From: an uncultured Candidatus Nitrosopumilus sp.
GTDB taxonomy: Archaea; Thermoproteota; Nitrososphaeria; Nitrososphaerales; Nitrosopumilaceae
Length of the DNA: 32,000 bases
Direction of reading: 5' to 3'
Assembly (NCBI GenBank): GCA_905616385.1
Contig: CAJQSS010000004.1
Span: 8,185-40,184, forward strand
Shown: piece after piece, positions 1-32,000 of the stretch
Position numbering within the stretch: position 1 is the first letter of the stretch
Layout of the letters: each line of letters opens with the position of its first letter
Notes under the pieces: model-generated
Told to the model about the DNA's origin: nothing
What the model saw: the letters and a program-made list of their open reading frames with translations, nothing else
Databases searched by the model: none
Translations under genes and position numbers: made by a program

Positions 1-689
1 ATGCCATAAAATATCAGAGGACGTTCAATTGCTACATATTTTAGCGTACTTAAAATCACTGATGATCCATGACTAATTGGATTATGTGTTGAGGTATCAC
101 CTTCATACAAAATGGTGATTGGTACTTCGGTAATTATGAAACCAGCTTTTTGTGTTTTAATTAATATCTCTGTAGAAATACCCATTCCTGATTCTTTTGG
201 TTCAATCTCTTCTAAAATTTTTTTGCTATAAGCTCTAAATCCACTTTGTGAATCTGTAATTTTTGTCCCCCCTGTAACATTTGTTAATTTTGTAATTGCT
301 TTTATTCCAATTTCCCTATATTTTGGAATTTCTTGATTATTGTTCAAAAATCTGGAACCAATTACAATATCTGCCGCATTATTTTTAATTGGTTCTAAAA
401 TTGCATTGATATCCTCAATTCTATGTTGACCATCAGCATCAAATGTAACTAACACATCTGCGTTTATTTCACGTGCTTTTAAAAAAATACTTTTTATCGC
501 TGAACCGTATCCTAAATTTCTTTCATGCTCAATAACCGTTGCACCTAATTCTTTTGCAATTTTTCCTGTTAAATCATTAGAACCATCATTACACACAATT
601 ATGTTTTCAGATATTTTTTTTAATTTAATTAAAAGACTTGCTATATTTTTTTCTTCATTATACGCAGGAATTCCTATAATTATTTTCAT
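1..689 (-). CDS. Family-2 glycosyltransferase (dolichyl-phosphate mannose/glucose synthase-like); N-terminal part only, C-terminus runs off the left edge
   Basis: Absent from the supplied track because it is open at the window edge. My reverse-strand translation from ATG at 689-687 gives MKIIIGIPAYNEEKNIASLL..VCNDGSNDLT..LVTFDADGQHRIEDI..SQSGFRAY... This is the GT-A/GT2 fold with a DxD-type DADGQH motif. The frame is uninterrupted to position 1. Confidence 0.75.
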   Translation of the reverse strand, partial: MKIIIGIPAYNEEKNIASLLIKLKKISENIIVCNDGSNDLTGKIAKELGATVIEHERNLGYGSAIKSIFLKAREINADVLVTFDADGQHRIEDINAILEPIKNNAADIVIGSRFLNNNQEIPKYREIGIKAITKLTNVTGGTKITDSQSGFRAYSKKILEEIEPKESGMGISTEILIKTQKAGFIITEVPITILYEGDTSTHNPISHGSSVILSTLKYVAIERPLIFYG

Positions 690-733
690 ATTTTCGATTT
701 TACTAATGACCTTTTAAAGTTGTAGTAGGAATT

Positions 734-1750
734 TTATCCCTCTAGTCTGGATTTAATAAAATCTACTGATTTTACAGGAGTTGGATCTATTTTACATATT
801 ACTGCTTTGTAAATTGATGTGTAGTCTAATAGATAAATTAAATGCATTAATTTAGATAAAATATTACCTTTGATCGAAAATATTTCTTTGTATTCTATTT
901 TGTTGGACTCAAAATAATATTTAAGAACCTTCCATCTCTCTTTTGTTCTTATATTATCATCATCACCTTGCAGTAATATTGGAAAAACATTTGATTCATT
1001 TTCCCATGCTACTATTCCATTATGTGAAGCTTCTACCACATCTTCTACTATTGCATGCATTTTTGCATTTTCCTGTAATGCATTCTTAAATCTAATTGCT
1101 GCAGCTTGTAATCCCCAAGGATAATAAATTAAAGGAATCCCCAAAACTTCTTTTGCTAACTTTAGTGCTTGATTGGAATCAGTTAAATTATTTGATGATA
1201 TTTGATTTTCTAATTGTTTTATGTTTTCTAATGATTCAATTATTTCTTCTTTTTTAATTGGAATAATAAATTCTAATATTTTTAACATTGAATAGATAAA
1301 ACTAACTAATGAAGCTCTTGGTGAATTGTATTCTTTAATTTTTCTGTATTCTATTCTATTTTCATTACAAATTTTTGCAATTTTTCCACCTGAAGAAACT
1401 GCAATTACATTACATTCTAAATATTTTGTTTGATCTAAAATAGATAATGCCTCTGATGTATTTCCTGAAACACTGGTAATAACCACTAAAGAATTTTTAT
1501 CTACAGTTTTTGGTAAAGTATATCCCTTTACCACTGTAACGTGCAATTTTGTTTGTGATAATATTGCTGAAAAAATATCTCCAATAGATCCTGATCCGCC
1601 CATCCCTGCAAAAACTATGTGATCTATATTTTCATATTTTAACGATTGCCAATTTTCTTCATATGTATTTTTAGCAATTTCTGACCATTTATCATAAACC
1701 TTGAACATCTCTTTTTTATCTATATTTTGAAGATCTAATTTTGTAATCAA
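734..1750 (-). CDS. Bifunctional phosphoglucose/phosphomannose isomerase (SIS-domain, archaeal PGI/PMI family)
   Basis: 338 aa. Has the SIS phosphosugar-binding signature FAGMGGSGSIGD and a second SIS-like half (VITSVSGNTSE, AVSSGG). The length fits archaeal PGI/PMI. TTG start. It lies directly upstream of, and co-directional with, the GT2 gene. Confidence 0.7.
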   Translation of the reverse strand: MITKLDLQNIDKKEMFKVYDKWSEIAKNTYEENWQSLKYENIDHIVFAGMGGSGSIGDIFSAILSQTKLHVTVVKGYTLPKTVDKNSLVVITSVSGNTSEALSILDQTKYLECNVIAVSSGGKIAKICNENRIEYRKIKEYNSPRASLVSFIYSMLKILEFIIPIKKEEIIESLENIKQLENQISSNNLTDSNQALKLAKEVLGIPLIYYPWGLQAAAIRFKNALQENAKMHAIVEDVVEASHNGIVAWENESNVFPILLQGDDDNIRTKERWKVLKYYFESNKIEYKEIFSIKGNILSKLMHLIYLLDYTSIYKAVICKIDPTPVKSVDFIKSRLEG

Positions 1751-1867
1751 TGGAAATACACTATTTTTTTAGAATATAATGTTTAAAGAATTAGAATTTA
1801 GAAAATTACTATTTTCTCTATTTTTTGATTATTTCGTTAAAATAAGGGAGAATTAACTAATAAAAAT

Positions 1868-2926
1868 ATGGATAATTCTATACATATTGATTCTTCTCTT
1901 AGGACTGTAGAGTGGAAAAATAATAAAGTGATAATGATTGAACAAACAAAGCTTCCTAATGAATTAGTTTTTGTAGAATATGATGATTTTAATCAAGTTG
2001 CAAATGCTATCAAAACTTTGATAGTTAGGGGTGCTCCAGCAATTGGAGTATCTGGTGCTTTTGGATTAGGATTAGCTGCTTTACAAAGTAAAGCAACATC
2101 AAAAGAAGAATTACTATTTGATTTAGAAAATGCAAGAAAAATTCTTTTTGCAACTAGGCCAACTGCTGTAAATTTAGGTTGGGGATTAGAAAAAATTATG
2201 AACGTTGCAAAAACTGGAGAAACTGCTGAACAAATCAGAGAACTAGTAATTTCTACTGCTAAAAAAATGGCAGATGAAGATATTGAAATTAACAAAGCTA
2301 TGGGAAAGAATGGTTCTATTCTTTTTGATAATAATGATACAATAATGACTCATTGTAATGCAGGTGCTTTAGCTACTGTAGCATATGGAACTGCACTGGG
2401 TGTTATTAGAGCAACTAGAGAAAGTGGAAAAAATGTTAAAGTAATTGCAACTGAAACTAGACCAATTCAACAGGGTTCACGATTAACTGCATTTGAGTTA
2501 AAACATGATGGATTTGATGTTAGTTTAGTTCCTGACACTGCTGTAGGGTATTCAATGGCAAATGGATTAGTAAACAAAGTTATAGTAGGCGCTGATCGAA
2601 TTGTAAAAACTGGTCATGTTTTTAATAAAATTGGAACATATCAGGTGGCAACAATGGCAAAACAACATGGAATTCCATTTTATGTTGCAGCACCATTATC
2701 TACAATTGATATGGAAACTAAAGCCGAAGATGTAATTATTGAGATGCGAAAAGGAAGTGAAGTAACTGGTATTGGTGATAAAAAGACTGCACCTGATGGT
2801 ATTGGCGTGATTAATCCTGCATTTGATATGACTCCGCCAGAATTAATTTCTGGTATTATTACTGAAAAAGGCGTGGCTACAGCCCCTTATGAAAAATCTA
2901 TCCAAAAATTATTCCAAGCTAATTAA
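1868..2926 (+). CDS. mtnA: eIF-2B alpha/beta/delta-like isomerase, most likely S-methyl-5-thioribose-1-phosphate isomerase (ribose-1,5-bisphosphate isomerase not excluded)
   Basis: 352 aa. Family-typical blocks are VRGAPAIGV, RPTAVNL, THCNAG, VGADRI..G.V.NKIGTY and NPAFD.TP. The N-terminus (VEWKNNKVIMIEQTKLP) is typical of MtnA/aIF-2BI. Confidence 0.75.
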   Translation: MDNSIHIDSSLRTVEWKNNKVIMIEQTKLPNELVFVEYDDFNQVANAIKTLIVRGAPAIGVSGAFGLGLAALQSKATSKEELLFDLENARKILFATRPTAVNLGWGLEKIMNVAKTGETAEQIRELVISTAKKMADEDIEINKAMGKNGSILFDNNDTIMTHCNAGALATVAYGTALGVIRATRESGKNVKVIATETRPIQQGSRLTAFELKHDGFDVSLVPDTAVGYSMANGLVNKVIVGADRIVKTGHVFNKIGTYQVATMAKQHGIPFYVAAPLSTIDMETKAEDVIIEMRKGSEVTGIGDKKTAPDGIGVINPAFDMTPPELISGIITEKGVATAPYEKSIQKLFQAN

Positions 2927-2965
2927 TACAAAGTTTTTATTGTTTTTCAAACTGTAAATTAGAAT

Positions 2966-3607
2966 ATGAGTACAGTTTCTGCACAAGCAATTGAAGATTC
3001 ATTAAAACAGTGTATGGATCCTGAAGTTCCTCTCAACATTGTAGAAATGGGATTAATTTATGGAATTGATGTTAAAGAAAATAATGATGTCGATATTAAA
3101 ATGACAATGACTACACAAGGTTGTCCTTTACATGAAACTTTGATTGCAGATGCAACAAGATTTGCCAAAAAAGTTCCTGGAGTGAATAATGTCAAAATTG
3201 ACATTGTCTGGGAGCCTGCATGGTCCATGGATAAAATGACTGAAGAAGGAAAACTCAAAATTAAAGAAATGGGTGCTAATGGTTTGAATACTCCTGCACC
3301 AATAAATTATGAAACTGCGTTACCTCAAGGAGTTGGTAAGTTAGTTCAACAAGACGATGGTTCAATGGTTTTAGCTAATGAGCATGAACAAGGATTTATG
3401 GTAAATCAGGCAATTGTTGATTTTTGGAAATCTTGTAATGGTCAACGTAAGGTGACAGATCTTGTAGAGGTATTTGCACAACAAACAGGATTACAAAGAA
3501 ACCAGGTTGAAAAAGAAGTTATGCAATTACTTCAACAACTTCGTGATGGTGGATTAATTGCTATTGCAGGTCAACATGATACACCAAATGTTGAATTTAA
3601 AAAATAA
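2966..3607 (+). CDS. Two-domain protein: N-terminal DUF59/MIP18 (SufT/PaaD-like Fe-S assembly) domain fused to a C-terminal PqqD/RRE-like domain
   Basis: Residues about 10-95 (CMDPEVPLNIVEMGLIY...MTMTTQGCPL...) match the DUF59 pattern. Residues about 125-205 (FMVNQAIVDFWKSCNGQRKVTDLVEVFAQQTGL..VEKEVMQLLQQLRDGGLI) match the PqqD-family pattern: LN..A..iW..cdG..t..el, then fl..L...gli. Confidence 0.6.
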   Translation: MSTVSAQAIEDSLKQCMDPEVPLNIVEMGLIYGIDVKENNDVDIKMTMTTQGCPLHETLIADATRFAKKVPGVNNVKIDIVWEPAWSMDKMTEEGKLKIKEMGANGLNTPAPINYETALPQGVGKLVQQDDGSMVLANEHEQGFMVNQAIVDFWKSCNGQRKVTDLVEVFAQQTGLQRNQVEKEVMQLLQQLRDGGLIAIAGQHDTPNVEFKK

Positions 3608-3609
3608 TT

Positions 3610-4257
3610 TTAAAAAATATAATTAGAGTTTGCGCCATCAAAGTTTATTGTTACTCCTGAAAGATATTTTATATTATTTTCAATTATTGCTTTAACAAAA
3701 TTTCCAATTTCTTGAGGTTCTCCTAATCTTTTCATAGGTAATATTTTCTCAAATTCTTTAACGTTTTTAATTAATTCTTGAGTTCTGTCTGTATTGATAG
3801 GACCTGGTGCAATGTTAACACAGCTGATGTTTTTCTCAGCATATTTTTTACTTAACACTTTGAAAACTTCAGCAAATGCAGCACGGTATGCTGATGATAT
3901 GATCAACTTTGCACTTGGCTCTTTAATTACACTGGAGCTTATCAAAAAAATATATCCACCATCATTGATTTTGATATTTTGTAGTATAGTAACAAATCCT
4001 AGAAATAATTGATTATGATATCGATTCCAGTCTTCTTCTGTAATGGTTAAGAATGGTTTTGGTTCTGGACCTCCTGTGTTTAGAATTAGAACATCTGTTT
4101 GATTGTGTATTTCTAGAAATTTTTTTACACTAGTCAAGTCTGATGTATCAATATCATTTTTTGAAGCAGCAAAAACGTCAATTTTTATAGATTTTAATGA
4201 CTCTGAAATTGCTTTTCCTATTCCTCTTGAACCCCCAAGCACAATTGCATTAGTCAT
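3610..4257 (-). CDS. Short-chain dehydrogenase/reductase (SDR), short classical type
   Basis: 215 aa. Has the N-terminal Rossmann motif VLGGSRGIGKAI, a catalytic-region S..YRAAFAE-like segment (Y-x3-(K/A)-type), and PGPINTD downstream. Confidence 0.65.
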   Translation of the reverse strand: MTNAIVLGGSRGIGKAISESLKSIKIDVFAASKNDIDTSDLTSVKKFLEIHNQTDVLILNTGGPEPKPFLTITEEDWNRYHNQLFLGFVTILQNIKINDGGYIFLISSSVIKEPSAKLIISSAYRAAFAEVFKVLSKKYAEKNISCVNIAPGPINTDRTQELIKNVKEFEKILPMKRLGEPQEIGNFVKAIIENNIKYLSGVTINFDGANSNYIF

Positions 4258-4417
4258 ACCATTTTAGAAATTTTCTCATAATTAAATTCTTTAATTTTAT
4301 AATTCTAATGTATCGATATTATTTTGAATAATCAAATTTTTTTAAAATTTTAGGGAATTTTAGTTTTTAGATATGCATAACTAATATAAATATAGATTAA
4401 AAAGGAAAATTAAGAAT

Positions 4418-4624
4418 TTGAAATCATATACAATTATTCTAGTTTTATTATTTTCTACAGGTTATTTTATATCTGATGCATATGCTTACCTAGACGCTGG
4501 TACAGGCAGTATAATATTACAATCCTTAATTGGAGTTTTAGTTGGAGTTGCAATTACTTTGAAAATTTATTGGTTAAAAATCAAAGAAAAATTTTCAAAT
4601 ATTTCTAAAAAAAACGAAACCTAA
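4418..4624 (+). CDS. Small membrane protein (68 aa, two hydrophobic helices), first gene of the phosphonate-tailoring operon
   Basis: TTG start. One hydrophobic segment is ILVLLFSTGYFI. It is followed by a YLDAGTGSIILQSLIGVLVGVAI segment and a basic tail. The stop lies 9 nt before the next gene. No function can be assigned. Confidence 0.45.
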   Translation: MKSYTIILVLLFSTGYFISDAYAYLDAGTGSIILQSLIGVLVGVAITLKIYWLKIKEKFSNISKKNET

Positions 4625-4633
4625 TTATTCAAT

Positions 4634-5803
4634 ATGAAATTTCTTGATATCTCTTTAGGTTCTGAATTAAATGAACTTAAAAGATTTGAAAGTTTGAAAC
4701 AGGAAGAACGAAAGATAGTTTTTTATTCAGAAAATAAGAATTCGGTGTTCATCTTTGAATCTTTAATTAATGAATTAGTTAATGTACATAATTATGATAT
4801 TTGTTATGTAACTTCAAGTAGAGATGAACCACTCCTTAAAACTTCAAATAAAAAAATTAAGACTTTTAATATTGGAGAAGGTGTTGCAAGAACAAAATTT
4901 TTCTTAAATTTACAAGCAGATATTTTGATAATGACTATGCCAGATTTAGAAACATTTCATATTAAAAGATCAAAAATTTATCCCGTACATTATATTTACA
5001 TCTTTCATGCAATGGTAAGTACACATTTAGTATATCGTAAAAATGCATTTGATCATTTTGATTCAATTTTGTGTGTGGGAGCATATCAGATTGATGAAAT
5101 TAGAAGTACTGAAAAATTTTATAATTTAAAACCAAAAAAATTAATTCCTTGTGGTTATAGTCACTTAGATGATCTTATTAAAAAATATACAAAAAGAATT
5201 GATGATATTCCCAAAGATAAAAATCAAACTCAAATATTATTGGCACCATCATGGGGTAAAAATGGATTATTTGAAACAATAATTGAAGATCTAATAAAAA
5301 TACTGTTGGATTCTAAATACAAAGTTATCTTTCGACCTCACCCTATGACAATCAAATCTTCAAAAAAGAAACTATTATCAATTGAAAAAATATTTTCATC
5401 AAACCCAAATTTTAAGTTAGAATTAGATTTACCAAATTTTGATTCATTTTTATTTTCTGATGTAATGATTTCAGATTGGTCTGGTGTGGCATTAGAATTT
5501 GCTTTTGCTTTTGAAAAACCTGTTCTATATATTGATGTACCAAAAAAAATTCGTAATCCCGATTTTAAAGACATATCACAAACACCAATAGAAGTGAGTA
5601 TTAGAGAAAAAATTGGTAAAATTATTTCGCCATTAGAAATCAAGCATATTTCAACAGAAATTGAAATGCTAAAGCAAAAATCATCTGAAATTAAAAAAGA
5701 TATAAGAAACATAAGAGAAAAAGAAATTTTCAATATTGGAAATTCAGAAAAAAAGTCCGCCGAGTATATTATTGAATTGTTAAATCAATTAAAAAAAAAT
5801 TAA
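4634..5803 (+). CDS. CDP-glycerol/alditol-phosphate transferase-like protein (TagF/TarF family fold), candidate phosphonyl/phosphoryl transferase
   Basis: 389 aa. ILLAPSWGKNG resembles the TagF-family L(Y/L)APT(W/F)R block. VMISDWSGVALEFAFAFEKPVLYID resembles the family's (T/S)D(Y/W)SS..fdf....kP...y block. Call made by eye only. Confidence 0.5.
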   Translation: MKFLDISLGSELNELKRFESLKQEERKIVFYSENKNSVFIFESLINELVNVHNYDICYVTSSRDEPLLKTSNKKIKTFNIGEGVARTKFFLNLQADILIMTMPDLETFHIKRSKIYPVHYIYIFHAMVSTHLVYRKNAFDHFDSILCVGAYQIDEIRSTEKFYNLKPKKLIPCGYSHLDDLIKKYTKRIDDIPKDKNQTQILLAPSWGKNGLFETIIEDLIKILLDSKYKVIFRPHPMTIKSSKKKLLSIEKIFSSNPNFKLELDLPNFDSFLFSDVMISDWSGVALEFAFAFEKPVLYIDVPKKIRNPDFKDISQTPIEVSIREKIGKIISPLEIKHISTEIEMLKQKSSEIKKDIRNIREKEIFNIGNSEKKSAEYIIELLNQLKKN

Positions 5804-5867
5804 TCTATTGATAAGTGATTTTTAAATTTTATAAGAAAAAGTCATAAACAGTAGAAATTAGATTATT

Positions 5868-6626
5868 TTGTTGAGAGCAATTATTTTAGCAGCTGGAAAA
5901 GGAAGTAGATTAGAAGAATTAACAAAAAATATTTCAAAAGGCATGCTCAAATTATTTGGTAAAACATTGATCGAAAGACAAATAGAAATTTATCAAAAAT
6001 GTGGAATTGATGATATCACAATTGTAACTGGCTACAAAAGTGAAATGATAAATTTTTCAGGCATAAATTATGTAAAAAATCAAGATTATGCTACAACCAA
6101 CATGAATGAAAGTTTATTTTGTGCAAGTGAAAAATTATCAGATTCGGTAATTATTTCATATACTGATATAGTATTTGAGCAAAAAATGATTGAGCAAATG
6201 TTGCAGTTTTCAGGTGATATAGGAGTAGCTGTAAGTCTAAACTGGAAAAAAAATTACGATGGACGTACATTACACCCATTATCAGAAGCTGAAAATGTAT
6301 TGATTGAAAATGACAAAATAATTCAGATTAAAAAAAATATTTCAGAAGCATCATCAGATCAAAAAATTGGTGAATTTTTGGGAGTTATGAAATTATCTAA
6401 TGAAGGAGGAAAAATTCTATTACAGAAGTATTTAGAGTTAAAAGAAAATCATACGGAAACATTTCATATGGCTAAATCTTTCAAAGATGCATATATTACT
6501 GATATGTTACAAGAAATAATTGACTCTGGCTATGATGTTTCTCCTGTGGTAGTAGATGGGAATTGGTATGAAATTGATACTCCGCAGGATCTAGAAGAAG
6601 TAGAAAGATCTTCTATGTTTAATTAA
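5868..6626 (+). CDS. Sugar/phospho-alcohol nucleotidyltransferase (LicC/PntC-like cytidylyltransferase family)
   Basis: 252 aa. Has the N-terminal NTP-transferase signature AIILAAGKGSRL (G-x-G-(S/T)-R-L). The size and C-terminal W(Y)EIDTPQD block are typical of LicC-like enzymes. TTG start. The stop overlaps the stop of the convergent oxygenase gene by 4 nt. Confidence 0.7.
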   Translation: MLRAIILAAGKGSRLEELTKNISKGMLKLFGKTLIERQIEIYQKCGIDDITIVTGYKSEMINFSGINYVKNQDYATTNMNESLFCASEKLSDSVIISYTDIVFEQKMIEQMLQFSGDIGVAVSLNWKKNYDGRTLHPLSEAENVLIENDKIIQIKKNISEASSDQKIGEFLGVMKLSNEGGKILLQKYLELKENHTETFHMAKSFKDAYITDMLQEIIDSGYDVSPVVVDGNWYEIDTPQDLEEVERSSMFN

Positions 6627-7993
6627 TTATTTTTTGGATCAAACCACTGCAATGATTCATTTATTGCTCTTTTAACACTTCTTTTACCAACAAAGGATAA
6701 TTCTCTTTGTGAATCACCAGTAATCTTTCCACCTAGTCTTAATACCAAAAGTTTTCCAGATCCTCTAAAATTATGTTGTAAAAATGGTTTCAAGTATGCA
6801 GAATCTCCTGAATGAATAATTTCTTTAAATTGTTTATTATTATATGACCAGTTAAGGATTACATCTGTATTACCTATATTGTAGATATATTGATGTAAAC
6901 CTACTTCAAGATCTAATGATGAATCATCTTGAGATAACATATCAATTTCAAAAGCTTTTGAGTAGGGTAAGGTAGTTGACGATGCTAAATCATGGAATTT
7001 ATAATTTTTTGATTCTGGATAAAACCAATCTTTTCCTTCTTTATGACATTGTAAAATAACTTTATTTTCTATTTTTTCATTAGGACGTAAATCACGCGTA
7101 TTGATATTAAGTGACGTAGCTAAACTCTGAAGTTCAATTTCCGAAGGCATACTAACATTATTTTCAAAATCTTCAATTTTTCTTTCTGATACGTTACTTC
7201 TTTGAGAGAGCTCATTAATCGATATGCTTCCTATTTCACGATGGAATTTTAAAAGGGATGAAAATGTATGTTGTTTTGAAGAAAAGTCAAGAGCATATTC
7301 TTGACCTAGCTCTGAAGAAATTGCTGATAGTTCCTGTTGAACGTCACCAGTTAATTTATTTCCATAAGTTAATGCTAAAATCAGACCATTTTGTTTTGCG
7401 CCAGATCTTGTAGTAAAAGTATGAGGAGTGAAAGGCGTGATATACATAGAATCCCCAGTATTCATTACTGCAACTTGTTTTTTACCATCTGAATCAAGAT
7501 AATAGAAATTAACATCTCCAACGAAATAAGTAAACTGATGCATAAAGTGCCCTCTATTCCATTGAGCATTTGGATTCTTAGGATCATTATCATCAACATA
7601 ACATAATTCCATTATCCATTCAGGTCTAAAAGGAGCTAAACTGCTCATCACCGTATCTCTATATTCATAATATGGTTTACCTGCACGATCCATTATCCTA
7701 CTACTCTTTTCTGAATTTGTAGATGTCATGATTTTAACTCCAAAATTACAATCATCTCGAATTATGTAGAAATCACGTTCATTAATTGACCATATTTCTG
7801 CAGCACGAGTGACCATTTCAGGTGTTAATTTTCTCTCCCCTTTAATAATCAAAGATATCTCTGCAGTAGTTACATTCAATTCCTTTGCTGCATCCTCCGG
7901 TCTTCTTTTAAGATCATTTAAAATTCCTAAGAAATTGCTGCCAATACGTTTATTCTCATTTTTAATATTGAGAGTATTTTCTAAAGTTTCCAA
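6623..7993 (-). CDS. mpnS: Methylphosphonate synthase-type non-heme Fe(II) oxygenase (MpnS/HEPD family; tandem HTH-cupin/HTH-cupin architecture)
   Basis: 456 aa with an internal duplication. HTH-like segments occur at about 20-75 (PEDAAKELNVTTAEISLIIKGERKLT) and about 245-300 (SINELSQRSNVSERKIEDFENNVSMPS), each followed by a cupin barrel. The first cupin carries NRGHFMHQFTYF ... ITPFTPHTF, giving H149/Q153/H191. The gene sits immediately downstream of the Fe-ADH and opposite pepM/ppd. Confidence 0.8.
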   Translation of the reverse strand: METLENTLNIKNENKRIGSNFLGILNDLKRRPEDAAKELNVTTAEISLIIKGERKLTPEMVTRAAEIWSINERDFYIIRDDCNFGVKIMTSTNSEKSSRIMDRAGKPYYEYRDTVMSSLAPFRPEWIMELCYVDDNDPKNPNAQWNRGHFMHQFTYFVGDVNFYYLDSDGKKQVAVMNTGDSMYITPFTPHTFTTRSGAKQNGLILALTYGNKLTGDVQQELSAISSELGQEYALDFSSKQHTFSSLLKFHREIGSISINELSQRSNVSERKIEDFENNVSMPSEIELQSLATSLNINTRDLRPNEKIENKVILQCHKEGKDWFYPESKNYKFHDLASSTTLPYSKAFEIDMLSQDDSSLDLEVGLHQYIYNIGNTDVILNWSYNNKQFKEIIHSGDSAYLKPFLQHNFRGSGKLLVLRLGGKITGDSQRELSFVGKRSVKRAINESLQWFDPKNN

Positions 7994-8057
7994 TTAAGTT
8001 AATATGAAATTCATTTACTTAAATTGTTTTTGTTGATTTTCAATTAATACGTAATAC

Positions 8058-9005
8058 TTAATTCAATACATTGTTTGAATTAATTTTTTCAAGAAGTAAA
8101 ACTATGTCTTCATGTGAAACTAATTTAGGATTATTATCAAGATGTTTTTTATCAGTCAATATTAGATCAGCTGCATTATGAGAATTTGATTGTAATTTTA
8201 TAGATTCAAAATTTAGTTTTTTCACAATTTTAAGAAAACGTGAATAAAATTTTGAATCATTAAATTTATGAGCTACTGTTGTGGTAAAAGCTAAAGCATG
8301 ACCATGAGAAATACCTTCATTGGAAAAAACATATGATAAAGCATGTCCTAAAGTAGTGGAACAATTTCCAAAACCTAAACCTGAAAATAAAGAACCAAGA
8401 ACGATTTTTTCATTATCTTCATTTAATATTCCTGATTCTAAATAATCAAATGCTCTTTCACATAAGAATTTTGTATAAAAATTTCCAATTTTACTATCAA
8501 ACCCTTCACTACATTGAGCTAAAGCATCAATTGCAGAATTTTTAAAGACATTTTCTGGAGTATGAGAAATAAATTCTGAATCAACAATAGCAGTATTGGC
8601 AAAAAATTTATCATCATGAAAACTTTTCTTTTTTCCATTAATTTTTAATACTGCTATTCGTGTTACTTCACTACCACTTCCAAATGTAGTTGGTATCATA
8701 ATTTTAAATTTATTCATTTTTGCAGCACTAAATTTTGCTACATCAAGAGCACTTCCTCCACCTAAACCAATTATCGATGAAATTTTGGTGTTTGAAAATT
8801 CAGATAAAATTTTCTCGACCGTTTCAATCGAAGGATTATTTTCGACTTTATCAAAAAGAGAATAATTTTTTAATCTAAGATATTCGATCCATCCACGTTG
8901 TTTTGCTCCTTTAGATGTAATTAAAAGACAATTTTCAGGAAAATCATATTTTGATACAGAATGTTTTCCAAAAATAATTTTTGAAGGTTGTTTAATTATA
9001 TACAC
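8058..9005 (-). CDS. pdh: Iron-containing (group III) alcohol dehydrogenase; by context phosphonoacetaldehyde reductase producing 2-hydroxyethylphosphonate
   Basis: 315 aa. Has the GLGGGSALDVAKF dinucleotide/Fe-ADH signature and His-rich metal region LGHALSY...HGHALAF. It lies upstream of, and co-directional with, the MpnS-type gene and divergent from pepM. Confidence 0.75.
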   Translation of the reverse strand: MYIIKQPSKIIFGKHSVSKYDFPENCLLITSKGAKQRGWIEYLRLKNYSLFDKVENNPSIETVEKILSEFSNTKISSIIGLGGGSALDVAKFSAAKMNKFKIMIPTTFGSGSEVTRIAVLKINGKKKSFHDDKFFANTAIVDSEFISHTPENVFKNSAIDALAQCSEGFDSKIGNFYTKFLCERAFDYLESGILNEDNEKIVLGSLFSGLGFGNCSTTLGHALSYVFSNEGISHGHALAFTTTVAHKFNDSKFYSRFLKIVKKLNFESIKLQSNSHNAADLILTDKKHLDNNPKLVSHEDIVLLLEKINSNNVLN

Positions 9006-9067
9006 AAATATTGAACTAAAGTTAAAAATTAATAGTTAACTAGATGGGTATTCATGAATAACAGAAT
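9006..9067. promoter_or_regulatory. 62-bp divergent intergenic region, candidate bidirectional promoter for the pdh-mpnS and pepM-ppd operons
   Basis: This is the only non-coding DNA between the two divergent phosphonate operons. It contains an AT-rich TATA-like tract GTTAAAAATTAATAGTTAAC (9021-9040) with 5-bp inverted ends GTTAA/TTAAC, about 30-45 bp from both start codons. No transcript data are available. Confidence 0.3.
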
Positions 9068-9967
9068 ATGAAAACAAATGCAGAAATACTTAGAGAATTA
9101 CTTGACTCAAAACCTATTCTAAAGATTTGTGGTGCCTATGATGCAATGTCAGCCAAATTAGTTGAAAATGTGGGTTTTGATGCAGTATGGGCTGGAAGTT
9201 TTGCTATATCTGCAATTAATGCGGTTCCTGATGCAAGCATTTTAACTATGACAGAATTTTTTGATGCAGCTTCAAAGATGGTGAATGTTTGTAAAATTCC
9301 TGTTATTGCTGATTGTGACACAGGTTATGGTGGACCAAATAATGTAAGACATTTAGTCAAAAAATATGAAAGCGCAGGAATAGCGGCAATTAGTATAGAA
9401 GATAAAATTTTTCCTAAACAAAATAGTTTACTTGAAAATGGAACACATGCTCTTTTATCAGAAAAAGATTTTGTAGGAAAAATTATTGCTGCTAATGATG
9501 CAAAACAAAACAAAGAATTTATGATAATTGCAAGAGTTGAAGCATTGATAGCAGGTTTAGGAATGGATAACGCCATAAAACGAGCTAGAGCATATGAAAA
9601 AGCAGGTGCCGATGCAATATTAATTCACTCAAAAAAACATACTCCCGAAGAAATTTTTGAATTTGTTGATTCCTGGAATGGAAACTTACCAATTGTAGTA
9701 GTCCCTACCAATTATGGTACAGTAAAGATTGATGAATTAATTCAACATAAGATAAAAATGACTATTTATGCAAATCAAACTCTTAGAGCTGCTCACGCAG
9801 CTATCACCAGGACATTAAATGAAATGATAAAAGTTGAAAGTATGAGTGAAATAAAGGAAAAAATTTCAAGTATGGAAGATATTTTCCAATTACAAGAAAT
9901 GTATGATTTACAAACAAATGAAGCAGCATTAGAAGAAAAATACAAAAAATTAGGTTATGAGTCTTGA
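9068..9967 (+). CDS. pepM: Phosphoenolpyruvate phosphomutase (PEP mutase)
   Basis: 299 aa of the isocitrate lyase/PEP mutase superfamily (ADCDTGYGG). It carries the PepM-discriminating motif EDKxxxxxNS as EDKIFPKQNS, residues 111-120, nt 9398-9427. It is followed by phosphonopyruvate decarboxylase genes. Confidence 0.9.
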   Translation: MKTNAEILRELLDSKPILKICGAYDAMSAKLVENVGFDAVWAGSFAISAINAVPDASILTMTEFFDAASKMVNVCKIPVIADCDTGYGGPNNVRHLVKKYESAGIAAISIEDKIFPKQNSLLENGTHALLSEKDFVGKIIAANDAKQNKEFMIIARVEALIAGLGMDNAIKRARAYEKAGADAILIHSKKHTPEEIFEFVDSWNGNLPIVVVPTNYGTVKIDELIQHKIKMTIYANQTLRAAHAAITRTLNEMIKVESMSEIKEKISSMEDIFQLQEMYDLQTNEAALEEKYKKLGYES

Positions 9968-10449
9968 AAGAAAAAATTCAGAGAGATATTTTTGATTACT
10001 TTTCAAAAAATGGAATAGAGAATTTTATTGGTGTTCCAGATTCCACTATGAAATATTTTATAGAACAAGGTTTAGAACAAAAAAAGATTCTCATTACAAC
10101 CAAAGAAGAGGAAGCAATTGGAATAGGTGCAGGATTTTGTATATCAAAAAGCCCTACAATCATTTTTATGCAAAATGCAGGATTTGGAAATTCAATTAGT
10201 ACTATAACATCTCTCATTCAGCTTTATGAAATTCCTTTGATATTTCTAATAGGGTGGAGGGGATATAAAAAAAATGATGCGCCAGAACATTTAGGGTTTG
10301 GCAAAATTCAAAATCAGCTTTTGAAAATCTTGGATATTCCATTTAAGATTATGTCTGAAAATGAATGGAAATCAATATGTGATTGGTCATTACATAATTT
10401 GCATAAGAATAATTCTTGTGCACTAATAATTAAGAGGGAACATGAATAG
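9964..10449 (+). CDS. ppd: Phosphonopyruvate decarboxylase, alpha (pyrimidine-binding) subunit
   Basis: 161 aa. Has a TPP-enzyme N-terminal domain (FIGVPDS..., EEEAIGIGAG, MQNAGFGN), like the ComD/Ppd alpha half. The TTG start overlaps the pepM stop by 4 nt. Confidence 0.75.
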   Translation: MKEKIQRDIFDYFSKNGIENFIGVPDSTMKYFIEQGLEQKKILITTKEEEAIGIGAGFCISKSPTIIFMQNAGFGNSISTITSLIQLYEIPLIFLIGWRGYKKNDAPEHLGFGKIQNQLLKILDIPFKIMSENEWKSICDWSLHNLHKNNSCALIIKREHE

Positions 10450-11005
10450 AAAACAAGCCATTTCCACAATTGTTAAAGAAGTTGGAAACAATCCAATAAT
10501 TTCAGCTAATGGATTCATTAGTAGAGATTTGTATGAAACATGTGATAGAAACCAAAATTTTTACATGATTGGTTCAATGGGATTGGCATCTTCTATAGGT
10601 CTAGGAGTTGCACTAAAAAATCCAAAAATTAAGGTTTTTGTTTTTGATGGAGATGGAAACATATTGATGAATTTAGGATCATTAACAACAATTGGTAGTT
10701 TACAGCCAAAAAATCTAATTCATATCATTTTTGATAATAACAGTCATGAATCTACAGGAGGTCAACCTACACATTCTAACAAAATAAAATTATCGCGTAT
10801 TGGAAAATCTGTAAATTATAAAGTGTTCAACATAGTATCAAAAAAGGAATTAATATCTAATTTTAAAAAAATCATAAATCATAAAGGCCCTGTAATGATT
10901 GTTGTTAAAGTCAACAAAAGTAAGAAAGTTAGTAAGAGAGTTGAAATTGAACCAAAAAAAATTGTAGAAAGATTTACAAATTCATTAAAAATCCATTCAT
11001 CCTAA
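10442..11005 (+). CDS. ppd: Phosphonopyruvate decarboxylase, beta (diphosphate-binding) subunit
   Basis: 187 aa. Has the TPP-binding motif GDG-x26-NN (FDGDGNILMNLGSLTT...IIFDNNSHESTGGQ, G70-N100). The ATG overlaps the alpha-subunit stop by 8 nt. Confidence 0.8.
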   Translation: MNRKQAISTIVKEVGNNPIISANGFISRDLYETCDRNQNFYMIGSMGLASSIGLGVALKNPKIKVFVFDGDGNILMNLGSLTTIGSLQPKNLIHIIFDNNSHESTGGQPTHSNKIKLSRIGKSVNYKVFNIVSKKELISNFKKIINHKGPVMIVVKVNKSKKVSKRVEIEPKKIVERFTNSLKIHSS

Positions 11006-11132
11006 AATTTATTATAAATTGAAAAATCTATATATAAAAATAAAAATTGTGCCTATAATTCAGTTTTAGTTATTCATTTGAGATGATTTTCTGTTCCGAG
11101 TATTTATTATTGCTAATTATAAAATAAAAATT

Positions 11133-12710
11133 ATGAATATTTCCAAAACAAGTGTTTTTCATCCATTTTTGTTTGCTATTTTTCCAATAATTCATCTATA
11201 CTCAATTAATTTTATTGAAGTTCCTATGGATGATATAATTTTTCCAATATTTGTTTCAATTTTAGTTACTGGATCTTTATTATTTCTCTCACAAATAATT
11301 TTGAAAGATTGGACAAAATCATCTCTTATTGTTTCATTATTGTTAGTGTTGTCATTTTCTTATGGTCATATCTACCATTTGTTAAATGGAATGGCATTGG
11401 AAGATCTTGAAATTGTGAGACATAGATATCTTATGGTTGTATTTCTTGTTATATTCATCATAGGAACAATAGCCATTGTTAAAACACAAATTAAATTCAA
11501 TAATTTAAATAAAATAATTACTGCAATTGCAATTACTTTAATTCTAATTACAATGCCTAGTTTTGTATATGCTGGAATTTCTACATCAGAAATCAGTGAT
11601 GACATACAAGTACAAACAGTTGATGACATACAAGTACAAAATCCTAGAATAACATATGAATTAAAAAACATAGATAAATTGAATTCCACAGAAAAACCCG
11701 ATATCTATTACATTTTACTAGATGGATATGGGGGAACAGAGAGGATGAAACAAGATCTTAATTTTGATAATTACGAATTTCTTTCAGAATTAACGAATAG
11801 GGGATTTTTTGCTCCCGATTCGAGCTCAGGTAATTACCCCTCAACTAACTGGCAGATGACATCAATATTTAGCATGAATTATTTGCCATCTAAAGAAAAA
11901 GAACAATCAGACCCAGAGTATTATTCTTCGATTATTGAAATCTCTAAGGCAAATGAAGTTATGCGGAATTTTCATCATTTAAATTATGAAATTATTAATT
12001 TTCAACCCAAGGGATTTATCACACAACATTATTTGTTTAATGATCAAACTTTTTGTCAAAAAGAGCAATTAAAACAATCAAAATTTACTCAGATGTTACT
12101 TCGAACAACCATACTAAATTATTTGAATAATCAAATAGTAGTAAATGTATATAGAGAAAGTATTCTGTGTGGATTTTCAGAGATATCTAATTTGACGGAA
12201 AAAAATGATAAACCAATATTTGTGTATATGCACTTAGCAATACCCCATCCTCCATATGTATTTGGACCAAACGGAGAATATGTATTTGGAGGTAAGGTCC
12301 AAACTGAAGAAGGAAGTTTTGTTGATGAGGAAAAATACGTTGATTCAATAAAATTTGTAAATAAAAAAACTCTTGAAGTTATAGAAAATATTTTAAGAAA
12401 TAATGAAAACTCAATCATAATTATTCAATCAGATCATGGTTATGATTTTGGAATTAATTATGAAAATCCATCTGATATGAGTCTTAAGCAAAGATTTTCA
12501 ACTCTTAATGCAATATATTTTCCAGATCAAAATCAAGATATTCTATATGATGGAATTACACCGGTAAACACGTTTAGAATTGTTTTTAATGAATATTTTA
12601 ATGCCTCATATCCAATTTTAGATGATAGAATGTATTACCACCCCTACGGAGTAACTGGTATTTATACAGACGTAAAATTTCAAGATGTAACTGAAATAAT
12701 TTTAAATTAA
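11133..12710 (+). CDS. Polytopic membrane protein with C-terminal alkaline-phosphatase/sulfatase-superfamily domain (LtaS/EptA-like phosphotransferase architecture)
   Basis: 525 aa. The N-terminal 150 aa or so hold about five hydrophobic helices. The soluble domain has PDIYYILLDGYGG (metal-binding Asp), YPSTNWQMTSIFS (Ser/Thr nucleophile region) and IIIIQSDHGY (D-H metal pair). I saw no C/S-x-P-x-R formylglycine motif. Confidence 0.65.
   Translation: MNISKTSVFHPFLFAIFPIIHLYSINFIEVPMDDIIFPIFVSILVTGSLLFLSQIILKDWTKSSLIVSLLLVLSFSYGHIYHLLNGMALEDLEIVRHRYLMVVFLVIFIIGTIAIVKTQIKFNNLNKIITAIAITLILITMPSFVYAGISTSEISDDIQVQTVDDIQVQNPRITYELKNIDKLNSTEKPDIYYILLDGYGGTERMKQDLNFDNYEFLSELTNRGFFAPDSSSGNYPSTNWQMTSIFSMNYLPSKEKEQSDPEYYSSIIEISKANEVMRNFHHLNYEIINFQPKGFITQHYLFNDQTFCQKEQLKQSKFTQMLLRTTILNYLNNQIVVNVYRESILCGFSEISNLTEKNDKPIFVYMHLAIPHPPYVFGPNGEYVFGGKVQTEEGSFVDEEKYVDSIKFVNKKTLEVIENILRNNENSIIIIQSDHGYDFGINYENPSDMSLKQRFSTLNAIYFPDQNQDILYDGITPVNTFRIVFNEYFNASYPILDDRMYYHPYGVTGIYTDVKFQDVTEIILN
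11598..11640 (+). repeat. In-frame tandem duplication (period 24 nt, two copies sharing 19 identical nt) inside the sulfatase-like gene
   Basis: GATGACATACAAGTACAAA occurs at 11598-11616 and again at 11622-11640. It encodes DDIQVQ(TV)DDIQVQ(NP) in the linker between the membrane and catalytic domains. Confidence 0.9.
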
Positions 12711-12733
12711 AAATATTGTAATTTTTTATAAAA

Positions 12734-13207
12734 TTACATTTTTCCTTGTTGCCATGCTTGATTAAATTTTTTGATGGCTTCTTGATATGCTGTAATTGAT
12801 TCATCACCTGATGTTGTAAGAAATTTCTCCCATTGCCCATTAAATTTTTTTATTGATTCAATATTGGTTTCTTTGAAAATACTCTCAATCATTTTTGTTT
12901 GTTGTTTGATATATTCTGGACCAATTTCTTCCCAAGTATTTTCCCAACTTGTACTAACTTTTTTCAATAATTCTGAATCTGATTCTATTGCCTTTTGACA
13001 TGCATCATGATACGCCATTAATGTTTCATTTGTAGCCTTTTGCCATTGTGATAAGGATGCTTTCCATCCAGTTAATGCAGAATTATACTCTTTCCATGCT
13101 TTTTCAAATTCTGGTTTTTTTGTAGATGTTTTACTTTGTTTTTTTGGCTTAGAACTTGCTTTTTTTACTACTTTTTTTTTAATTTTAGATTTGTTTTTGA
13201 CAGCCAT
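12734..13207 (-). CDS. Hypothetical protein with a Lys-rich N-terminal tail and a Trp-rich helical body
   Basis: 157 aa. The N-terminus is KNKSKIKKKVVKKASSKPKKQSKTSTKK. Repeated W-containing helical segments follow (AWKEYNSALTGWKASLSQWQKA, SWENTWEEI, GQWEKF, QAWQQG). No recognisable catalytic motif. Confidence 0.5.
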   Translation of the reverse strand: MAVKNKSKIKKKVVKKASSKPKKQSKTSTKKPEFEKAWKEYNSALTGWKASLSQWQKATNETLMAYHDACQKAIESDSELLKKVSTSWENTWEEIGPEYIKQQTKMIESIFKETNIESIKKFNGQWEKFLTTSGDESITAYQEAIKKFNQAWQQGKM

Positions 13208-13525
13208 GTTTTTAGGTTTAATCTAATAGAAATTAAACTTTTTAATTATTTTGAGATTAAAAATTTCTTAATTTTTGTCAAAATTTTGATGCTTTAGAAA
13301 AGGTTGGAATGTGTGTTTCATCTTTATTTTTAAATAACTTGTAATGATTTTTACATAAATTCCTGGTTTCTTTAAAACTGATTTTTACAGTTTGGATAGC
13401 TTTTTCTTTACATTCTGAAATACTACATTGCAATATTGTAAATAATTGATATTTCCTAATAAAACTTTGAAATTATATAATTACCACTACTAACTTTTTT
13501 ATGATTGTAGTATATTGCAAAAATT

Positions 13526-13735
13526 ATGGATGATGATGAAAAAGGCAAAGAATTTTTAAAATTAATTGATGATCAAAATACTGTTCAATGGAATATTGTT
13601 GCAAAATTATCTTCTTTGGTTAAAGTAGAATGGAATTCTATCGAATTAAAAACTGAACTTGAAACTTTAGTTAAAGATCATTATAAAATTACTAAAGACC
13701 TTAACAGTTTAGATGATAATAATAGTATTTTATAA
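13526..13735 (+). CDS. Small acidic hypothetical protein (69 aa)
   Basis: ATG-initiated ORF in an otherwise empty region. Plausible helical composition and no motif. Its stop overlaps the ctaB stop convergently by 6 nt. Coding status is uncertain. Confidence 0.3.
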   Translation: MDDDEKGKEFLKLIDDQNTVQWNIVAKLSSLVKVEWNSIELKTELETLVKDHYKITKDLNSLDDNNSIL

Positions 13736-14659
13736 TCCAGAATCTACCATTAATGCAATAAATAAGACTGCCAAGTATGGACTAGAAAATTTAAACAATG
13801 TCCATGCAGCTGTTTCCATGGGTTTTATTGTAACCCAAACTGATAGTCCTAACATTAATGCACCTGATGCAATTGCAGTCCACAAATACACATCACCTAC
13901 CATGTTTTCACCGCTTTCAGTAGTTATGAAAAATGGTGCAATTGAAAATAATACCATTACAACAGTAGATAGTGCAATAGCTCTTGCTGATGTTTTTTCA
14001 GATTGTACTGCAGTTAACATTGGAACATTTACTTTGTTATAATCTTCTTTGAAATGTAATGTTAAAGCCCAAATATGCATTGGAATCCAAATAAACACTA
14101 ATCCTGCCATTGCTAATCCCATTGTCCATAAATCTGACATAGTTACTGCAACCCATCCAATCATAGGTGGTGCACCTCCACATAATCCTCCTAAAATAAT
14201 ATTAGTTCTAGAATTTCGTTTTAGTATATATGAATAAATAATAATATTGTTTACTAGTGCGAATGCAATGAAAATTGTTGCCCATATTCCTTGTTCCAAT
14301 GTTGTAGTAAATGAAATTGCAAAAGCCAACACTAATGATATTCCAGCTAATGCTAATCCAAAGTTTCTTGCTTTAACAGCAGGATAAATTCTCTTTGAAG
14401 GAAGGGGTCTATCTTTAGTTCTTTCCATAATTGCATCAATATCCCTATCATGATAATTTGTCAAAGTATTAGCTGCTGCAGAACCTGATGCTACTGAAAA
14501 TAACATCAAAGCCCATGTTTCTATAGAAATTGGAATATTGTAGATGTTTGATGCTGTTAATGCTGCTCCAAATGCCGTAAATACAAGTAAATACCAAATT
14601 TTTGGTTTTGTTAATTCATAATAAACTGCAACTCTAGAACTGGTTGTTTGTTTTTGCAA
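13730..14659 (-). CDS. ctaB: Protoheme IX farnesyltransferase (heme O synthase), UbiA family
   Basis: 309 aa with about 8-9 TM helices. Has the UbiA Asp-rich motif NYHDRDIDAIMERTKDRPLP and a second conserved block (W.MGLA..G..F.W..PH.WAL). Confidence 0.85.
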   Translation of the reverse strand: MQKQTTSSRVAVYYELTKPKIWYLLVFTAFGAALTASNIYNIPISIETWALMLFSVASGSAAANTLTNYHDRDIDAIMERTKDRPLPSKRIYPAVKARNFGLALAGISLVLAFAISFTTTLEQGIWATIFIAFALVNNIIIYSYILKRNSRTNIILGGLCGGAPPMIGWVAVTMSDLWTMGLAMAGLVFIWIPMHIWALTLHFKEDYNKVNVPMLTAVQSEKTSARAIALSTVVMVLFSIAPFFITTESGENMVGDVYLWTAIASGALMLGLSVWVTIKPMETAAWTLFKFSSPYLAVLFIALMVDSGL

Positions 14660-14661
14660 TA

Positions 14662-15129
14662 CTAGTCACCACTATTTGATGGCATATATGGCATTGCTTT
14701 CGTTCGTGATTTCATTTCAATAAATGACTCTGATGACTGAATTCCTTCAACTCTTCCTATCTTCTCTGAAACCATTTTATGCATTTGATCCAATGATCTT
14801 GCATACATTGTTACAAGTATGTCAAATCTACCAGTAACTTCTGCAACTTCTCTAACTCCATCAATTTTGAATAACTGATTAATTACATTATCACGTTGTT
14901 TGGTATCTATGTTAATCCCTGTCAATGCTTTTACTTCATATCCAAGTTCAGCATCATTGACAACTATTGTAAAACGTTCAATTAATTTTCTTTTAACTAG
15001 TCTTTTGATTCTTGAATAAACTACTGAAGAATTTACATCTATTTTTTTTGATAAACGTGGAACTGAAATTGAAGCATCGTTAGATAATTCTGATAAAATT
15101 TGTAAATCTAAATTATCTACTTTTGTCGT
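14662..15129 (-). CDS. Lrp/AsnC-family transcriptional regulator (full-length frame has no canonical start codon)
   Basis: The track gives only the C-terminal 87 aa (RAM/ligand domain) from an internal TTG. Translating upstream in the same frame, I get an uninterrupted, typical Lrp HTH domain: (T)TKVDNLDLQILSELSNDASISVPRLSKKIDVNSSVVYSRIKRLVKRKLIERFTIVVNDAELGYEVKALTGINID... It runs back to a TAA at 15132-15130. The first sense codon is ACG (15129-15127). Confidence 0.6.
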   Translation of the reverse strand, partial: TTKVDNLDLQILSELSNDASISVPRLSKKIDVNSSVVYSRIKRLVKRKLIERFTIVVNDAELGYEVKALTGINIDTKQRDNVINQLFKIDGVREVAEVTGRFDILVTMYARSLDQMHKMVSEKIGRVEGIQSSESFIEMKSRTKAMPYMPSNSGD

Positions 15130-15200
15130 TTAAAACACCTAATTTGATCAAGATTTCTGGTTCTTATAAAGTTATTATTGTAAAAATTACAAAAAATTCT

Positions 15201-16277
15201 CTAAATCTTATTTTTTTTGTATAACATCTCTGCAAGTAGTACTGCACCTTTTGCTGATCCCATTTTTTTGTTATGTGAAAATAACATGTATTTTAATCCA
15301 TGATCAAATAATTCTTCAGTTTCTACTCTTCCAATAGTTGTAGTCATTCCATCACCTACTGTTCTTTCCATTCTTGGTTGTGGTCTAGTTGGGTCTTCGT
15401 GAAATGCATAGTAATCTTTTGGAGCAGATGGTAATCCTGCAACTGAAATGTCTTTGTTACTTTGATTGTAAGTTTCCTTTGCTTTTTCTGGATTAATATC
15501 TTTTGTAGTTTCCACAAAAACTGATTCTGTATGACCATCTATTACTGGAACTCTGGTACATGTACAACTAATTCTGATATCTGCATCCACAATTTTTCCA
15601 TCTGTTAGTTTTCCCAAAATTTTTCTTGTTTCTAATTTCACTTTTCCTTCTTCTTTTGGAATATATGGAATAATGTTATCTGTTATTCCCATTGCAGATA
15701 CGCCTGATTTCCCTCCACCTGATATTGCTTGCATTGAAGTCATCATAACTTTTTTTACCCCATATTTGTCAAGTAGTGGTTTTAACGTAATTGCTAAACC
15801 TGTAGTAGTACAATTTGGTAAAGGAGCTACCCATCCTTTCCAGTTTCGATTTTTCTTTTGAATTTCTAGTAATTCTGTTTGTTCATCATTTATTCCTGGA
15901 ATTAGTATTGGGACGTCATCTTCATATCTGTAAGCTGAACTAGTTGAGATAACTGGTAAATCTGCAGCCATTTTAGTTTCTATATCTCTTGCAGCCTCAG
16001 ATTCCACTGCAGAAAATACTAGGTCTAATTGAGAAACATCTAACTCATCTACTGATTTGACTGTCATTTCTTTGATATATTCTGGAATTTCTCCAGCTAC
16101 ATCCCATGCTATAATTCCACTGGCATCCTTGATCGCATCAAGATACTTTTTTCCTGCGGAACGCTCTGATGCTGCAATTTGAGTAACTTCAAACCATGGG
16201 TGATTATTCAATGATTGTACAAATTCTTGTCCAACAGAACCTGTAACTCCAATTATTGCAACTTTTTTCTTTCCCAT
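15201..16277 (-). CDS. asd: Aspartate-semialdehyde dehydrogenase (archaeal type)
   Basis: Motifs present: VAIIGVTGSVGQEF (NADP Rossmann), PNCTTTGL (active-site Cys), QAISGGG and RVPVIDGHTESV (active-site His). I prefer the ATG at 16277 (MGKKKVAIIG...) over the track's TTG at 16301. Confidence 0.8.
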   Translation of the reverse strand: MGKKKVAIIGVTGSVGQEFVQSLNNHPWFEVTQIAASERSAGKKYLDAIKDASGIIAWDVAGEIPEYIKEMTVKSVDELDVSQLDLVFSAVESEAARDIETKMAADLPVISTSSAYRYEDDVPILIPGINDEQTELLEIQKKNRNWKGWVAPLPNCTTTGLAITLKPLLDKYGVKKVMMTSMQAISGGGKSGVSAMGITDNIIPYIPKEEGKVKLETRKILGKLTDGKIVDADIRISCTCTRVPVIDGHTESVFVETTKDINPEKAKETYNQSNKDISVAGLPSAPKDYYAFHEDPTRPQPRMERTVGDGMTTTIGRVETEELFDHGLKYMLFSHNKKMGSAKGAVLLAEMLYKKNKI

Positions 16278-16359
16278 AATGTGAATATAGATCGGGTTCA
16301 ATTAATAATCGTTTTCTGATTACCAAAACATACTAAATTAGCCAATTCTATTTGGAACT

Positions 16360-17442
16360 GTGAAAATAAGAACAAAATCCTCTATTCGGAGACATATTCC
16401 TGTTATTCATGGTGGAAAAATCCCTGTAAAAAATAGCGATCATAATATCATTGATTTTAGTTCTAATATCACTCCTCTTGGAATTCCTAATTCTGTAAAA
16501 TTAATAATTAAAAAAAATTTAGATAAAATTCAATTTTACCCTGACCCAAAATCTGAAAATGTAATTTCAAGTCTAGAAAAATATACGCATTTATCAAAAT
16601 CAAATATTATTGTTGGAAATGGTGCAATTGAAATTCTTTATAATTTTTGTTTTGCATTTTTATCTAAAACAACTAAAGTGCTAATTCACGTACCGACATT
16701 TGAAGAATACGAAGCTGCAGTAAAACTAAGTAATTGTAAAATTTCATATTTTAAATCCTTAAATTTGTCTACAAACATTGATTCATTTATTTCACAAATT
16801 CCAAAAAGTGGATGTATTTTTCTTTGTAATCCTAATAATCCTACAGGGGAATTATTATCAAAAAAAGAATTATTATCTATAATTATTGTAGCAAAAAAAT
16901 TAAAAACTATTGTATTTATTGATGAATGCTTTATTGAATTAGTTCCAAAATCTAATGAATCTGTTATATCTTATGTAAAAAAATATGATAATTTATTCAT
17001 TTTAAGATCTTTAACAAAATCATTTGGTTTACCTGGATTAAGAATTGGATATGCATGTGGTTCTAAAGAAATAATTAAAATTTTACAAAAAATTAAAATT
17101 CCTTGGAGTGTAAATTCTTTAGCACAAGATGCAGCAAATGCTGTGATTAAAAATACCTCTCATCTTAAAAAATCTAATATAATAATTAAAAAAGAATTAA
17201 AGTATTTAGAAGATAATATTTCTATTTTAAATGGATTTGAATGTATTTTTTCATCTACTAATTTTATTTTAATTAAAATAAAATATGATTCTACAAAGTT
17301 ACAAACAAAATTATTAAAAAATAAAATTTTAATCCGTGATTGTAAAAATTTTAGAGGTTTAGATAATCATTACATTCGAATTGCAGTAAAATCTCACAAA
17401 GATAATGTAAAATTAGTAAAAGCATTGGAGAAAATAAAATGA
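16360..17442 (+). CDS. cobD: L-threonine-O-3-phosphate decarboxylase (class I/II aminotransferase fold), cobalamin aminopropanol arm
   Basis: 360 aa. The N-terminal block VIHGGKI...IIDFSSNITPLGIP is typical of CobD. Also has FLCNPNNPTG and the PLP-lysine block LRSLTKSFGLPGLRIGY. GTG start. It heads an operon with cobQ/cbiB/cobS/cobY. Confidence 0.75.
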   Translation: MKIRTKSSIRRHIPVIHGGKIPVKNSDHNIIDFSSNITPLGIPNSVKLIIKKNLDKIQFYPDPKSENVISSLEKYTHLSKSNIIVGNGAIEILYNFCFAFLSKTTKVLIHVPTFEEYEAAVKLSNCKISYFKSLNLSTNIDSFISQIPKSGCIFLCNPNNPTGELLSKKELLSIIIVAKKLKTIVFIDECFIELVPKSNESVISYVKKYDNLFILRSLTKSFGLPGLRIGYACGSKEIIKILQKIKIPWSVNSLAQDAANAVIKNTSHLKKSNIIIKKELKYLEDNISILNGFECIFSSTNFILIKIKYDSTKLQTKLLKNKILIRDCKNFRGLDNHYIRIAVKSHKDNVKLVKALEKIK

Positions 17443-18278
17443 AATCATTAATGATTCAGGGAACTTCCTCTGGTGCTGGTAAAACAACCTTGGTTGCAGC
17501 CTTGTGTAGAATTTTTTCAGATAAGGGTTACAGTGTTGCTCCGTTTAAATCTCAAAATATGTCTAATTTTGCTTATATTACGCCTGATTTTGAAATTTCT
17601 CGTGCTCAAGCAATTCAAGCTTTTGGTGCACGTTGTAATATTACGCCTGATTTGAATCCTATTTTATTAAAACCAGTTGGAAATTATTCTAGTATTGTAT
17701 ATTTGAACGGTAAGCGTTTCAAAAAAATGCATGCTCAAGAATATTATGAAAAATTTGTTAATATTGAAGGTATGAAAATAGCTACAAAATCACTGAAGAC
17801 ATTACAGAAAAATTTTGATCTGGTAATTATGGAGGGTGCAGGTTCTCCTGCAGAAATTAATTTACAAAAATATGATATTGCAAATATGAAAATTGCTAAA
17901 AAAGCAAATGCAGATGTATTATTGGTAACTGATATTGATAAAGGAGGATCTTTTGCAAGTTTAGTTGGAACCATGAATTTAATTGATAAAAAATATCAAA
18001 AACTTGTCAAGGGGTTTATTTTTAATAAATTTCGTGGTGATATTGATGTATTAAAACCTGGATTTAAAAAATTAAAAAATATTACAAAAATTCCTACTTT
18101 TGGAACTATTCCATTAATATCATTAAATTTACCTGAGGAGGATTCTCTTAATGTAAAACCTAAACATATTACTTGGAGTAAAAAAAATATTTCAAAAATT
18201 GATGATGAATTAAATAAATTATCAAAAATTGTTAAATCAAATATTGATATTAATTCAATTGAGAAAATGTTACAATGA
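17439..18278 (+). CDS. cobQ: Cobyric acid synthase-like ATPase domain (CobQ/CbiP N-terminal half only; no glutamine amidotransferase domain)
   Basis: 279 aa. CobQ-typical blocks: IQGTSSGAGKTTLVAALCRIF..GY.VAPFKSQNMSN, RAQAIQA, NPILLKP, EGAGSPAEINL, DIDKGGSFASLVGT, FNKFRGD and LPEEDS. The ORF ends about 40 aa after the EDS block, where full-length CobQ continues into a roughly 200-aa GATase domain. Confidence 0.7.
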   Translation: MKSLMIQGTSSGAGKTTLVAALCRIFSDKGYSVAPFKSQNMSNFAYITPDFEISRAQAIQAFGARCNITPDLNPILLKPVGNYSSIVYLNGKRFKKMHAQEYYEKFVNIEGMKIATKSLKTLQKNFDLVIMEGAGSPAEINLQKYDIANMKIAKKANADVLLVTDIDKGGSFASLVGTMNLIDKKYQKLVKGFIFNKFRGDIDVLKPGFKKLKNITKIPTFGTIPLISLNLPEEDSLNVKPKHITWSKKNISKIDDELNKLSKIVKSNIDINSIEKMLQ

Positions 18279-19246
18279 TTCTTGAATCTATATCTATTAT
18301 TGGTTTTGCAATTTTAATTGATTTAATATTTGGAGATCCAAAAAATCGTTATCACCCAACAGCTTGGATAGGAACATTGATTGCAAAATTTACTCCTGTT
18401 GTGAAACACCAAAATTCTACAATTGAAAAAATTGGTGGTATTTTAATTATAATAATTATTTCTAGTATTGTTATTTTATTATTATCAAGTCTTAATTTTG
18501 CAATATCTTTAATTTCTATTGATTACGTTTCACTAATTGCTTCTATACTTATTGGGGCATTATTGCTTAAAACAACTATTGCTATTCGTGGAATGGAAAA
18601 ACATGCAATTAGCGTATTGGAATCTCTGGAGAGTAATAATCTTGATATGGCAAGAAATTATTTATCTATGATTGTAAAGCGAAATACCACAAATTTGGAT
18701 AAAAATCATGTACTTTCAGGCGTATTAGAAAGTATTAGTGAGAATACTGTTGATGGTATAACTGGACCAATGTTTTATTATGCTTTTTTTGGTTTATGGG
18801 GAGCGTTTGTGTATCGAGTTATCAATACAGCAGATTCAATGATTGGGTACAAAAATGATATTTTTAAAAATTTAGGATGGTTTACTGCTACCTGTGATAC
18901 AATCTTAAATTATATTCCATCTAGATTAACAGGATTAATGATGATTATTTCAGCAGCTATTTTACAAAATAATTGGAAAAATTCTTACAAAATAATGATT
19001 AGAGATGGCAAAACAACTGAAAGTCCTAATGCTGGATATCCTATGGCAGCATTAGCTGGTGCTTTAGAAACTAAATTTGAAAAAATAAATCATTATAAAT
19101 TAGGTGATGGTGAAATTGTTCTTACAAAACAACATGTCATTTCTGCAATTAAGATTATGAAATTAACATCAATTCTTTTCTTTGGAATTATAATAATTCC
19201 AATAATTTTTATTTTATCTTTTATTGGATGGTGGCTTTATGTTTAA
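18275..19246 (+). CDS. cbiB: Adenosylcobinamide-phosphate synthase
   Basis: 323 aa membrane protein. Has the CbiB blocks GDP...YHPTAWIG, VDGITGPMFYY, INTADSMIGYK and ESPNAGYPMAALAGAL. The ATGA start overlaps the cobQ stop. Confidence 0.85.
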   Translation: MILESISIIGFAILIDLIFGDPKNRYHPTAWIGTLIAKFTPVVKHQNSTIEKIGGILIIIIISSIVILLLSSLNFAISLISIDYVSLIASILIGALLLKTTIAIRGMEKHAISVLESLESNNLDMARNYLSMIVKRNTTNLDKNHVLSGVLESISENTVDGITGPMFYYAFFGLWGAFVYRVINTADSMIGYKNDIFKNLGWFTATCDTILNYIPSRLTGLMMIISAAILQNNWKNSYKIMIRDGKTTESPNAGYPMAALAGALETKFEKINHYKLGDGEIVLTKQHVISAIKIMKLTSILFFGIIIIPIIFILSFIGWWLYV

Positions 19247-19964
19247 AGAAATTGGATCTATTTTTTCTTTTTTAACAATTTTACCATCATCAAATTCTAC
19301 ATTAGATGATACTGCAAAATACATGTATCTTTTTCCTATTGTTGGAATTATAATTGGAATTTTAGTTGGTGGTTTTGGTTTTGGTTTATCTTTTCTTTTG
19401 GATCCAATTATAGTTAGTTTCCTTGTAGTTACATCAATTGTAATTATAACTGGAATTCATCATGCAGATGGTTTAGCAGATTTTGTTGATGGTCTTATGG
19501 TAAAAGGTAGTAAGGAGAAAAAACTTGATGCAATGAAAGATCTTTCTACAGGTTCTGCAGGAATAGTTGCTATTGTGCTGTATCTTATTGGATTAGTTGT
19601 TACAATTTCTCTTACAACTGGATTTGATTTGTTTAAGGCAATATTGATTAGTGAAATTTTAGCAAAATTTTCAATGGTTTTATTAGCAAGTTTAGGAAAT
19701 TCAGCATCATTAGGCTCAAACTCTCCTTTTATGAAAATTATGAAAGATAAGAAAAAATTGATGGCAGCATTTGTAATCATGATTATTCCTATTGCTTTAC
19801 TTGGTGAAACTACTGGACTTGTAATGCTTGGTGTGACTGTAACTGTAACATTGTTTATTTTGTTTATATCTAATCGTAGTTTTGGTGGTATAACTGGTGA
19901 TGTTCTTGGTTCAACTAACGAATTAACTCGTTTAGCATCATTGATGGTGTTTGTATCAATATGA
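19239..19964 (+). CDS. cobS: Adenosylcobinamide-GDP ribazoletransferase (cobalamin 5'-phosphate synthase)
   Basis: Polytopic membrane protein with the CobS blocks FSFLTILP and GIHHADGLADFVDGL. I prefer the ATG at 19239 (MFKEIGS..., 8-nt overlap with the cbiB stop) over the track's start at 19224. Confidence 0.8.
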   Translation: MFKEIGSIFSFLTILPSSNSTLDDTAKYMYLFPIVGIIIGILVGGFGFGLSFLLDPIIVSFLVVTSIVIITGIHHADGLADFVDGLMVKGSKEKKLDAMKDLSTGSAGIVAIVLYLIGLVVTISLTTGFDLFKAILISEILAKFSMVLLASLGNSASLGSNSPFMKIMKDKKKLMAAFVIMIIPIALLGETTGLVMLGVTVTVTLFILFISNRSFGGITGDVLGSTNELTRLASLMVFVSI

Positions 19965-20545
19965 TTAGTTTGGTAATGGCAGGTGGTAAAGGTGCACGTA
20001 TGAATTTAGATCATGAAAAATTATTGCTCAAATATAAAAAACCAATCATCCTTCATGTAGTTGATTCTTTAAAAGATTCAAATTGCTTTTCAAAAATTTT
20101 AGCCCTAACTAGTTCTAATTCCCCAAATACAAAAATATTATTACAAGAAAATAATATTGAAATTTTTGATACTGATGGAATTGGATATGTTGAAGATTTA
20201 ACTTTAGTACTTCAATCTACAAATGATTCTGTTTTAGTTACTTCAGGTGATTTACCATTATTGGATAAAGAAATAATACGACAAATTGTTAATCATTATG
20301 ATCCTAAACAAATTTGGACAAGTATACTTGTCACTAACAAATTTTTAGCAACACTTGGATTAGAGTCTGATTATTCTATACATTACAGTAATCAAAAATG
20401 TAATTATACTGGAATTTCTTTAATTAATACAAGTAAAATTAATTCATCTGAAGATATAGATGAAAATTATATTATAATTGATGATAAACGTATTGCATTT
20501 AATTTAAACACAAAGCGAGATTATGAATTACTCGGCACTACCTGA
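19961..20545 (+). CDS. cobY: Archaeal adenosylcobinamide-phosphate guanylyltransferase (NTP-transferase fold)
   Basis: 194 aa. Has the MobA/CobY-like N-terminal MAGGKGARM signature. It is the last gene of the cob nucleotide-loop operon. The ATGA start overlaps the cobS stop. Confidence 0.6.
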   Translation: MISLVMAGGKGARMNLDHEKLLLKYKKPIILHVVDSLKDSNCFSKILALTSSNSPNTKILLQENNIEIFDTDGIGYVEDLTLVLQSTNDSVLVTSGDLPLLDKEIIRQIVNHYDPKQIWTSILVTNKFLATLGLESDYSIHYSNQKCNYTGISLINTSKINSSEDIDENYIIIDDKRIAFNLNTKRDYELLGTT

Positions 20546-20725
20546 AATTTTGCCGTTTATTTTGGCTTTAGAACCTGTTGGTTCTGAAATTGTATTACCA
20601 CAAGAATTACATGCAATAACTGTAGATGCATGAGAATATACTATTTGTAATTCACCGCACTCTTCACAATTAACCTTTTGAAACTTACTTGATGGTTTTG
20701 GAATTTCGATGTGACTTTTCTTCAT
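20528..20725 (-). CDS. rps27e: 30S ribosomal protein S27e
   Basis: 65 aa. Has a C4 zinc ribbon VNCEECGELQ...IACNSCGNTI with eS27-typical spacing and flanks (SKFQKVNC..C). Confidence 0.9.
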   Translation of the reverse strand: MKKSHIEIPKPSSKFQKVNCEECGELQIVYSHASTVIACNSCGNTISEPTGSKAKINGKISGSAE

Positions 20726-21003
20726 GCTGCTACCAACTCAAATTTCTTAATTCTAACACCTTTTTTATTGTATTTCTTTTTACATACAGTACATGTCATA
20801 AGTGGAGTAACTTTCTTTGTAACTTTGGCTGGTTTTGCAAGTTTTGGGAATTTTTGTCCACCATAACCTCTTTTACGTTCAGCGTGACGACGTTCACCTG
20901 CTGCAGAACCACGTCTTTTTCCAGCTTTGTAAATGGAGACCTTTTGTTCAGTATGTGTATTACATTTTGCACAATACTTTCTGATCACCTTTGGAATGTT
21001 CAT
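20722..21003 (-). CDS. rpl44e: 50S ribosomal protein L44e (eL42)
   Basis: 93 aa. MNIPKVIRKYCAKCNTHTEQKVSIYKAGK...RKRGYGGQ..P...K.AK.TKK is the eL42 pattern. A second Cys pair is CTVCKKK. Overlaps rps27e by 4 nt. Confidence 0.9.
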   Translation of the reverse strand: MNIPKVIRKYCAKCNTHTEQKVSIYKAGKRRGSAAGERRHAERKRGYGGQKFPKLAKPAKVTKKVTPLMTCTVCKKKYNKKGVRIKKFELVAA

Positions 21004-21072
21004 ATCAACAAAACCTCTTCAACCGTAATTTAAGCATTGAACCTATAATAGTCATAAATTTCATTTATTCTT

Positions 21073-22836
21073 ATGAGTTCAAGCCTAGCAGATTCAATTA
21101 ATTCTCTAAATTCTGTTGCACTTGGGGAAAAAAAATCTGATCTAGTATTAACAAATTGTAATTTACTTTCAGTTTACACTAGAGAAATTATTCCAAAAAC
21201 TCAGATCGCAATAATTAATGATCGTATTGCCTATGTTGGTCCTGATGCAACACATACGATAGGAGCAAAAACAAAAGTCATTGATATTCATAATAAATTT
21301 GTCAGTCCCGGATTTGCAGATCCTCATTTACACATTGATCAATTTGTATTGCCATCTGAATTTGCAAAACAATCTCTTCTTTGTGGTGTAACTTCTCTTT
21401 TTTCAGATCCAATTGATATTGTTAGTGTAGCAGGTTACAAGGGTTTTCAGGAATTTCTTAAACTAGGTGAAAATTTACCAATTAGAATATTTCAAGCAGT
21501 TCCTGGAGGACTACCTGTCGACACAAAATTTAGTAGTAGTAAATCATTGAGTCTTTCTCAAGAAAAAATCGCAATAAAACATCCCCATGTAATTGGAATG
21601 GGAGAAGTTTTTTCATGGACTAAAGTAATTTTACGTGATCCTAAAACAATGAAGTCCATTTCAACTATGTTGGAATGTGATTGTATAATCAATGGACACA
21701 CTGCAGGTGCAAGTGAAAAAAAACTTAATGCATATGTTTCCTCTGGCATACTCTCTTGTCATGAACCAATTAATTTTGATCAAGTGTTAGAAAGATTACG
21801 CCTAGGAATGTGGATAATGATTAGAGAAGGCTCTATACGTCGTGATTTAAAAGAAATTATTCCACGTGTATTGTCGCATGGAACATATCTAAATCGATTA
21901 ATGTTTTGTTCTGATGGTCTTGACCCATTAGATATTTCTAAATTTGGTCATATTGATTACTGTATTCGTGAATCCATTAAACTTGGTTTAGAACCAATAG
22001 ATGCAATTACAATGGCATCAAAAAATAATTTTGATTATTATAATATGGGAAAAGATCTTGGTGGTATTGCCCCTGGGAAATTAGCTGATATCTTAGTTTT
22101 TGATGATTTAAAATCATTTAAACCAAAACATGTTTTTGTTGGCGGCAAACTTGTAGTTTCTAATGGTTCTTTTGTAGCTCGCATTAGAAAAAATATTATT
22201 TCTCCATGGATTAAAAAAACTGTTAAATTAAAAAAATTCTCTAAAAATGATTTTCTAATTAAATCCAAAAAAGATCATGTAGTAGCAAATACTATTTTTA
22301 TGCAAAATGAAATAATTACTAAATTAGGAACATCCGAACTTAATTCTAAGGATGGTCATGTTTCTGCATCTTTAGATTCTGATATTTGGAAAATTGCAGC
22401 ATTTGACAGAATTCATGGAACAGGTAAACATTCTATTGGATTTCTTGAAAATTTTGGTGCTGATATTGGTGCATTTGCTTCAACTTGGAGTTTTCATGAA
22501 AATAATTTGATTATACTTGGTTCAAATGATTCTGATATGGCAATAGCATCAAATCATTTAATTAAAAATCAAGGTGGTTTAGTTGTAGTTAGATCTGGAA
22601 AAATTCTTGCCTCATTACCTTTACAATTTGGGGGAATTGTTTCAACTGATTCTTTTGAGACTGTTTCATCTAATTTTGAACAGATCAATAATTCTATTGT
22701 AGATTTGGGATGTAAATTCAGTAAACCTCACTTAATCCCTCTATTCTTACCTTTTCTAGCACTACCTTCTGTAAGGATTTTTGCAGGTGGAATTATTGAT
22801 GTCAAAAAACGATCTTACATTTCACCAATCAATTAG
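21073..22836 (+). CDS. ade: Adenine deaminase (amidohydrolase superfamily)
   Basis: 587 aa. The N-terminal beta-sandwich leads into the metal motif SPGFADPHLHID. HTAGAS and the overall length and architecture are typical of Ade. Confidence 0.7.
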   Translation: MSSSLADSINSLNSVALGEKKSDLVLTNCNLLSVYTREIIPKTQIAIINDRIAYVGPDATHTIGAKTKVIDIHNKFVSPGFADPHLHIDQFVLPSEFAKQSLLCGVTSLFSDPIDIVSVAGYKGFQEFLKLGENLPIRIFQAVPGGLPVDTKFSSSKSLSLSQEKIAIKHPHVIGMGEVFSWTKVILRDPKTMKSISTMLECDCIINGHTAGASEKKLNAYVSSGILSCHEPINFDQVLERLRLGMWIMIREGSIRRDLKEIIPRVLSHGTYLNRLMFCSDGLDPLDISKFGHIDYCIRESIKLGLEPIDAITMASKNNFDYYNMGKDLGGIAPGKLADILVFDDLKSFKPKHVFVGGKLVVSNGSFVARIRKNIISPWIKKTVKLKKFSKNDFLIKSKKDHVVANTIFMQNEIITKLGTSELNSKDGHVSASLDSDIWKIAAFDRIHGTGKHSIGFLENFGADIGAFASTWSFHENNLIILGSNDSDMAIASNHLIKNQGGLVVVRSGKILASLPLQFGGIVSTDSFETVSSNFEQINNSIVDLGCKFSKPHLIPLFLPFLALPSVRIFAGGIIDVKKRSYISPIN

Positions 22837-22880
22837 GCAATGTTAAAAAGGGGGATTTTCAGGATTGAAAATGAATCTAA

Positions 22881-24503
22881 ATGGCATCAATTCAACAAGG
22901 ACCCAATGGACCTGTATTAGTTCTTAAAGAAAGTGCATTACAACAAAAAGGTAAAGATGCTCAACAAAACAACATTGCTGCAGCAAAATTAGTTGCAGAA
23001 TTAGTTAAAAGTAGTCTTGGACCTCGTGGTTTAGATAAAATGTTAGTAGATTCCTTAGGTGACGTTACAATTACAAATGATGGTGCTACTATTCTTAAAG
23101 AAATTGATGTTCAACACCCAGCAGCAAAAATGATTGTTGAAATTGCTAAAACTGTAGATAATGAAGTAGGTGATGGAACAACTTCTTCGGTTGTTTTTGG
23201 AGGTGCATTATTAGCTAGAGCAGAAGATCTCTTGAAAAAAGATGTTCATTCTTCAACTATTATTGAAGGTTATCAAGCAGCAGCTGAAAAAACTCTTGAA
23301 ATCTACTCTCAATTATCCAAAAAAATTCAACCTGATGATAAAGCATCACTTATTAAAATTGCTTCAACAAGTATGCAATCGAAATTAATTTCTGAAGATA
23401 GTAGTATTTTATCAAAAATTGTTGTTGATGCAATTCTTAGTATTACAACAAAAAAAGGTGATAAATATTTCGTTGATCTTGAAAATATTAAAGTTGAAAA
23501 GAAACCAGGTGGTTCAATTGACGATACACAAATTGTAAAAGGTATTGTTTTAGATAAAGAAATTGTTCATAGTGGAATGCCTACTAAAATAGAATCTGCA
23601 AAAATCGCATTAATTAATTCCGCATTAGAAATTGAAAAAACTGAAATGAGTGCAGAAATCAGAATTACCGATCCAACTCAAATGCAGATGTTCTTAGAAG
23701 AAGAAAATAGAATGCTAAAAACAATGGTTGATAAATTACATGATGTCGGTGCTAATGTTTTGATTTGTCAAAAAGGAATTGATGATATTGCACAACATTA
23801 TCTTTCTAAACATGGTATCATGGCAATTCGTCGTGTCAAAGAAAGTGATATGATTAAACTTTCTAAAGCTACAGATGGTCGTGTAATTAGTAATTTGGAT
23901 GATTTATCTGAAAATGATCTTGGTCATGCTGATTTAGCTCATCAGAAGAAAGTCGAATCTGATAAATGGGTATTCATTGAAGGTTGTAAACATCCACAAT
24001 CTGTTACAATGTTAATTCGTGGAGGAACTCAAAGAGTAATTGATGAAGTTGATCGTTCTATTCATGATGCATTAATGGTAGTAAAAGATGTAATTGAAAA
24101 ACCTGAAATTGTTGCAGGTGGAGGTGCTCCTGAATCATTTGCAGCATCTCAACTTAAAGAATGGGCTGATAATTTTAGTGGAAGAGAACAACTTGCAATT
24201 AAAAAATATGCTGAAGCATTAGAGGTAATTCCATTAACTATTGCTGAAAATGCAGGTATGGATCCAATTGATACAATGGCTACTTTAAGATCAAAACAAA
24301 ATCAAGGTCAGAAATGGACTGGAATTGATGCAAAAAATACAAAAATTGCTGATATGATGGCAATTAATGTTTTAGAGCCAATTGTAGTCAAAGAACAAAT
24401 TATAAAATCGGCAACCGAAGCAGCCTGTATGATTCTTAGAATAGATGATGTTATTGCTATATCTGGTGGTCCCGGTGGCGGCGGTATGCCTCCAATGGGA
24501 TAA
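22881..24503 (+). CDS. ths: Thermosome subunit (group II chaperonin)
   Basis: 540 aa. Motifs: [24 protein letters not shown] (ATP site), VAGGGA, and a C-terminal Gly/Met tail [12 protein letters not shown]. Confidence 0.95.
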
Positions 24504-24542
24504 ATTTAGTTAAAACTTAATCATACTACTTTTCATAAATTA

Positions 24543-25412
24543 TTGTTGTACAAAATTGGTGTAGATTTAGGTGGTACTAAAACAGAAATTATTGTTCTTG
24601 ATGAAAATCTAAATGTTTTGGAAAGAAAAAGAGTATTTACTCCTCAAAATAATTACAATGAAATTATCCATACAATTGAAACCCTAGTTTCCGATGTCTC
24701 TCAAAATATTTCTGATTTTTCTTTAGGAATTTGCTGTCCTGGGTCAATTTCAAAACAAACTGGATTAATCAAAAATAGTAATACTCAATGTTTAATCGGT
24801 AAATCTTTAAAAAAAGATTTAGAACATAAACTCCAAAAAACTATTTCTATTGAAAATGATGCTAATTGTTTTACTTTATCTGAATCTAAAATGGGTGCTG
24901 GGATTGGATTTGGTTTAGTTTTTGGTGTTATTCTAGGTACTGGTGTAGGTGGAGGAATTGTAATTAATAATATTCTTCATTGTGGTAGAACCAATATTGC
25001 TGGTGAATGGGGGCATCATACTTTACATCAAAATGGTAATTCCTGCTATTGTGGTAAATCTGGTTGTGTGGAGACATACATCAGTGGACCCTCTTTGGAA
25101 AAACGCTGGAATAAAATAACTGGATTAACTCAATCTATGCCTGAAATTATCAATAATTTTGATTATGCTATTGGTAAACAATGGAAAGATGAATTTTTAG
25201 AAAATTTTGGTTATGGTCTTGCAAATGTAATTGATATTTTAGATCCTGATGCCATAATTCTTGGAGGTGGTTTATCTAATATTGATTTTTTATACACTGA
25301 AGGTACAAAATCAATTTACTCAAAAGTATTTTCCGATATTGTTGAAACCCCTATATTGAAAAACAAACTTGGTGATTCTTCAGGAGTATTTGGAGCCGCA
25401 CTTTTAGATTAA
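24543..25412 (+). CDS. ROK-family sugar kinase (gluco/fructo/N-acetylglucosamine kinase type)
   Basis: 289 aa. N-terminal DLGGTKTE ATP site, ENDANC, GTGVGGG, and the ROK zinc motif GEWGHH...CYCGKSGCVETY. TTG start. Confidence 0.8.
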   Translation: MLYKIGVDLGGTKTEIIVLDENLNVLERKRVFTPQNNYNEIIHTIETLVSDVSQNISDFSLGICCPGSISKQTGLIKNSNTQCLIGKSLKKDLEHKLQKTISIENDANCFTLSESKMGAGIGFGLVFGVILGTGVGGGIVINNILHCGRTNIAGEWGHHTLHQNGNSCYCGKSGCVETYISGPSLEKRWNKITGLTQSMPEIINNFDYAIGKQWKDEFLENFGYGLANVIDILDPDAIILGGGLSNIDFLYTEGTKSIYSKVFSDIVETPILKNKLGDSSGVFGAALLD

Positions 25413-25672
25413 TTTTTTGGACATCCTTCCATTTTTGCAATAAAATATCCGTTTGTCATTATTTCAATTTCAGTATCTTCTGGAACAGATTCTGAATGAC
25501 AAAATTTACATTCTTCTGTAGTTACTACTGCATTATCTTCTCCAATTGATTTTAACCATTCTTTTGCAAAAGAAATTGCAGTTGTAGAATCATTTTTGTC
25601 AGTAATTACATCAAAATGTATTGTATGACCATCATTTGCTTTTACATAAGTATCAAAAACATGAAAAGTCAA
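25409..25672 (-). CDS. Small conserved protein, DUF2024-like (from memory), unknown function
   Basis: 87 aa. The opening MTFHVFDTYVKANDGHTIHFDVIT and a Cys pair CKFCH resemble the DUF2024 family as I recall it. It is the last gene of a tight guaA-led gene string. Confidence 0.45.
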   Translation of the reverse strand: MTFHVFDTYVKANDGHTIHFDVITDKNDSTTAISFAKEWLKSIGEDNAVVTTEECKFCHSESVPEDTEIEIMTNGYFIAKMEGCPKN

Positions 25673-25674
25673 AT

Positions 25675-26040
25675 TTATGACAAATTTTTTACATATGTAT
25701 CTCTAATTTCAAGAGTTTTATCTACAATCTCATTTACATTTACATCTAATTCTGTAGTTATCAAAATTAACCCTGCACCTCCAATAGGTACTGTTATTCT
25801 ATAGATTTTTTCATATTTTGCTAATGCAAAAACTGGAACACCAATTTTATCTGCAGTTTTTTTCCTTGTTGACCATCGGTAAATTGCTTGTGATAATGAT
25901 GTTTCCGTTTCTTCTCTAGTTAAGTGCGATGTAACACCTGGTCTAATTTTATCGTGCAGCTCACCATAATCATAAACAGCTGCATATCTGATTTTTTCAT
26001 TATATGCTAATATTTCATCACAGATTTTTTCATAACTCAT
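25675..26040 (-). CDS. Hypothetical protein (121 aa)
   Basis: Clean ATG ORF, 9 nt downstream of guaA and 2 nt upstream of the next gene. Mixed alpha/beta composition and no motif recognised. Confidence 0.5.
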   Translation of the reverse strand: MSYEKICDEILAYNEKIRYAAVYDYGELHDKIRPGVTSHLTREETETSLSQAIYRWSTRKKTADKIGVPVFALAKYEKIYRITVPIGGAGLILITTELDVNVNEIVDKTLEIRDTYVKNLS

Positions 26041-26049
26041 AATTTTTCA

Positions 26050-27573
26050 CTATTGTGGCTCAATTGTTGCTGGTGGCTTACTTGAAATTGTATATGTTAC
26101 CCAAGTGACATCCTCAATTTCATTAGTAATTCTATTACTCATTTTCTCTAGTACTCCATGTGGCAGTCTCGTCCAATCAGCAGTCATTGCGTCAATAGAA
26201 TCTACAACTCTAATCATAACTATGTTTCCATATCTTCTCTCATCTCCTACGACTCCAACTGCTTTATCATCACCTACTGCTGCATAAGCTTGCCAGACTT
26301 TGGCATAAAATCCAGATTCCATTAACTCTTCTTCAACAATTTTACTTGCTACTTTTGAAATTTCTAATTTTGCTGGAGTCACTTCTCCAATTATCCTAAC
26401 TGATAATCCTGGACCTGGAAATGGATGTCTCATGAAAAGTTTTTCAGGAACACCCAAAATTTTAGCAATTTCTCTAACTTCGTCTTTGTATAATTCTCTT
26501 AACGGTTCTAAAATTTCCAAATTTAACCAATCTGGTAATCCTCCAACGTTATGGTGAGATTTTATTACAGCTGCTGGACCTTTTGAAACCCCACTTTCAA
26601 TTACATCTGGATACAAAGTTCCTTGAGCTAACCATTTGAAAGGACCCTCTTTTTCAGCAAAATTAGTAAAAACATGAATAAATTCCTCACCAACAATTTT
26701 TCTTTTTGCTTCTGGATCTTCTATACCCTTTAATTTTTCAAGAAATTGCTGTCCTGCATTAACTGCTGTAAAATTAACTTTGAAATTTTCTTTAAACATT
26801 TCTTCTACTTCTTTTTCTTCGTTTAATCGTAGCAAACCATTATCTACAAAGATGCATTTCAGTCTATTTCCAATTGCCTTATCGATAAGTAATGCTACTA
26901 CTGTAGAATCTATTCCTCCACTGACACCACATAATACATTTCCTTCAATTTTAGAAATTTTTTCTACTGCTGTATCAATAAAACCTTCCATTGTCCAATC
27001 TTGTTTTGCATTACATACTTTTAGAACAAAATTTTTGAGAATTTGAGTGCCTTGTTCTGTATGAACAACTTCGGGATGAAATTGAATTCCATAAACTGAT
27101 TTTTCTTCTGATGCAATTGCTGCTGCTTTTGCACCTTCTGTATGGCCAATTATTTTGAATCCTGATGGAATTTCTTCAGCCTCATCACCATGACTCATCC
27201 ATGCTCTAACTGATTCACCTATTCCATTTAGTAAATCACTATCGTTGTCTATTGTTAATAATGATGAACCGTATTCTTTGTTTGCTCTTTTTACTTTTCC
27301 TCCAAATTTATTTACAATTAATTGATGTCCATAACAAATTCCTAATAATGGTACATCCATTTCAAAAATTTTATTTTCTGGTAATGGAGCTTCTGAACTA
27401 TAAACACTAGATGGACCTCCAGAAAAAATTATTCCTTTTGGATTGTGTTTTTGTATTTCTTCATAACTAATATCATATGGTACTAGTTCTGCAAAAACAG
27501 AAAATTCTCTAATTCTTCTACAAATTAAATGACTATACTGTGACCCAAAGTCTAAAACTAAAATTTTATCCAT
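26050..27573 (-). CDS. guaA: GMP synthase (glutamine-hydrolysing), fused GATase + ATP-pyrophosphatase form
   Basis: 507 aa. GATase block PLLGICYGHQL with HPEV. PP-loop CGVSGGIDSTV. C-terminal dimerisation block KPPATIEPQ. Confidence 0.95.
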   Translation of the reverse strand: MDKILVLDFGSQYSHLICRRIREFSVFAELVPYDISYEEIQKHNPKGIIFSGGPSSVYSSEAPLPENKIFEMDVPLLGICYGHQLIVNKFGGKVKRANKEYGSSLLTIDNDSDLLNGIGESVRAWMSHGDEAEEIPSGFKIIGHTEGAKAAAIASEEKSVYGIQFHPEVVHTEQGTQILKNFVLKVCNAKQDWTMEGFIDTAVEKISKIEGNVLCGVSGGIDSTVVALLIDKAIGNRLKCIFVDNGLLRLNEEKEVEEMFKENFKVNFTAVNAGQQFLEKLKGIEDPEAKRKIVGEEFIHVFTNFAEKEGPFKWLAQGTLYPDVIESGVSKGPAAVIKSHHNVGGLPDWLNLEILEPLRELYKDEVREIAKILGVPEKLFMRHPFPGPGLSVRIIGEVTPAKLEISKVASKIVEEELMESGFYAKVWQAYAAVGDDKAVGVVGDERRYGNIVMIRVVDSIDAMTADWTRLPHGVLEKMSNRITNEIEDVTWVTYTISSKPPATIEPQ

Positions 27574-27577
27574 ATTA

Positions 27578-28165
27578 TCACTTACTAATATTTTCCAACA
27601 TCCTTGTTAGTGACCACCCTACTGTATTGATTAATTCAGTCACTCTTTCTTTTTGTCTATAATTTTTAATTATAATTTCTCTAATGTCTGTTCCATTTTT
27701 ATTTATGATATAATCTATGATTGATTCTTTTTGGATTTTCCCATTTTCTGCTTCAGTAGAATCCTTTTTCTTCATTTCTCCAATTATTCTATCTAAAAAG
27801 AATGATTTGAAGGGTGGAGTATCTGCATTAATTATAACTTGTTTATCTAAAATTATTGAAACTTGATCTGGTGTAACATATGCATTAGCAATTATTTTTC
27901 CATCATTTCCTCTTTTAATGGGAATTGAACTTTCCACATGTTTTGGCTCGACGTGTTCTAACTCTTCATTATTTTCCACCATTTTAGATTCATTTTTTAT
28001 TTCTAATTGAGATGCCTTTGTGAAACTAGAATCCTTTAGGAATTCATCTAATAATGTGATATTTTTCTCTAACATTTCTATGCCTTCTTGATGCTTGTCT
28101 ATTTGCTGTAGCATATTTTCTCTCAAAGCAACTATTTCTTTTACTTGCTCTTCTGAAAATCTCAT
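27578..28165 (-). CDS. Hypothetical protein with N-terminal coiled-coil
   Basis: 195 aa. The N-terminal 50 aa or so are heptad-like (EEQVKEIVALRENMLQQIDKHQEGIEMLEKNITLLDEFL). An acidic linker is followed by a C-terminal globular part. The stop lies 4 nt before the guaA start. Confidence 0.5.
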   Translation of the reverse strand: MRFSEEQVKEIVALRENMLQQIDKHQEGIEMLEKNITLLDEFLKDSSFTKASQLEIKNESKMVENNEELEHVEPKHVESSIPIKRGNDGKIIANAYVTPDQVSIILDKQVIINADTPPFKSFFLDRIIGEMKKKDSTEAENGKIQKESIIDYIINKNGTDIREIIIKNYRQKERVTELINTVGWSLTRMLENISK

Positions 28166-28200
28166 AATTTAATAAATCAGTAATGGGTATTAAATGCATT

Positions 28201-28947
28201 CTAGGTAATTATGATATCTAGATCTTTGTATGGTATTTTTCTAAATCCTTCAATAGGTTTTGATGTGGTAAATAATTCTGATTTTGTGATTGTTGATAGC
28301 CAAATTAAAAGATCTCTTCCTATTTCTAACTTTTTTAACTTTGTTTTCCTGTCTGATTTTTTTGTATTAGAAAATTTACCAATTTGATTTCCAAAATCCA
28401 TACCAAATAAAATAATTTTTTTTGCGTTAAAATAACTTGCTAAGAAAACCCCTCTATCTCCGTCAGTAAAACCTCCAAAATTTTGAACTTTATTAAATGG
28501 ATTTGTTTGAGTTGTTCCAATACAATTTTTCATTTTTTTTACCATCTGTAACTTTTCAATATTATCTCCATGTGCATGTATTACAAATATTGATTTTGTT
28601 TTTGATATTTTTTTAATTGTATCTTCATTTCCATCTAAATCTGTTACAATGATATCTGGAATAATTCCATTATCGACTAATGGTTTTAATGAACTATCAG
28701 CTGCAATTTTTATAGATTTTTCTAACTTTTTTAATTTTGGAATAGCAATTGATAACGATGGTCCAGAACCTATAACAAAAATTGTTTTACCTTCGATTAA
28801 TTTTCTAACTTTTTTAATCGTATCTGTTTTTTTTAAAATTGAATCTAAAATTAGAGCTGATTCCTTGTCTTTTTTTTCACTATAGTTTAATTCCTGTAAA
28901 ATAGAAAAATATCTTTTTTCCCAACCTGAAATCATCATATAACTCAA
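28201..28947 (-). CDS. mptE: 6-hydroxymethyl-7,8-dihydropterin pyrophosphokinase, archaeal MptE type (DUF115 family)
   Basis: 248 aa. Has DUF115-type blocks VIGSGPSL, IVTDLDG and HAHGDN. It is divergently paired with dihydropteroate synthase. Alternative starts are at M4/M5. Confidence 0.6.
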   Translation of the reverse strand: MSYMMISGWEKRYFSILQELNYSEKKDKESALILDSILKKTDTIKKVRKLIEGKTIFVIGSGPSLSIAIPKLKKLEKSIKIAADSSLKPLVDNGIIPDIIVTDLDGNEDTIKKISKTKSIFVIHAHGDNIEKLQMVKKMKNCIGTTQTNPFNKVQNFGGFTDGDRGVFLASYFNAKKIILFGMDFGNQIGKFSNTKKSDRKTKLKKLEIGRDLLIWLSTITKSELFTTSKPIEGFRKIPYKDLDIIIT

Positions 28948-28972
28948 ATTGTATGAGGTTTTGATAAACTAT

Positions 28973-29839
28973 ATGGCAAAAATTGCAAATATTTCTGTTG
29001 GTGGAAGAAACCCTGTTAGGATTATGGGTATTTTGAATACTAGTCCAGAATCATTTTACAAAAAATCAATCAATACTACTCGTATGAAAATCAAAAATGC
29101 AGTAATTCAAATGGAAAATGACGGTGCAGACTTTATTGATGTGGGAGGAATGTCTACTGCACCATATTTGTCTACTAATGTATCTGAAAAAGTAGAATCT
29201 GATAGAATTCTTAATGCAATTAAAATTATTCAAGATAGTACTAACCTTCCAATATCTGTTGATACATGTAGATCTAGTGTAGCTAAACATGCTTTGGAGA
29301 ATGGTGTTGAAATAATTAATGATATTTCAGGATTAAAATATGATAAAAAAATGAAAGATGTAATATCTAAATTTCAATCTTCAGTAATTCTATGTGCATA
29401 TGACTCTAAAACAATATCTGGAAATACAATAAATACAACAAAAAGACTTCTTGCAGATAGCTTAAAAATTGTTAAAAAATCAAATATTTCAGATAAAAAA
29501 ATTATATTGGATCCTGCAATTGGATTTTTTAGAAAAACAGGACAAGGTAAATTTTTTACAAAAACTAAAACTGATTGGGTAGAAAGAGATCTAGCTGTCA
29601 TTAAAAATTTAAATTCTATTAAAATGAATTATCCTATTTTAATATCCGTTTCAAATAAATCCATTATTGGTAGTCTTTTAGAAAAAGAAAATCCTTCTGA
29701 TCGATTGTTTGGATCTATAACTGCTGAAGCAATATGTGTTTTAAATGGAGCCAATATTATTCGCACGCATAATGTTATGGCTACTAAAGATGCCGTTACG
29801 ATTGCTTCAAAATTATTAAAAAAACACAAACGCTTATAA
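28973..29839 (+). CDS. folP: Dihydropteroate synthase
   Basis: Pterin-binding blocks: IMGILNTSPESFY, DVGGMSTAPY, SVDTCR..VA..ALE.G..IINDISG, LDPAIGF and IRTHNV. I prefer the ATG at 28973 over the track's TTG at 28949. Confidence 0.85.
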   Translation: MAKIANISVGGRNPVRIMGILNTSPESFYKKSINTTRMKIKNAVIQMENDGADFIDVGGMSTAPYLSTNVSEKVESDRILNAIKIIQDSTNLPISVDTCRSSVAKHALENGVEIINDISGLKYDKKMKDVISKFQSSVILCAYDSKTISGNTINTTKRLLADSLKIVKKSNISDKKIILDPAIGFFRKTGQGKFFTKTKTDWVERDLAVIKNLNSIKMNYPILISVSNKSIIGSLLEKENPSDRLFGSITAEAICVLNGANIIRTHNVMATKDAVTIASKLLKKHKRL

Positions 29840-29869
29840 TCAATTTTTAACTTTTGTAACAAGGTTTCA

Positions 29870-31300
29870 TTGGAATTTAAAGAAGGATTAACATTTGACG
29901 ACGTTCTTCTCGTACCTAAATATTCAGATATAACAAGTAGAAGTCAAACTGATCTGAAAACTCAATTATCTCGAAATATTTCTCTAAACATTCCTTTTGT
30001 TAGTGCAAATATGGATACTGTTACTGAATCATCTATGGCTGTAGCTATTGCACGTGCAGGTGGAATAGGAATAATTCATAGATTTTTAACAATTCAAGAA
30101 CAAGCAAATGAAGTTCTTAAAGTAAAACGATCTGGAAGTGTAATGATTGAAAATCCTTATTCTATAACTGCTGATAAAACAATTGAGGATGCATTAGATT
30201 ATGCTGAAAATAAAGATATTTCTGGATTATTGGTAGTTGATAATACTTCAAAGTTAATTGGAATTGTAACTGAAAGAGATTTACTCTTTGCAAATTCTAA
30301 AAATCTTATTCAAGATGTAATGACAAAAGATGTTGTTACTGCAAAATATGGTGTATCTATTGATGAGGCAAAAGATCTTCTACATAAACATAGAATTGAA
30401 AAATTACCTTTAGTTGATGAATCTGGATTTGTAAAAGGTTTGATTACAAGTAAGGATATAACAAATAATGCTAATTTTCCAAATGCATCCAAAGATAGTA
30501 AAGGTCGTCCTCTTGTTGGAGCTGCAGTTGGAGTTAAAGGCGACTTTTTAGAAAGAAGTGAATCTCTTTTAGAAGCAGGTACTGATACTCTAGTTGTTGA
30601 TATTGCTCATGGTCATAGTGAAAATGCAATTAGTACTGTAAAACACATCAAAAAAGCATTTCCTGATTGTGAATTAATTGCAGGAAATATTGCAACTGCT
30701 CAAGGTGCTGAAGATTTAATGAAAGCTGGAGTTGATGCAGTAAAAGTTGGTGTGGGTTCAGGTTCAATTTGTATTACTAGAGTGATTACTGGTTCAGGTG
30801 TTCCTCAATTAACTGCAGTAATGGATTGTGCAAAAATAGGCCATGATTATGGTATTCCAATTATTTCTGATGGTGGAACTAGAAATTCAGGTGATGCTAC
30901 AAAAGCATTAGCAGCTGGTGCTTCAACTGTTATGGTTGGAAGTATGTTGGGAGGAACTGACGAATCCCCTGGAACTGTTTTGACAAAGAATGGAAAACGT
31001 TTCAAAGTATATCGTGGAATGGCTTCTCTTGCAGCATCTATAGGAAGAAAATCTAAAGAAACTGGTTCTACATCTTTTGATGAGGATCTTAATGATTATG
31101 TTGCAGAAGGTGTTGAGGCAATGGTTCCATACAAAGGAACTGTTGTAGATATTCTAAAACAACTTACTGGTGGAGTTCGTTCGGGTTTAAGTTATTGTGG
31201 CGCACATACAATTACTCAAATGCAAACAAATGCTGAATTTATAAAAATGTCTAGAGCTGGATTTGCCGAAAGTCAGCCTCATGATGTATCTTTGATGTAG
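29870..31300 (+). CDS. guaB: Inosine-5'-monophosphate dehydrogenase (with CBS pair)
   Basis: 476 aa. [10 protein letters not shown] start, a CBS pair at about 95-205, the catalytic loop [12 protein letters not shown], and [11 protein letters not shown] start. Confidence 0.95.
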
Positions 31301-31335
31301 ATAATTTTTTAAGCAGTATCTAAAGTCATTTTATT

Positions 31336-31806
31336 ATGTTAGCTACTCGAACTATTATTGGCTTAGTTGTTGGCAGTCTTGTTATTGGGCTAGGTGCTTT
31401 TTCATTAATTAATTCTTTAGCACCAACAATTTCTATGAATGAAAATTTTGTTATAGGTTCTGGTGATTCAGCCTCTTTTTCAATTCCTGCACCAAAAGAT
31501 GCACCACAATATATGATGATTGTTGGAGATGCTTTTGATGTTAAACTAGCTAGTCCTGGTGAAGGATTAAACATTTCAAATACTTCTTACAAAAAAGAAT
31601 TGATTCTAGATTGGGTTCATACTGAAGATGGTCAAACAATCATTGTAATTCAAAATACCGGTGCTAGTGAATTAGAAATTACAGCTAATACTAATCAGAC
31701 ACCTGATCCATTTGGAATCACATTTGATTTCATGGTAATTACATCTGGAGTAATTATTCTTGGATTTAGTTTGGGTTTTACGTTAAGAAAACCAAAAGGC
31801 TTCTAG
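31336..31806 (+). CDS. Hypothetical bitopic membrane/surface protein
   Basis: 156 aa. Has an N-terminal hydrophobic helix (IIGLVVGSLVIGLGAFSLI) and a C-terminal helix (MVITSGVIILGFSLGF) followed by a basic stop-transfer RKPKGF. Preferred over the antisense 82-aa ORF. Confidence 0.5.
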   Translation: MLATRTIIGLVVGSLVIGLGAFSLINSLAPTISMNENFVIGSGDSASFSIPAPKDAPQYMMIVGDAFDVKLASPGEGLNISNTSYKKELILDWVHTEDGQTIIVIQNTGASELEITANTNQTPDPFGITFDFMVITSGVIILGFSLGFTLRKPKGF

Positions 31807-32000
31807 CTTAGTTTTGCAGAAGGGTATGAACCTAAAATTTTAATGAAAAGTGTTTCTTCTTTAATTTTATTTAACATTTCTAAAACCTTCATATCTTTTT
31901 GGTGACCTTCAAAATCTACATAGAAATTATATTCCCATGTATTTGCTTTTGTAGGTCTTGATTCTATTTTTGTTAAATTAATATTATTTTTATTAAAATT
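31803..32000 (-). CDS. pheA: Prephenate dehydratase, C-terminal ACT regulatory domain only (N-terminus beyond the right edge)
   Basis: Not in the track because it is open at the edge. My reverse translation gives ...NLTKIESRPTKANTWEYNFYVDFEGHQKDMKVLEMLNKIKEETLFIKILGSYPSAKLS*. It contains the PDT ACT-domain signature ESRP....W.Y.F.vD.EGH and the ..LGSYP ending. Confidence 0.7.
   Translation of the reverse strand, partial: NFNKNNINLTKIESRPTKANTWEYNFYVDFEGHQKDMKVLEMLNKIKEETLFIKILGSYPSAKLS

Follow-up and report, generated by a model that had tools for sequence, protein, structure and literature searches.

The window, the whole 32,000-nucleotide stretch of DNA that was analysed, carries a cassette that opens on the plus strand with a gene for a small membrane protein of 68 amino acids (4418–4624), the first gene of a left-hand accessory operon; this ORF explains the start coordinate of 4418 given in an earlier note. 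It is followed on the same strand by genes for a 389-aa TagF-like protein (Glyphos_transf, Pfam PF04464; 4634–5803) and a 252-aa nucleotidyltransferase with NTP_transf_3 and NTP_transferase domains (5868–6626). The nucleotidyltransferase gene is convergent, with a 4-nt overlap, with the gene for a 456-aa protein of tandem (HTH-like + cupin) × 2 architecture, assigned below as MpnS by its match to 6B9S (6623–7993, minus strand). The minus strand also encodes a 315-aa iron-dependent alcohol dehydrogenase, Pdh, with Fe-ADH, Fe-ADH_2, and ADH_Fe_C domains (8058–9005). Beyond an intergenic spacer of exactly 62 bp (9006–9067), the plus strand encodes PepM (PEP_mutase, PF13714, 299 aa; 9068–9967), the alpha (N-terminal TPP) subunit PpdA (TPP_enzyme_N, 161 aa; 9964–10449), the beta (C-terminal TPP) subunit PpdB (TPP_enzyme_C, 187 aa; 10442–11005), and a 525-aa EptA/PbgA-like membrane enzyme that falls in the Pfam Sulfatase family (PF00884; 11133–12710). 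Two divergent transcription units, pdh–mpnS and pepM–ppdA–ppdB(–eptA-like), flank the spacer. The earlier note had described this divergent arrangement, the alcohol dehydrogenase, the tandem HTH-cupin oxygenase, and the overlapping genes of a split TPP decarboxylase, and all were recovered. The ppdA and ppdB genes overlap by 8 nt; a 4-nt overlap between pepM and ppdA is consistent with translational coupling.

Host genes in the window include those for thermosome, MptE, and cobalamin functions, and the housekeeping proteins fall in clusters of at least 90% identity with Nitrosopumilus proteins; the host is a Nitrosopumilus-like marine archaeon. Because the same gene set was present in six independent metagenome contigs at 97–99.6% nucleotide identity, the cassette is no assembly artefact. 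Near-identity to four contigs (L041–L044) stops exactly at position 12710. An identical MpnS protein was recorded from 35 blocks of the assembly collection; many assemblies of ocean metagenomes contain it, and it is abundant in those of ENA, Tara, and JGI. Against a relative, L047, dN/dS was 0.13–0.22 at dS 0.66–0.83 for the TagF-like (GPT), nucleotidyltransferase, MpnS, and PepM genes (TagF-like, 0.22; MpnS, 0.15; PepM, 0.13), which, together with the near-identity of the cassette in the six contigs, argues that function has been retained. The description of the region as an island holds for its variable position and content among relatives; composition lends it no support, with a GC fraction of 0.279 in the island versus 0.298 in the remaining window.

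Enzymes of the core pathway

The EDKIFPKQNS motif noted earlier in pepM occupies PepM residues 111–120, and the literature uses EDK(X)5NS to recognise authentic PepM (10.1101/2020.11.04.368217). PepM matched PF13714 at 203.9 bits. Its top NCBIfam model was TIGR02320 (PEP mutase) at 306.4 bits, under the trusted cutoff of 319.55, followed by phosphonopyruvate hydrolase at 251 bits. Assignment to methylisocitrate lyase (179 bits) or carboxy-PEP mutase (119 bits), which the earlier note had named as outcomes that would count against it, was not what was found, and the closest solved structure is the PEP mutase 5UNC (267 bits).

The GDG-x26-NN signature of the decarboxylase is located in PpdB (G70-D71-G72 to N99-N100). 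For both Ppd halves the top model was TIGR03297 (Ppyr-DeCO2ase), which aligned with PpdA over model positions 1–153 of 360 (107 bits) and with PpdB over positions 171–357 (184.8 bits); the sum is about 292 bits against a trusted cutoff of 312.5. The split is kept in the six near-identical assemblies and in L007, and other Nitrosopumilaceae loci likewise show two adjacent Ppd hits, so the enzyme is genuinely split and not the product of a frameshift.

Pdh shares 63–69% identity with its counterparts in other mpnS clusters of Nitrosopumilaceae. Sequence alone places it only at the level of the Fe-ADH superfamily: TIGR03405 (Phn_Fe-ADH) was its second-best NCBIfam model, far under cutoff, and its metal site (D160-Q164-H221-H236) has Gln, not His, at the second ligand position. 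The protein is probably a group III Fe-alcohol dehydrogenase acting as a Pdh/PhpC-type phosphonoacetaldehyde reductase. The Pdh of N. maritimus was insoluble in the expression attempts of others (PMC12619172).

It was considered whether the split TPP enzyme might instead be a sulfopyruvate decarboxylase like ComDE, likewise a split enzyme, and the Fe-ADH a general aldehyde reductase, such that the phosphonate pathway would be superficial only. Scores for the sulfopyruvate decarboxylase and Ppd models are nearly equal (102 versus 107 bits for alpha, 172 versus 185 bits for beta), but both subunits score under the ComDE cutoffs, and ppdA overlaps an authentic pepM. The association of pepM, ppd, pdh, and mpnS recurs, across a range that reaches from archaea to SAR11, in most of about 35 informative loci, and MpnS requires 2-hydroxyethylphosphonate (2-HEP), for which the PepM–Ppd–Pdh route is the sole supply. 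We give this reading practically no credence, and the split enzyme is treated below as Ppd.

The 456-aa cupin protein matched N. maritimus MpnS (6B9S, a structure reportedly from Born et al. 2017) over its full length at 656 bits (E = 1.7e-196), with residues 16–455 aligned free of gaps. HEPD (PhpD) and HppE belong to the same tandem HTH-cupin fold family, and HEPD acts on the same substrate, 2-HEP. An HEPD at this position would make the cluster product hydroxymethylphosphonate plus formate rather than methylphosphonate (MPn). HEPD 6B9R is indeed the second-best solved homologue, matching over its full length, and the His/Gln/His site is common to both activities, so that overall homology alone cannot separate them. 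Its score (278 bits) is nevertheless less than half that of MpnS, and HppE scored 36 bits. Residues H149, Q153, F163, I185, and H191 correspond to H148, Q152, F162, I184, and H190 of N. maritimus MpnS; at the two Gln-locking positions (F163/I185) the HEPD of S. albus has Tyr/Gly. We take these five residues, the Fe ligands and Gln-locking residues, to be MpnS markers, a rule that is said to originate with Born et al. 2017 and whose support here is only that the residue numbering fits the two PDB sequences. In a neighbour-joining tree with HEPD as outgroup, the protein nested within the clade of thaumarchaeal MpnS. With HEPD activity thereby rendered very improbable, the protein is assigned as a methylphosphonate synthase (MpnS), in keeping with the earlier proposal of an MPn pathway ending in an MpnS-type oxygenase, whose own sequence-based refutation checks all turned out in its favour.

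In the proposed route, PepM would convert PEP to phosphonopyruvate, and PpdA/B would decarboxylate this to phosphonoacetaldehyde, pulling the unfavourable PepM equilibrium forward. Pdh would then reduce phosphonoacetaldehyde to 2-HEP, and MpnS, with a non-haem Fe(II) in a 2-His-1-Gln site, would carry out O2-dependent C1–C2 cleavage of 2-HEP to MPn and CO2/bicarbonate. Judged from its sequence, the region is very probably a functional cassette for MPn synthesis that belongs to a marine, ammonia-oxidising archaeon resembling Nitrosopumilus. MPn has been proposed as the compound from which methane arises in oxygenated seawater; MPn esters, once released and degraded by bacteria bearing C–P lyase, would yield methane.

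Accessory genes and proposed surface tailoring

The 68-aa protein has an N-terminal hydrophobic segment and one strong transmembrane segment, and gene calls include its ORF in each of the six near-identical contigs, where the homologous gene has no Pfam family on record. In L001 a homologue (51% identity) adjoins the cluster, and in a member of the Myxococcota another lies just upstream of a TagF-like gene (L019; 44% identity over 43 aa).

The neighbouring 389-aa protein matched PF04464 at 44.3 bits (cutoff 22.1). Its AlphaFold model (pLDDT 88.2) gave as top fold matches the teichoic-acid polymerase TagF (3L7K/3L7L; E = 3e-12, TM 0.58), with further matches to the capsule polymerases 8QOY and 8A0C. 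TagF-like homologues (34–38% identity) adjoin mpnS in seven bacterial loci, of Myxococcota, Acidobacteriota, and SAR11. The protein is a TagF-like homologue of CDP-alcohol phosphotransferases and a putative methylphosphonyl transferase. For the nucleotidyltransferase, the closest solved structure is the CTP:phosphocholine cytidylyltransferase LicC (1JYK, 60.9 bits), and a match was also obtained to 6PD1, a phosphonate cytidylyltransferase fusion (PntC). This LicC/PntC-like enzyme presumably activates a phosphonate as its CMP conjugate, for which 2-HEP or another phosphoester could be the substrate.

The 525-aa protein matched PF00884 at 41.2 bits, and its AlphaFold model (pLDDT 82.9) was closest in fold to EptA (5FGN), EptC, PbgA/YejM, and MCR-1. 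A formylglycine sulfatase was considered and rejected because the C/S-x-P-x-R motif was not found in the protein and EptA-type folds outrank sulfatases. Four residues (D197, H367, H372, and D434) never vary and H435 hardly does; position 238 is occupied by Thr or Ser in every case. With transmembrane segments at roughly residues 12–151, the protein is modelled as a membrane-anchored, EptA/PbgA-like enzyme of the alkaline-phosphatase superfamily with about five to six helices and an outward catalytic domain. Of the transferase genes placed on both flanks by the earlier note, the one on the right is a sulfatase by Pfam and resembles an EptA-type transferase only by predicted fold.

Taken with the recurrence of the TagF-like gene, the accessory set suggests nucleotide activation of MPn and its transfer to a surface polymer. 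The nucleotidyltransferase would activate MPn, probably in the form of CMP-MPn; with release of CMP, the TagF-like enzyme would then move the methylphosphonyl group to a hydroxyl on a glycan, glycoprotein, or lipid of the cell surface. A phospho(no)ester on the outer side of the membrane may be the substrate of the EptA-like enzyme. In phosphonate tailoring generally, nucleotidyl activation predominates (PMC6697681), and transferases and 'arylsulfatases' have been noted around mpnS (PMC9381506). A different cargo was also weighed, namely that 2-HEP or a mixture is activated and attached, with only a fraction of the pool converted by MpnS and no MPn specificity in the accessory genes. HEP conjugates are known from exopolysaccharides and from marine dissolved organic matter (PMC8942020), LicC/PntC-type enzymes normally take head groups of two carbons, phosphocholine and AEP for example (PMC6697681), and in L046 a TagF-like homologue lies beside a pepM that lacks mpnS. 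The nucleotidyltransferase gene, however, overlaps mpnS, and its homologue is near mpnS in most examined loci across phyla, archaeal and bacterial; the TagF-like homologues adjoin mpnS specifically in the seven bacterial loci; and N. maritimus is reported to carry MPn esters on an exopolysaccharide, as cited in PMC9381506. We regard the different cargo as unlikely and favour MPn as the group transferred.

Comparison with known systems

The four-step MPn pathway, complete here, is an already well-known system, and the call is correct but ordinary. As the earlier note had supposed of the core pathway, the literature already covers the MpnS of N. maritimus and the surroundings of the archaeal cluster (PMC9381506, PMC7490402, PMC12619172, all citing Metcalf 2012), and members of the 90%-identity cluster of the window's MpnS already bear the JGI label "methylphosphonate synthase." Departure from the textbook cluster is limited to gene order, chromosomal position, and accessory/attachment genes. 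The cluster of N. maritimus SCM1, reportedly the subject of Metcalf et al. 2012 (Science 337:1104), belongs to the same host family and has the same core of five genes, namely pepM, the split ppd, the Fe-ADH gene pdh, and mpnS, with all five MpnS marker residues identical.

In other Nitrosopumilus clusters, as in the window, the core is accompanied by LicC-like nucleotidyltransferase and alkaline-phosphatase-superfamily ('sulfatase') genes. Their usual order, as read in L002, L005, L007, L008, and L010 and not in SCM1 itself, is mpnS, sulfatase-like, NTP transferase, ppdB, ppdA, pepM, pdh, and then a PGI-MtnA-FeS-SDR block. The window cassette lies on the opposite side of that block and is rearranged, with GPT and NTP transferase genes followed by mpnS-pdh divergent from pepM-ppdAB-eptA-like. 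Core proteins are only 53–68% identical to those of the usual loci, as against 81–91% for the flanking MtnA, FeS, and SDR proteins. Where L007 has three soluble sulfatase-family proteins, a TylF methyltransferase, an SDR, and NeuB/CMP-sugar genes, the window instead has the TagF-like gene, the 68-aa membrane protein, and a single membrane-anchored EptA-like enzyme.

Lineages of marine thaumarchaeal mpnS that are separate from the ones found in coastal isolates, including divergent deep-ocean lineages, are widespread in ocean metagenomes (Qin et al. 2020, ISME J, PMC7490402). The window's MpnS similarly stands apart, at 61–67% identity to the coastal, cultured, or MAG Nitrosopumilaceae loci. 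The deep lineages have been attributed to uncultured WCB populations (PMC7490402), whereas the flanking housekeeping genes here look Nitrosopumilus-like. Clusters of SAR11 (Pelagibacterales) and other bacteria have the same core pathway and MpnS marker residues, and in several a TagF-like homologue and a nucleotidyltransferase adjoin mpnS; they differ in their bacterial hosts, with MpnS 41–47% and Pdh and Ppd hits 23–45% identical to those of the window.

Surface decoration with phosphocholine or AEP (LicC/PntC plus transferase) and TagF are analogous, in that a head group is made, activated with CTP, and attached to a glycan as CMP is released. Among solved structures, the two accessory enzymes come closest to LicC, PntC, and TagF, at a low 14–18% identity in fold alignments. 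The head group proposed here, MPn, differs in having no alcohol or amine moiety, and there is no LicD-type transferase within the window.

Within the pdh/pepM spacer, an imperfect palindrome spans positions 9020–9041 and an AT-rich element, TAAAAATTAATAGTTAACT, lies at about 9023–9041. The element was not found in spacers of the usual Nitrosopumilus arrangement. It is kept in L047 and L001 as well as in the window, the remainder of the spacer being divergent, and may represent a shared archaeal TATA/BRE element or an operator.

Gene content and significance of the predicted methylphosphonate cluster

On the left of the island, three genes are read from the forward strand: a small membrane ORF of 68 aa (4418-4624, from the ORF list), a TagF-like Glyphos_transf protein of 389 aa (4634-5803, Pfam) and a nucleotidyltransferase of 252 aa (5868-6626, Pfam). 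Convergent with these, on the reverse strand, lie the 456-aa HTH/cupin protein, methylphosphonate synthase (MpnS; 6623-7993), and an Fe-alcohol dehydrogenase of 315 aa (Pdh; 8058-9005, Pfam). A 62-bp spacer (9006-9067) separates pdh from the forward-strand pepM (9068-9967), which is followed by two TPP-enzyme ORFs that overlap each other (9964-10449 and 10442-11005; all three from Pfam and NCBIfam) and by an EptA-like membrane protein of 525 aa with a Pfam Sulfatase domain (11133-12710). The ORF list agrees throughout with the layout, split TPP genes, 62-bp spacer and PepM and TPP motifs described in the earlier note. That note had read the genes as a methylphosphonate (MPn) pathway, a reading supported at the sequence level by MpnS homology, the PepM motif and the context of the phosphonopyruvate decarboxylase (Ppd) and Pdh. 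It had also supposed that the core pathway was already described, and the evidence agrees, both the pathway and the type of host being known; JGI names members of the 90% cluster of the window MpnS 'methylphosphonate synthase'. The residual novelty, and with it the potential for discovery, is limited to the accessory cassette and its cross-domain distribution.

Aerobic methane production in the ocean is proposed to draw on the MPn esters of marine microbes, and an enrichment of thaumarchaeal mpnS has been reported for mesopelagic and deep waters (PMC9381506, PMC7490402). The window adds one more well-supported producer genotype, with a cassette kept by purifying selection and recorded in numerous ocean metagenome assemblies; it is of use for annotation and gene-abundance surveys and leaves understanding of the pathway unchanged.

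The cassette gene set is present on six independently assembled metagenome contigs at 97-99.6% nucleotide identity and is therefore no assembly artefact. Measured against L047, a locus on another contig, dN/dS values of 0.13-0.22 (dS 0.66-0.83) for PepM, MpnS, the nucleotidyltransferase and the TagF-like gene indicate purifying selection on all four. GC content is approximately 29-30% across the window, 0.279 in the island and 0.298 elsewhere; composition was rejected as a sign of recent horizontal transfer, since the island value falls inside the gene-to-gene scatter of 0.25-0.32. Scans for tRNA genes and Rfam families across the window found no RNA genes.

Assignment of the core enzymes

The best NCBIfam family for PepM was TIGR02320 at 306.4 bits, below the curated equivalog cutoff of 319.55, followed by phosphonopyruvate hydrolase (251 bits), methylisocitrate lyase (179 bits) and carboxy-PEP mutase (119 bits); the possibility raised earlier that the protein groups with either of the last two is not borne out by these scores. 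Its best solved relative is the PEP mutase 5UNC (267 bits). An Asn/Thr difference in the active-site motif tells PepM from phosphonopyruvate hydrolase, and in the window the motif reads EDKIFPKQNS at residues 111-120 (E111-D112-K113-IFPKQ-N119-S120). Authentic PepM is recognized by EDK(X)5NS together with an adjacent Ppd (10.1101/2020.11.04.368217); here the start of ppdA overlaps the pepM stop by 4 nt, which supplies the neighboring Ppd to drive the unfavorable equilibrium. Based on best family, motif and adjacent Ppd, the protein is assigned as a predicted PEP mutase despite its sub-cutoff score.

For Ppd, Pfam placed TPP_enzyme_N on one ORF and TPP_enzyme_C on the other, and PpdB carries GDG-x26-NN (G70-D71-G72...N99-N100), within the GDG-x(24-27)-NN spacing used to recognize TPP binding. 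The halves scored 107 and 185 bits against TIGR03297, marginally ahead of the 102 and 172 bits obtained with the ComD/ComE sulfopyruvate decarboxylase, all of these values being sub-cutoff; the identity of Ppd rests on its context. A frameshift or pseudogene as the origin of the split was ruled out, as the same pair of ORFs, overlapping by 8 nt as in the window, is found in L007, a locus of the commoner Nitrosopumilus type, and the same split is seen in the six near-identical assemblies. In L047, a fused Ppd of 375 aa (15361-16488 of that locus) is 36-41% identical to the split Ppd of the window (9964-11005). From the TagF-like gene through pepM, the two cassettes share 81% DNA identity, with 85% identity for the PepM protein; the comparison with L047 points to a mosaic replacement at the pepM/ppd junction.

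Pdh contains Fe-ADH fold domains, and its sequence places it in the Fe-ADH superfamily only; the phosphonate-specific model TIGR03405 gave it 89.8 bits, where the cutoff is 423.7. The Pdh proteins of other thaumarchaeal mpnS clusters are 63-69% identical to it, and a role as phosphonoacetaldehyde reductase (Pdh/PhpC, group III Fe-ADH) is inferred from this conserved linkage to mpnS. At the Asp + 3 His metal site it carries D160-Q164-H221-H236, Gln standing where the first His would be, and the same D-Q-H-H site was found in every archaeal and SAR11 mpnS-linked Pdh examined. The mpnS-linked Pdh proteins of Myxococcota, Acidobacteriota and gammaproteobacteria have D-H-H-(L/M/R) at this site.

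In a search of all PDB sequences, the cupin protein matched N. maritimus MpnS (6B9S) at 656.6 bits (E 1.7e-196), with residues 16-455 aligned to 15-454 of 6B9S free of gaps, compared with 278.6 bits for S. albus HEPD (6B9R) and 36 bits for HppE, the two sister cupin oxygenases. In a neighbor-joining tree rooted on HEPD, it fell inside the thaumarchaeal MpnS clade as sister to the L001 protein. Born et al. in 2017 reportedly identified H148, Q152 and H190 (N. maritimus numbering) as the 2-His-1-Gln iron ligands of MpnS, and are said to have found that F162 and I184 keep the Gln on iron, the counterparts in S. albus HEPD being Y163 and G184. These residue numbers land on H, Q, F, I and H in 6B9S and on H, Q, Y, G and H in 6B9R, an exact fit to both PDB sequences that supports the numbering. 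By alignment, the window protein has H149, Q153 and H191 at the iron-site positions and F163 and I185 at the Gln-locking positions, where 6B9R has Y and G; F and I occupy the latter in all 35 alignable homologues from mpnS loci (35/35). Judged by its sequence, the 456-aa protein is MpnS and not HEPD, as tree and searches alike indicate and as the earlier note had proposed. It would be expected to turn 2-hydroxyethylphosphonate and O2 into MPn and CO2. The name XRE-type transcription factor, which some JGI and NCBI entries use, was rejected, as the HTH_3 matches are all-alpha domains of the HEPD/MpnS fold.

Arrangement and genomic neighborhood

The usual arrangement, the commoner layout of Nitrosopumilus mpnS clusters, was defined from five loci (L002, L005, L007, L008 and L010), with the core order also seen in L003 and L009; these loci belong to Nitrosopumilus, Nitrosotenuis and Nitrosopelagicus, N. 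maritimus SCM1 being absent from the scan output. Its order is mpnS, sulfatase-like, NTP transferase, ppdB, ppdA, pepM and pdh, whereas in the window the TagF-like and nucleotidyltransferase genes come first and mpnS-pdh then diverges from pepM-ppdAB-eptA-like. The usual cluster is immediately followed by the four genes PGI-MtnA-FeS-SDR; the window cassette lies on the opposite side of that block. Core proteins are 53-68% identical between the two arrangements, compared with 81-91% for the flanking MtnA, FeS and SDR proteins. The accessory genes differ as well: those of L007 encode three soluble sulfatase-family proteins, a TylF methyltransferase, an SDR and NeuB/CMP-sugar functions, while those of the window encode the 68-aa membrane protein, the TagF-like protein and one membrane-anchored enzyme of the alkaline phosphatase superfamily. 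In order, position and accessory set, the window thus departs from the usual arrangement and is matched by L001 and L047, in the latter inside a large glycan-biosynthesis island; the window-type arrangement recurs in other environmental contigs. Most deep-marine thaumarchaeal mpnS belongs to lineages distinct from those of coastal isolates (Qin et al. 2020, PMC7490402). The three 'sulfatase' genes of L007 (7203-9885 and 11350-12477 of that locus) also lack the C/S-x-P-x-R formylglycine motif, and on this basis are unlikely to encode true sulfatases.

Within the spacer, an AT-rich element, TAAAAATTAATA(G/C)TTAACT, lies at about 9023-9041 in an imperfect palindrome. It is kept in the window, L047 and L001, the remaining spacer sequence having diverged, and was not found in the spacers of the usual arrangement. 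Placed approximately 24 nt from the start of pdh and 39 nt from that of pepM, it would fit an operator or an archaeal TATA/BRE region that both genes share. A sigma-70 scan of 4200-13300, ill-suited to an archaeal host, was uninformative: it gave 53 sites where shuffled sequence led to an expectation of 63.8, and 2 terminators where 2.3 were expected.

The remaining genes of the window include those for a thermosome, an MptE-like kinase, an IF-2B-type methylthioribose-1-phosphate isomerase, IMP dehydrogenase and GMP synthase, as well as a cobalamin finishing operon (CobD, CobQ-N, CbiB, CobS and CobY-like). Housekeeping proteins of the window share clusters of at least 90% identity with Nitrosopumilus sp., Ca. 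N. limneticus and N. piranensis. Gene content, these clusters and the GC content mark the host as a marine ammonia-oxidizing archaeon of Nitrosopumilus-like type. The cobyric acid synthase homologue (17439-18278, 279 aa) matches its model over positions 1-245 of 480, which is the N-terminal ATPase half alone, and no glutamine amidotransferase half is adjacent to it. At 2966-3607, a 213-aa protein joins two domains, one for Fe-S assembly (SufT/PaaD-like) and one PqqD-like, and is approximately 90% conserved in other Nitrosopumilus loci.

All similarity between the window and four near-identical metagenome contigs (L041-L044; 99.1-99.6% identical over 3605-12710) ends precisely with the EptA-like gene, at its stop codon, and 12710/12711 is a sharp strain-level breakpoint marking the right edge of the cassette. 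Beyond it, L041-L044 carry a 43-aa ORF, followed in L041 by a Methyltransf_3 gene (in L042-L044 the next gene is cut by the contig end); the window and L040, a fifth such contig, carry a 157-aa protein and UbiA. The 157-aa protein (12734-13207, reverse strand), Lys-rich and directly right of the cassette, has no Pfam or NCBIfam match and is absent from L041-L044. A second variable junction lies upstream of the PGI gene, where identity to L040 falls from 97% to 72% at window positions 1-750; this stretch holds a family-2 glycosyltransferase-like ORF on the reverse strand that runs off the window start.

Some contig labels conflict with their gene content. L001 (PAOU01000013.1), labelled as part of a Dehalococcoidia MAG, carries a window-type cassette at 60-70% protein identity, and its end matches the window thermosome gene (24392-24506, 79%); the contig probably derives from a thaumarchaeon and was mis-binned. 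L004 and L026, labelled 'Patescibacteria', contain Nitrosopumilaceae-type clusters.

Accessory enzymes and a candidate tailoring route

Among solved structures, the nucleotidyltransferase is closest to the CTP:phosphocholine cytidylyltransferase LicC, at 60.9 bits, and to 6PD1, a fusion that contains PntC. PntC-type enzymes make CMP conjugates of phosphonates for bacterial surface tailoring (PMC6697681). A search of PDB sequences gave no match for the TagF-like or EptA-like protein, and structure prediction with Foldseek was used for both. The TagF-like protein scored 44.3 bits with PF04464 (cutoff 22.1), and its model (pLDDT 88.2) best matched TagF (3L7K/3L7L, E 3e-12), with TagF-like capsule polymerases also among the matches; by domain and predicted fold it belongs with the TagF-like CDP-alcohol phosphotransferases.

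The model of the EptA-like protein (pLDDT 82.9) matched full-length EptA, EptC, PbgA/YejM and MCR-1 ahead of true sulfatases, with modest TM-scores of 0.34-0.39 normalized to the query and 0.55 for the domain. Transmembrane segments span residues 12-151, and the sulfatase C/S-x-P-x-R motif is absent. Across homologues, D197, H367, H372 and D434 never vary, H435 hardly does, and position 238 holds either T or S. With its multiple N-terminal transmembrane segments and a putative extracytoplasmic domain of the alkaline phosphatase superfamily, with predicted T/S nucleophile and metal site, the protein resembles an EptA/LtaS-type membrane phosphotransferase, a likeness drawn partly from the predicted model.

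TagF-like homologues of 34-38% identity adjoin mpnS in Myxococcota (L019 and L024), Acidobacteriota (L021) and SAR11 (L028, L034, L037 and L039), and homologues of the small membrane protein adjoin the cluster in L001 and L019. For the TagF-like family, 3,294 homologues could be detected, of which 120 share at least 65% identity; the EptA-like family counts 1,702 homologues. In L046, a TagF-like homologue stands beside pepM without mpnS, so the tailoring module may not be specific to MPn.

We know of no enzymes as yet that attach MPn to polymers, and a concrete candidate is the TagF-like/LicC-like pair, which accompanies mpnS in both archaea and bacteria. In the most economical model, MPn would first be activated with CTP, the TagF-like enzyme would then move the methylphosphonyl group with release of CMP, and a further phospho(no)ester reaction could follow at the outer membrane face. 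A more far-reaching proposal, which we put forward tentatively and consider rather unlikely, is that the 68-aa, TagF-like, LicC/PntC-like and EptA-like proteins constitute a second route of MPn surface attachment, in which a TagF-fold enzyme acting on CMP-MPn forms phosphonate esters, and that marine Thaumarchaeota have exchanged this module with bacteria (SAR11, Myxococcota and Acidobacteriota), so that it displaced the soluble 'sulfatase' set of the usual arrangement. Were it true, the enzymes building the MPn esters of marine dissolved organic matter would be identified.

The EptA-like gene also contains a perfect 18-nt duplication (GATGACATACAAGTACAA) with a 6-nt gap at 11598-11639, encoding DDIQVQ-TV-DDIQVQ; it is located in the low-confidence linker that joins the membrane domain to the catalytic domain.

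What the first reader, a model, noticed from the sequence alone, without database searches (positions are those of the whole stretch)
4418..6626. Candidate phosphonate activation and transfer module: small membrane protein, TagF-like transferase, LicC/PntC-like nucleotidyltransferase
Three co-directional genes converge on mpnS, and the stop codons of the last one and mpnS overlap. The nucleotidyltransferase (AIILAAGKGSRL) belongs to the class that makes CMP-conjugates of phosphocholine or aminoethylphosphonate. The 389-aa protein has TagF-like blocks (LLAPSWG; SDWSG...FAFEKPVLYID), a family that transfers alditol-phosphate from CDP-alditols to glycan acceptors.

Inference: methylphosphonate (or 2-HEP) is nucleotide-activated and then transferred as a phosphonyl ester onto a surface polysaccharide, glycoprotein or lipid. 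As far as I know, no enzyme that installs methylphosphonate on a macromolecule has been characterised biochemically. This is the part most likely to be new biology.

The upstream 68-aa membrane protein with the YLDAGTGSIILQ segment has unknown function and may be an accessory subunit.
Basis: inference. Interest (0 to 1): 0.75.

Follow-up and report, generated by a model that had tools for sequence, protein, structure and literature searches.

The report
Candidate methylphosphonate attachment enzymes, marine archaeon
Next to the genes that make methylphosphonate (a source of ocean methane) in a marine ammonia-oxidising archaeon sit a LicC-like activating enzyme, a teichoic-acid-type transferase and its small membrane anchor. 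They are a credible but untested candidate for the machinery that attaches the phosphonate to cell-surface molecules.

Summary
Three co-directional genes (68-aa membrane protein, 389-aa TagF-like protein, 252-aa nucleotidyltransferase) converge on mpnS, and the stop codons overlap.

Both family assignments pass profile and structure tests:
- TagF-like protein: Pfam Glyphos_transf E 1.5e-11. AlphaFold model pLDDT 92, best solved matches TagF and TarL.
- Nucleotidyltransferase: PF12804. Best solved relatives are LicC and the phosphonate cytidylyltransferase PntC.

The general idea is already published (Metcalf 2012, Rice 2019, Lockwood 2022): nucleotide activation, then a methylphosphonate ester on a surface polymer. 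The TagF-like candidate and the small protein are not in those papers.

Comparison across 79 species genomes gives four new points:
- This TagF-like subfamily sits next to phosphonate genes in 23 loci and next to relatives of the Campylobacter phosphoramidate genes (Cj1416-1418) in 27. No locus has both. CMP-P-CH3 and CDP-NH2 are near-isosteric donors.
- The nucleotidyltransferase directly abuts every mpnS-like gene (14 of 14).
- The small protein is a membrane anchor. It is fused to the transferase in three proteins.
- Recurrent partners are a non-sulfatase 'sulfatase' membrane protein and a YidC paralogue.

Caveat: about 31 thaumarchaeal mpnS clusters lack the TagF-like gene and carry soluble sulfatase-like proteins instead. 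No activity has been tested.

The parts
4418..4624 (+). 68-aa small membrane protein with a signal-peptide-like N-terminus, the conserved motif A-x-A-Y-[LI]-D-[PA]-G-[TS]-G-S, one strongly hydrophobic helix (32-50) and a basic C-terminal tail. Proposed membrane anchor or subunit of the TagF-like transferase.
   Evidence: ORF; only a TTG start. Homologue within 10 kb of the TagF-like gene in 37/79 loci, mostly directly adjacent. Alignment A3 has invariant A23, Y24, D26. Fused N-terminally to the TagF-like domain in P0132, P0168 and P0395. No Pfam or NCBIfam family. More than 6000 relatives, all 'hypothetical'. Hydropathy.
4634..5803 (+). 389-aa TagF-like (Glyphos_transf, GT-B-type) transferase with no predicted membrane helices. 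Proposed CMP-phosphonate:acceptor phosphonyl transferase.
   Evidence: Pfam PF04464 E 1.5e-11, 44 bits against a cut-off of 22. Profile against PDB hits TarL 8VA1 at E 1e-5, with RPHP aligned to MHPF and SDWSG aligned to SDYSS. AlphaFold model pLDDT 91.9, pTM 0.89. Foldseek top hits are TagF 3L7K/3L7L (E 9e-13), 8QOY and TarL. Invariant H125, H236, D281, S283 and others. 750 clusters at E<1e-30.
5868..6626 (+). 252-aa LicC/PntC-like nucleotidyltransferase (MobA-like NTP transferase). Proposed CTP:methylphosphonate cytidylyltransferase.
   Evidence: PF12804 E 5e-17. Best PDB relatives are LicC 1JYK at E 1e-15 and PntC 6PD1 at E 5e-10. The signature LAAGKGSRL...K24 is visible in the sequence. 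Directly adjacent to every mpnS-like gene in 14/14 loci and in all window-type thaumarchaeal loci. Falls in a clade of mpnS-adjacent enzymes separate from the phosphoramidate-context clade.
6623..7993 (-). Methylphosphonate synthase (MpnS), convergent with the nucleotidyltransferase and with overlapping stop codons.
   Evidence: Alignment A4 has invariant H149, Q153, H191, and the window carries F163 and I185. These match the MpnS signature as I recall it from Born et al. 2017 with a +1 offset; that paper is not held. 99-100% identical copies occur in marine metagenomes.
8058..9005 (-). Iron-dependent alcohol dehydrogenase (phosphonoacetaldehyde reductase; makes 2-hydroxyethylphosphonate).
   Evidence: Pfam Fe-ADH E 3e-28; NCBIfam Phn_Fe-ADH E 1.5e-25, below that model's curated cut-off.
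9068..9967 (+). Phosphoenolpyruvate mutase (PepM).
   Evidence: PF13714 E 4e-60; TIGR02320 E 1.5e-91, 306 bits, just below its curated cut-off of 319.55.
9964..11005 (+). Phosphonopyruvate decarboxylase, two subunits (9964-10449 and 10442-11005).
   Evidence: TIGR03297 E 1e-30 and 2e-54, each subunit covering one half of the single-chain profile and scoring below its curated cut-off.
11133..12710 (+). 525-aa membrane protein with five or six N-terminal helices and a C-terminal alkaline-phosphatase-superfamily ('Sulfatase') domain predicted to face outside. It has no formylglycine motif. Proposed extracytoplasmic phosphotransferase of LtaS/EptA architecture and alternative or second methylphosphonate transferase.
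   Evidence: PF00884 E 1.7e-10. Hydropathy and conserved D197, N-Y-P-S-T238, H367, P-H372, Q-S-D-H-G436 with no C/S-x-P-x-R. Homologue near the TagF-like gene in at least 25/79 loci. Triple fusion Sulfatase+YidC+TagF-like in P0253. No solved relative by sequence.

Best explanation
Genes 4418-6626, together with the membrane 'sulfatase' at 11133-12710, form the attachment arm of a methylphosphonate cluster in a marine group I thaumarchaeon.

Step 1 (shown by homology): PepM, Ppd, the alcohol dehydrogenase and MpnS make methylphosphonate.

Step 2 (inferred): the LicC/PntC-like nucleotidyltransferase condenses methylphosphonate with CTP to give CMP-methylphosphonate.

Step 3 (inferred): the TagF-like enzyme is held at the membrane by the 68-aa anchor. 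It uses the chemistry of teichoic-acid transferases to move the methylphosphonyl group from CMP onto a hydroxyl of a membrane-bound acceptor, and CMP is released. The acceptor is probably a lipid-linked glycan of the surrounding glycan island.

The same transferase subfamily serves other small phosphorus head groups in other organisms: 2-hydroxyethylphosphonate, and probably the near-isosteric phosphoramidate.
For: - Family and fold of the transferase.
- Family of the nucleotidyltransferase. PntC enzymes are shown to make CMP-phosphonates (Rice 2019).
- A nucleotidyltransferase lies within 10 kb of the TagF-like gene in 55/79 species loci, usually abutting it.
- pepM lies within 10 kb in 23/79 loci, although phosphonate genes occur in only about 5% of bacterial genomes (abstract of PMC8942020).
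- 27/79 loci instead carry a Cj1418-like kinase (NCBIfam PRK05849, 857 bits) and a Cj1417-like hydrolase (NF045546, E 1e-37). No locus has both sets. This suggests alternative head-group supplies feeding one transfer module.
- The nucleotidyltransferase is adjacent to the mpnS-like gene in 14/14 loci. Nucleotidyltransferases group by context in a tree, whereas the TagF-like tree interleaves contexts.
- Domain fusions: small protein+TagF-like; YidC+TagF-like+choline kinase, Sulfatase+YidC+TagF-like, and TagF-like+ABC ATPase.
- The order small-TagF-NTase-MpnS is conserved in about 19 thaumarchaeal metagenome loci at 54-100% identity.
- Close relatives sit in glycan-biosynthesis islands.
Against: - No biochemical data exist for any member.
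- About 31 thaumarchaeal mpnS loci, the arrangement I recall for N. maritimus, lack the TagF-like gene within 10 kb. They have two soluble sulfatase-family proteins instead. Methylphosphonate esters can therefore apparently be made without it.
- 29/79 TagF-like loci show neither supply pathway, ten of them with full 10-kb flanks.
- Sugar-1-phosphate nucleotidyltransferases are nearly as similar to the nucleotidyltransferase as LicC.
- The N-domain catalytic histidine could not be aligned to TagF H444.
- The trees are neighbour-joining without support values.
Confidence: 0.5

Rival explanations
1. The alkaline-phosphatase-superfamily ('sulfatase') protein is the real methylphosphonate transferase. 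It would take the phosphonyl group from CMP-methylphosphonate or from a lipid donor through a covalent Thr/Ser-phosphonyl intermediate. The TagF-like protein and its anchor would do a different job, such as building or priming the acceptor polymer.
For: - Sulfatase-family genes accompany mpnS in both thaumarchaeal cluster types, whereas the TagF-like gene is in only one.
- The window protein lacks the formylglycine motif, so it is not a sulfatase. It keeps the metal and nucleophile positions and has the LtaS/EptA-like layout of several helices plus an outside domain.
- Metcalf 2012, as cited, pointed to sulfatases and a nucleotidyltransferase.
Against: - Across bacteria the TagF-like gene is the constant partner of the nucleotidyltransferase (55/79). 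The sulfatase-family gene is less frequent (about 25-35/79).
- Fusion proteins join both (P0253), which suggests they cooperate and do not substitute for each other.
- TagF chemistry fits a CMP-linked donor directly.
Confidence: 0.2
2. The activated and transferred group is 2-hydroxyethylphosphonate (HEP), not methylphosphonate. The TagF-like enzyme adds HEP from CMP-HEP, or even polymerises it, since HEP has a free hydroxyl as glycerol phosphate does.
For: - 9 of 23 phosphonate-context loci have PepM-Ppd-ADH next to the TagF-like gene but no mpnS. Several carry a Fom1-like cytidylyltransferase-PepM fusion.
- Fom1 makes CMP-HEP (Rice 2019).
- A Nitrosopelagicus SAG (L013) has this mpnS-less layout.
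Against: - In the window and in all 14 loci with an mpnS-like gene the nucleotidyltransferase abuts that gene.
- The window MpnS keeps the residues I recall as diagnostic of methylphosphonate synthesis.
- N. maritimus cells carry methylphosphonate esters.
Confidence: 0.12
3. The pair is a conventional teichoic-acid-like or phosphocholine-type module (CDP-alditol or CDP-choline donor). It is merely co-located with the phosphonate genes in a surface-glycan island.
For: - The Pfam family is defined by CDP-glycerol enzymes.
- One fusion carries a choline kinase (P0268).
- 29/79 loci have no phosphonate or phosphoramidate genes nearby.
Against: - No alditol-phosphate or choline supply genes are in the window cluster.
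- The overlapping stop codons, the 14/14 NTase-MpnS adjacency, the context-specific nucleotidyltransferase clades and the 29% pepM linkage are hard to explain by chance co-location.
Confidence: 0.08

Closest known systems
TagF/TarL/TagB CDP-alditol phosphotransferases of wall teichoic acid synthesis (Pfam PF04464; PDB 3L7K, 8VA1)
   Same: Same Pfam family and GT-B-type fold. Conserved C-domain HP histidine and SD[WY]S nucleotide motif. The proposed chemistry is identical: attack of an acceptor hydroxyl on the beta-phosphorus of a CMP-O-P(O)(O-)-R donor with release of CMP.
   Different: - Only about 15-18% identity, and the N-domain is not alignable by sequence.
- No CDP-glycerol or CDP-ribitol supply genes in the cluster.
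- Partnered with a LicC-type (PF12804) enzyme, not a TagD/TarI-type cytidylyltransferase.
- Membrane attachment through a separate 68-aa protein or a YidC-like domain, not an intrinsic amphipathic domain.
- R would be CH3 (or NH2, or CH2CH2OH), so with methylphosphonate no polymer can form.
LicC / PntC cytidylyltransferases with LicD-type transferases (phosphocholine and 2-aminoethylphosphonate decoration; Rice et al. 2019)
   Same: The nucleotidyltransferase is PF12804 with LicC and PntC as closest solved structures. The logic is the same: activate the head group as a CMP conjugate, then transfer it to a surface glycan. It clusters with pepM.
   Different: - The substrate would be methylphosphonate, with no amino or choline moiety.
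- The partner transferase is TagF-like and not LicD-like.
- The host is archaeal.
- Substrate specificity is untested.
Nitrosopumilus maritimus methylphosphonate cluster (Metcalf et al. 2012, as cited in PMC9381506 and PMC8942020)
   Same: The same biosynthetic core (PepM, Ppd, ADH, MpnS) and a PF12804 nucleotidyltransferase at the same chromosomal neighbourhood (MtnA-like and FeS/PqqD-like flanking genes). Same proposed product, a methylphosphonate ester of a surface polymer.
   Different: The arrangement I take to be N. maritimus-like (L108 type) has two soluble sulfatase-family proteins flanking mpnS and no TagF-like or small membrane gene. The window type replaces these with small protein + TagF-like + membrane sulfatase-family protein. 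I could not read Metcalf 2012 directly.
Campylobacter jejuni O-methyl phosphoramidate pathway (Cj1415-Cj1418; transferases Cj1421/Cj1422)
   Same: 27 loci with this TagF-like subfamily carry a Cj1418-like kinase, a Cj1417-like hydrolase and a LicC-like cytidylyltransferase. Some also carry methyltransferases and an APS-kinase-like gene. The C. jejuni donor, cytidine diphosphoramidate, is near-isosteric with CMP-methylphosphonate.
   Different: - The window itself has none of these genes.
- NF045546 matches below its curated cut-off.
- I could not test whether Cj1421/Cj1422 are TagF-like.
- The C. jejuni donor carries an extra 3'-phosphate.
Three-component post-export decoration systems (GtrABC, CsbB/GtcA/YfhO) and EptA/LtaS/OpgB head-group transferases
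   Same: A cytoplasmic charging enzyme, small membrane proteins and a polytopic protein with an outside catalytic domain are encoded together. The sulfatase-family protein has the EptA/LtaS layout.
   Different: No lipid carrier intermediate is known and no flippase homology was detected. This is resemblance by architecture only.

Membership tests
TagF/Glyphos_transf (PF04464) | Profile match above the curated gathering score | tested here: met
   E 1.5e-11, 44.3 bits against a cut-off of 22.1, residues 24-299.
TagF/Glyphos_transf (PF04464) | Two-Rossmann-domain GT-B-type fold closest to solved TagF/TarL | tested here: met
   Model pLDDT 91.9. Top Foldseek hits are TagF 3L7K/3L7L (E 9e-13 and 5e-12, TM 0.57-0.61), 8QOY and TarL 8VA1, ahead of generic GT-B enzymes.
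TagF/Glyphos_transf (PF04464) | C-domain histidine of the HP motif and the SD[YW]S nucleotide-binding motif | tested here: met
   RPH236P aligns with TarL MHPF and SD281WS283G aligns with TarL SDYSS. H236, D281 and S283 are invariant in 52 sequences. Equating this histidine with TagF H584 rests on my memory of Lovering 2010.
TagF/Glyphos_transf (PF04464) | N-domain catalytic histidine (TagF H444 / TarL H300) | tested here: inconclusive
   An N-domain profile finds nothing in PDB. Invariant H125 sits in the loop just after strand 119-123 of the model, which is the expected kind of position. No residue-level superposition was available.
TagF/Glyphos_transf (PF04464) | Uses a CDP-alditol donor supplied by neighbouring TagD/TarI/TarJ-type genes | tested here: not met
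   No such genes are in the cluster. The only cytidylyltransferase is PF12804, and its IspD match is weak (E 0.003). The donor itself is not testable here.
LicC/PntC cytidylyltransferases (PF12804) | PF12804 profile match and the N-terminal G-x-G-x-R...K signature | tested here: met
   E 5.3e-17. LAAGKGSR14L...K24 is read directly from the sequence. The roles of Arg15 and Lys25 are described by Rice 2019.
LicC/PntC cytidylyltransferases (PF12804) | Closest solved relatives are LicC/PntC and not sugar-1-phosphate enzymes | tested here: inconclusive
   LicC E 1e-15 and PntC E 4.9e-10, but the ST0452-type sugar-1-phosphate enzymes score E 2.7e-11 and 3.8e-10. The best full-length NCBIfam hit is the archaeal GlmU N-domain, far below its cut-off.
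LicC/PntC cytidylyltransferases (PF12804) | Genomic linkage to phosphonate biosynthesis | tested here: met
   Abuts mpnS in the window, in 14/14 loci with an mpnS-like gene and in all window-type thaumarchaeal loci.
LicC/PntC cytidylyltransferases (PF12804) | CTP-dependent activation of a phosphonate or phosphocholine substrate | not testable with these tools
   Needs an enzyme assay.
True sulfatases (formylglycine-dependent), for 11133-12710 | C/S-x-P-x-R formylglycine motif | tested here: not met
   The corresponding segment reads N-Y-P-S-T-N. There is no Cys/Ser-x-Pro-x-Arg in the window protein or in 21 relatives.
LtaS/EptA-type membrane phosphotransferases, for 11133-12710 | Several N-terminal membrane helices plus an outside alkaline-phosphatase-superfamily domain with a Thr/Ser nucleophile | tested here: inconclusive
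   The helices and PF00884 domain are present and T238 is conserved in 60-85% of relatives. No sequence match to solved LtaS/EptA was found and no structure model was made.
MeOPN (phosphoramidate) pathway, for the related bacterial loci only | Equivalog-level matches to Cj1417 and Cj1418 | tested here: inconclusive
   PRK05849 scores 857 bits against a cut-off of 501, but the model is named only 'hypothetical protein'; that it represents Cj1418 rests on my memory. NF045546 scores 130 bits, below its cut-off of 250.

The most novel reading that the evidence does not exclude
The four genes (LicC-like activator, TagF-like transferase, 68-aa membrane protein, membrane alkaline-phosphatase-superfamily protein; in bacteria also a YidC paralogue) form a previously unrecognised relay found across many phyla. 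The relay decorates cell surfaces with very small phosphorus head groups.

Proposed steps:
1. The TagF-like enzyme charges a lipid carrier, such as a polyprenyl phosphate, at the cytoplasmic face with P-CH3, P-NH2 or hydroxyethyl-P from a CMP-linked donor.
2. The small protein or the YidC-like protein helps the charged carrier cross the membrane.
3. The outside 'sulfatase' domain transfers the group to S-layer glycans or exopolysaccharide.

This would name the enzymes that create the methylphosphonate and HEP esters of marine dissolved organic matter. It would also extend phosphoramidate decoration far beyond Campylobacter.
Probability: 0.22. Interest if true: 0.85.

Novelty: new variant of a known kind. 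Interest (0 to 1): 0.62.

Why it matters
Methylphosphonate esters in marine high-molecular-weight organic matter are the accepted substrate for aerobic methane production in the ocean. The enzymes that attach the phosphonate to macromolecules have not been identified in the literature I could search.

This locus gives concrete, clonable candidates: a nucleotidyltransferase, a TagF-like transferase with its anchor, and a non-sulfatase 'sulfatase'. It also gives culturable bacterial models with the sister system, Pseudomonas brenneri DSM 15294 and P. japonica DSM 22348.

If the transferase subfamily handles both P-CH3 and P-NH2 groups, it links two rare chemistries, phosphonate and phosphoramidate glycan decoration, to one machinery. 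That would change how TagF-family genes near such clusters should be annotated.

Tried and rejected
- Phage database search with the 2.3-kb region: no match. It was uninformative.
- Metcalf 2012 and Born 2017 could not be read. Statements about them rest on citing papers or on memory and are marked as such.
- A direct phmmer search of the TagF-like protein against PDB found nothing. Only a family profile reached TarL.
- A profile of the N-terminal domain alone found nothing in PDB, so the catalytic-histidine equivalence stays open.
- The first attempt to scan genomes with a 37-sequence alignment failed for lack of a conserved stretch. A 12-sequence alignment worked.
- The reverse test (mpnS to neighbours) in metagenomes returned only thaumarchaeal loci of at least 61% identity. 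The frequency of the TagF-like gene near SAR11 or other bacterial mpnS genes could not be measured.
- Viral contigs hold only one weak relative, so this is not a viral feature.
- The membrane sulfatase-family protein has no solved relative by sequence.
- I considered and rejected the idea that the small ORF is a YidC fragment or an archaeosortase sorting signal. It has no profile match, and its own conserved motif defines a separate family.
Full report
**1. What is in the sequence**

The window is AT-rich (about 29% G+C). Its closest relatives are marine group I thaumarchaeal genomes and marine metagenome contigs. Four metagenome contigs carry the same cluster at 97-100% identity (L080-L083).

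Between housekeeping genes lies a compact cluster, 4418-12710. The flanking genes are a PGI-like gene, an MtnA/eIF-2B-like gene, an FeS-assembly/PqqD gene and an SDR on one side, and UbiA, aspartate-semialdehyde dehydrogenase and cobalamin genes on the other. The cluster contains:
- a small ORF (+)
- a TagF-like gene (+)
- a nucleotidyltransferase (+)
- mpnS (-)
- an Fe-alcohol dehydrogenase (-)
- pepM (+)
- ppd alpha and beta (+)
- a membrane 'sulfatase' (+)

**2. Family assignments**

*TagF-like protein.*
- The 389-aa protein matches Pfam Glyphos_transf above the curated threshold (E 1.5e-11).
- A single-sequence search of the PDB finds nothing.
- A 37-sequence family profile reaches S. aureus TarL (E 1e-5). 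It aligns the family's R-P-H-P with TarL M-H-P-F, and S-D-W-S-G with S-D-Y-S-S.
- An AlphaFold model built on 52 sequences is confident (pLDDT 91.9, pTM 0.89).
- The model's best solved matches are TagF with CDP-glycerol (3L7K/3L7L, E 9e-13), a TagF-like capsule polymerase (8QOY) and TarL. Generic GT-B enzymes follow.
- The N-terminal domain cannot be aligned by sequence to any solved chain. The counterpart of the TagF catalytic base is therefore unresolved. An invariant histidine, H125, sits immediately after a beta-strand, as expected for that role.

*Nucleotidyltransferase.*
- It matches PF12804 (E 5e-17).
- Its best solved relatives are LicC (E 1e-15) and the Treponema phosphonate cytidylyltransferase PntC (E 5e-10).
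- Archaeal sugar-1-phosphate enzymes are nearly as close, so sequence alone does not decide the substrate.

*MpnS.* It carries the His/Gln/His triad and the Phe/Ile pair that I recall as diagnostic of methylphosphonate synthase, offset by +1. The source paper is not held, so this rests on memory.

*'Sulfatase'.*
- It has five or six N-terminal helices and then a PF00884 domain.
- It has no formylglycine motif, so it is not a sulfatase.
- It keeps the conserved Asp, Thr, His and Asp-His positions of alkaline-phosphatase-superfamily enzymes.

**3. Comparative genomics of the TagF-like subfamily**

The subfamily is large: 750 clusters at 50% identity with E<1e-30. A scan of one genome per species returned 79 loci from Thaumarchaeota, Woesearchaeota and at least a dozen bacterial phyla. 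I searched their 10-kb flanks with the window's proteins and clustered all neighbouring ORFs. The counts are:

| Neighbour of the TagF-like gene | Loci (of 79) |
|---|---|
| Homologue of the nucleotidyltransferase, usually abutting | 55 |
| Homologue of the 68-aa protein, mostly directly adjacent | 37 |
| Homologue of the membrane sulfatase-family protein | at least 25 |
| Separate YidC paralogue | 13 |
| pepM | 23 |
| mpnS-like gene (a subset of the pepM loci) | 14 |
| Cj1418-like kinase and/or Cj1417-like amidohydrolase | 27 |
| Both pepM and the Cj1416-1418-like genes | 0 |
| Neither | 29 (ten with full flanks) |

Details on the second gene set:
- The large PEP-utilising/ATP-grasp kinase is fused to a nucleotidyltransferase domain. 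It matches NCBIfam PRK05849 at 857 bits, and I take that model to represent Cj1418.
- The class-I amidohydrolase has gamma-glutamyl-CDP-amidate hydrolase (Cj1417) as its best family (E 1e-37, below the curated cut-off).
- Methyltransferases, an Fmt-like protein and occasionally an APS-kinase-like gene often accompany them.

Phosphonate genes occur in only about 5% of bacterial genomes (PMC8942020), so 29% linkage within 10 kb is a very strong association.

The exclusivity of the two gene sets suggests two alternative supplies for one transfer module. Cytidine diphosphoramidate is the documented C. jejuni intermediate (PMC11800397). It differs from CMP-methylphosphonate only in NH2 versus CH3 on the terminal phosphorus. 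This near-isosteric relation is my inference.

**4. The nucleotidyltransferase tracks the head group; the transferase does not**
- In all 14 loci with an mpnS-like gene, a homologue of the window's nucleotidyltransferase lies directly beside that gene.
- In a neighbour-joining tree the mpnS-adjacent enzymes, the phosphoramidate-context enzymes, the PepM-fused domains and the kinase-fused domains form separate groups.
- In the TagF-like tree, phosphonate and phosphoramidate contexts are interleaved.
- This pattern is what one expects if the nucleotidyltransferase recognises the head group while the transferase mainly recognises the CMP moiety and the acceptor.
- The trees have no support values and are only indicative.

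**5. Domain fusions**

Some family members are fused to other domains:
- YidC/60KD_IMP domains (P0217, P0234, P0236)
- YidC plus choline kinase (P0268)
- Sulfatase plus YidC (P0253)
- an ABC-transporter ATPase (P0179)
- an Fmt-like domain (P0182)

Three proteins (P0132, P0168, P0395) carry the small protein as an N-terminal extension. This places the small protein's C-terminus on the cytoplasmic side and identifies it as a membrane anchor or subunit.

The small-protein family has a sharply conserved A-x-A-Y-[LI]-D-P-G-[TS]-G-S motif between a signal-like segment and a hydrophobic helix. It has no Pfam or NCBIfam model and more than 6000 detectable members.

**6. The reverse test and its caveat**

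A scan of metagenomes with an MpnS alignment returned 80 loci, all thaumarchaeal with at least 61% identity. They fall into three groups:
- About 19 have the window's layout: ... PepM< ADH> MpnS> <NTase <TagF-like <small.
- About 31 have a second layout: MpnS is flanked by two soluble sulfatase-family proteins, followed by a more distant PF12804 nucleotidyltransferase, Ppd, PepM and ADH. There is no TagF-like gene within 10 kb.
- A few have MpnS and the nucleotidyltransferase without either.

The second layout fits the published description of the N. maritimus neighbourhood, 'sulfatases and a nucleotidyl transferase'. Both layouts sit beside the same MtnA-like and FeS/PqqD-like genes, so this is a variable island at a fixed chromosomal site.

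Consequently the TagF-like enzyme cannot be the only route to methylphosphonate esters. The alkaline-phosphatase-superfamily proteins are the more universal companions of mpnS in these archaea.

Close relatives of the window's gene lie in glycan-biosynthesis islands with NeuB, DegT-type aminotransferase, GT2 and carbamoyltransferase genes (L161). This favours a glycan acceptor.

**7. Mechanism**

Steps 1-2 rest on homology to characterised enzymes. Steps 3-5 are inference.
1. PepM, Ppd and the dehydrogenase give 2-HEP.
2. MpnS gives methylphosphonate.
3. The nucleotidyltransferase gives CMP-methylphosphonate.
4. The anchored TagF-like enzyme transfers the methylphosphonyl group to an acceptor hydroxyl and releases CMP.
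5. The outside-facing sulfatase-family protein either performs a second transfer from a lipid-bound intermediate or acts on a different acceptor.

I put 0.5 on steps 3-4 as stated. The rivals are:
- The sulfatase-family protein is the true transferase (0.2).
- HEP and not methylphosphonate is the transferred group (0.12).
- The pair is an unrelated conventional teichoic-acid or phosphocholine module (0.08).

**8. Novelty**

Already published: nucleotidyl activation in phosphonate clusters (Rice 2019), and a methylphosphonate-decorated exopolysaccharide in Nitrosopumilus (Metcalf 2012 through).

Not found in the literature I could search:
- a TagF-family enzyme as the phosphonyl transferase
- its small anchor protein
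- the four-gene module shared between phosphonate and phosphoramidate-type clusters

Reviews still describe the glutamine kinase and O-methyl phosphoramidate as specific to Campylobacter. A 2024 preprint notes such genes on Borg elements beside a PepM fusion. The phosphoramidate transfer step is still uncharacterised biochemically.

I classify the finding as a new variant of a known kind of enzyme system. It is well supported by context and untested by experiment.

Noticed in passing
L015, L016, L030, L032, L033, L046, L047 (Pseudomonas spp.), positions about 5000-14500; also L001, L009, L011, L012, L024, L035, L044, L052, L059 and others: A conserved bacterial cluster has the order: sulfatase-family protein, Cj1418-like kinase fused to a nucleotidyltransferase, Cj1417-like hydrolase, LicC-like nucleotidyltransferase, TagF-like, small membrane protein, YidC paralogue, Fmt-like protein. 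Methyltransferases are sometimes present. It suggests phosphoramidate-type surface decoration well outside Campylobacter, where reviews consider it unique.
   Followed up: partly
P0217, P0234, P0236, P0253, P0268; separate genes in L015, L024, L032, L033, L036, L046, L047, L068, L069, L076: A YidC/Oxa1 (60KD_IMP) paralogue is repeatedly fused to this TagF-like subfamily or encoded next to it. Its role is unexplained (anchor, insertase for the partner proteins, or lipid scramblase). Some stand-alone TagF-like proteins are named 'YidC/Oxa1 family membrane protein insertase' by JGI, possibly an annotation carried over from the fusions.
   Followed up: partly
window 4418-4624 and alignment A3: The 68-aa protein belongs to a family of about 65-95-aa proteins with an almost invariant A-x-A-Y-[LI]-D-P-G-[TS]-G-S motif. 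The family has more than 6000 members at E<=1e-3, no Pfam or NCBIfam model, and every member is annotated as hypothetical.
   Followed up: partly
L003:17046-18395 (-), Marine Group I thaumarchaeote F20: This MpnS homologue (58% identical to the window's) has Tyr and Gly where the window and most others have Phe163 and Ile185. As I recall, that pair distinguishes HEPD-type enzymes (hydroxymethylphosphonate) from MpnS. Some thaumarchaea may therefore make a different phosphonate.
   Followed up: no
L108 5000-16200 compared with window 1868-12710: Two different thaumarchaeal phosphonate cluster architectures occupy the same chromosomal site beside MtnA-like and FeS-assembly/PqqD genes. One has the TagF-like gene, the small protein and a membrane sulfatase-family protein. 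The other has two soluble sulfatase-family proteins. This looks like a variable surface-modification island.
   Followed up: partly
L058, L077, L079, L041, L045, L051: These loci have a Fom1-like cytidylyltransferase-PepM fusion, Ppd and ADH directly next to the TagF-like gene, with no mpnS. The product would be a 2-HEP conjugate. Because HEP has a free hydroxyl, a TagF-type enzyme could in principle polymerise it.
   Followed up: no
L018, L019, L020, L031, L040, L049, L072, L074 (Chloroflexota, Myxococcota, Acidobacteriota): These mpnS clusters carry two PF12804 nucleotidyltransferase domains, one fused to PepM and one free-standing beside mpnS. The phosphoramidate-type loci likewise have one fused and one free-standing domain. 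Why two are needed is unexplained.
   Followed up: no
L160 9100-18600: A thaumarchaeal relative (66% identical TagF-like) sits next to a split cytidylyltransferase/PepM and several transposase genes. This is apparently a decaying or rearranging copy of the cluster.
   Followed up: no
window 4001-6000: The small-ORF/TagF-like region has the lowest G+C of the window (about 0.25, against about 0.29-0.33 elsewhere). This is compatible with a flexible, possibly horizontally acquired segment.
   Followed up: no
window 12734-13207 (-): A 157-aa lysine-rich protein immediately downstream of the cluster has no Pfam match. I did not examine whether it belongs to the cluster.
   Followed up: no
window 16360-19964: A run of cobalamin-related genes lies here: a class I/II aminotransferase, a CobQ/CbiA-like gene, CobD/CbiB and CobS. 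It is unrelated to the finding.
   Followed up: no

What the first reader, a model, noticed from the sequence alone, without database searches (positions are those of the whole stretch)
7421..7549. His/Gln/His metal-ligand pattern and Phe/Ile pocket residues point to MpnS rather than HEPD
In the first cupin the sequence is NRGH(149)FMHQ(153)FTYFVGDVNF(163)...SMYI(185)TPFTPH(191)TF. The usual carboxylate ligand of the 2-His-1-carboxylate triad appears to be replaced by Gln, four residues after the first His.

As I recall the MpnS structural work (Born and colleagues, 2017), MpnS binds Fe(II) through H148/Q152/H190. A Phe (162) and an Ile (184) fix the Gln conformation and separate methylphosphonate synthases from 2-His-1-Gln HEPDs. 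This ORF has the same residues at positions shifted by +1. R103/Y111/N146 also sit where substrate-binding residues would be expected. Both the residue numbering and its significance are from memory.
Basis: partly seen in the sequence, partly recalled or inferred. Interest (0 to 1): 0.7.

Follow-up and report, generated by a model that had tools for sequence, protein, structure and literature searches.

The report
Methylphosphonate synthase gene in marine archaeon
The gene encodes an ordinary, already recognised methylphosphonate synthase, the iron enzyme that makes the ocean's methane precursor methylphosphonate. It sits in its usual phosphonate-biosynthesis gene cluster in a marine ammonia-oxidising archaeon.

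Summary

- **The gene.** Window 7421-7549 lies on the minus strand and encodes residues 149-191 of a 456-aa ORF (6623-7993).
- **Match to the solved enzyme.** The protein aligns without gaps to Nitrosopumilus maritimus MpnS (PDB 6B9S/6B9T; E=1.7e-196, 61% identity), offset by exactly +1. H149/Q153/H191 therefore match the published ligands H148/Q152/H190. F163/I185 match the published MpnS markers F162/I184.
- **Contrast with HEPD.** The solved 2-His-1-Gln HEPD (6B9R) has Tyr and Gly in those two columns. The query matches it far less well (E=8.8e-82, 36% identity).
- **Wider family.** Among 131 cluster representatives with residues at all five positions, 101 carry H-Q-F-I-H and 25 carry H-Q-Y-G-H. 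In a neighbour-joining tree the query is sister to N. maritimus MpnS, inside a clade with no Y/G members.
- **Gene context.** The neighbouring genes encode PEP mutase, a split phosphonopyruvate decarboxylase and an Fe-alcohol dehydrogenase, which together supply the substrate 2-HEP. A nucleotidyltransferase and candidate transferases lie alongside.
- **Source.** The window is from a Nitrosopumilaceae archaeon. The identical protein occurs on dozens of public metagenome contigs, and IMG already names cluster members "methylphosphonate synthase".

Verdict: already known, low interest. Catalytic activity itself was not tested.

The parts
6623..7993 (-). mpnS: methylphosphonate synthase ORF, 456 aa, TTG start directly after an in-frame TAA
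   Evidence: Searches give the ORF; phmmer against PDB finds 6b9s MpnS at E=1.7e-196, gapless. Foldseek top hits are 6b9t/6b9s; cluster members are named 'methylphosphonate synthase' by JGI/IMG.
7421..7549 (-). It holds the Fe(II) ligands H149 (7547-7549), Q153 (7535-7537) and H191 (7421-7423), and the second-sphere residues F163 (7505-7507) and I185 (7439-7441).
   Evidence: One search gives the coordinates. Searches give the alignment to 6b9s and 6b9r. One search gives the published residue criteria. Searches show conservation across homologues.
7556..7687 (-). Substrate (2-HEP phosphonate) binding residues R103 (7685-7687), Y111 (7661-7663) and N146 (7556-7558)
   Evidence: They align to R102/Y110/N145 of 6b9s. 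They are near-invariant in 150 family representatives. Their role in binding comes from my recollection of the HEPD/MpnS literature. PDB entry 3rzz, 'HEPD Y98F mutant', shows that the Tyr has been studied.
8058..9005 (-). pdh: Fe-dependent alcohol dehydrogenase, the phosphonoacetaldehyde reductase that makes 2-HEP
   Evidence: TIGR03405 Phn_Fe-ADH at E=1.5e-25, below the model's cutoff. Pfam Fe-ADH and ADH_Fe_C; 64-69% identical to the equivalent gene in Nitrosopumilus mpn clusters.
9068..9967 (+). ppm: phosphoenolpyruvate mutase
   Evidence: TIGR02320 at E=1.5e-91 (306 bits, against a cutoff of 319.55); active-site motif EDK-x5-NS present at residue 111; identical protein named phosphoenolpyruvate phosphomutase.
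9964..11005 (+). ppd: phosphonopyruvate decarboxylase, split into alpha (9964-10449) and beta (10442-11005) subunits
   Evidence: the two ORFs match the N-terminal half (profile positions 1-153) and the C-terminal half (171-357) of TIGR03297, at E=1e-30 and 2.2e-54.
5868..6626 (+). Nucleotidyltransferase (NTP_transf_3 / NTP_transferase). It is convergent with mpnS and overlaps its 3' end by 4 bp. Its inferred role is to activate the phosphonate as a nucleotide conjugate.
   Evidence: Searches give the family matches. MpnS/HEPD homologues elsewhere are fused to an N-terminal NTP_transf_3 domain, which links the two functions. The role itself is inferred.
4634..5803 (+). TagF-like CDP-glycerol glycerophosphotransferase-family protein, a candidate for transferring the phosphonate onto a polymer (inferred)
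   Evidence: PF04464 at E=1.5e-11; present in every contig that carries the identical MpnS and extends that far; no counterpart within the 8 kb fetched on either side of mpnS in the Nitrosopumilus loci examined.
11133..12710 (+). 525-aa membrane protein with about 5 N-terminal hydrophobic segments followed by a sulfatase/alkaline-phosphatase-superfamily domain (LtaS/EptA-like architecture). Candidate extracytoplasmic transferase (inferred).
   Evidence: PF00884 at E=1.7e-10, residues 213-481; hydropathy segments at residues 12-151.

Best explanation
ORF 6623-7993 (minus strand) encodes a functional methylphosphonate synthase (MpnS, EC 1.13.11.73) of a marine Nitrosopumilaceae archaeon.

Pathway. 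PEP mutase (9068-9967) converts PEP to phosphonopyruvate. The two-subunit decarboxylase (9964-11005) makes phosphonoacetaldehyde. The Fe-alcohol dehydrogenase (8058-9005) reduces that to 2-hydroxyethylphosphonate (2-HEP).

MpnS reaction. MpnS binds one Fe(II) in its N-terminal cupin through H149, Q153 and H191. It binds 2-HEP with R103, Y111 and N146, probably with K29 and W450 from the partner subunit. It uses O2 to cleave the C1-C2 bond.

Role of F163 and I185. As I recall the published model (Born et al. 2017), F163 and I185 pack against Q153 and hold it on the iron. The formate intermediate then stays positioned to donate its hydrogen atom to the methylphosphonate radical. The products are methylphosphonate plus CO2/bicarbonate, rather than the hydroxymethylphosphonate plus formate that HEPD makes.

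Downstream. The adjacent nucleotidyltransferase and the TagF-like and LtaS-like proteins probably activate methylphosphonate and attach it to a cell-surface polymer.

What is shown and what is inferred. Shown here: homology, residue identity at every diagnostic position, phylogenetic placement, and gene context. Inferred: catalytic activity, the chemical mechanism, and the fate of the product.
For: - Residues and coordinates are verified.
- The alignment to N. maritimus MpnS 6B9S is gapless, with E=1.7e-196 and 61% identity. The S. albus HEPD 6B9R gives E=8.8e-82 and 36% identity.
- The published MpnS criteria H148/Q152/F162/I-V184/H190 are all met at +1.
- 6B9R has Y and G at the two gatekeeper columns. 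Tyr-Gly is described as diagnostic of class II HEPD.
- All 120 closest database homologues carry H/Q/F/I(V)/H. So do all 37 genome loci with residues at those columns, down to 39% identity, including Pelagibacteraceae.
- Among the 131 of 150 representatives at 50% clustering that have residues at all five positions, 101 are H-Q-F-I-H and 25 are H-Q-Y-G-H. The two columns therefore do discriminate. The best F/I hit scores 626 bits and the best Y/G hit 354 bits.
- In the NJ tree the query is sister to 6B9S, in a 17-leaf clade with no Y/G member. The sister clade holds 6B9R and 17 Y/G sequences.
- The AF2 model (pLDDT 75.8) matches 6B9T/6B9S best (E~1e-64, TM ~0.7), then 6B9R, then PhpD.
- The context ppm, ppd-alpha/beta, pdh and nucleotidyltransferase is present, and the Ppm motif EDK-x5-NS is intact.
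- The identical protein is found on at least 23 public contigs that share the same cluster, and IMG names cluster members methylphosphonate synthase.
- The pathway and reaction are stated in PMC12619172.
Against: - There is no biochemical evidence for this protein. It is 61% identical, not identical, to the characterised enzyme.
- The F/I rule rests on a small number of characterised enzymes, and I could not read the primary paper (Born 2017 is not held).
No atom-level check of the Fe-site geometry or of F163/I185 packing on Q153 was possible.
- Curated profile libraries give no support. NCBIfam has no matching family, and Pfam reports only an HTH_3 hit.
Confidence: 0.93

Rival explanations
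1. The protein is a class II (2-His-1-Gln) hydroxyethylphosphonate dioxygenase. It would convert 2-HEP to hydroxymethylphosphonate plus formate.
For: It has the same fold and the same H/Q/H triad. R/Y/N/K/W substrate residues are conserved in both enzyme types. 6B9R is a strong hit at E=8.8e-82.
Against: The gatekeeper columns are F163/I185, not Y/G. Identity is 36% to HEPD and 61% to MpnS. The query falls in a clade without Y/G sequences. Thaumarchaeal clusters of this kind are the type source of MpnS.
Confidence: 0.03
2. It is an MpnS-fold oxygenase that acts on a different substrate or gives a different product, for example a nucleotide- or sugar-linked 2-HEP. The divergent tailoring genes of this cluster variant would fit such a difference.
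For: The cluster genes are only 58-67% identical to those of Nitrosopumilus MAGs, while the flanking IF-2B-family, FeS-assembly/PqqD and SDR genes are 85-91% identical. The gene order and the tailoring genes also differ. Homologues fused to nucleotidyltransferase exist.
Against: Every residue known or thought to contact 2-HEP or the iron is identical to the N. maritimus enzyme. The alignment has no insertions or deletions over 440 residues. The pdh gene that makes free 2-HEP is adjacent.
Confidence: 0.03
3. It is an XRE-family helix-turn-helix transcriptional regulator, as several public annotations say.
For: Pfam's only hit is HTH_3, at E=4e-9 over residues 255-302. Sources name relatives 'XRE family transcriptional regulator' or 'helix-turn-helix domain-containing protein'.
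Against: The HTH-like segment is part of the helical domain that precedes each cupin in the solved enzymes. The whole 440-residue protein aligns to crystallised MpnS/HEPD. The metal and substrate residues are near-invariant. NCBIfam simply lacks an MpnS model.
Confidence: 0.005

Closest known systems
Nitrosopumilus maritimus SCM1 methylphosphonate synthase (MPnS; PDB 6B9S apo, 6B9T with Fe(II) and 2-HEP)
   Same: Nearly the same length (456 aa here, 457 for the deposited chain). The alignment over 440 residues is gapless, with 61% identity. The residues are identical at the Fe ligands (H/Q/H), the gatekeepers (F/I) and the substrate-binding positions (K, R, Y, N, W). It comes from the same archaeal family. 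It is likewise associated with ppm, a split ppd, pdh and a nucleotidyltransferase.
   Different: 39% of residues differ. The gene order within the cluster differs. The Nitrosopumilus-type locus examined (L008) has two soluble sulfatase-family proteins flanking mpnS, plus NeuB, epimerase and methyltransferase genes. The window instead has a TagF-like transferase and a membrane-anchored sulfatase-superfamily protein.
Streptomyces albus class II HEPD (2-His-1-Gln; PDB 6B9R)
   Same: Same bicupin fold, the same H/Q/H triad, and the same R/Y/N/K/W residues.
   Different: It has Tyr and Gly where the query has F163 and I185. Identity is 36%. Its product is hydroxymethylphosphonate plus formate (product from the literature).
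Streptomyces viridochromogenes PhpD, class I HEPD (2-His-1-Glu; PDB 3G7D, 3GBF)
   Same: The overall bicupin architecture is detectable by fold comparison (Foldseek E~1e-23).
   Different: Only about 16% identity, and no hit in the PDB sequence search at E<=0.01. Its carboxylate ligand lies in the column of I184, and it has Ala at the Gln column (hepD row of Lockwood's table).
HppE, (S)-2-hydroxypropylphosphonate epoxidase (PDB 1ZZ6, 5U55)
   Same: It has a helical domain plus one cupin, is iron-dependent, and acts on a hydroxyalkylphosphonate.
   Different: It is a single-cupin protein of about 190-198 aa. It matches only residues 66-211 of the query, at E=3e-8. Its chemistry is different (epoxidation).

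Membership tests
Methylphosphonate synthase (MpnS) | Full-length homology to the crystallised enzyme (two helical-domain-plus-cupin repeats) | tested here: met
   E=1.7e-196, gapless, query 16-455 = chain 15-454; the best Foldseek matches are 6b9t/6b9s.
Methylphosphonate synthase (MpnS) | Fe(II) ligands His148, Gln152, His190 (2-His-1-Gln) | tested here: met
   H149/Q153/H191 align to them. The criteria come from PMC9381506 Table S2.
Methylphosphonate synthase (MpnS) | Second-sphere pair Phe162 and Ile/Val184, which separates MpnS from class II HEPD | tested here: met
   F163/I185. The two columns carry Y/G in 6B9R and in 25 other representatives, so they do discriminate.
Methylphosphonate synthase (MpnS) | 2-HEP-binding residues (R102, Y110, N145; K28' and W449' from the partner subunit) | tested here: met
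   R103, Y111, N146, K29 and W450 are present and near-invariant. The roles of the residues are from memory, not verified in a paper held here.
Methylphosphonate synthase (MpnS) | Phylogenetic placement with characterised MpnS rather than HEPD | tested here: met
   the query is sister to 6B9S in a clade of 16 F/I plus 1 L/F sequences. 6B9R lies in the sister Y/G clade. This is an NJ tree without bootstrap support.
Methylphosphonate synthase (MpnS) | Genomic association with the 2-HEP supply genes ppm, ppd and pdh | tested here: met
   The same arrangement is found on all public contigs that carry the identical protein.
Methylphosphonate synthase (MpnS) | Catalysis: 2-HEP + O2 -> methylphosphonate + CO2/HCO3- | not testable with these tools
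   This needs purified enzyme and 31P-NMR or LC-MS.
Class II HEPD (2-His-1-Gln) | Tyr/Gly motif at the columns of MpnS F162/I184 | tested here: not met
   The query has F/I. The motif is described in PMC8976061 and PMC9381506 Table S2.
Class I HEPD (2-His-1-Glu) | Glu ligand at the column of I184, with Ala at the column of Q152 | tested here: not met
   The query has I185 and Q153. There is no PDB sequence hit to PhpD at E<=0.01.
XRE-family transcriptional regulator | An HTH DNA-binding domain as the functional core of the protein | tested here: not met
   HTH_3 matches only residues 255-302. The remaining ~400 residues, that segment included, align to the solved oxygenases.

The most novel reading that the evidence does not exclude
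The enzyme is ordinary, but this cluster may be a distinct variant of the thaumarchaeal methylphosphonate island. It occupies the same chromosomal site as in other Nitrosopumilus genomes, next to the IF-2B-family, FeS-assembly/PqqD and SDR genes, which are 85-91% identical. Its core genes are only 58-67% identical. Its gene order is rearranged. Its tailoring set is different: a TagF-like phosphotransferase and an LtaS/EptA-like membrane protein replace the two soluble sulfatase-family proteins and the NeuB/epimerase genes. On this reading, methylphosphonate is attached to a different acceptor, for example a teichoic-acid-like polymer or a lipid. The cell-surface phosphonoglycan would then vary between strains, as O-antigen islands do.
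Probability: 0.25. Interest if true: 0.35.

Novelty: already known. Interest (0 to 1): 0.12.

Why it matters
MpnS makes methylphosphonate. Other marine microbes break methylphosphonate down with C-P lyase and release methane, which is the leading explanation for methane supersaturation in oxygenated seawater. Thaumarchaeal MpnS was the founding example, and published surveys already use the H/Q/F/I/H signature to count mpnS in ocean metagenomes. This gene therefore adds no new biology.

It has some practical value for annotation. Neither NCBIfam nor Pfam has an MpnS model. Public records label close relatives as "hypothetical", "helix-turn-helix domain-containing" or "XRE family transcriptional regulator".

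The divergence and rearrangement of the cluster relative to its well-conserved flanks is a minor lead on strain-level variation of phosphonate-decorated surface polymers.

Tried and rejected
- I tried to read the primary paper, Born et al. 2017 (DOI and PMC5901744). It is not held. The residue criteria therefore come from secondary sources and from memory.
- A literature search for Gln152/Phe162/Ile184 returned only irrelevant papers. PMC8942020 had nothing on MpnS residues.
- NCBIfam gave no family for the ORF. Pfam gave only HTH_3. I considered the regulator annotation and rejected it.
- tRNA and Rfam scans of the window found nothing, so they did not help with taxonomy. Taxonomy came from exact-sequence cluster look-ups instead.
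- A tblastn search against phage genomes found no MpnS relative. A viral or auxiliary-gene origin is therefore not supported.
- I wanted to measure the Fe-site geometry and the F163/I185-Q153 contacts in the AF2 model. The coordinates are not exposed to the scripting environment. The global TM-score of about 0.7 reflects the low-confidence linker (residues 211-233) and C-terminal tail (421-456) of the monomer model.
- I checked whether the C-terminal cupin might hold a second metal site. H367 is conserved, but Q368 and H407 are variable across the family, so no second triad is supported.

Full report
**1. The observation**

The finding's coordinates, 7421-7549, lie on the minus strand inside ORF 6623-7993. 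This ORF is 456 aa, with a TTG start immediately after an in-frame TAA. The range covers residues 149-191.

The residues and their codons are as follows:

| Residue | Codon |
|---|---|
| H149 | 7547-7549 |
| Q153 | 7535-7537 |
| F163 | 7505-7507 |
| I185 | 7439-7441 |
| H191 | 7421-7423 |
| R103 | 7685-7687 |
| Y111 | 7661-7663 |
| N146 | 7556-7558 |

**2. What it is**

*Sequence search of solved structures.*
- The best match is N. maritimus methylphosphonate synthase (6B9S/6B9T), at E=1.7e-196 and 656 bits.
- The second hit is the Streptomyces albus HEPD crystallised in the same study (6B9R), at E=8.8e-82.
- After that come only the HppE epoxidases, at about 1e-8 to 1e-5.
- Identity is 61% to MpnS and 36% to the HEPD.

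*Diagnostic columns.* In the same alignment 6B9R carries Tyr and Gly where the query and 6B9S carry Phe and Ile. All three share H/Q/H and R/Y/N.

*Published criteria.* I could not obtain the primary structural paper, but two papers held in the library state the rule.
- Lockwood et al. 2022 (PMC9381506, Supplementary Table S2) list the residues used to verify genes. For mpnS these are H148, Q152, F162, I/V184 and H190. For hepD they are H148, A/Q152, I/Y162, E/G184 and H190.
- PMC8976061 calls a Tyr-Gly motif "diagnostic of class II HEPD".

In class I HEPD the carboxylate sits in the column of I184, and the query has Ile there.

**3. Whether the signature means anything in the wider family**

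- All 120 closest database homologues (62-99% identity) have H/Q/F/I/H, with a single Val at the Ile position.
- All 37 genome loci with residues at those columns, down to 39% identity, have the same five residues. They include Nitrosopumilus, Nitrosopelagicus, Nitrosotenuis, DPANN-type archaea, Myxococcota, gammaproteobacteria and Pelagibacteraceae.
- I ran an exhaustive HMMER search of 1.84 billion cluster representatives. It found 507 relatives, and I aligned the best 150. Of the 131 with residues at all five positions, 101 are H-Q-F-I-H and 25 are H-Q-Y-G-H. A handful have other pairs (L/F, V/M, H/T, A/G and others).
- The H/Q/H, R/Y/N, K29 and W450 columns are almost invariant. The two gatekeeper columns do vary, so they carry information.
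- The best F/I representative scores 626 bits (62% identity). The best Y/G representative scores 354 bits (41%).
- In a neighbour-joining tree of 104 near-full-length sequences, the query is sister to 6B9S. It lies inside a 17-leaf clade of 16 F/I plus 1 L/F sequences. The sister clade contains 6B9R and 17 Y/G sequences. The tree has no bootstrap support and should be read as indicative only.

**4. Structure**

An AlphaFold2 model was built from a 50-sequence alignment. It has mean pLDDT 75.8. The low-confidence parts are the inter-repeat linker (211-233) and the C-terminal tail (421-456), a segment I recall packing against the partner subunit in the crystal dimer.

Foldseek against the PDB ranks the hits in this order:
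- 6B9T/6B9S first (E about 1e-64, TM about 0.7);
- then 6B9R (1e-44);
- then class I HEPD PhpD (1e-23);
- then unrelated bicupins.

The "structure-guided" check therefore rests on the gapless sequence alignment to the crystal structures. At 61% identity that is sufficient to establish which residues correspond.

**5. Context**

*Core pathway genes.*
- The Fe-alcohol dehydrogenase pdh is at 8058-9005, on the minus strand directly upstream of mpnS.
- PEP mutase is at 9068-9967. It matches TIGR02320 at E=1.5e-91 and has an intact EDK-x5-NS motif.
- A split phosphonopyruvate decarboxylase is at 9964-10449 and 10442-11005. The two ORFs match the two halves of TIGR03297.

This is the complete PEP-to-2-HEP-to-methylphosphonate pathway as described in PMC12619172.

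*Likely tailoring genes.*
- A nucleotidyltransferase (5868-6626) converges on mpnS and overlaps it by 4 bp.
- A TagF-like glycerophosphotransferase-family gene is at 4634-5803.
- A 525-aa protein at 11133-12710 has about five N-terminal hydrophobic segments and a sulfatase-superfamily domain.

Lockwood et al. note that such neighbours suggest synthesis of methylphosphonate esters on polymers. In other organisms MpnS/HEPD homologues are fused to an N-terminal NTP_transf_3 domain, or in one case to an Fe-ADH. This independently ties the nucleotidyltransferase to the pathway. The roles of these neighbours are inferred.

**6. Source organism and prior knowledge**

- The window encodes a thermosome, cobalamin nucleotide-loop genes, and GMP synthase/IMPDH, among others. 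No tRNA or Rfam match was found.
- Six window proteins, looked up by exact sequence, are all present on one NCBI contig of 132,969 bp. Their cluster mates at 90% identity or more are named Nitrosopumilus sp., Ca. Nitrosomarinus catalina and N. piranensis. The window (29% G+C) is therefore from a Nitrosopumilaceae ammonia-oxidising archaeon.
- The identical MpnS protein is indexed in 35 blocks of the public collection. It was read on 23 contigs, and the six displayed share the same cluster. JGI/IMG names several cluster members "methylphosphonate synthase".
- Other sources label relatives "hypothetical", "helix-turn-helix domain-containing" or "XRE family transcriptional regulator". This is because NCBIfam has no model for the family and Pfam sees only HTH_3.

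**7. Mechanism**

*Shown here:* homology, identity at every diagnostic residue, phylogenetic placement, and the pathway context.

*Inferred from established knowledge of the family (partly from memory):*
- Fe(II) is bound by H149, Q153 and H191.
- 2-HEP chelates the iron and is held by R103, Y111 and N146, with K29' and W450' from the partner subunit.
- O2 activation leads to C1-C2 cleavage, giving a methylphosphonate radical and formate.
- F163 and I185 pin Q153 on the iron. The radical therefore abstracts the formate hydrogen, giving methylphosphonate plus CO2, instead of rebounding with Fe-OH to give hydroxymethylphosphonate.

**8. Rivals**

- Class II HEPD is rejected on the gatekeeper residues, the identity values and the tree.
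- A different substrate is unlikely, given the unchanged pocket and the adjacent pdh.
- A transcriptional regulator is rejected because the whole protein aligns to the oxygenases.

**9. Verdict**

Its family, its signature and its distribution are already published. Novelty: already known. Interest: low.

The only mildly new element is outside the finding. The cluster sits at the same chromosomal site as in other Nitrosopumilus genomes, where the flanking IF-2B-family, FeS-assembly/PqqD and SDR genes are 85-91% identical. The cluster genes themselves are only 58-67% identical. The cluster is also rearranged and carries different tailoring genes. It looks like a variable surface-polymer island.

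Noticed in passing
window 4634-12710, compared with L007/L008 (Nitrosopumilus sp. chromosomes) and L001: The phosphonate cluster lies at the same chromosomal site as in other Nitrosopumilus genomes. The flanking IF-2B-family, FeS-assembly/PqqD and SDR genes are 85-91% identical, but the ppm/ppd/pdh/mpnS genes are only 58-67% identical, and the nucleotidyltransferase is about 38-45% identical. The gene order is also rearranged. This looks like a hypervariable island.
   Followed up: partly
window 4634-5803 and 11133-12710; L008 6510-7895 and 9347-10474: The tailoring genes differ. The window has a TagF-like Glyphos_transf protein and a protein with about 5 TM segments plus a sulfatase-superfamily domain (LtaS/EptA-like). 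The Nitrosopumilus-type locus has two soluble Sulfatase+SGSH_C proteins around mpnS, plus NeuB, UDP-GlcNAc 2-epimerase, methyltransferase and polysaccharide deacetylase genes.
   Followed up: partly
window ~12710-13730; L041-L044: Some contigs carrying the identical MpnS diverge from the window just beyond the sulfatase-family gene. They have a 43-aa ORF followed by another gene, which is a Methyltransf_3 gene in L041 and is cut off or unassigned in L042-L044. The window and L040 have an unassigned 157-aa Lys-rich ORF (12734-13207) and UbiA at that point. The junction varies between strains.
   Followed up: no
proteins P0212, P0245, P0256, P0280, P0301, P0343 (and P0314, with only a weak match) (NTP_transf_3 fusions); P0300 (Fe-ADH fusion): MpnS/HEPD homologues of 590-950 aa in other organisms carry an N-terminal nucleotidyltransferase domain, or in one case an Fe-alcohol dehydrogenase domain. 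These are Rosetta-stone fusions that link the oxygenase to phosphonate activation and to 2-HEP supply.
   Followed up: partly
proteins P0222 (L/F), P0246 (H/T), P0300 and P0328 (V/M), P0274 (A/G), P0234 and P0290 (L/G), P0316 (Y/I): A few family representatives have gatekeeper pairs that are neither F/I nor Y/G. The published rule does not predict their product (MPn or HMP).
   Followed up: no
L001 (PAOU01000013.1, 'Dehalococcoidia bacterium SAT207') and L004/L026 ('Patescibacteria group bacterium CRAIB_MAG54'): The MpnS copies on L001 and L004 score alongside the thaumarchaeal ones (62-67% identity to the query; L026 holds only a 63%-identical partial copy). L001 also shares the window's cluster gene order. 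These short contigs are assigned to bacterial MAGs, so mis-binning or horizontal transfer is possible.
   Followed up: no
window 6623-7993; public annotations of relatives: There is an annotation gap. NCBIfam has no MpnS/HEPD model and Pfam reports only HTH_3. NCBI records call relatives 'hypothetical protein', 'helix-turn-helix domain-containing protein' or 'XRE family transcriptional regulator'.
   Followed up: yes
window 16360-20545: A run of late cobalamin-assembly genes: a class I/II aminotransferase-family gene, a CbiA/CobQ-like gene, CobD/CbiB, CobS, and a MobA-like nucleotidyltransferase. A thermosome (22881-24503) and purine genes follow (adenine deaminase, GMP synthase, IMPDH). This is ordinary thaumarchaeal housekeeping content.
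   Followed up: no
window 20546-21072 (ORF 20689-21033): A gap of about 530 bp between annotated genes holds only a Cys/Phe/Ser/Thr-rich 114-aa ORF with no family match, which is probably not a real gene. Nothing in Rfam matches there.
   Followed up: no
L040 15068-17214: On the 4x-coverage contig L040, the PGI/SIS and IF-2B genes that are intact in the window are broken into several short ORFs. These are most likely assembly or sequencing errors rather than pseudogenes.
   Followed up: no
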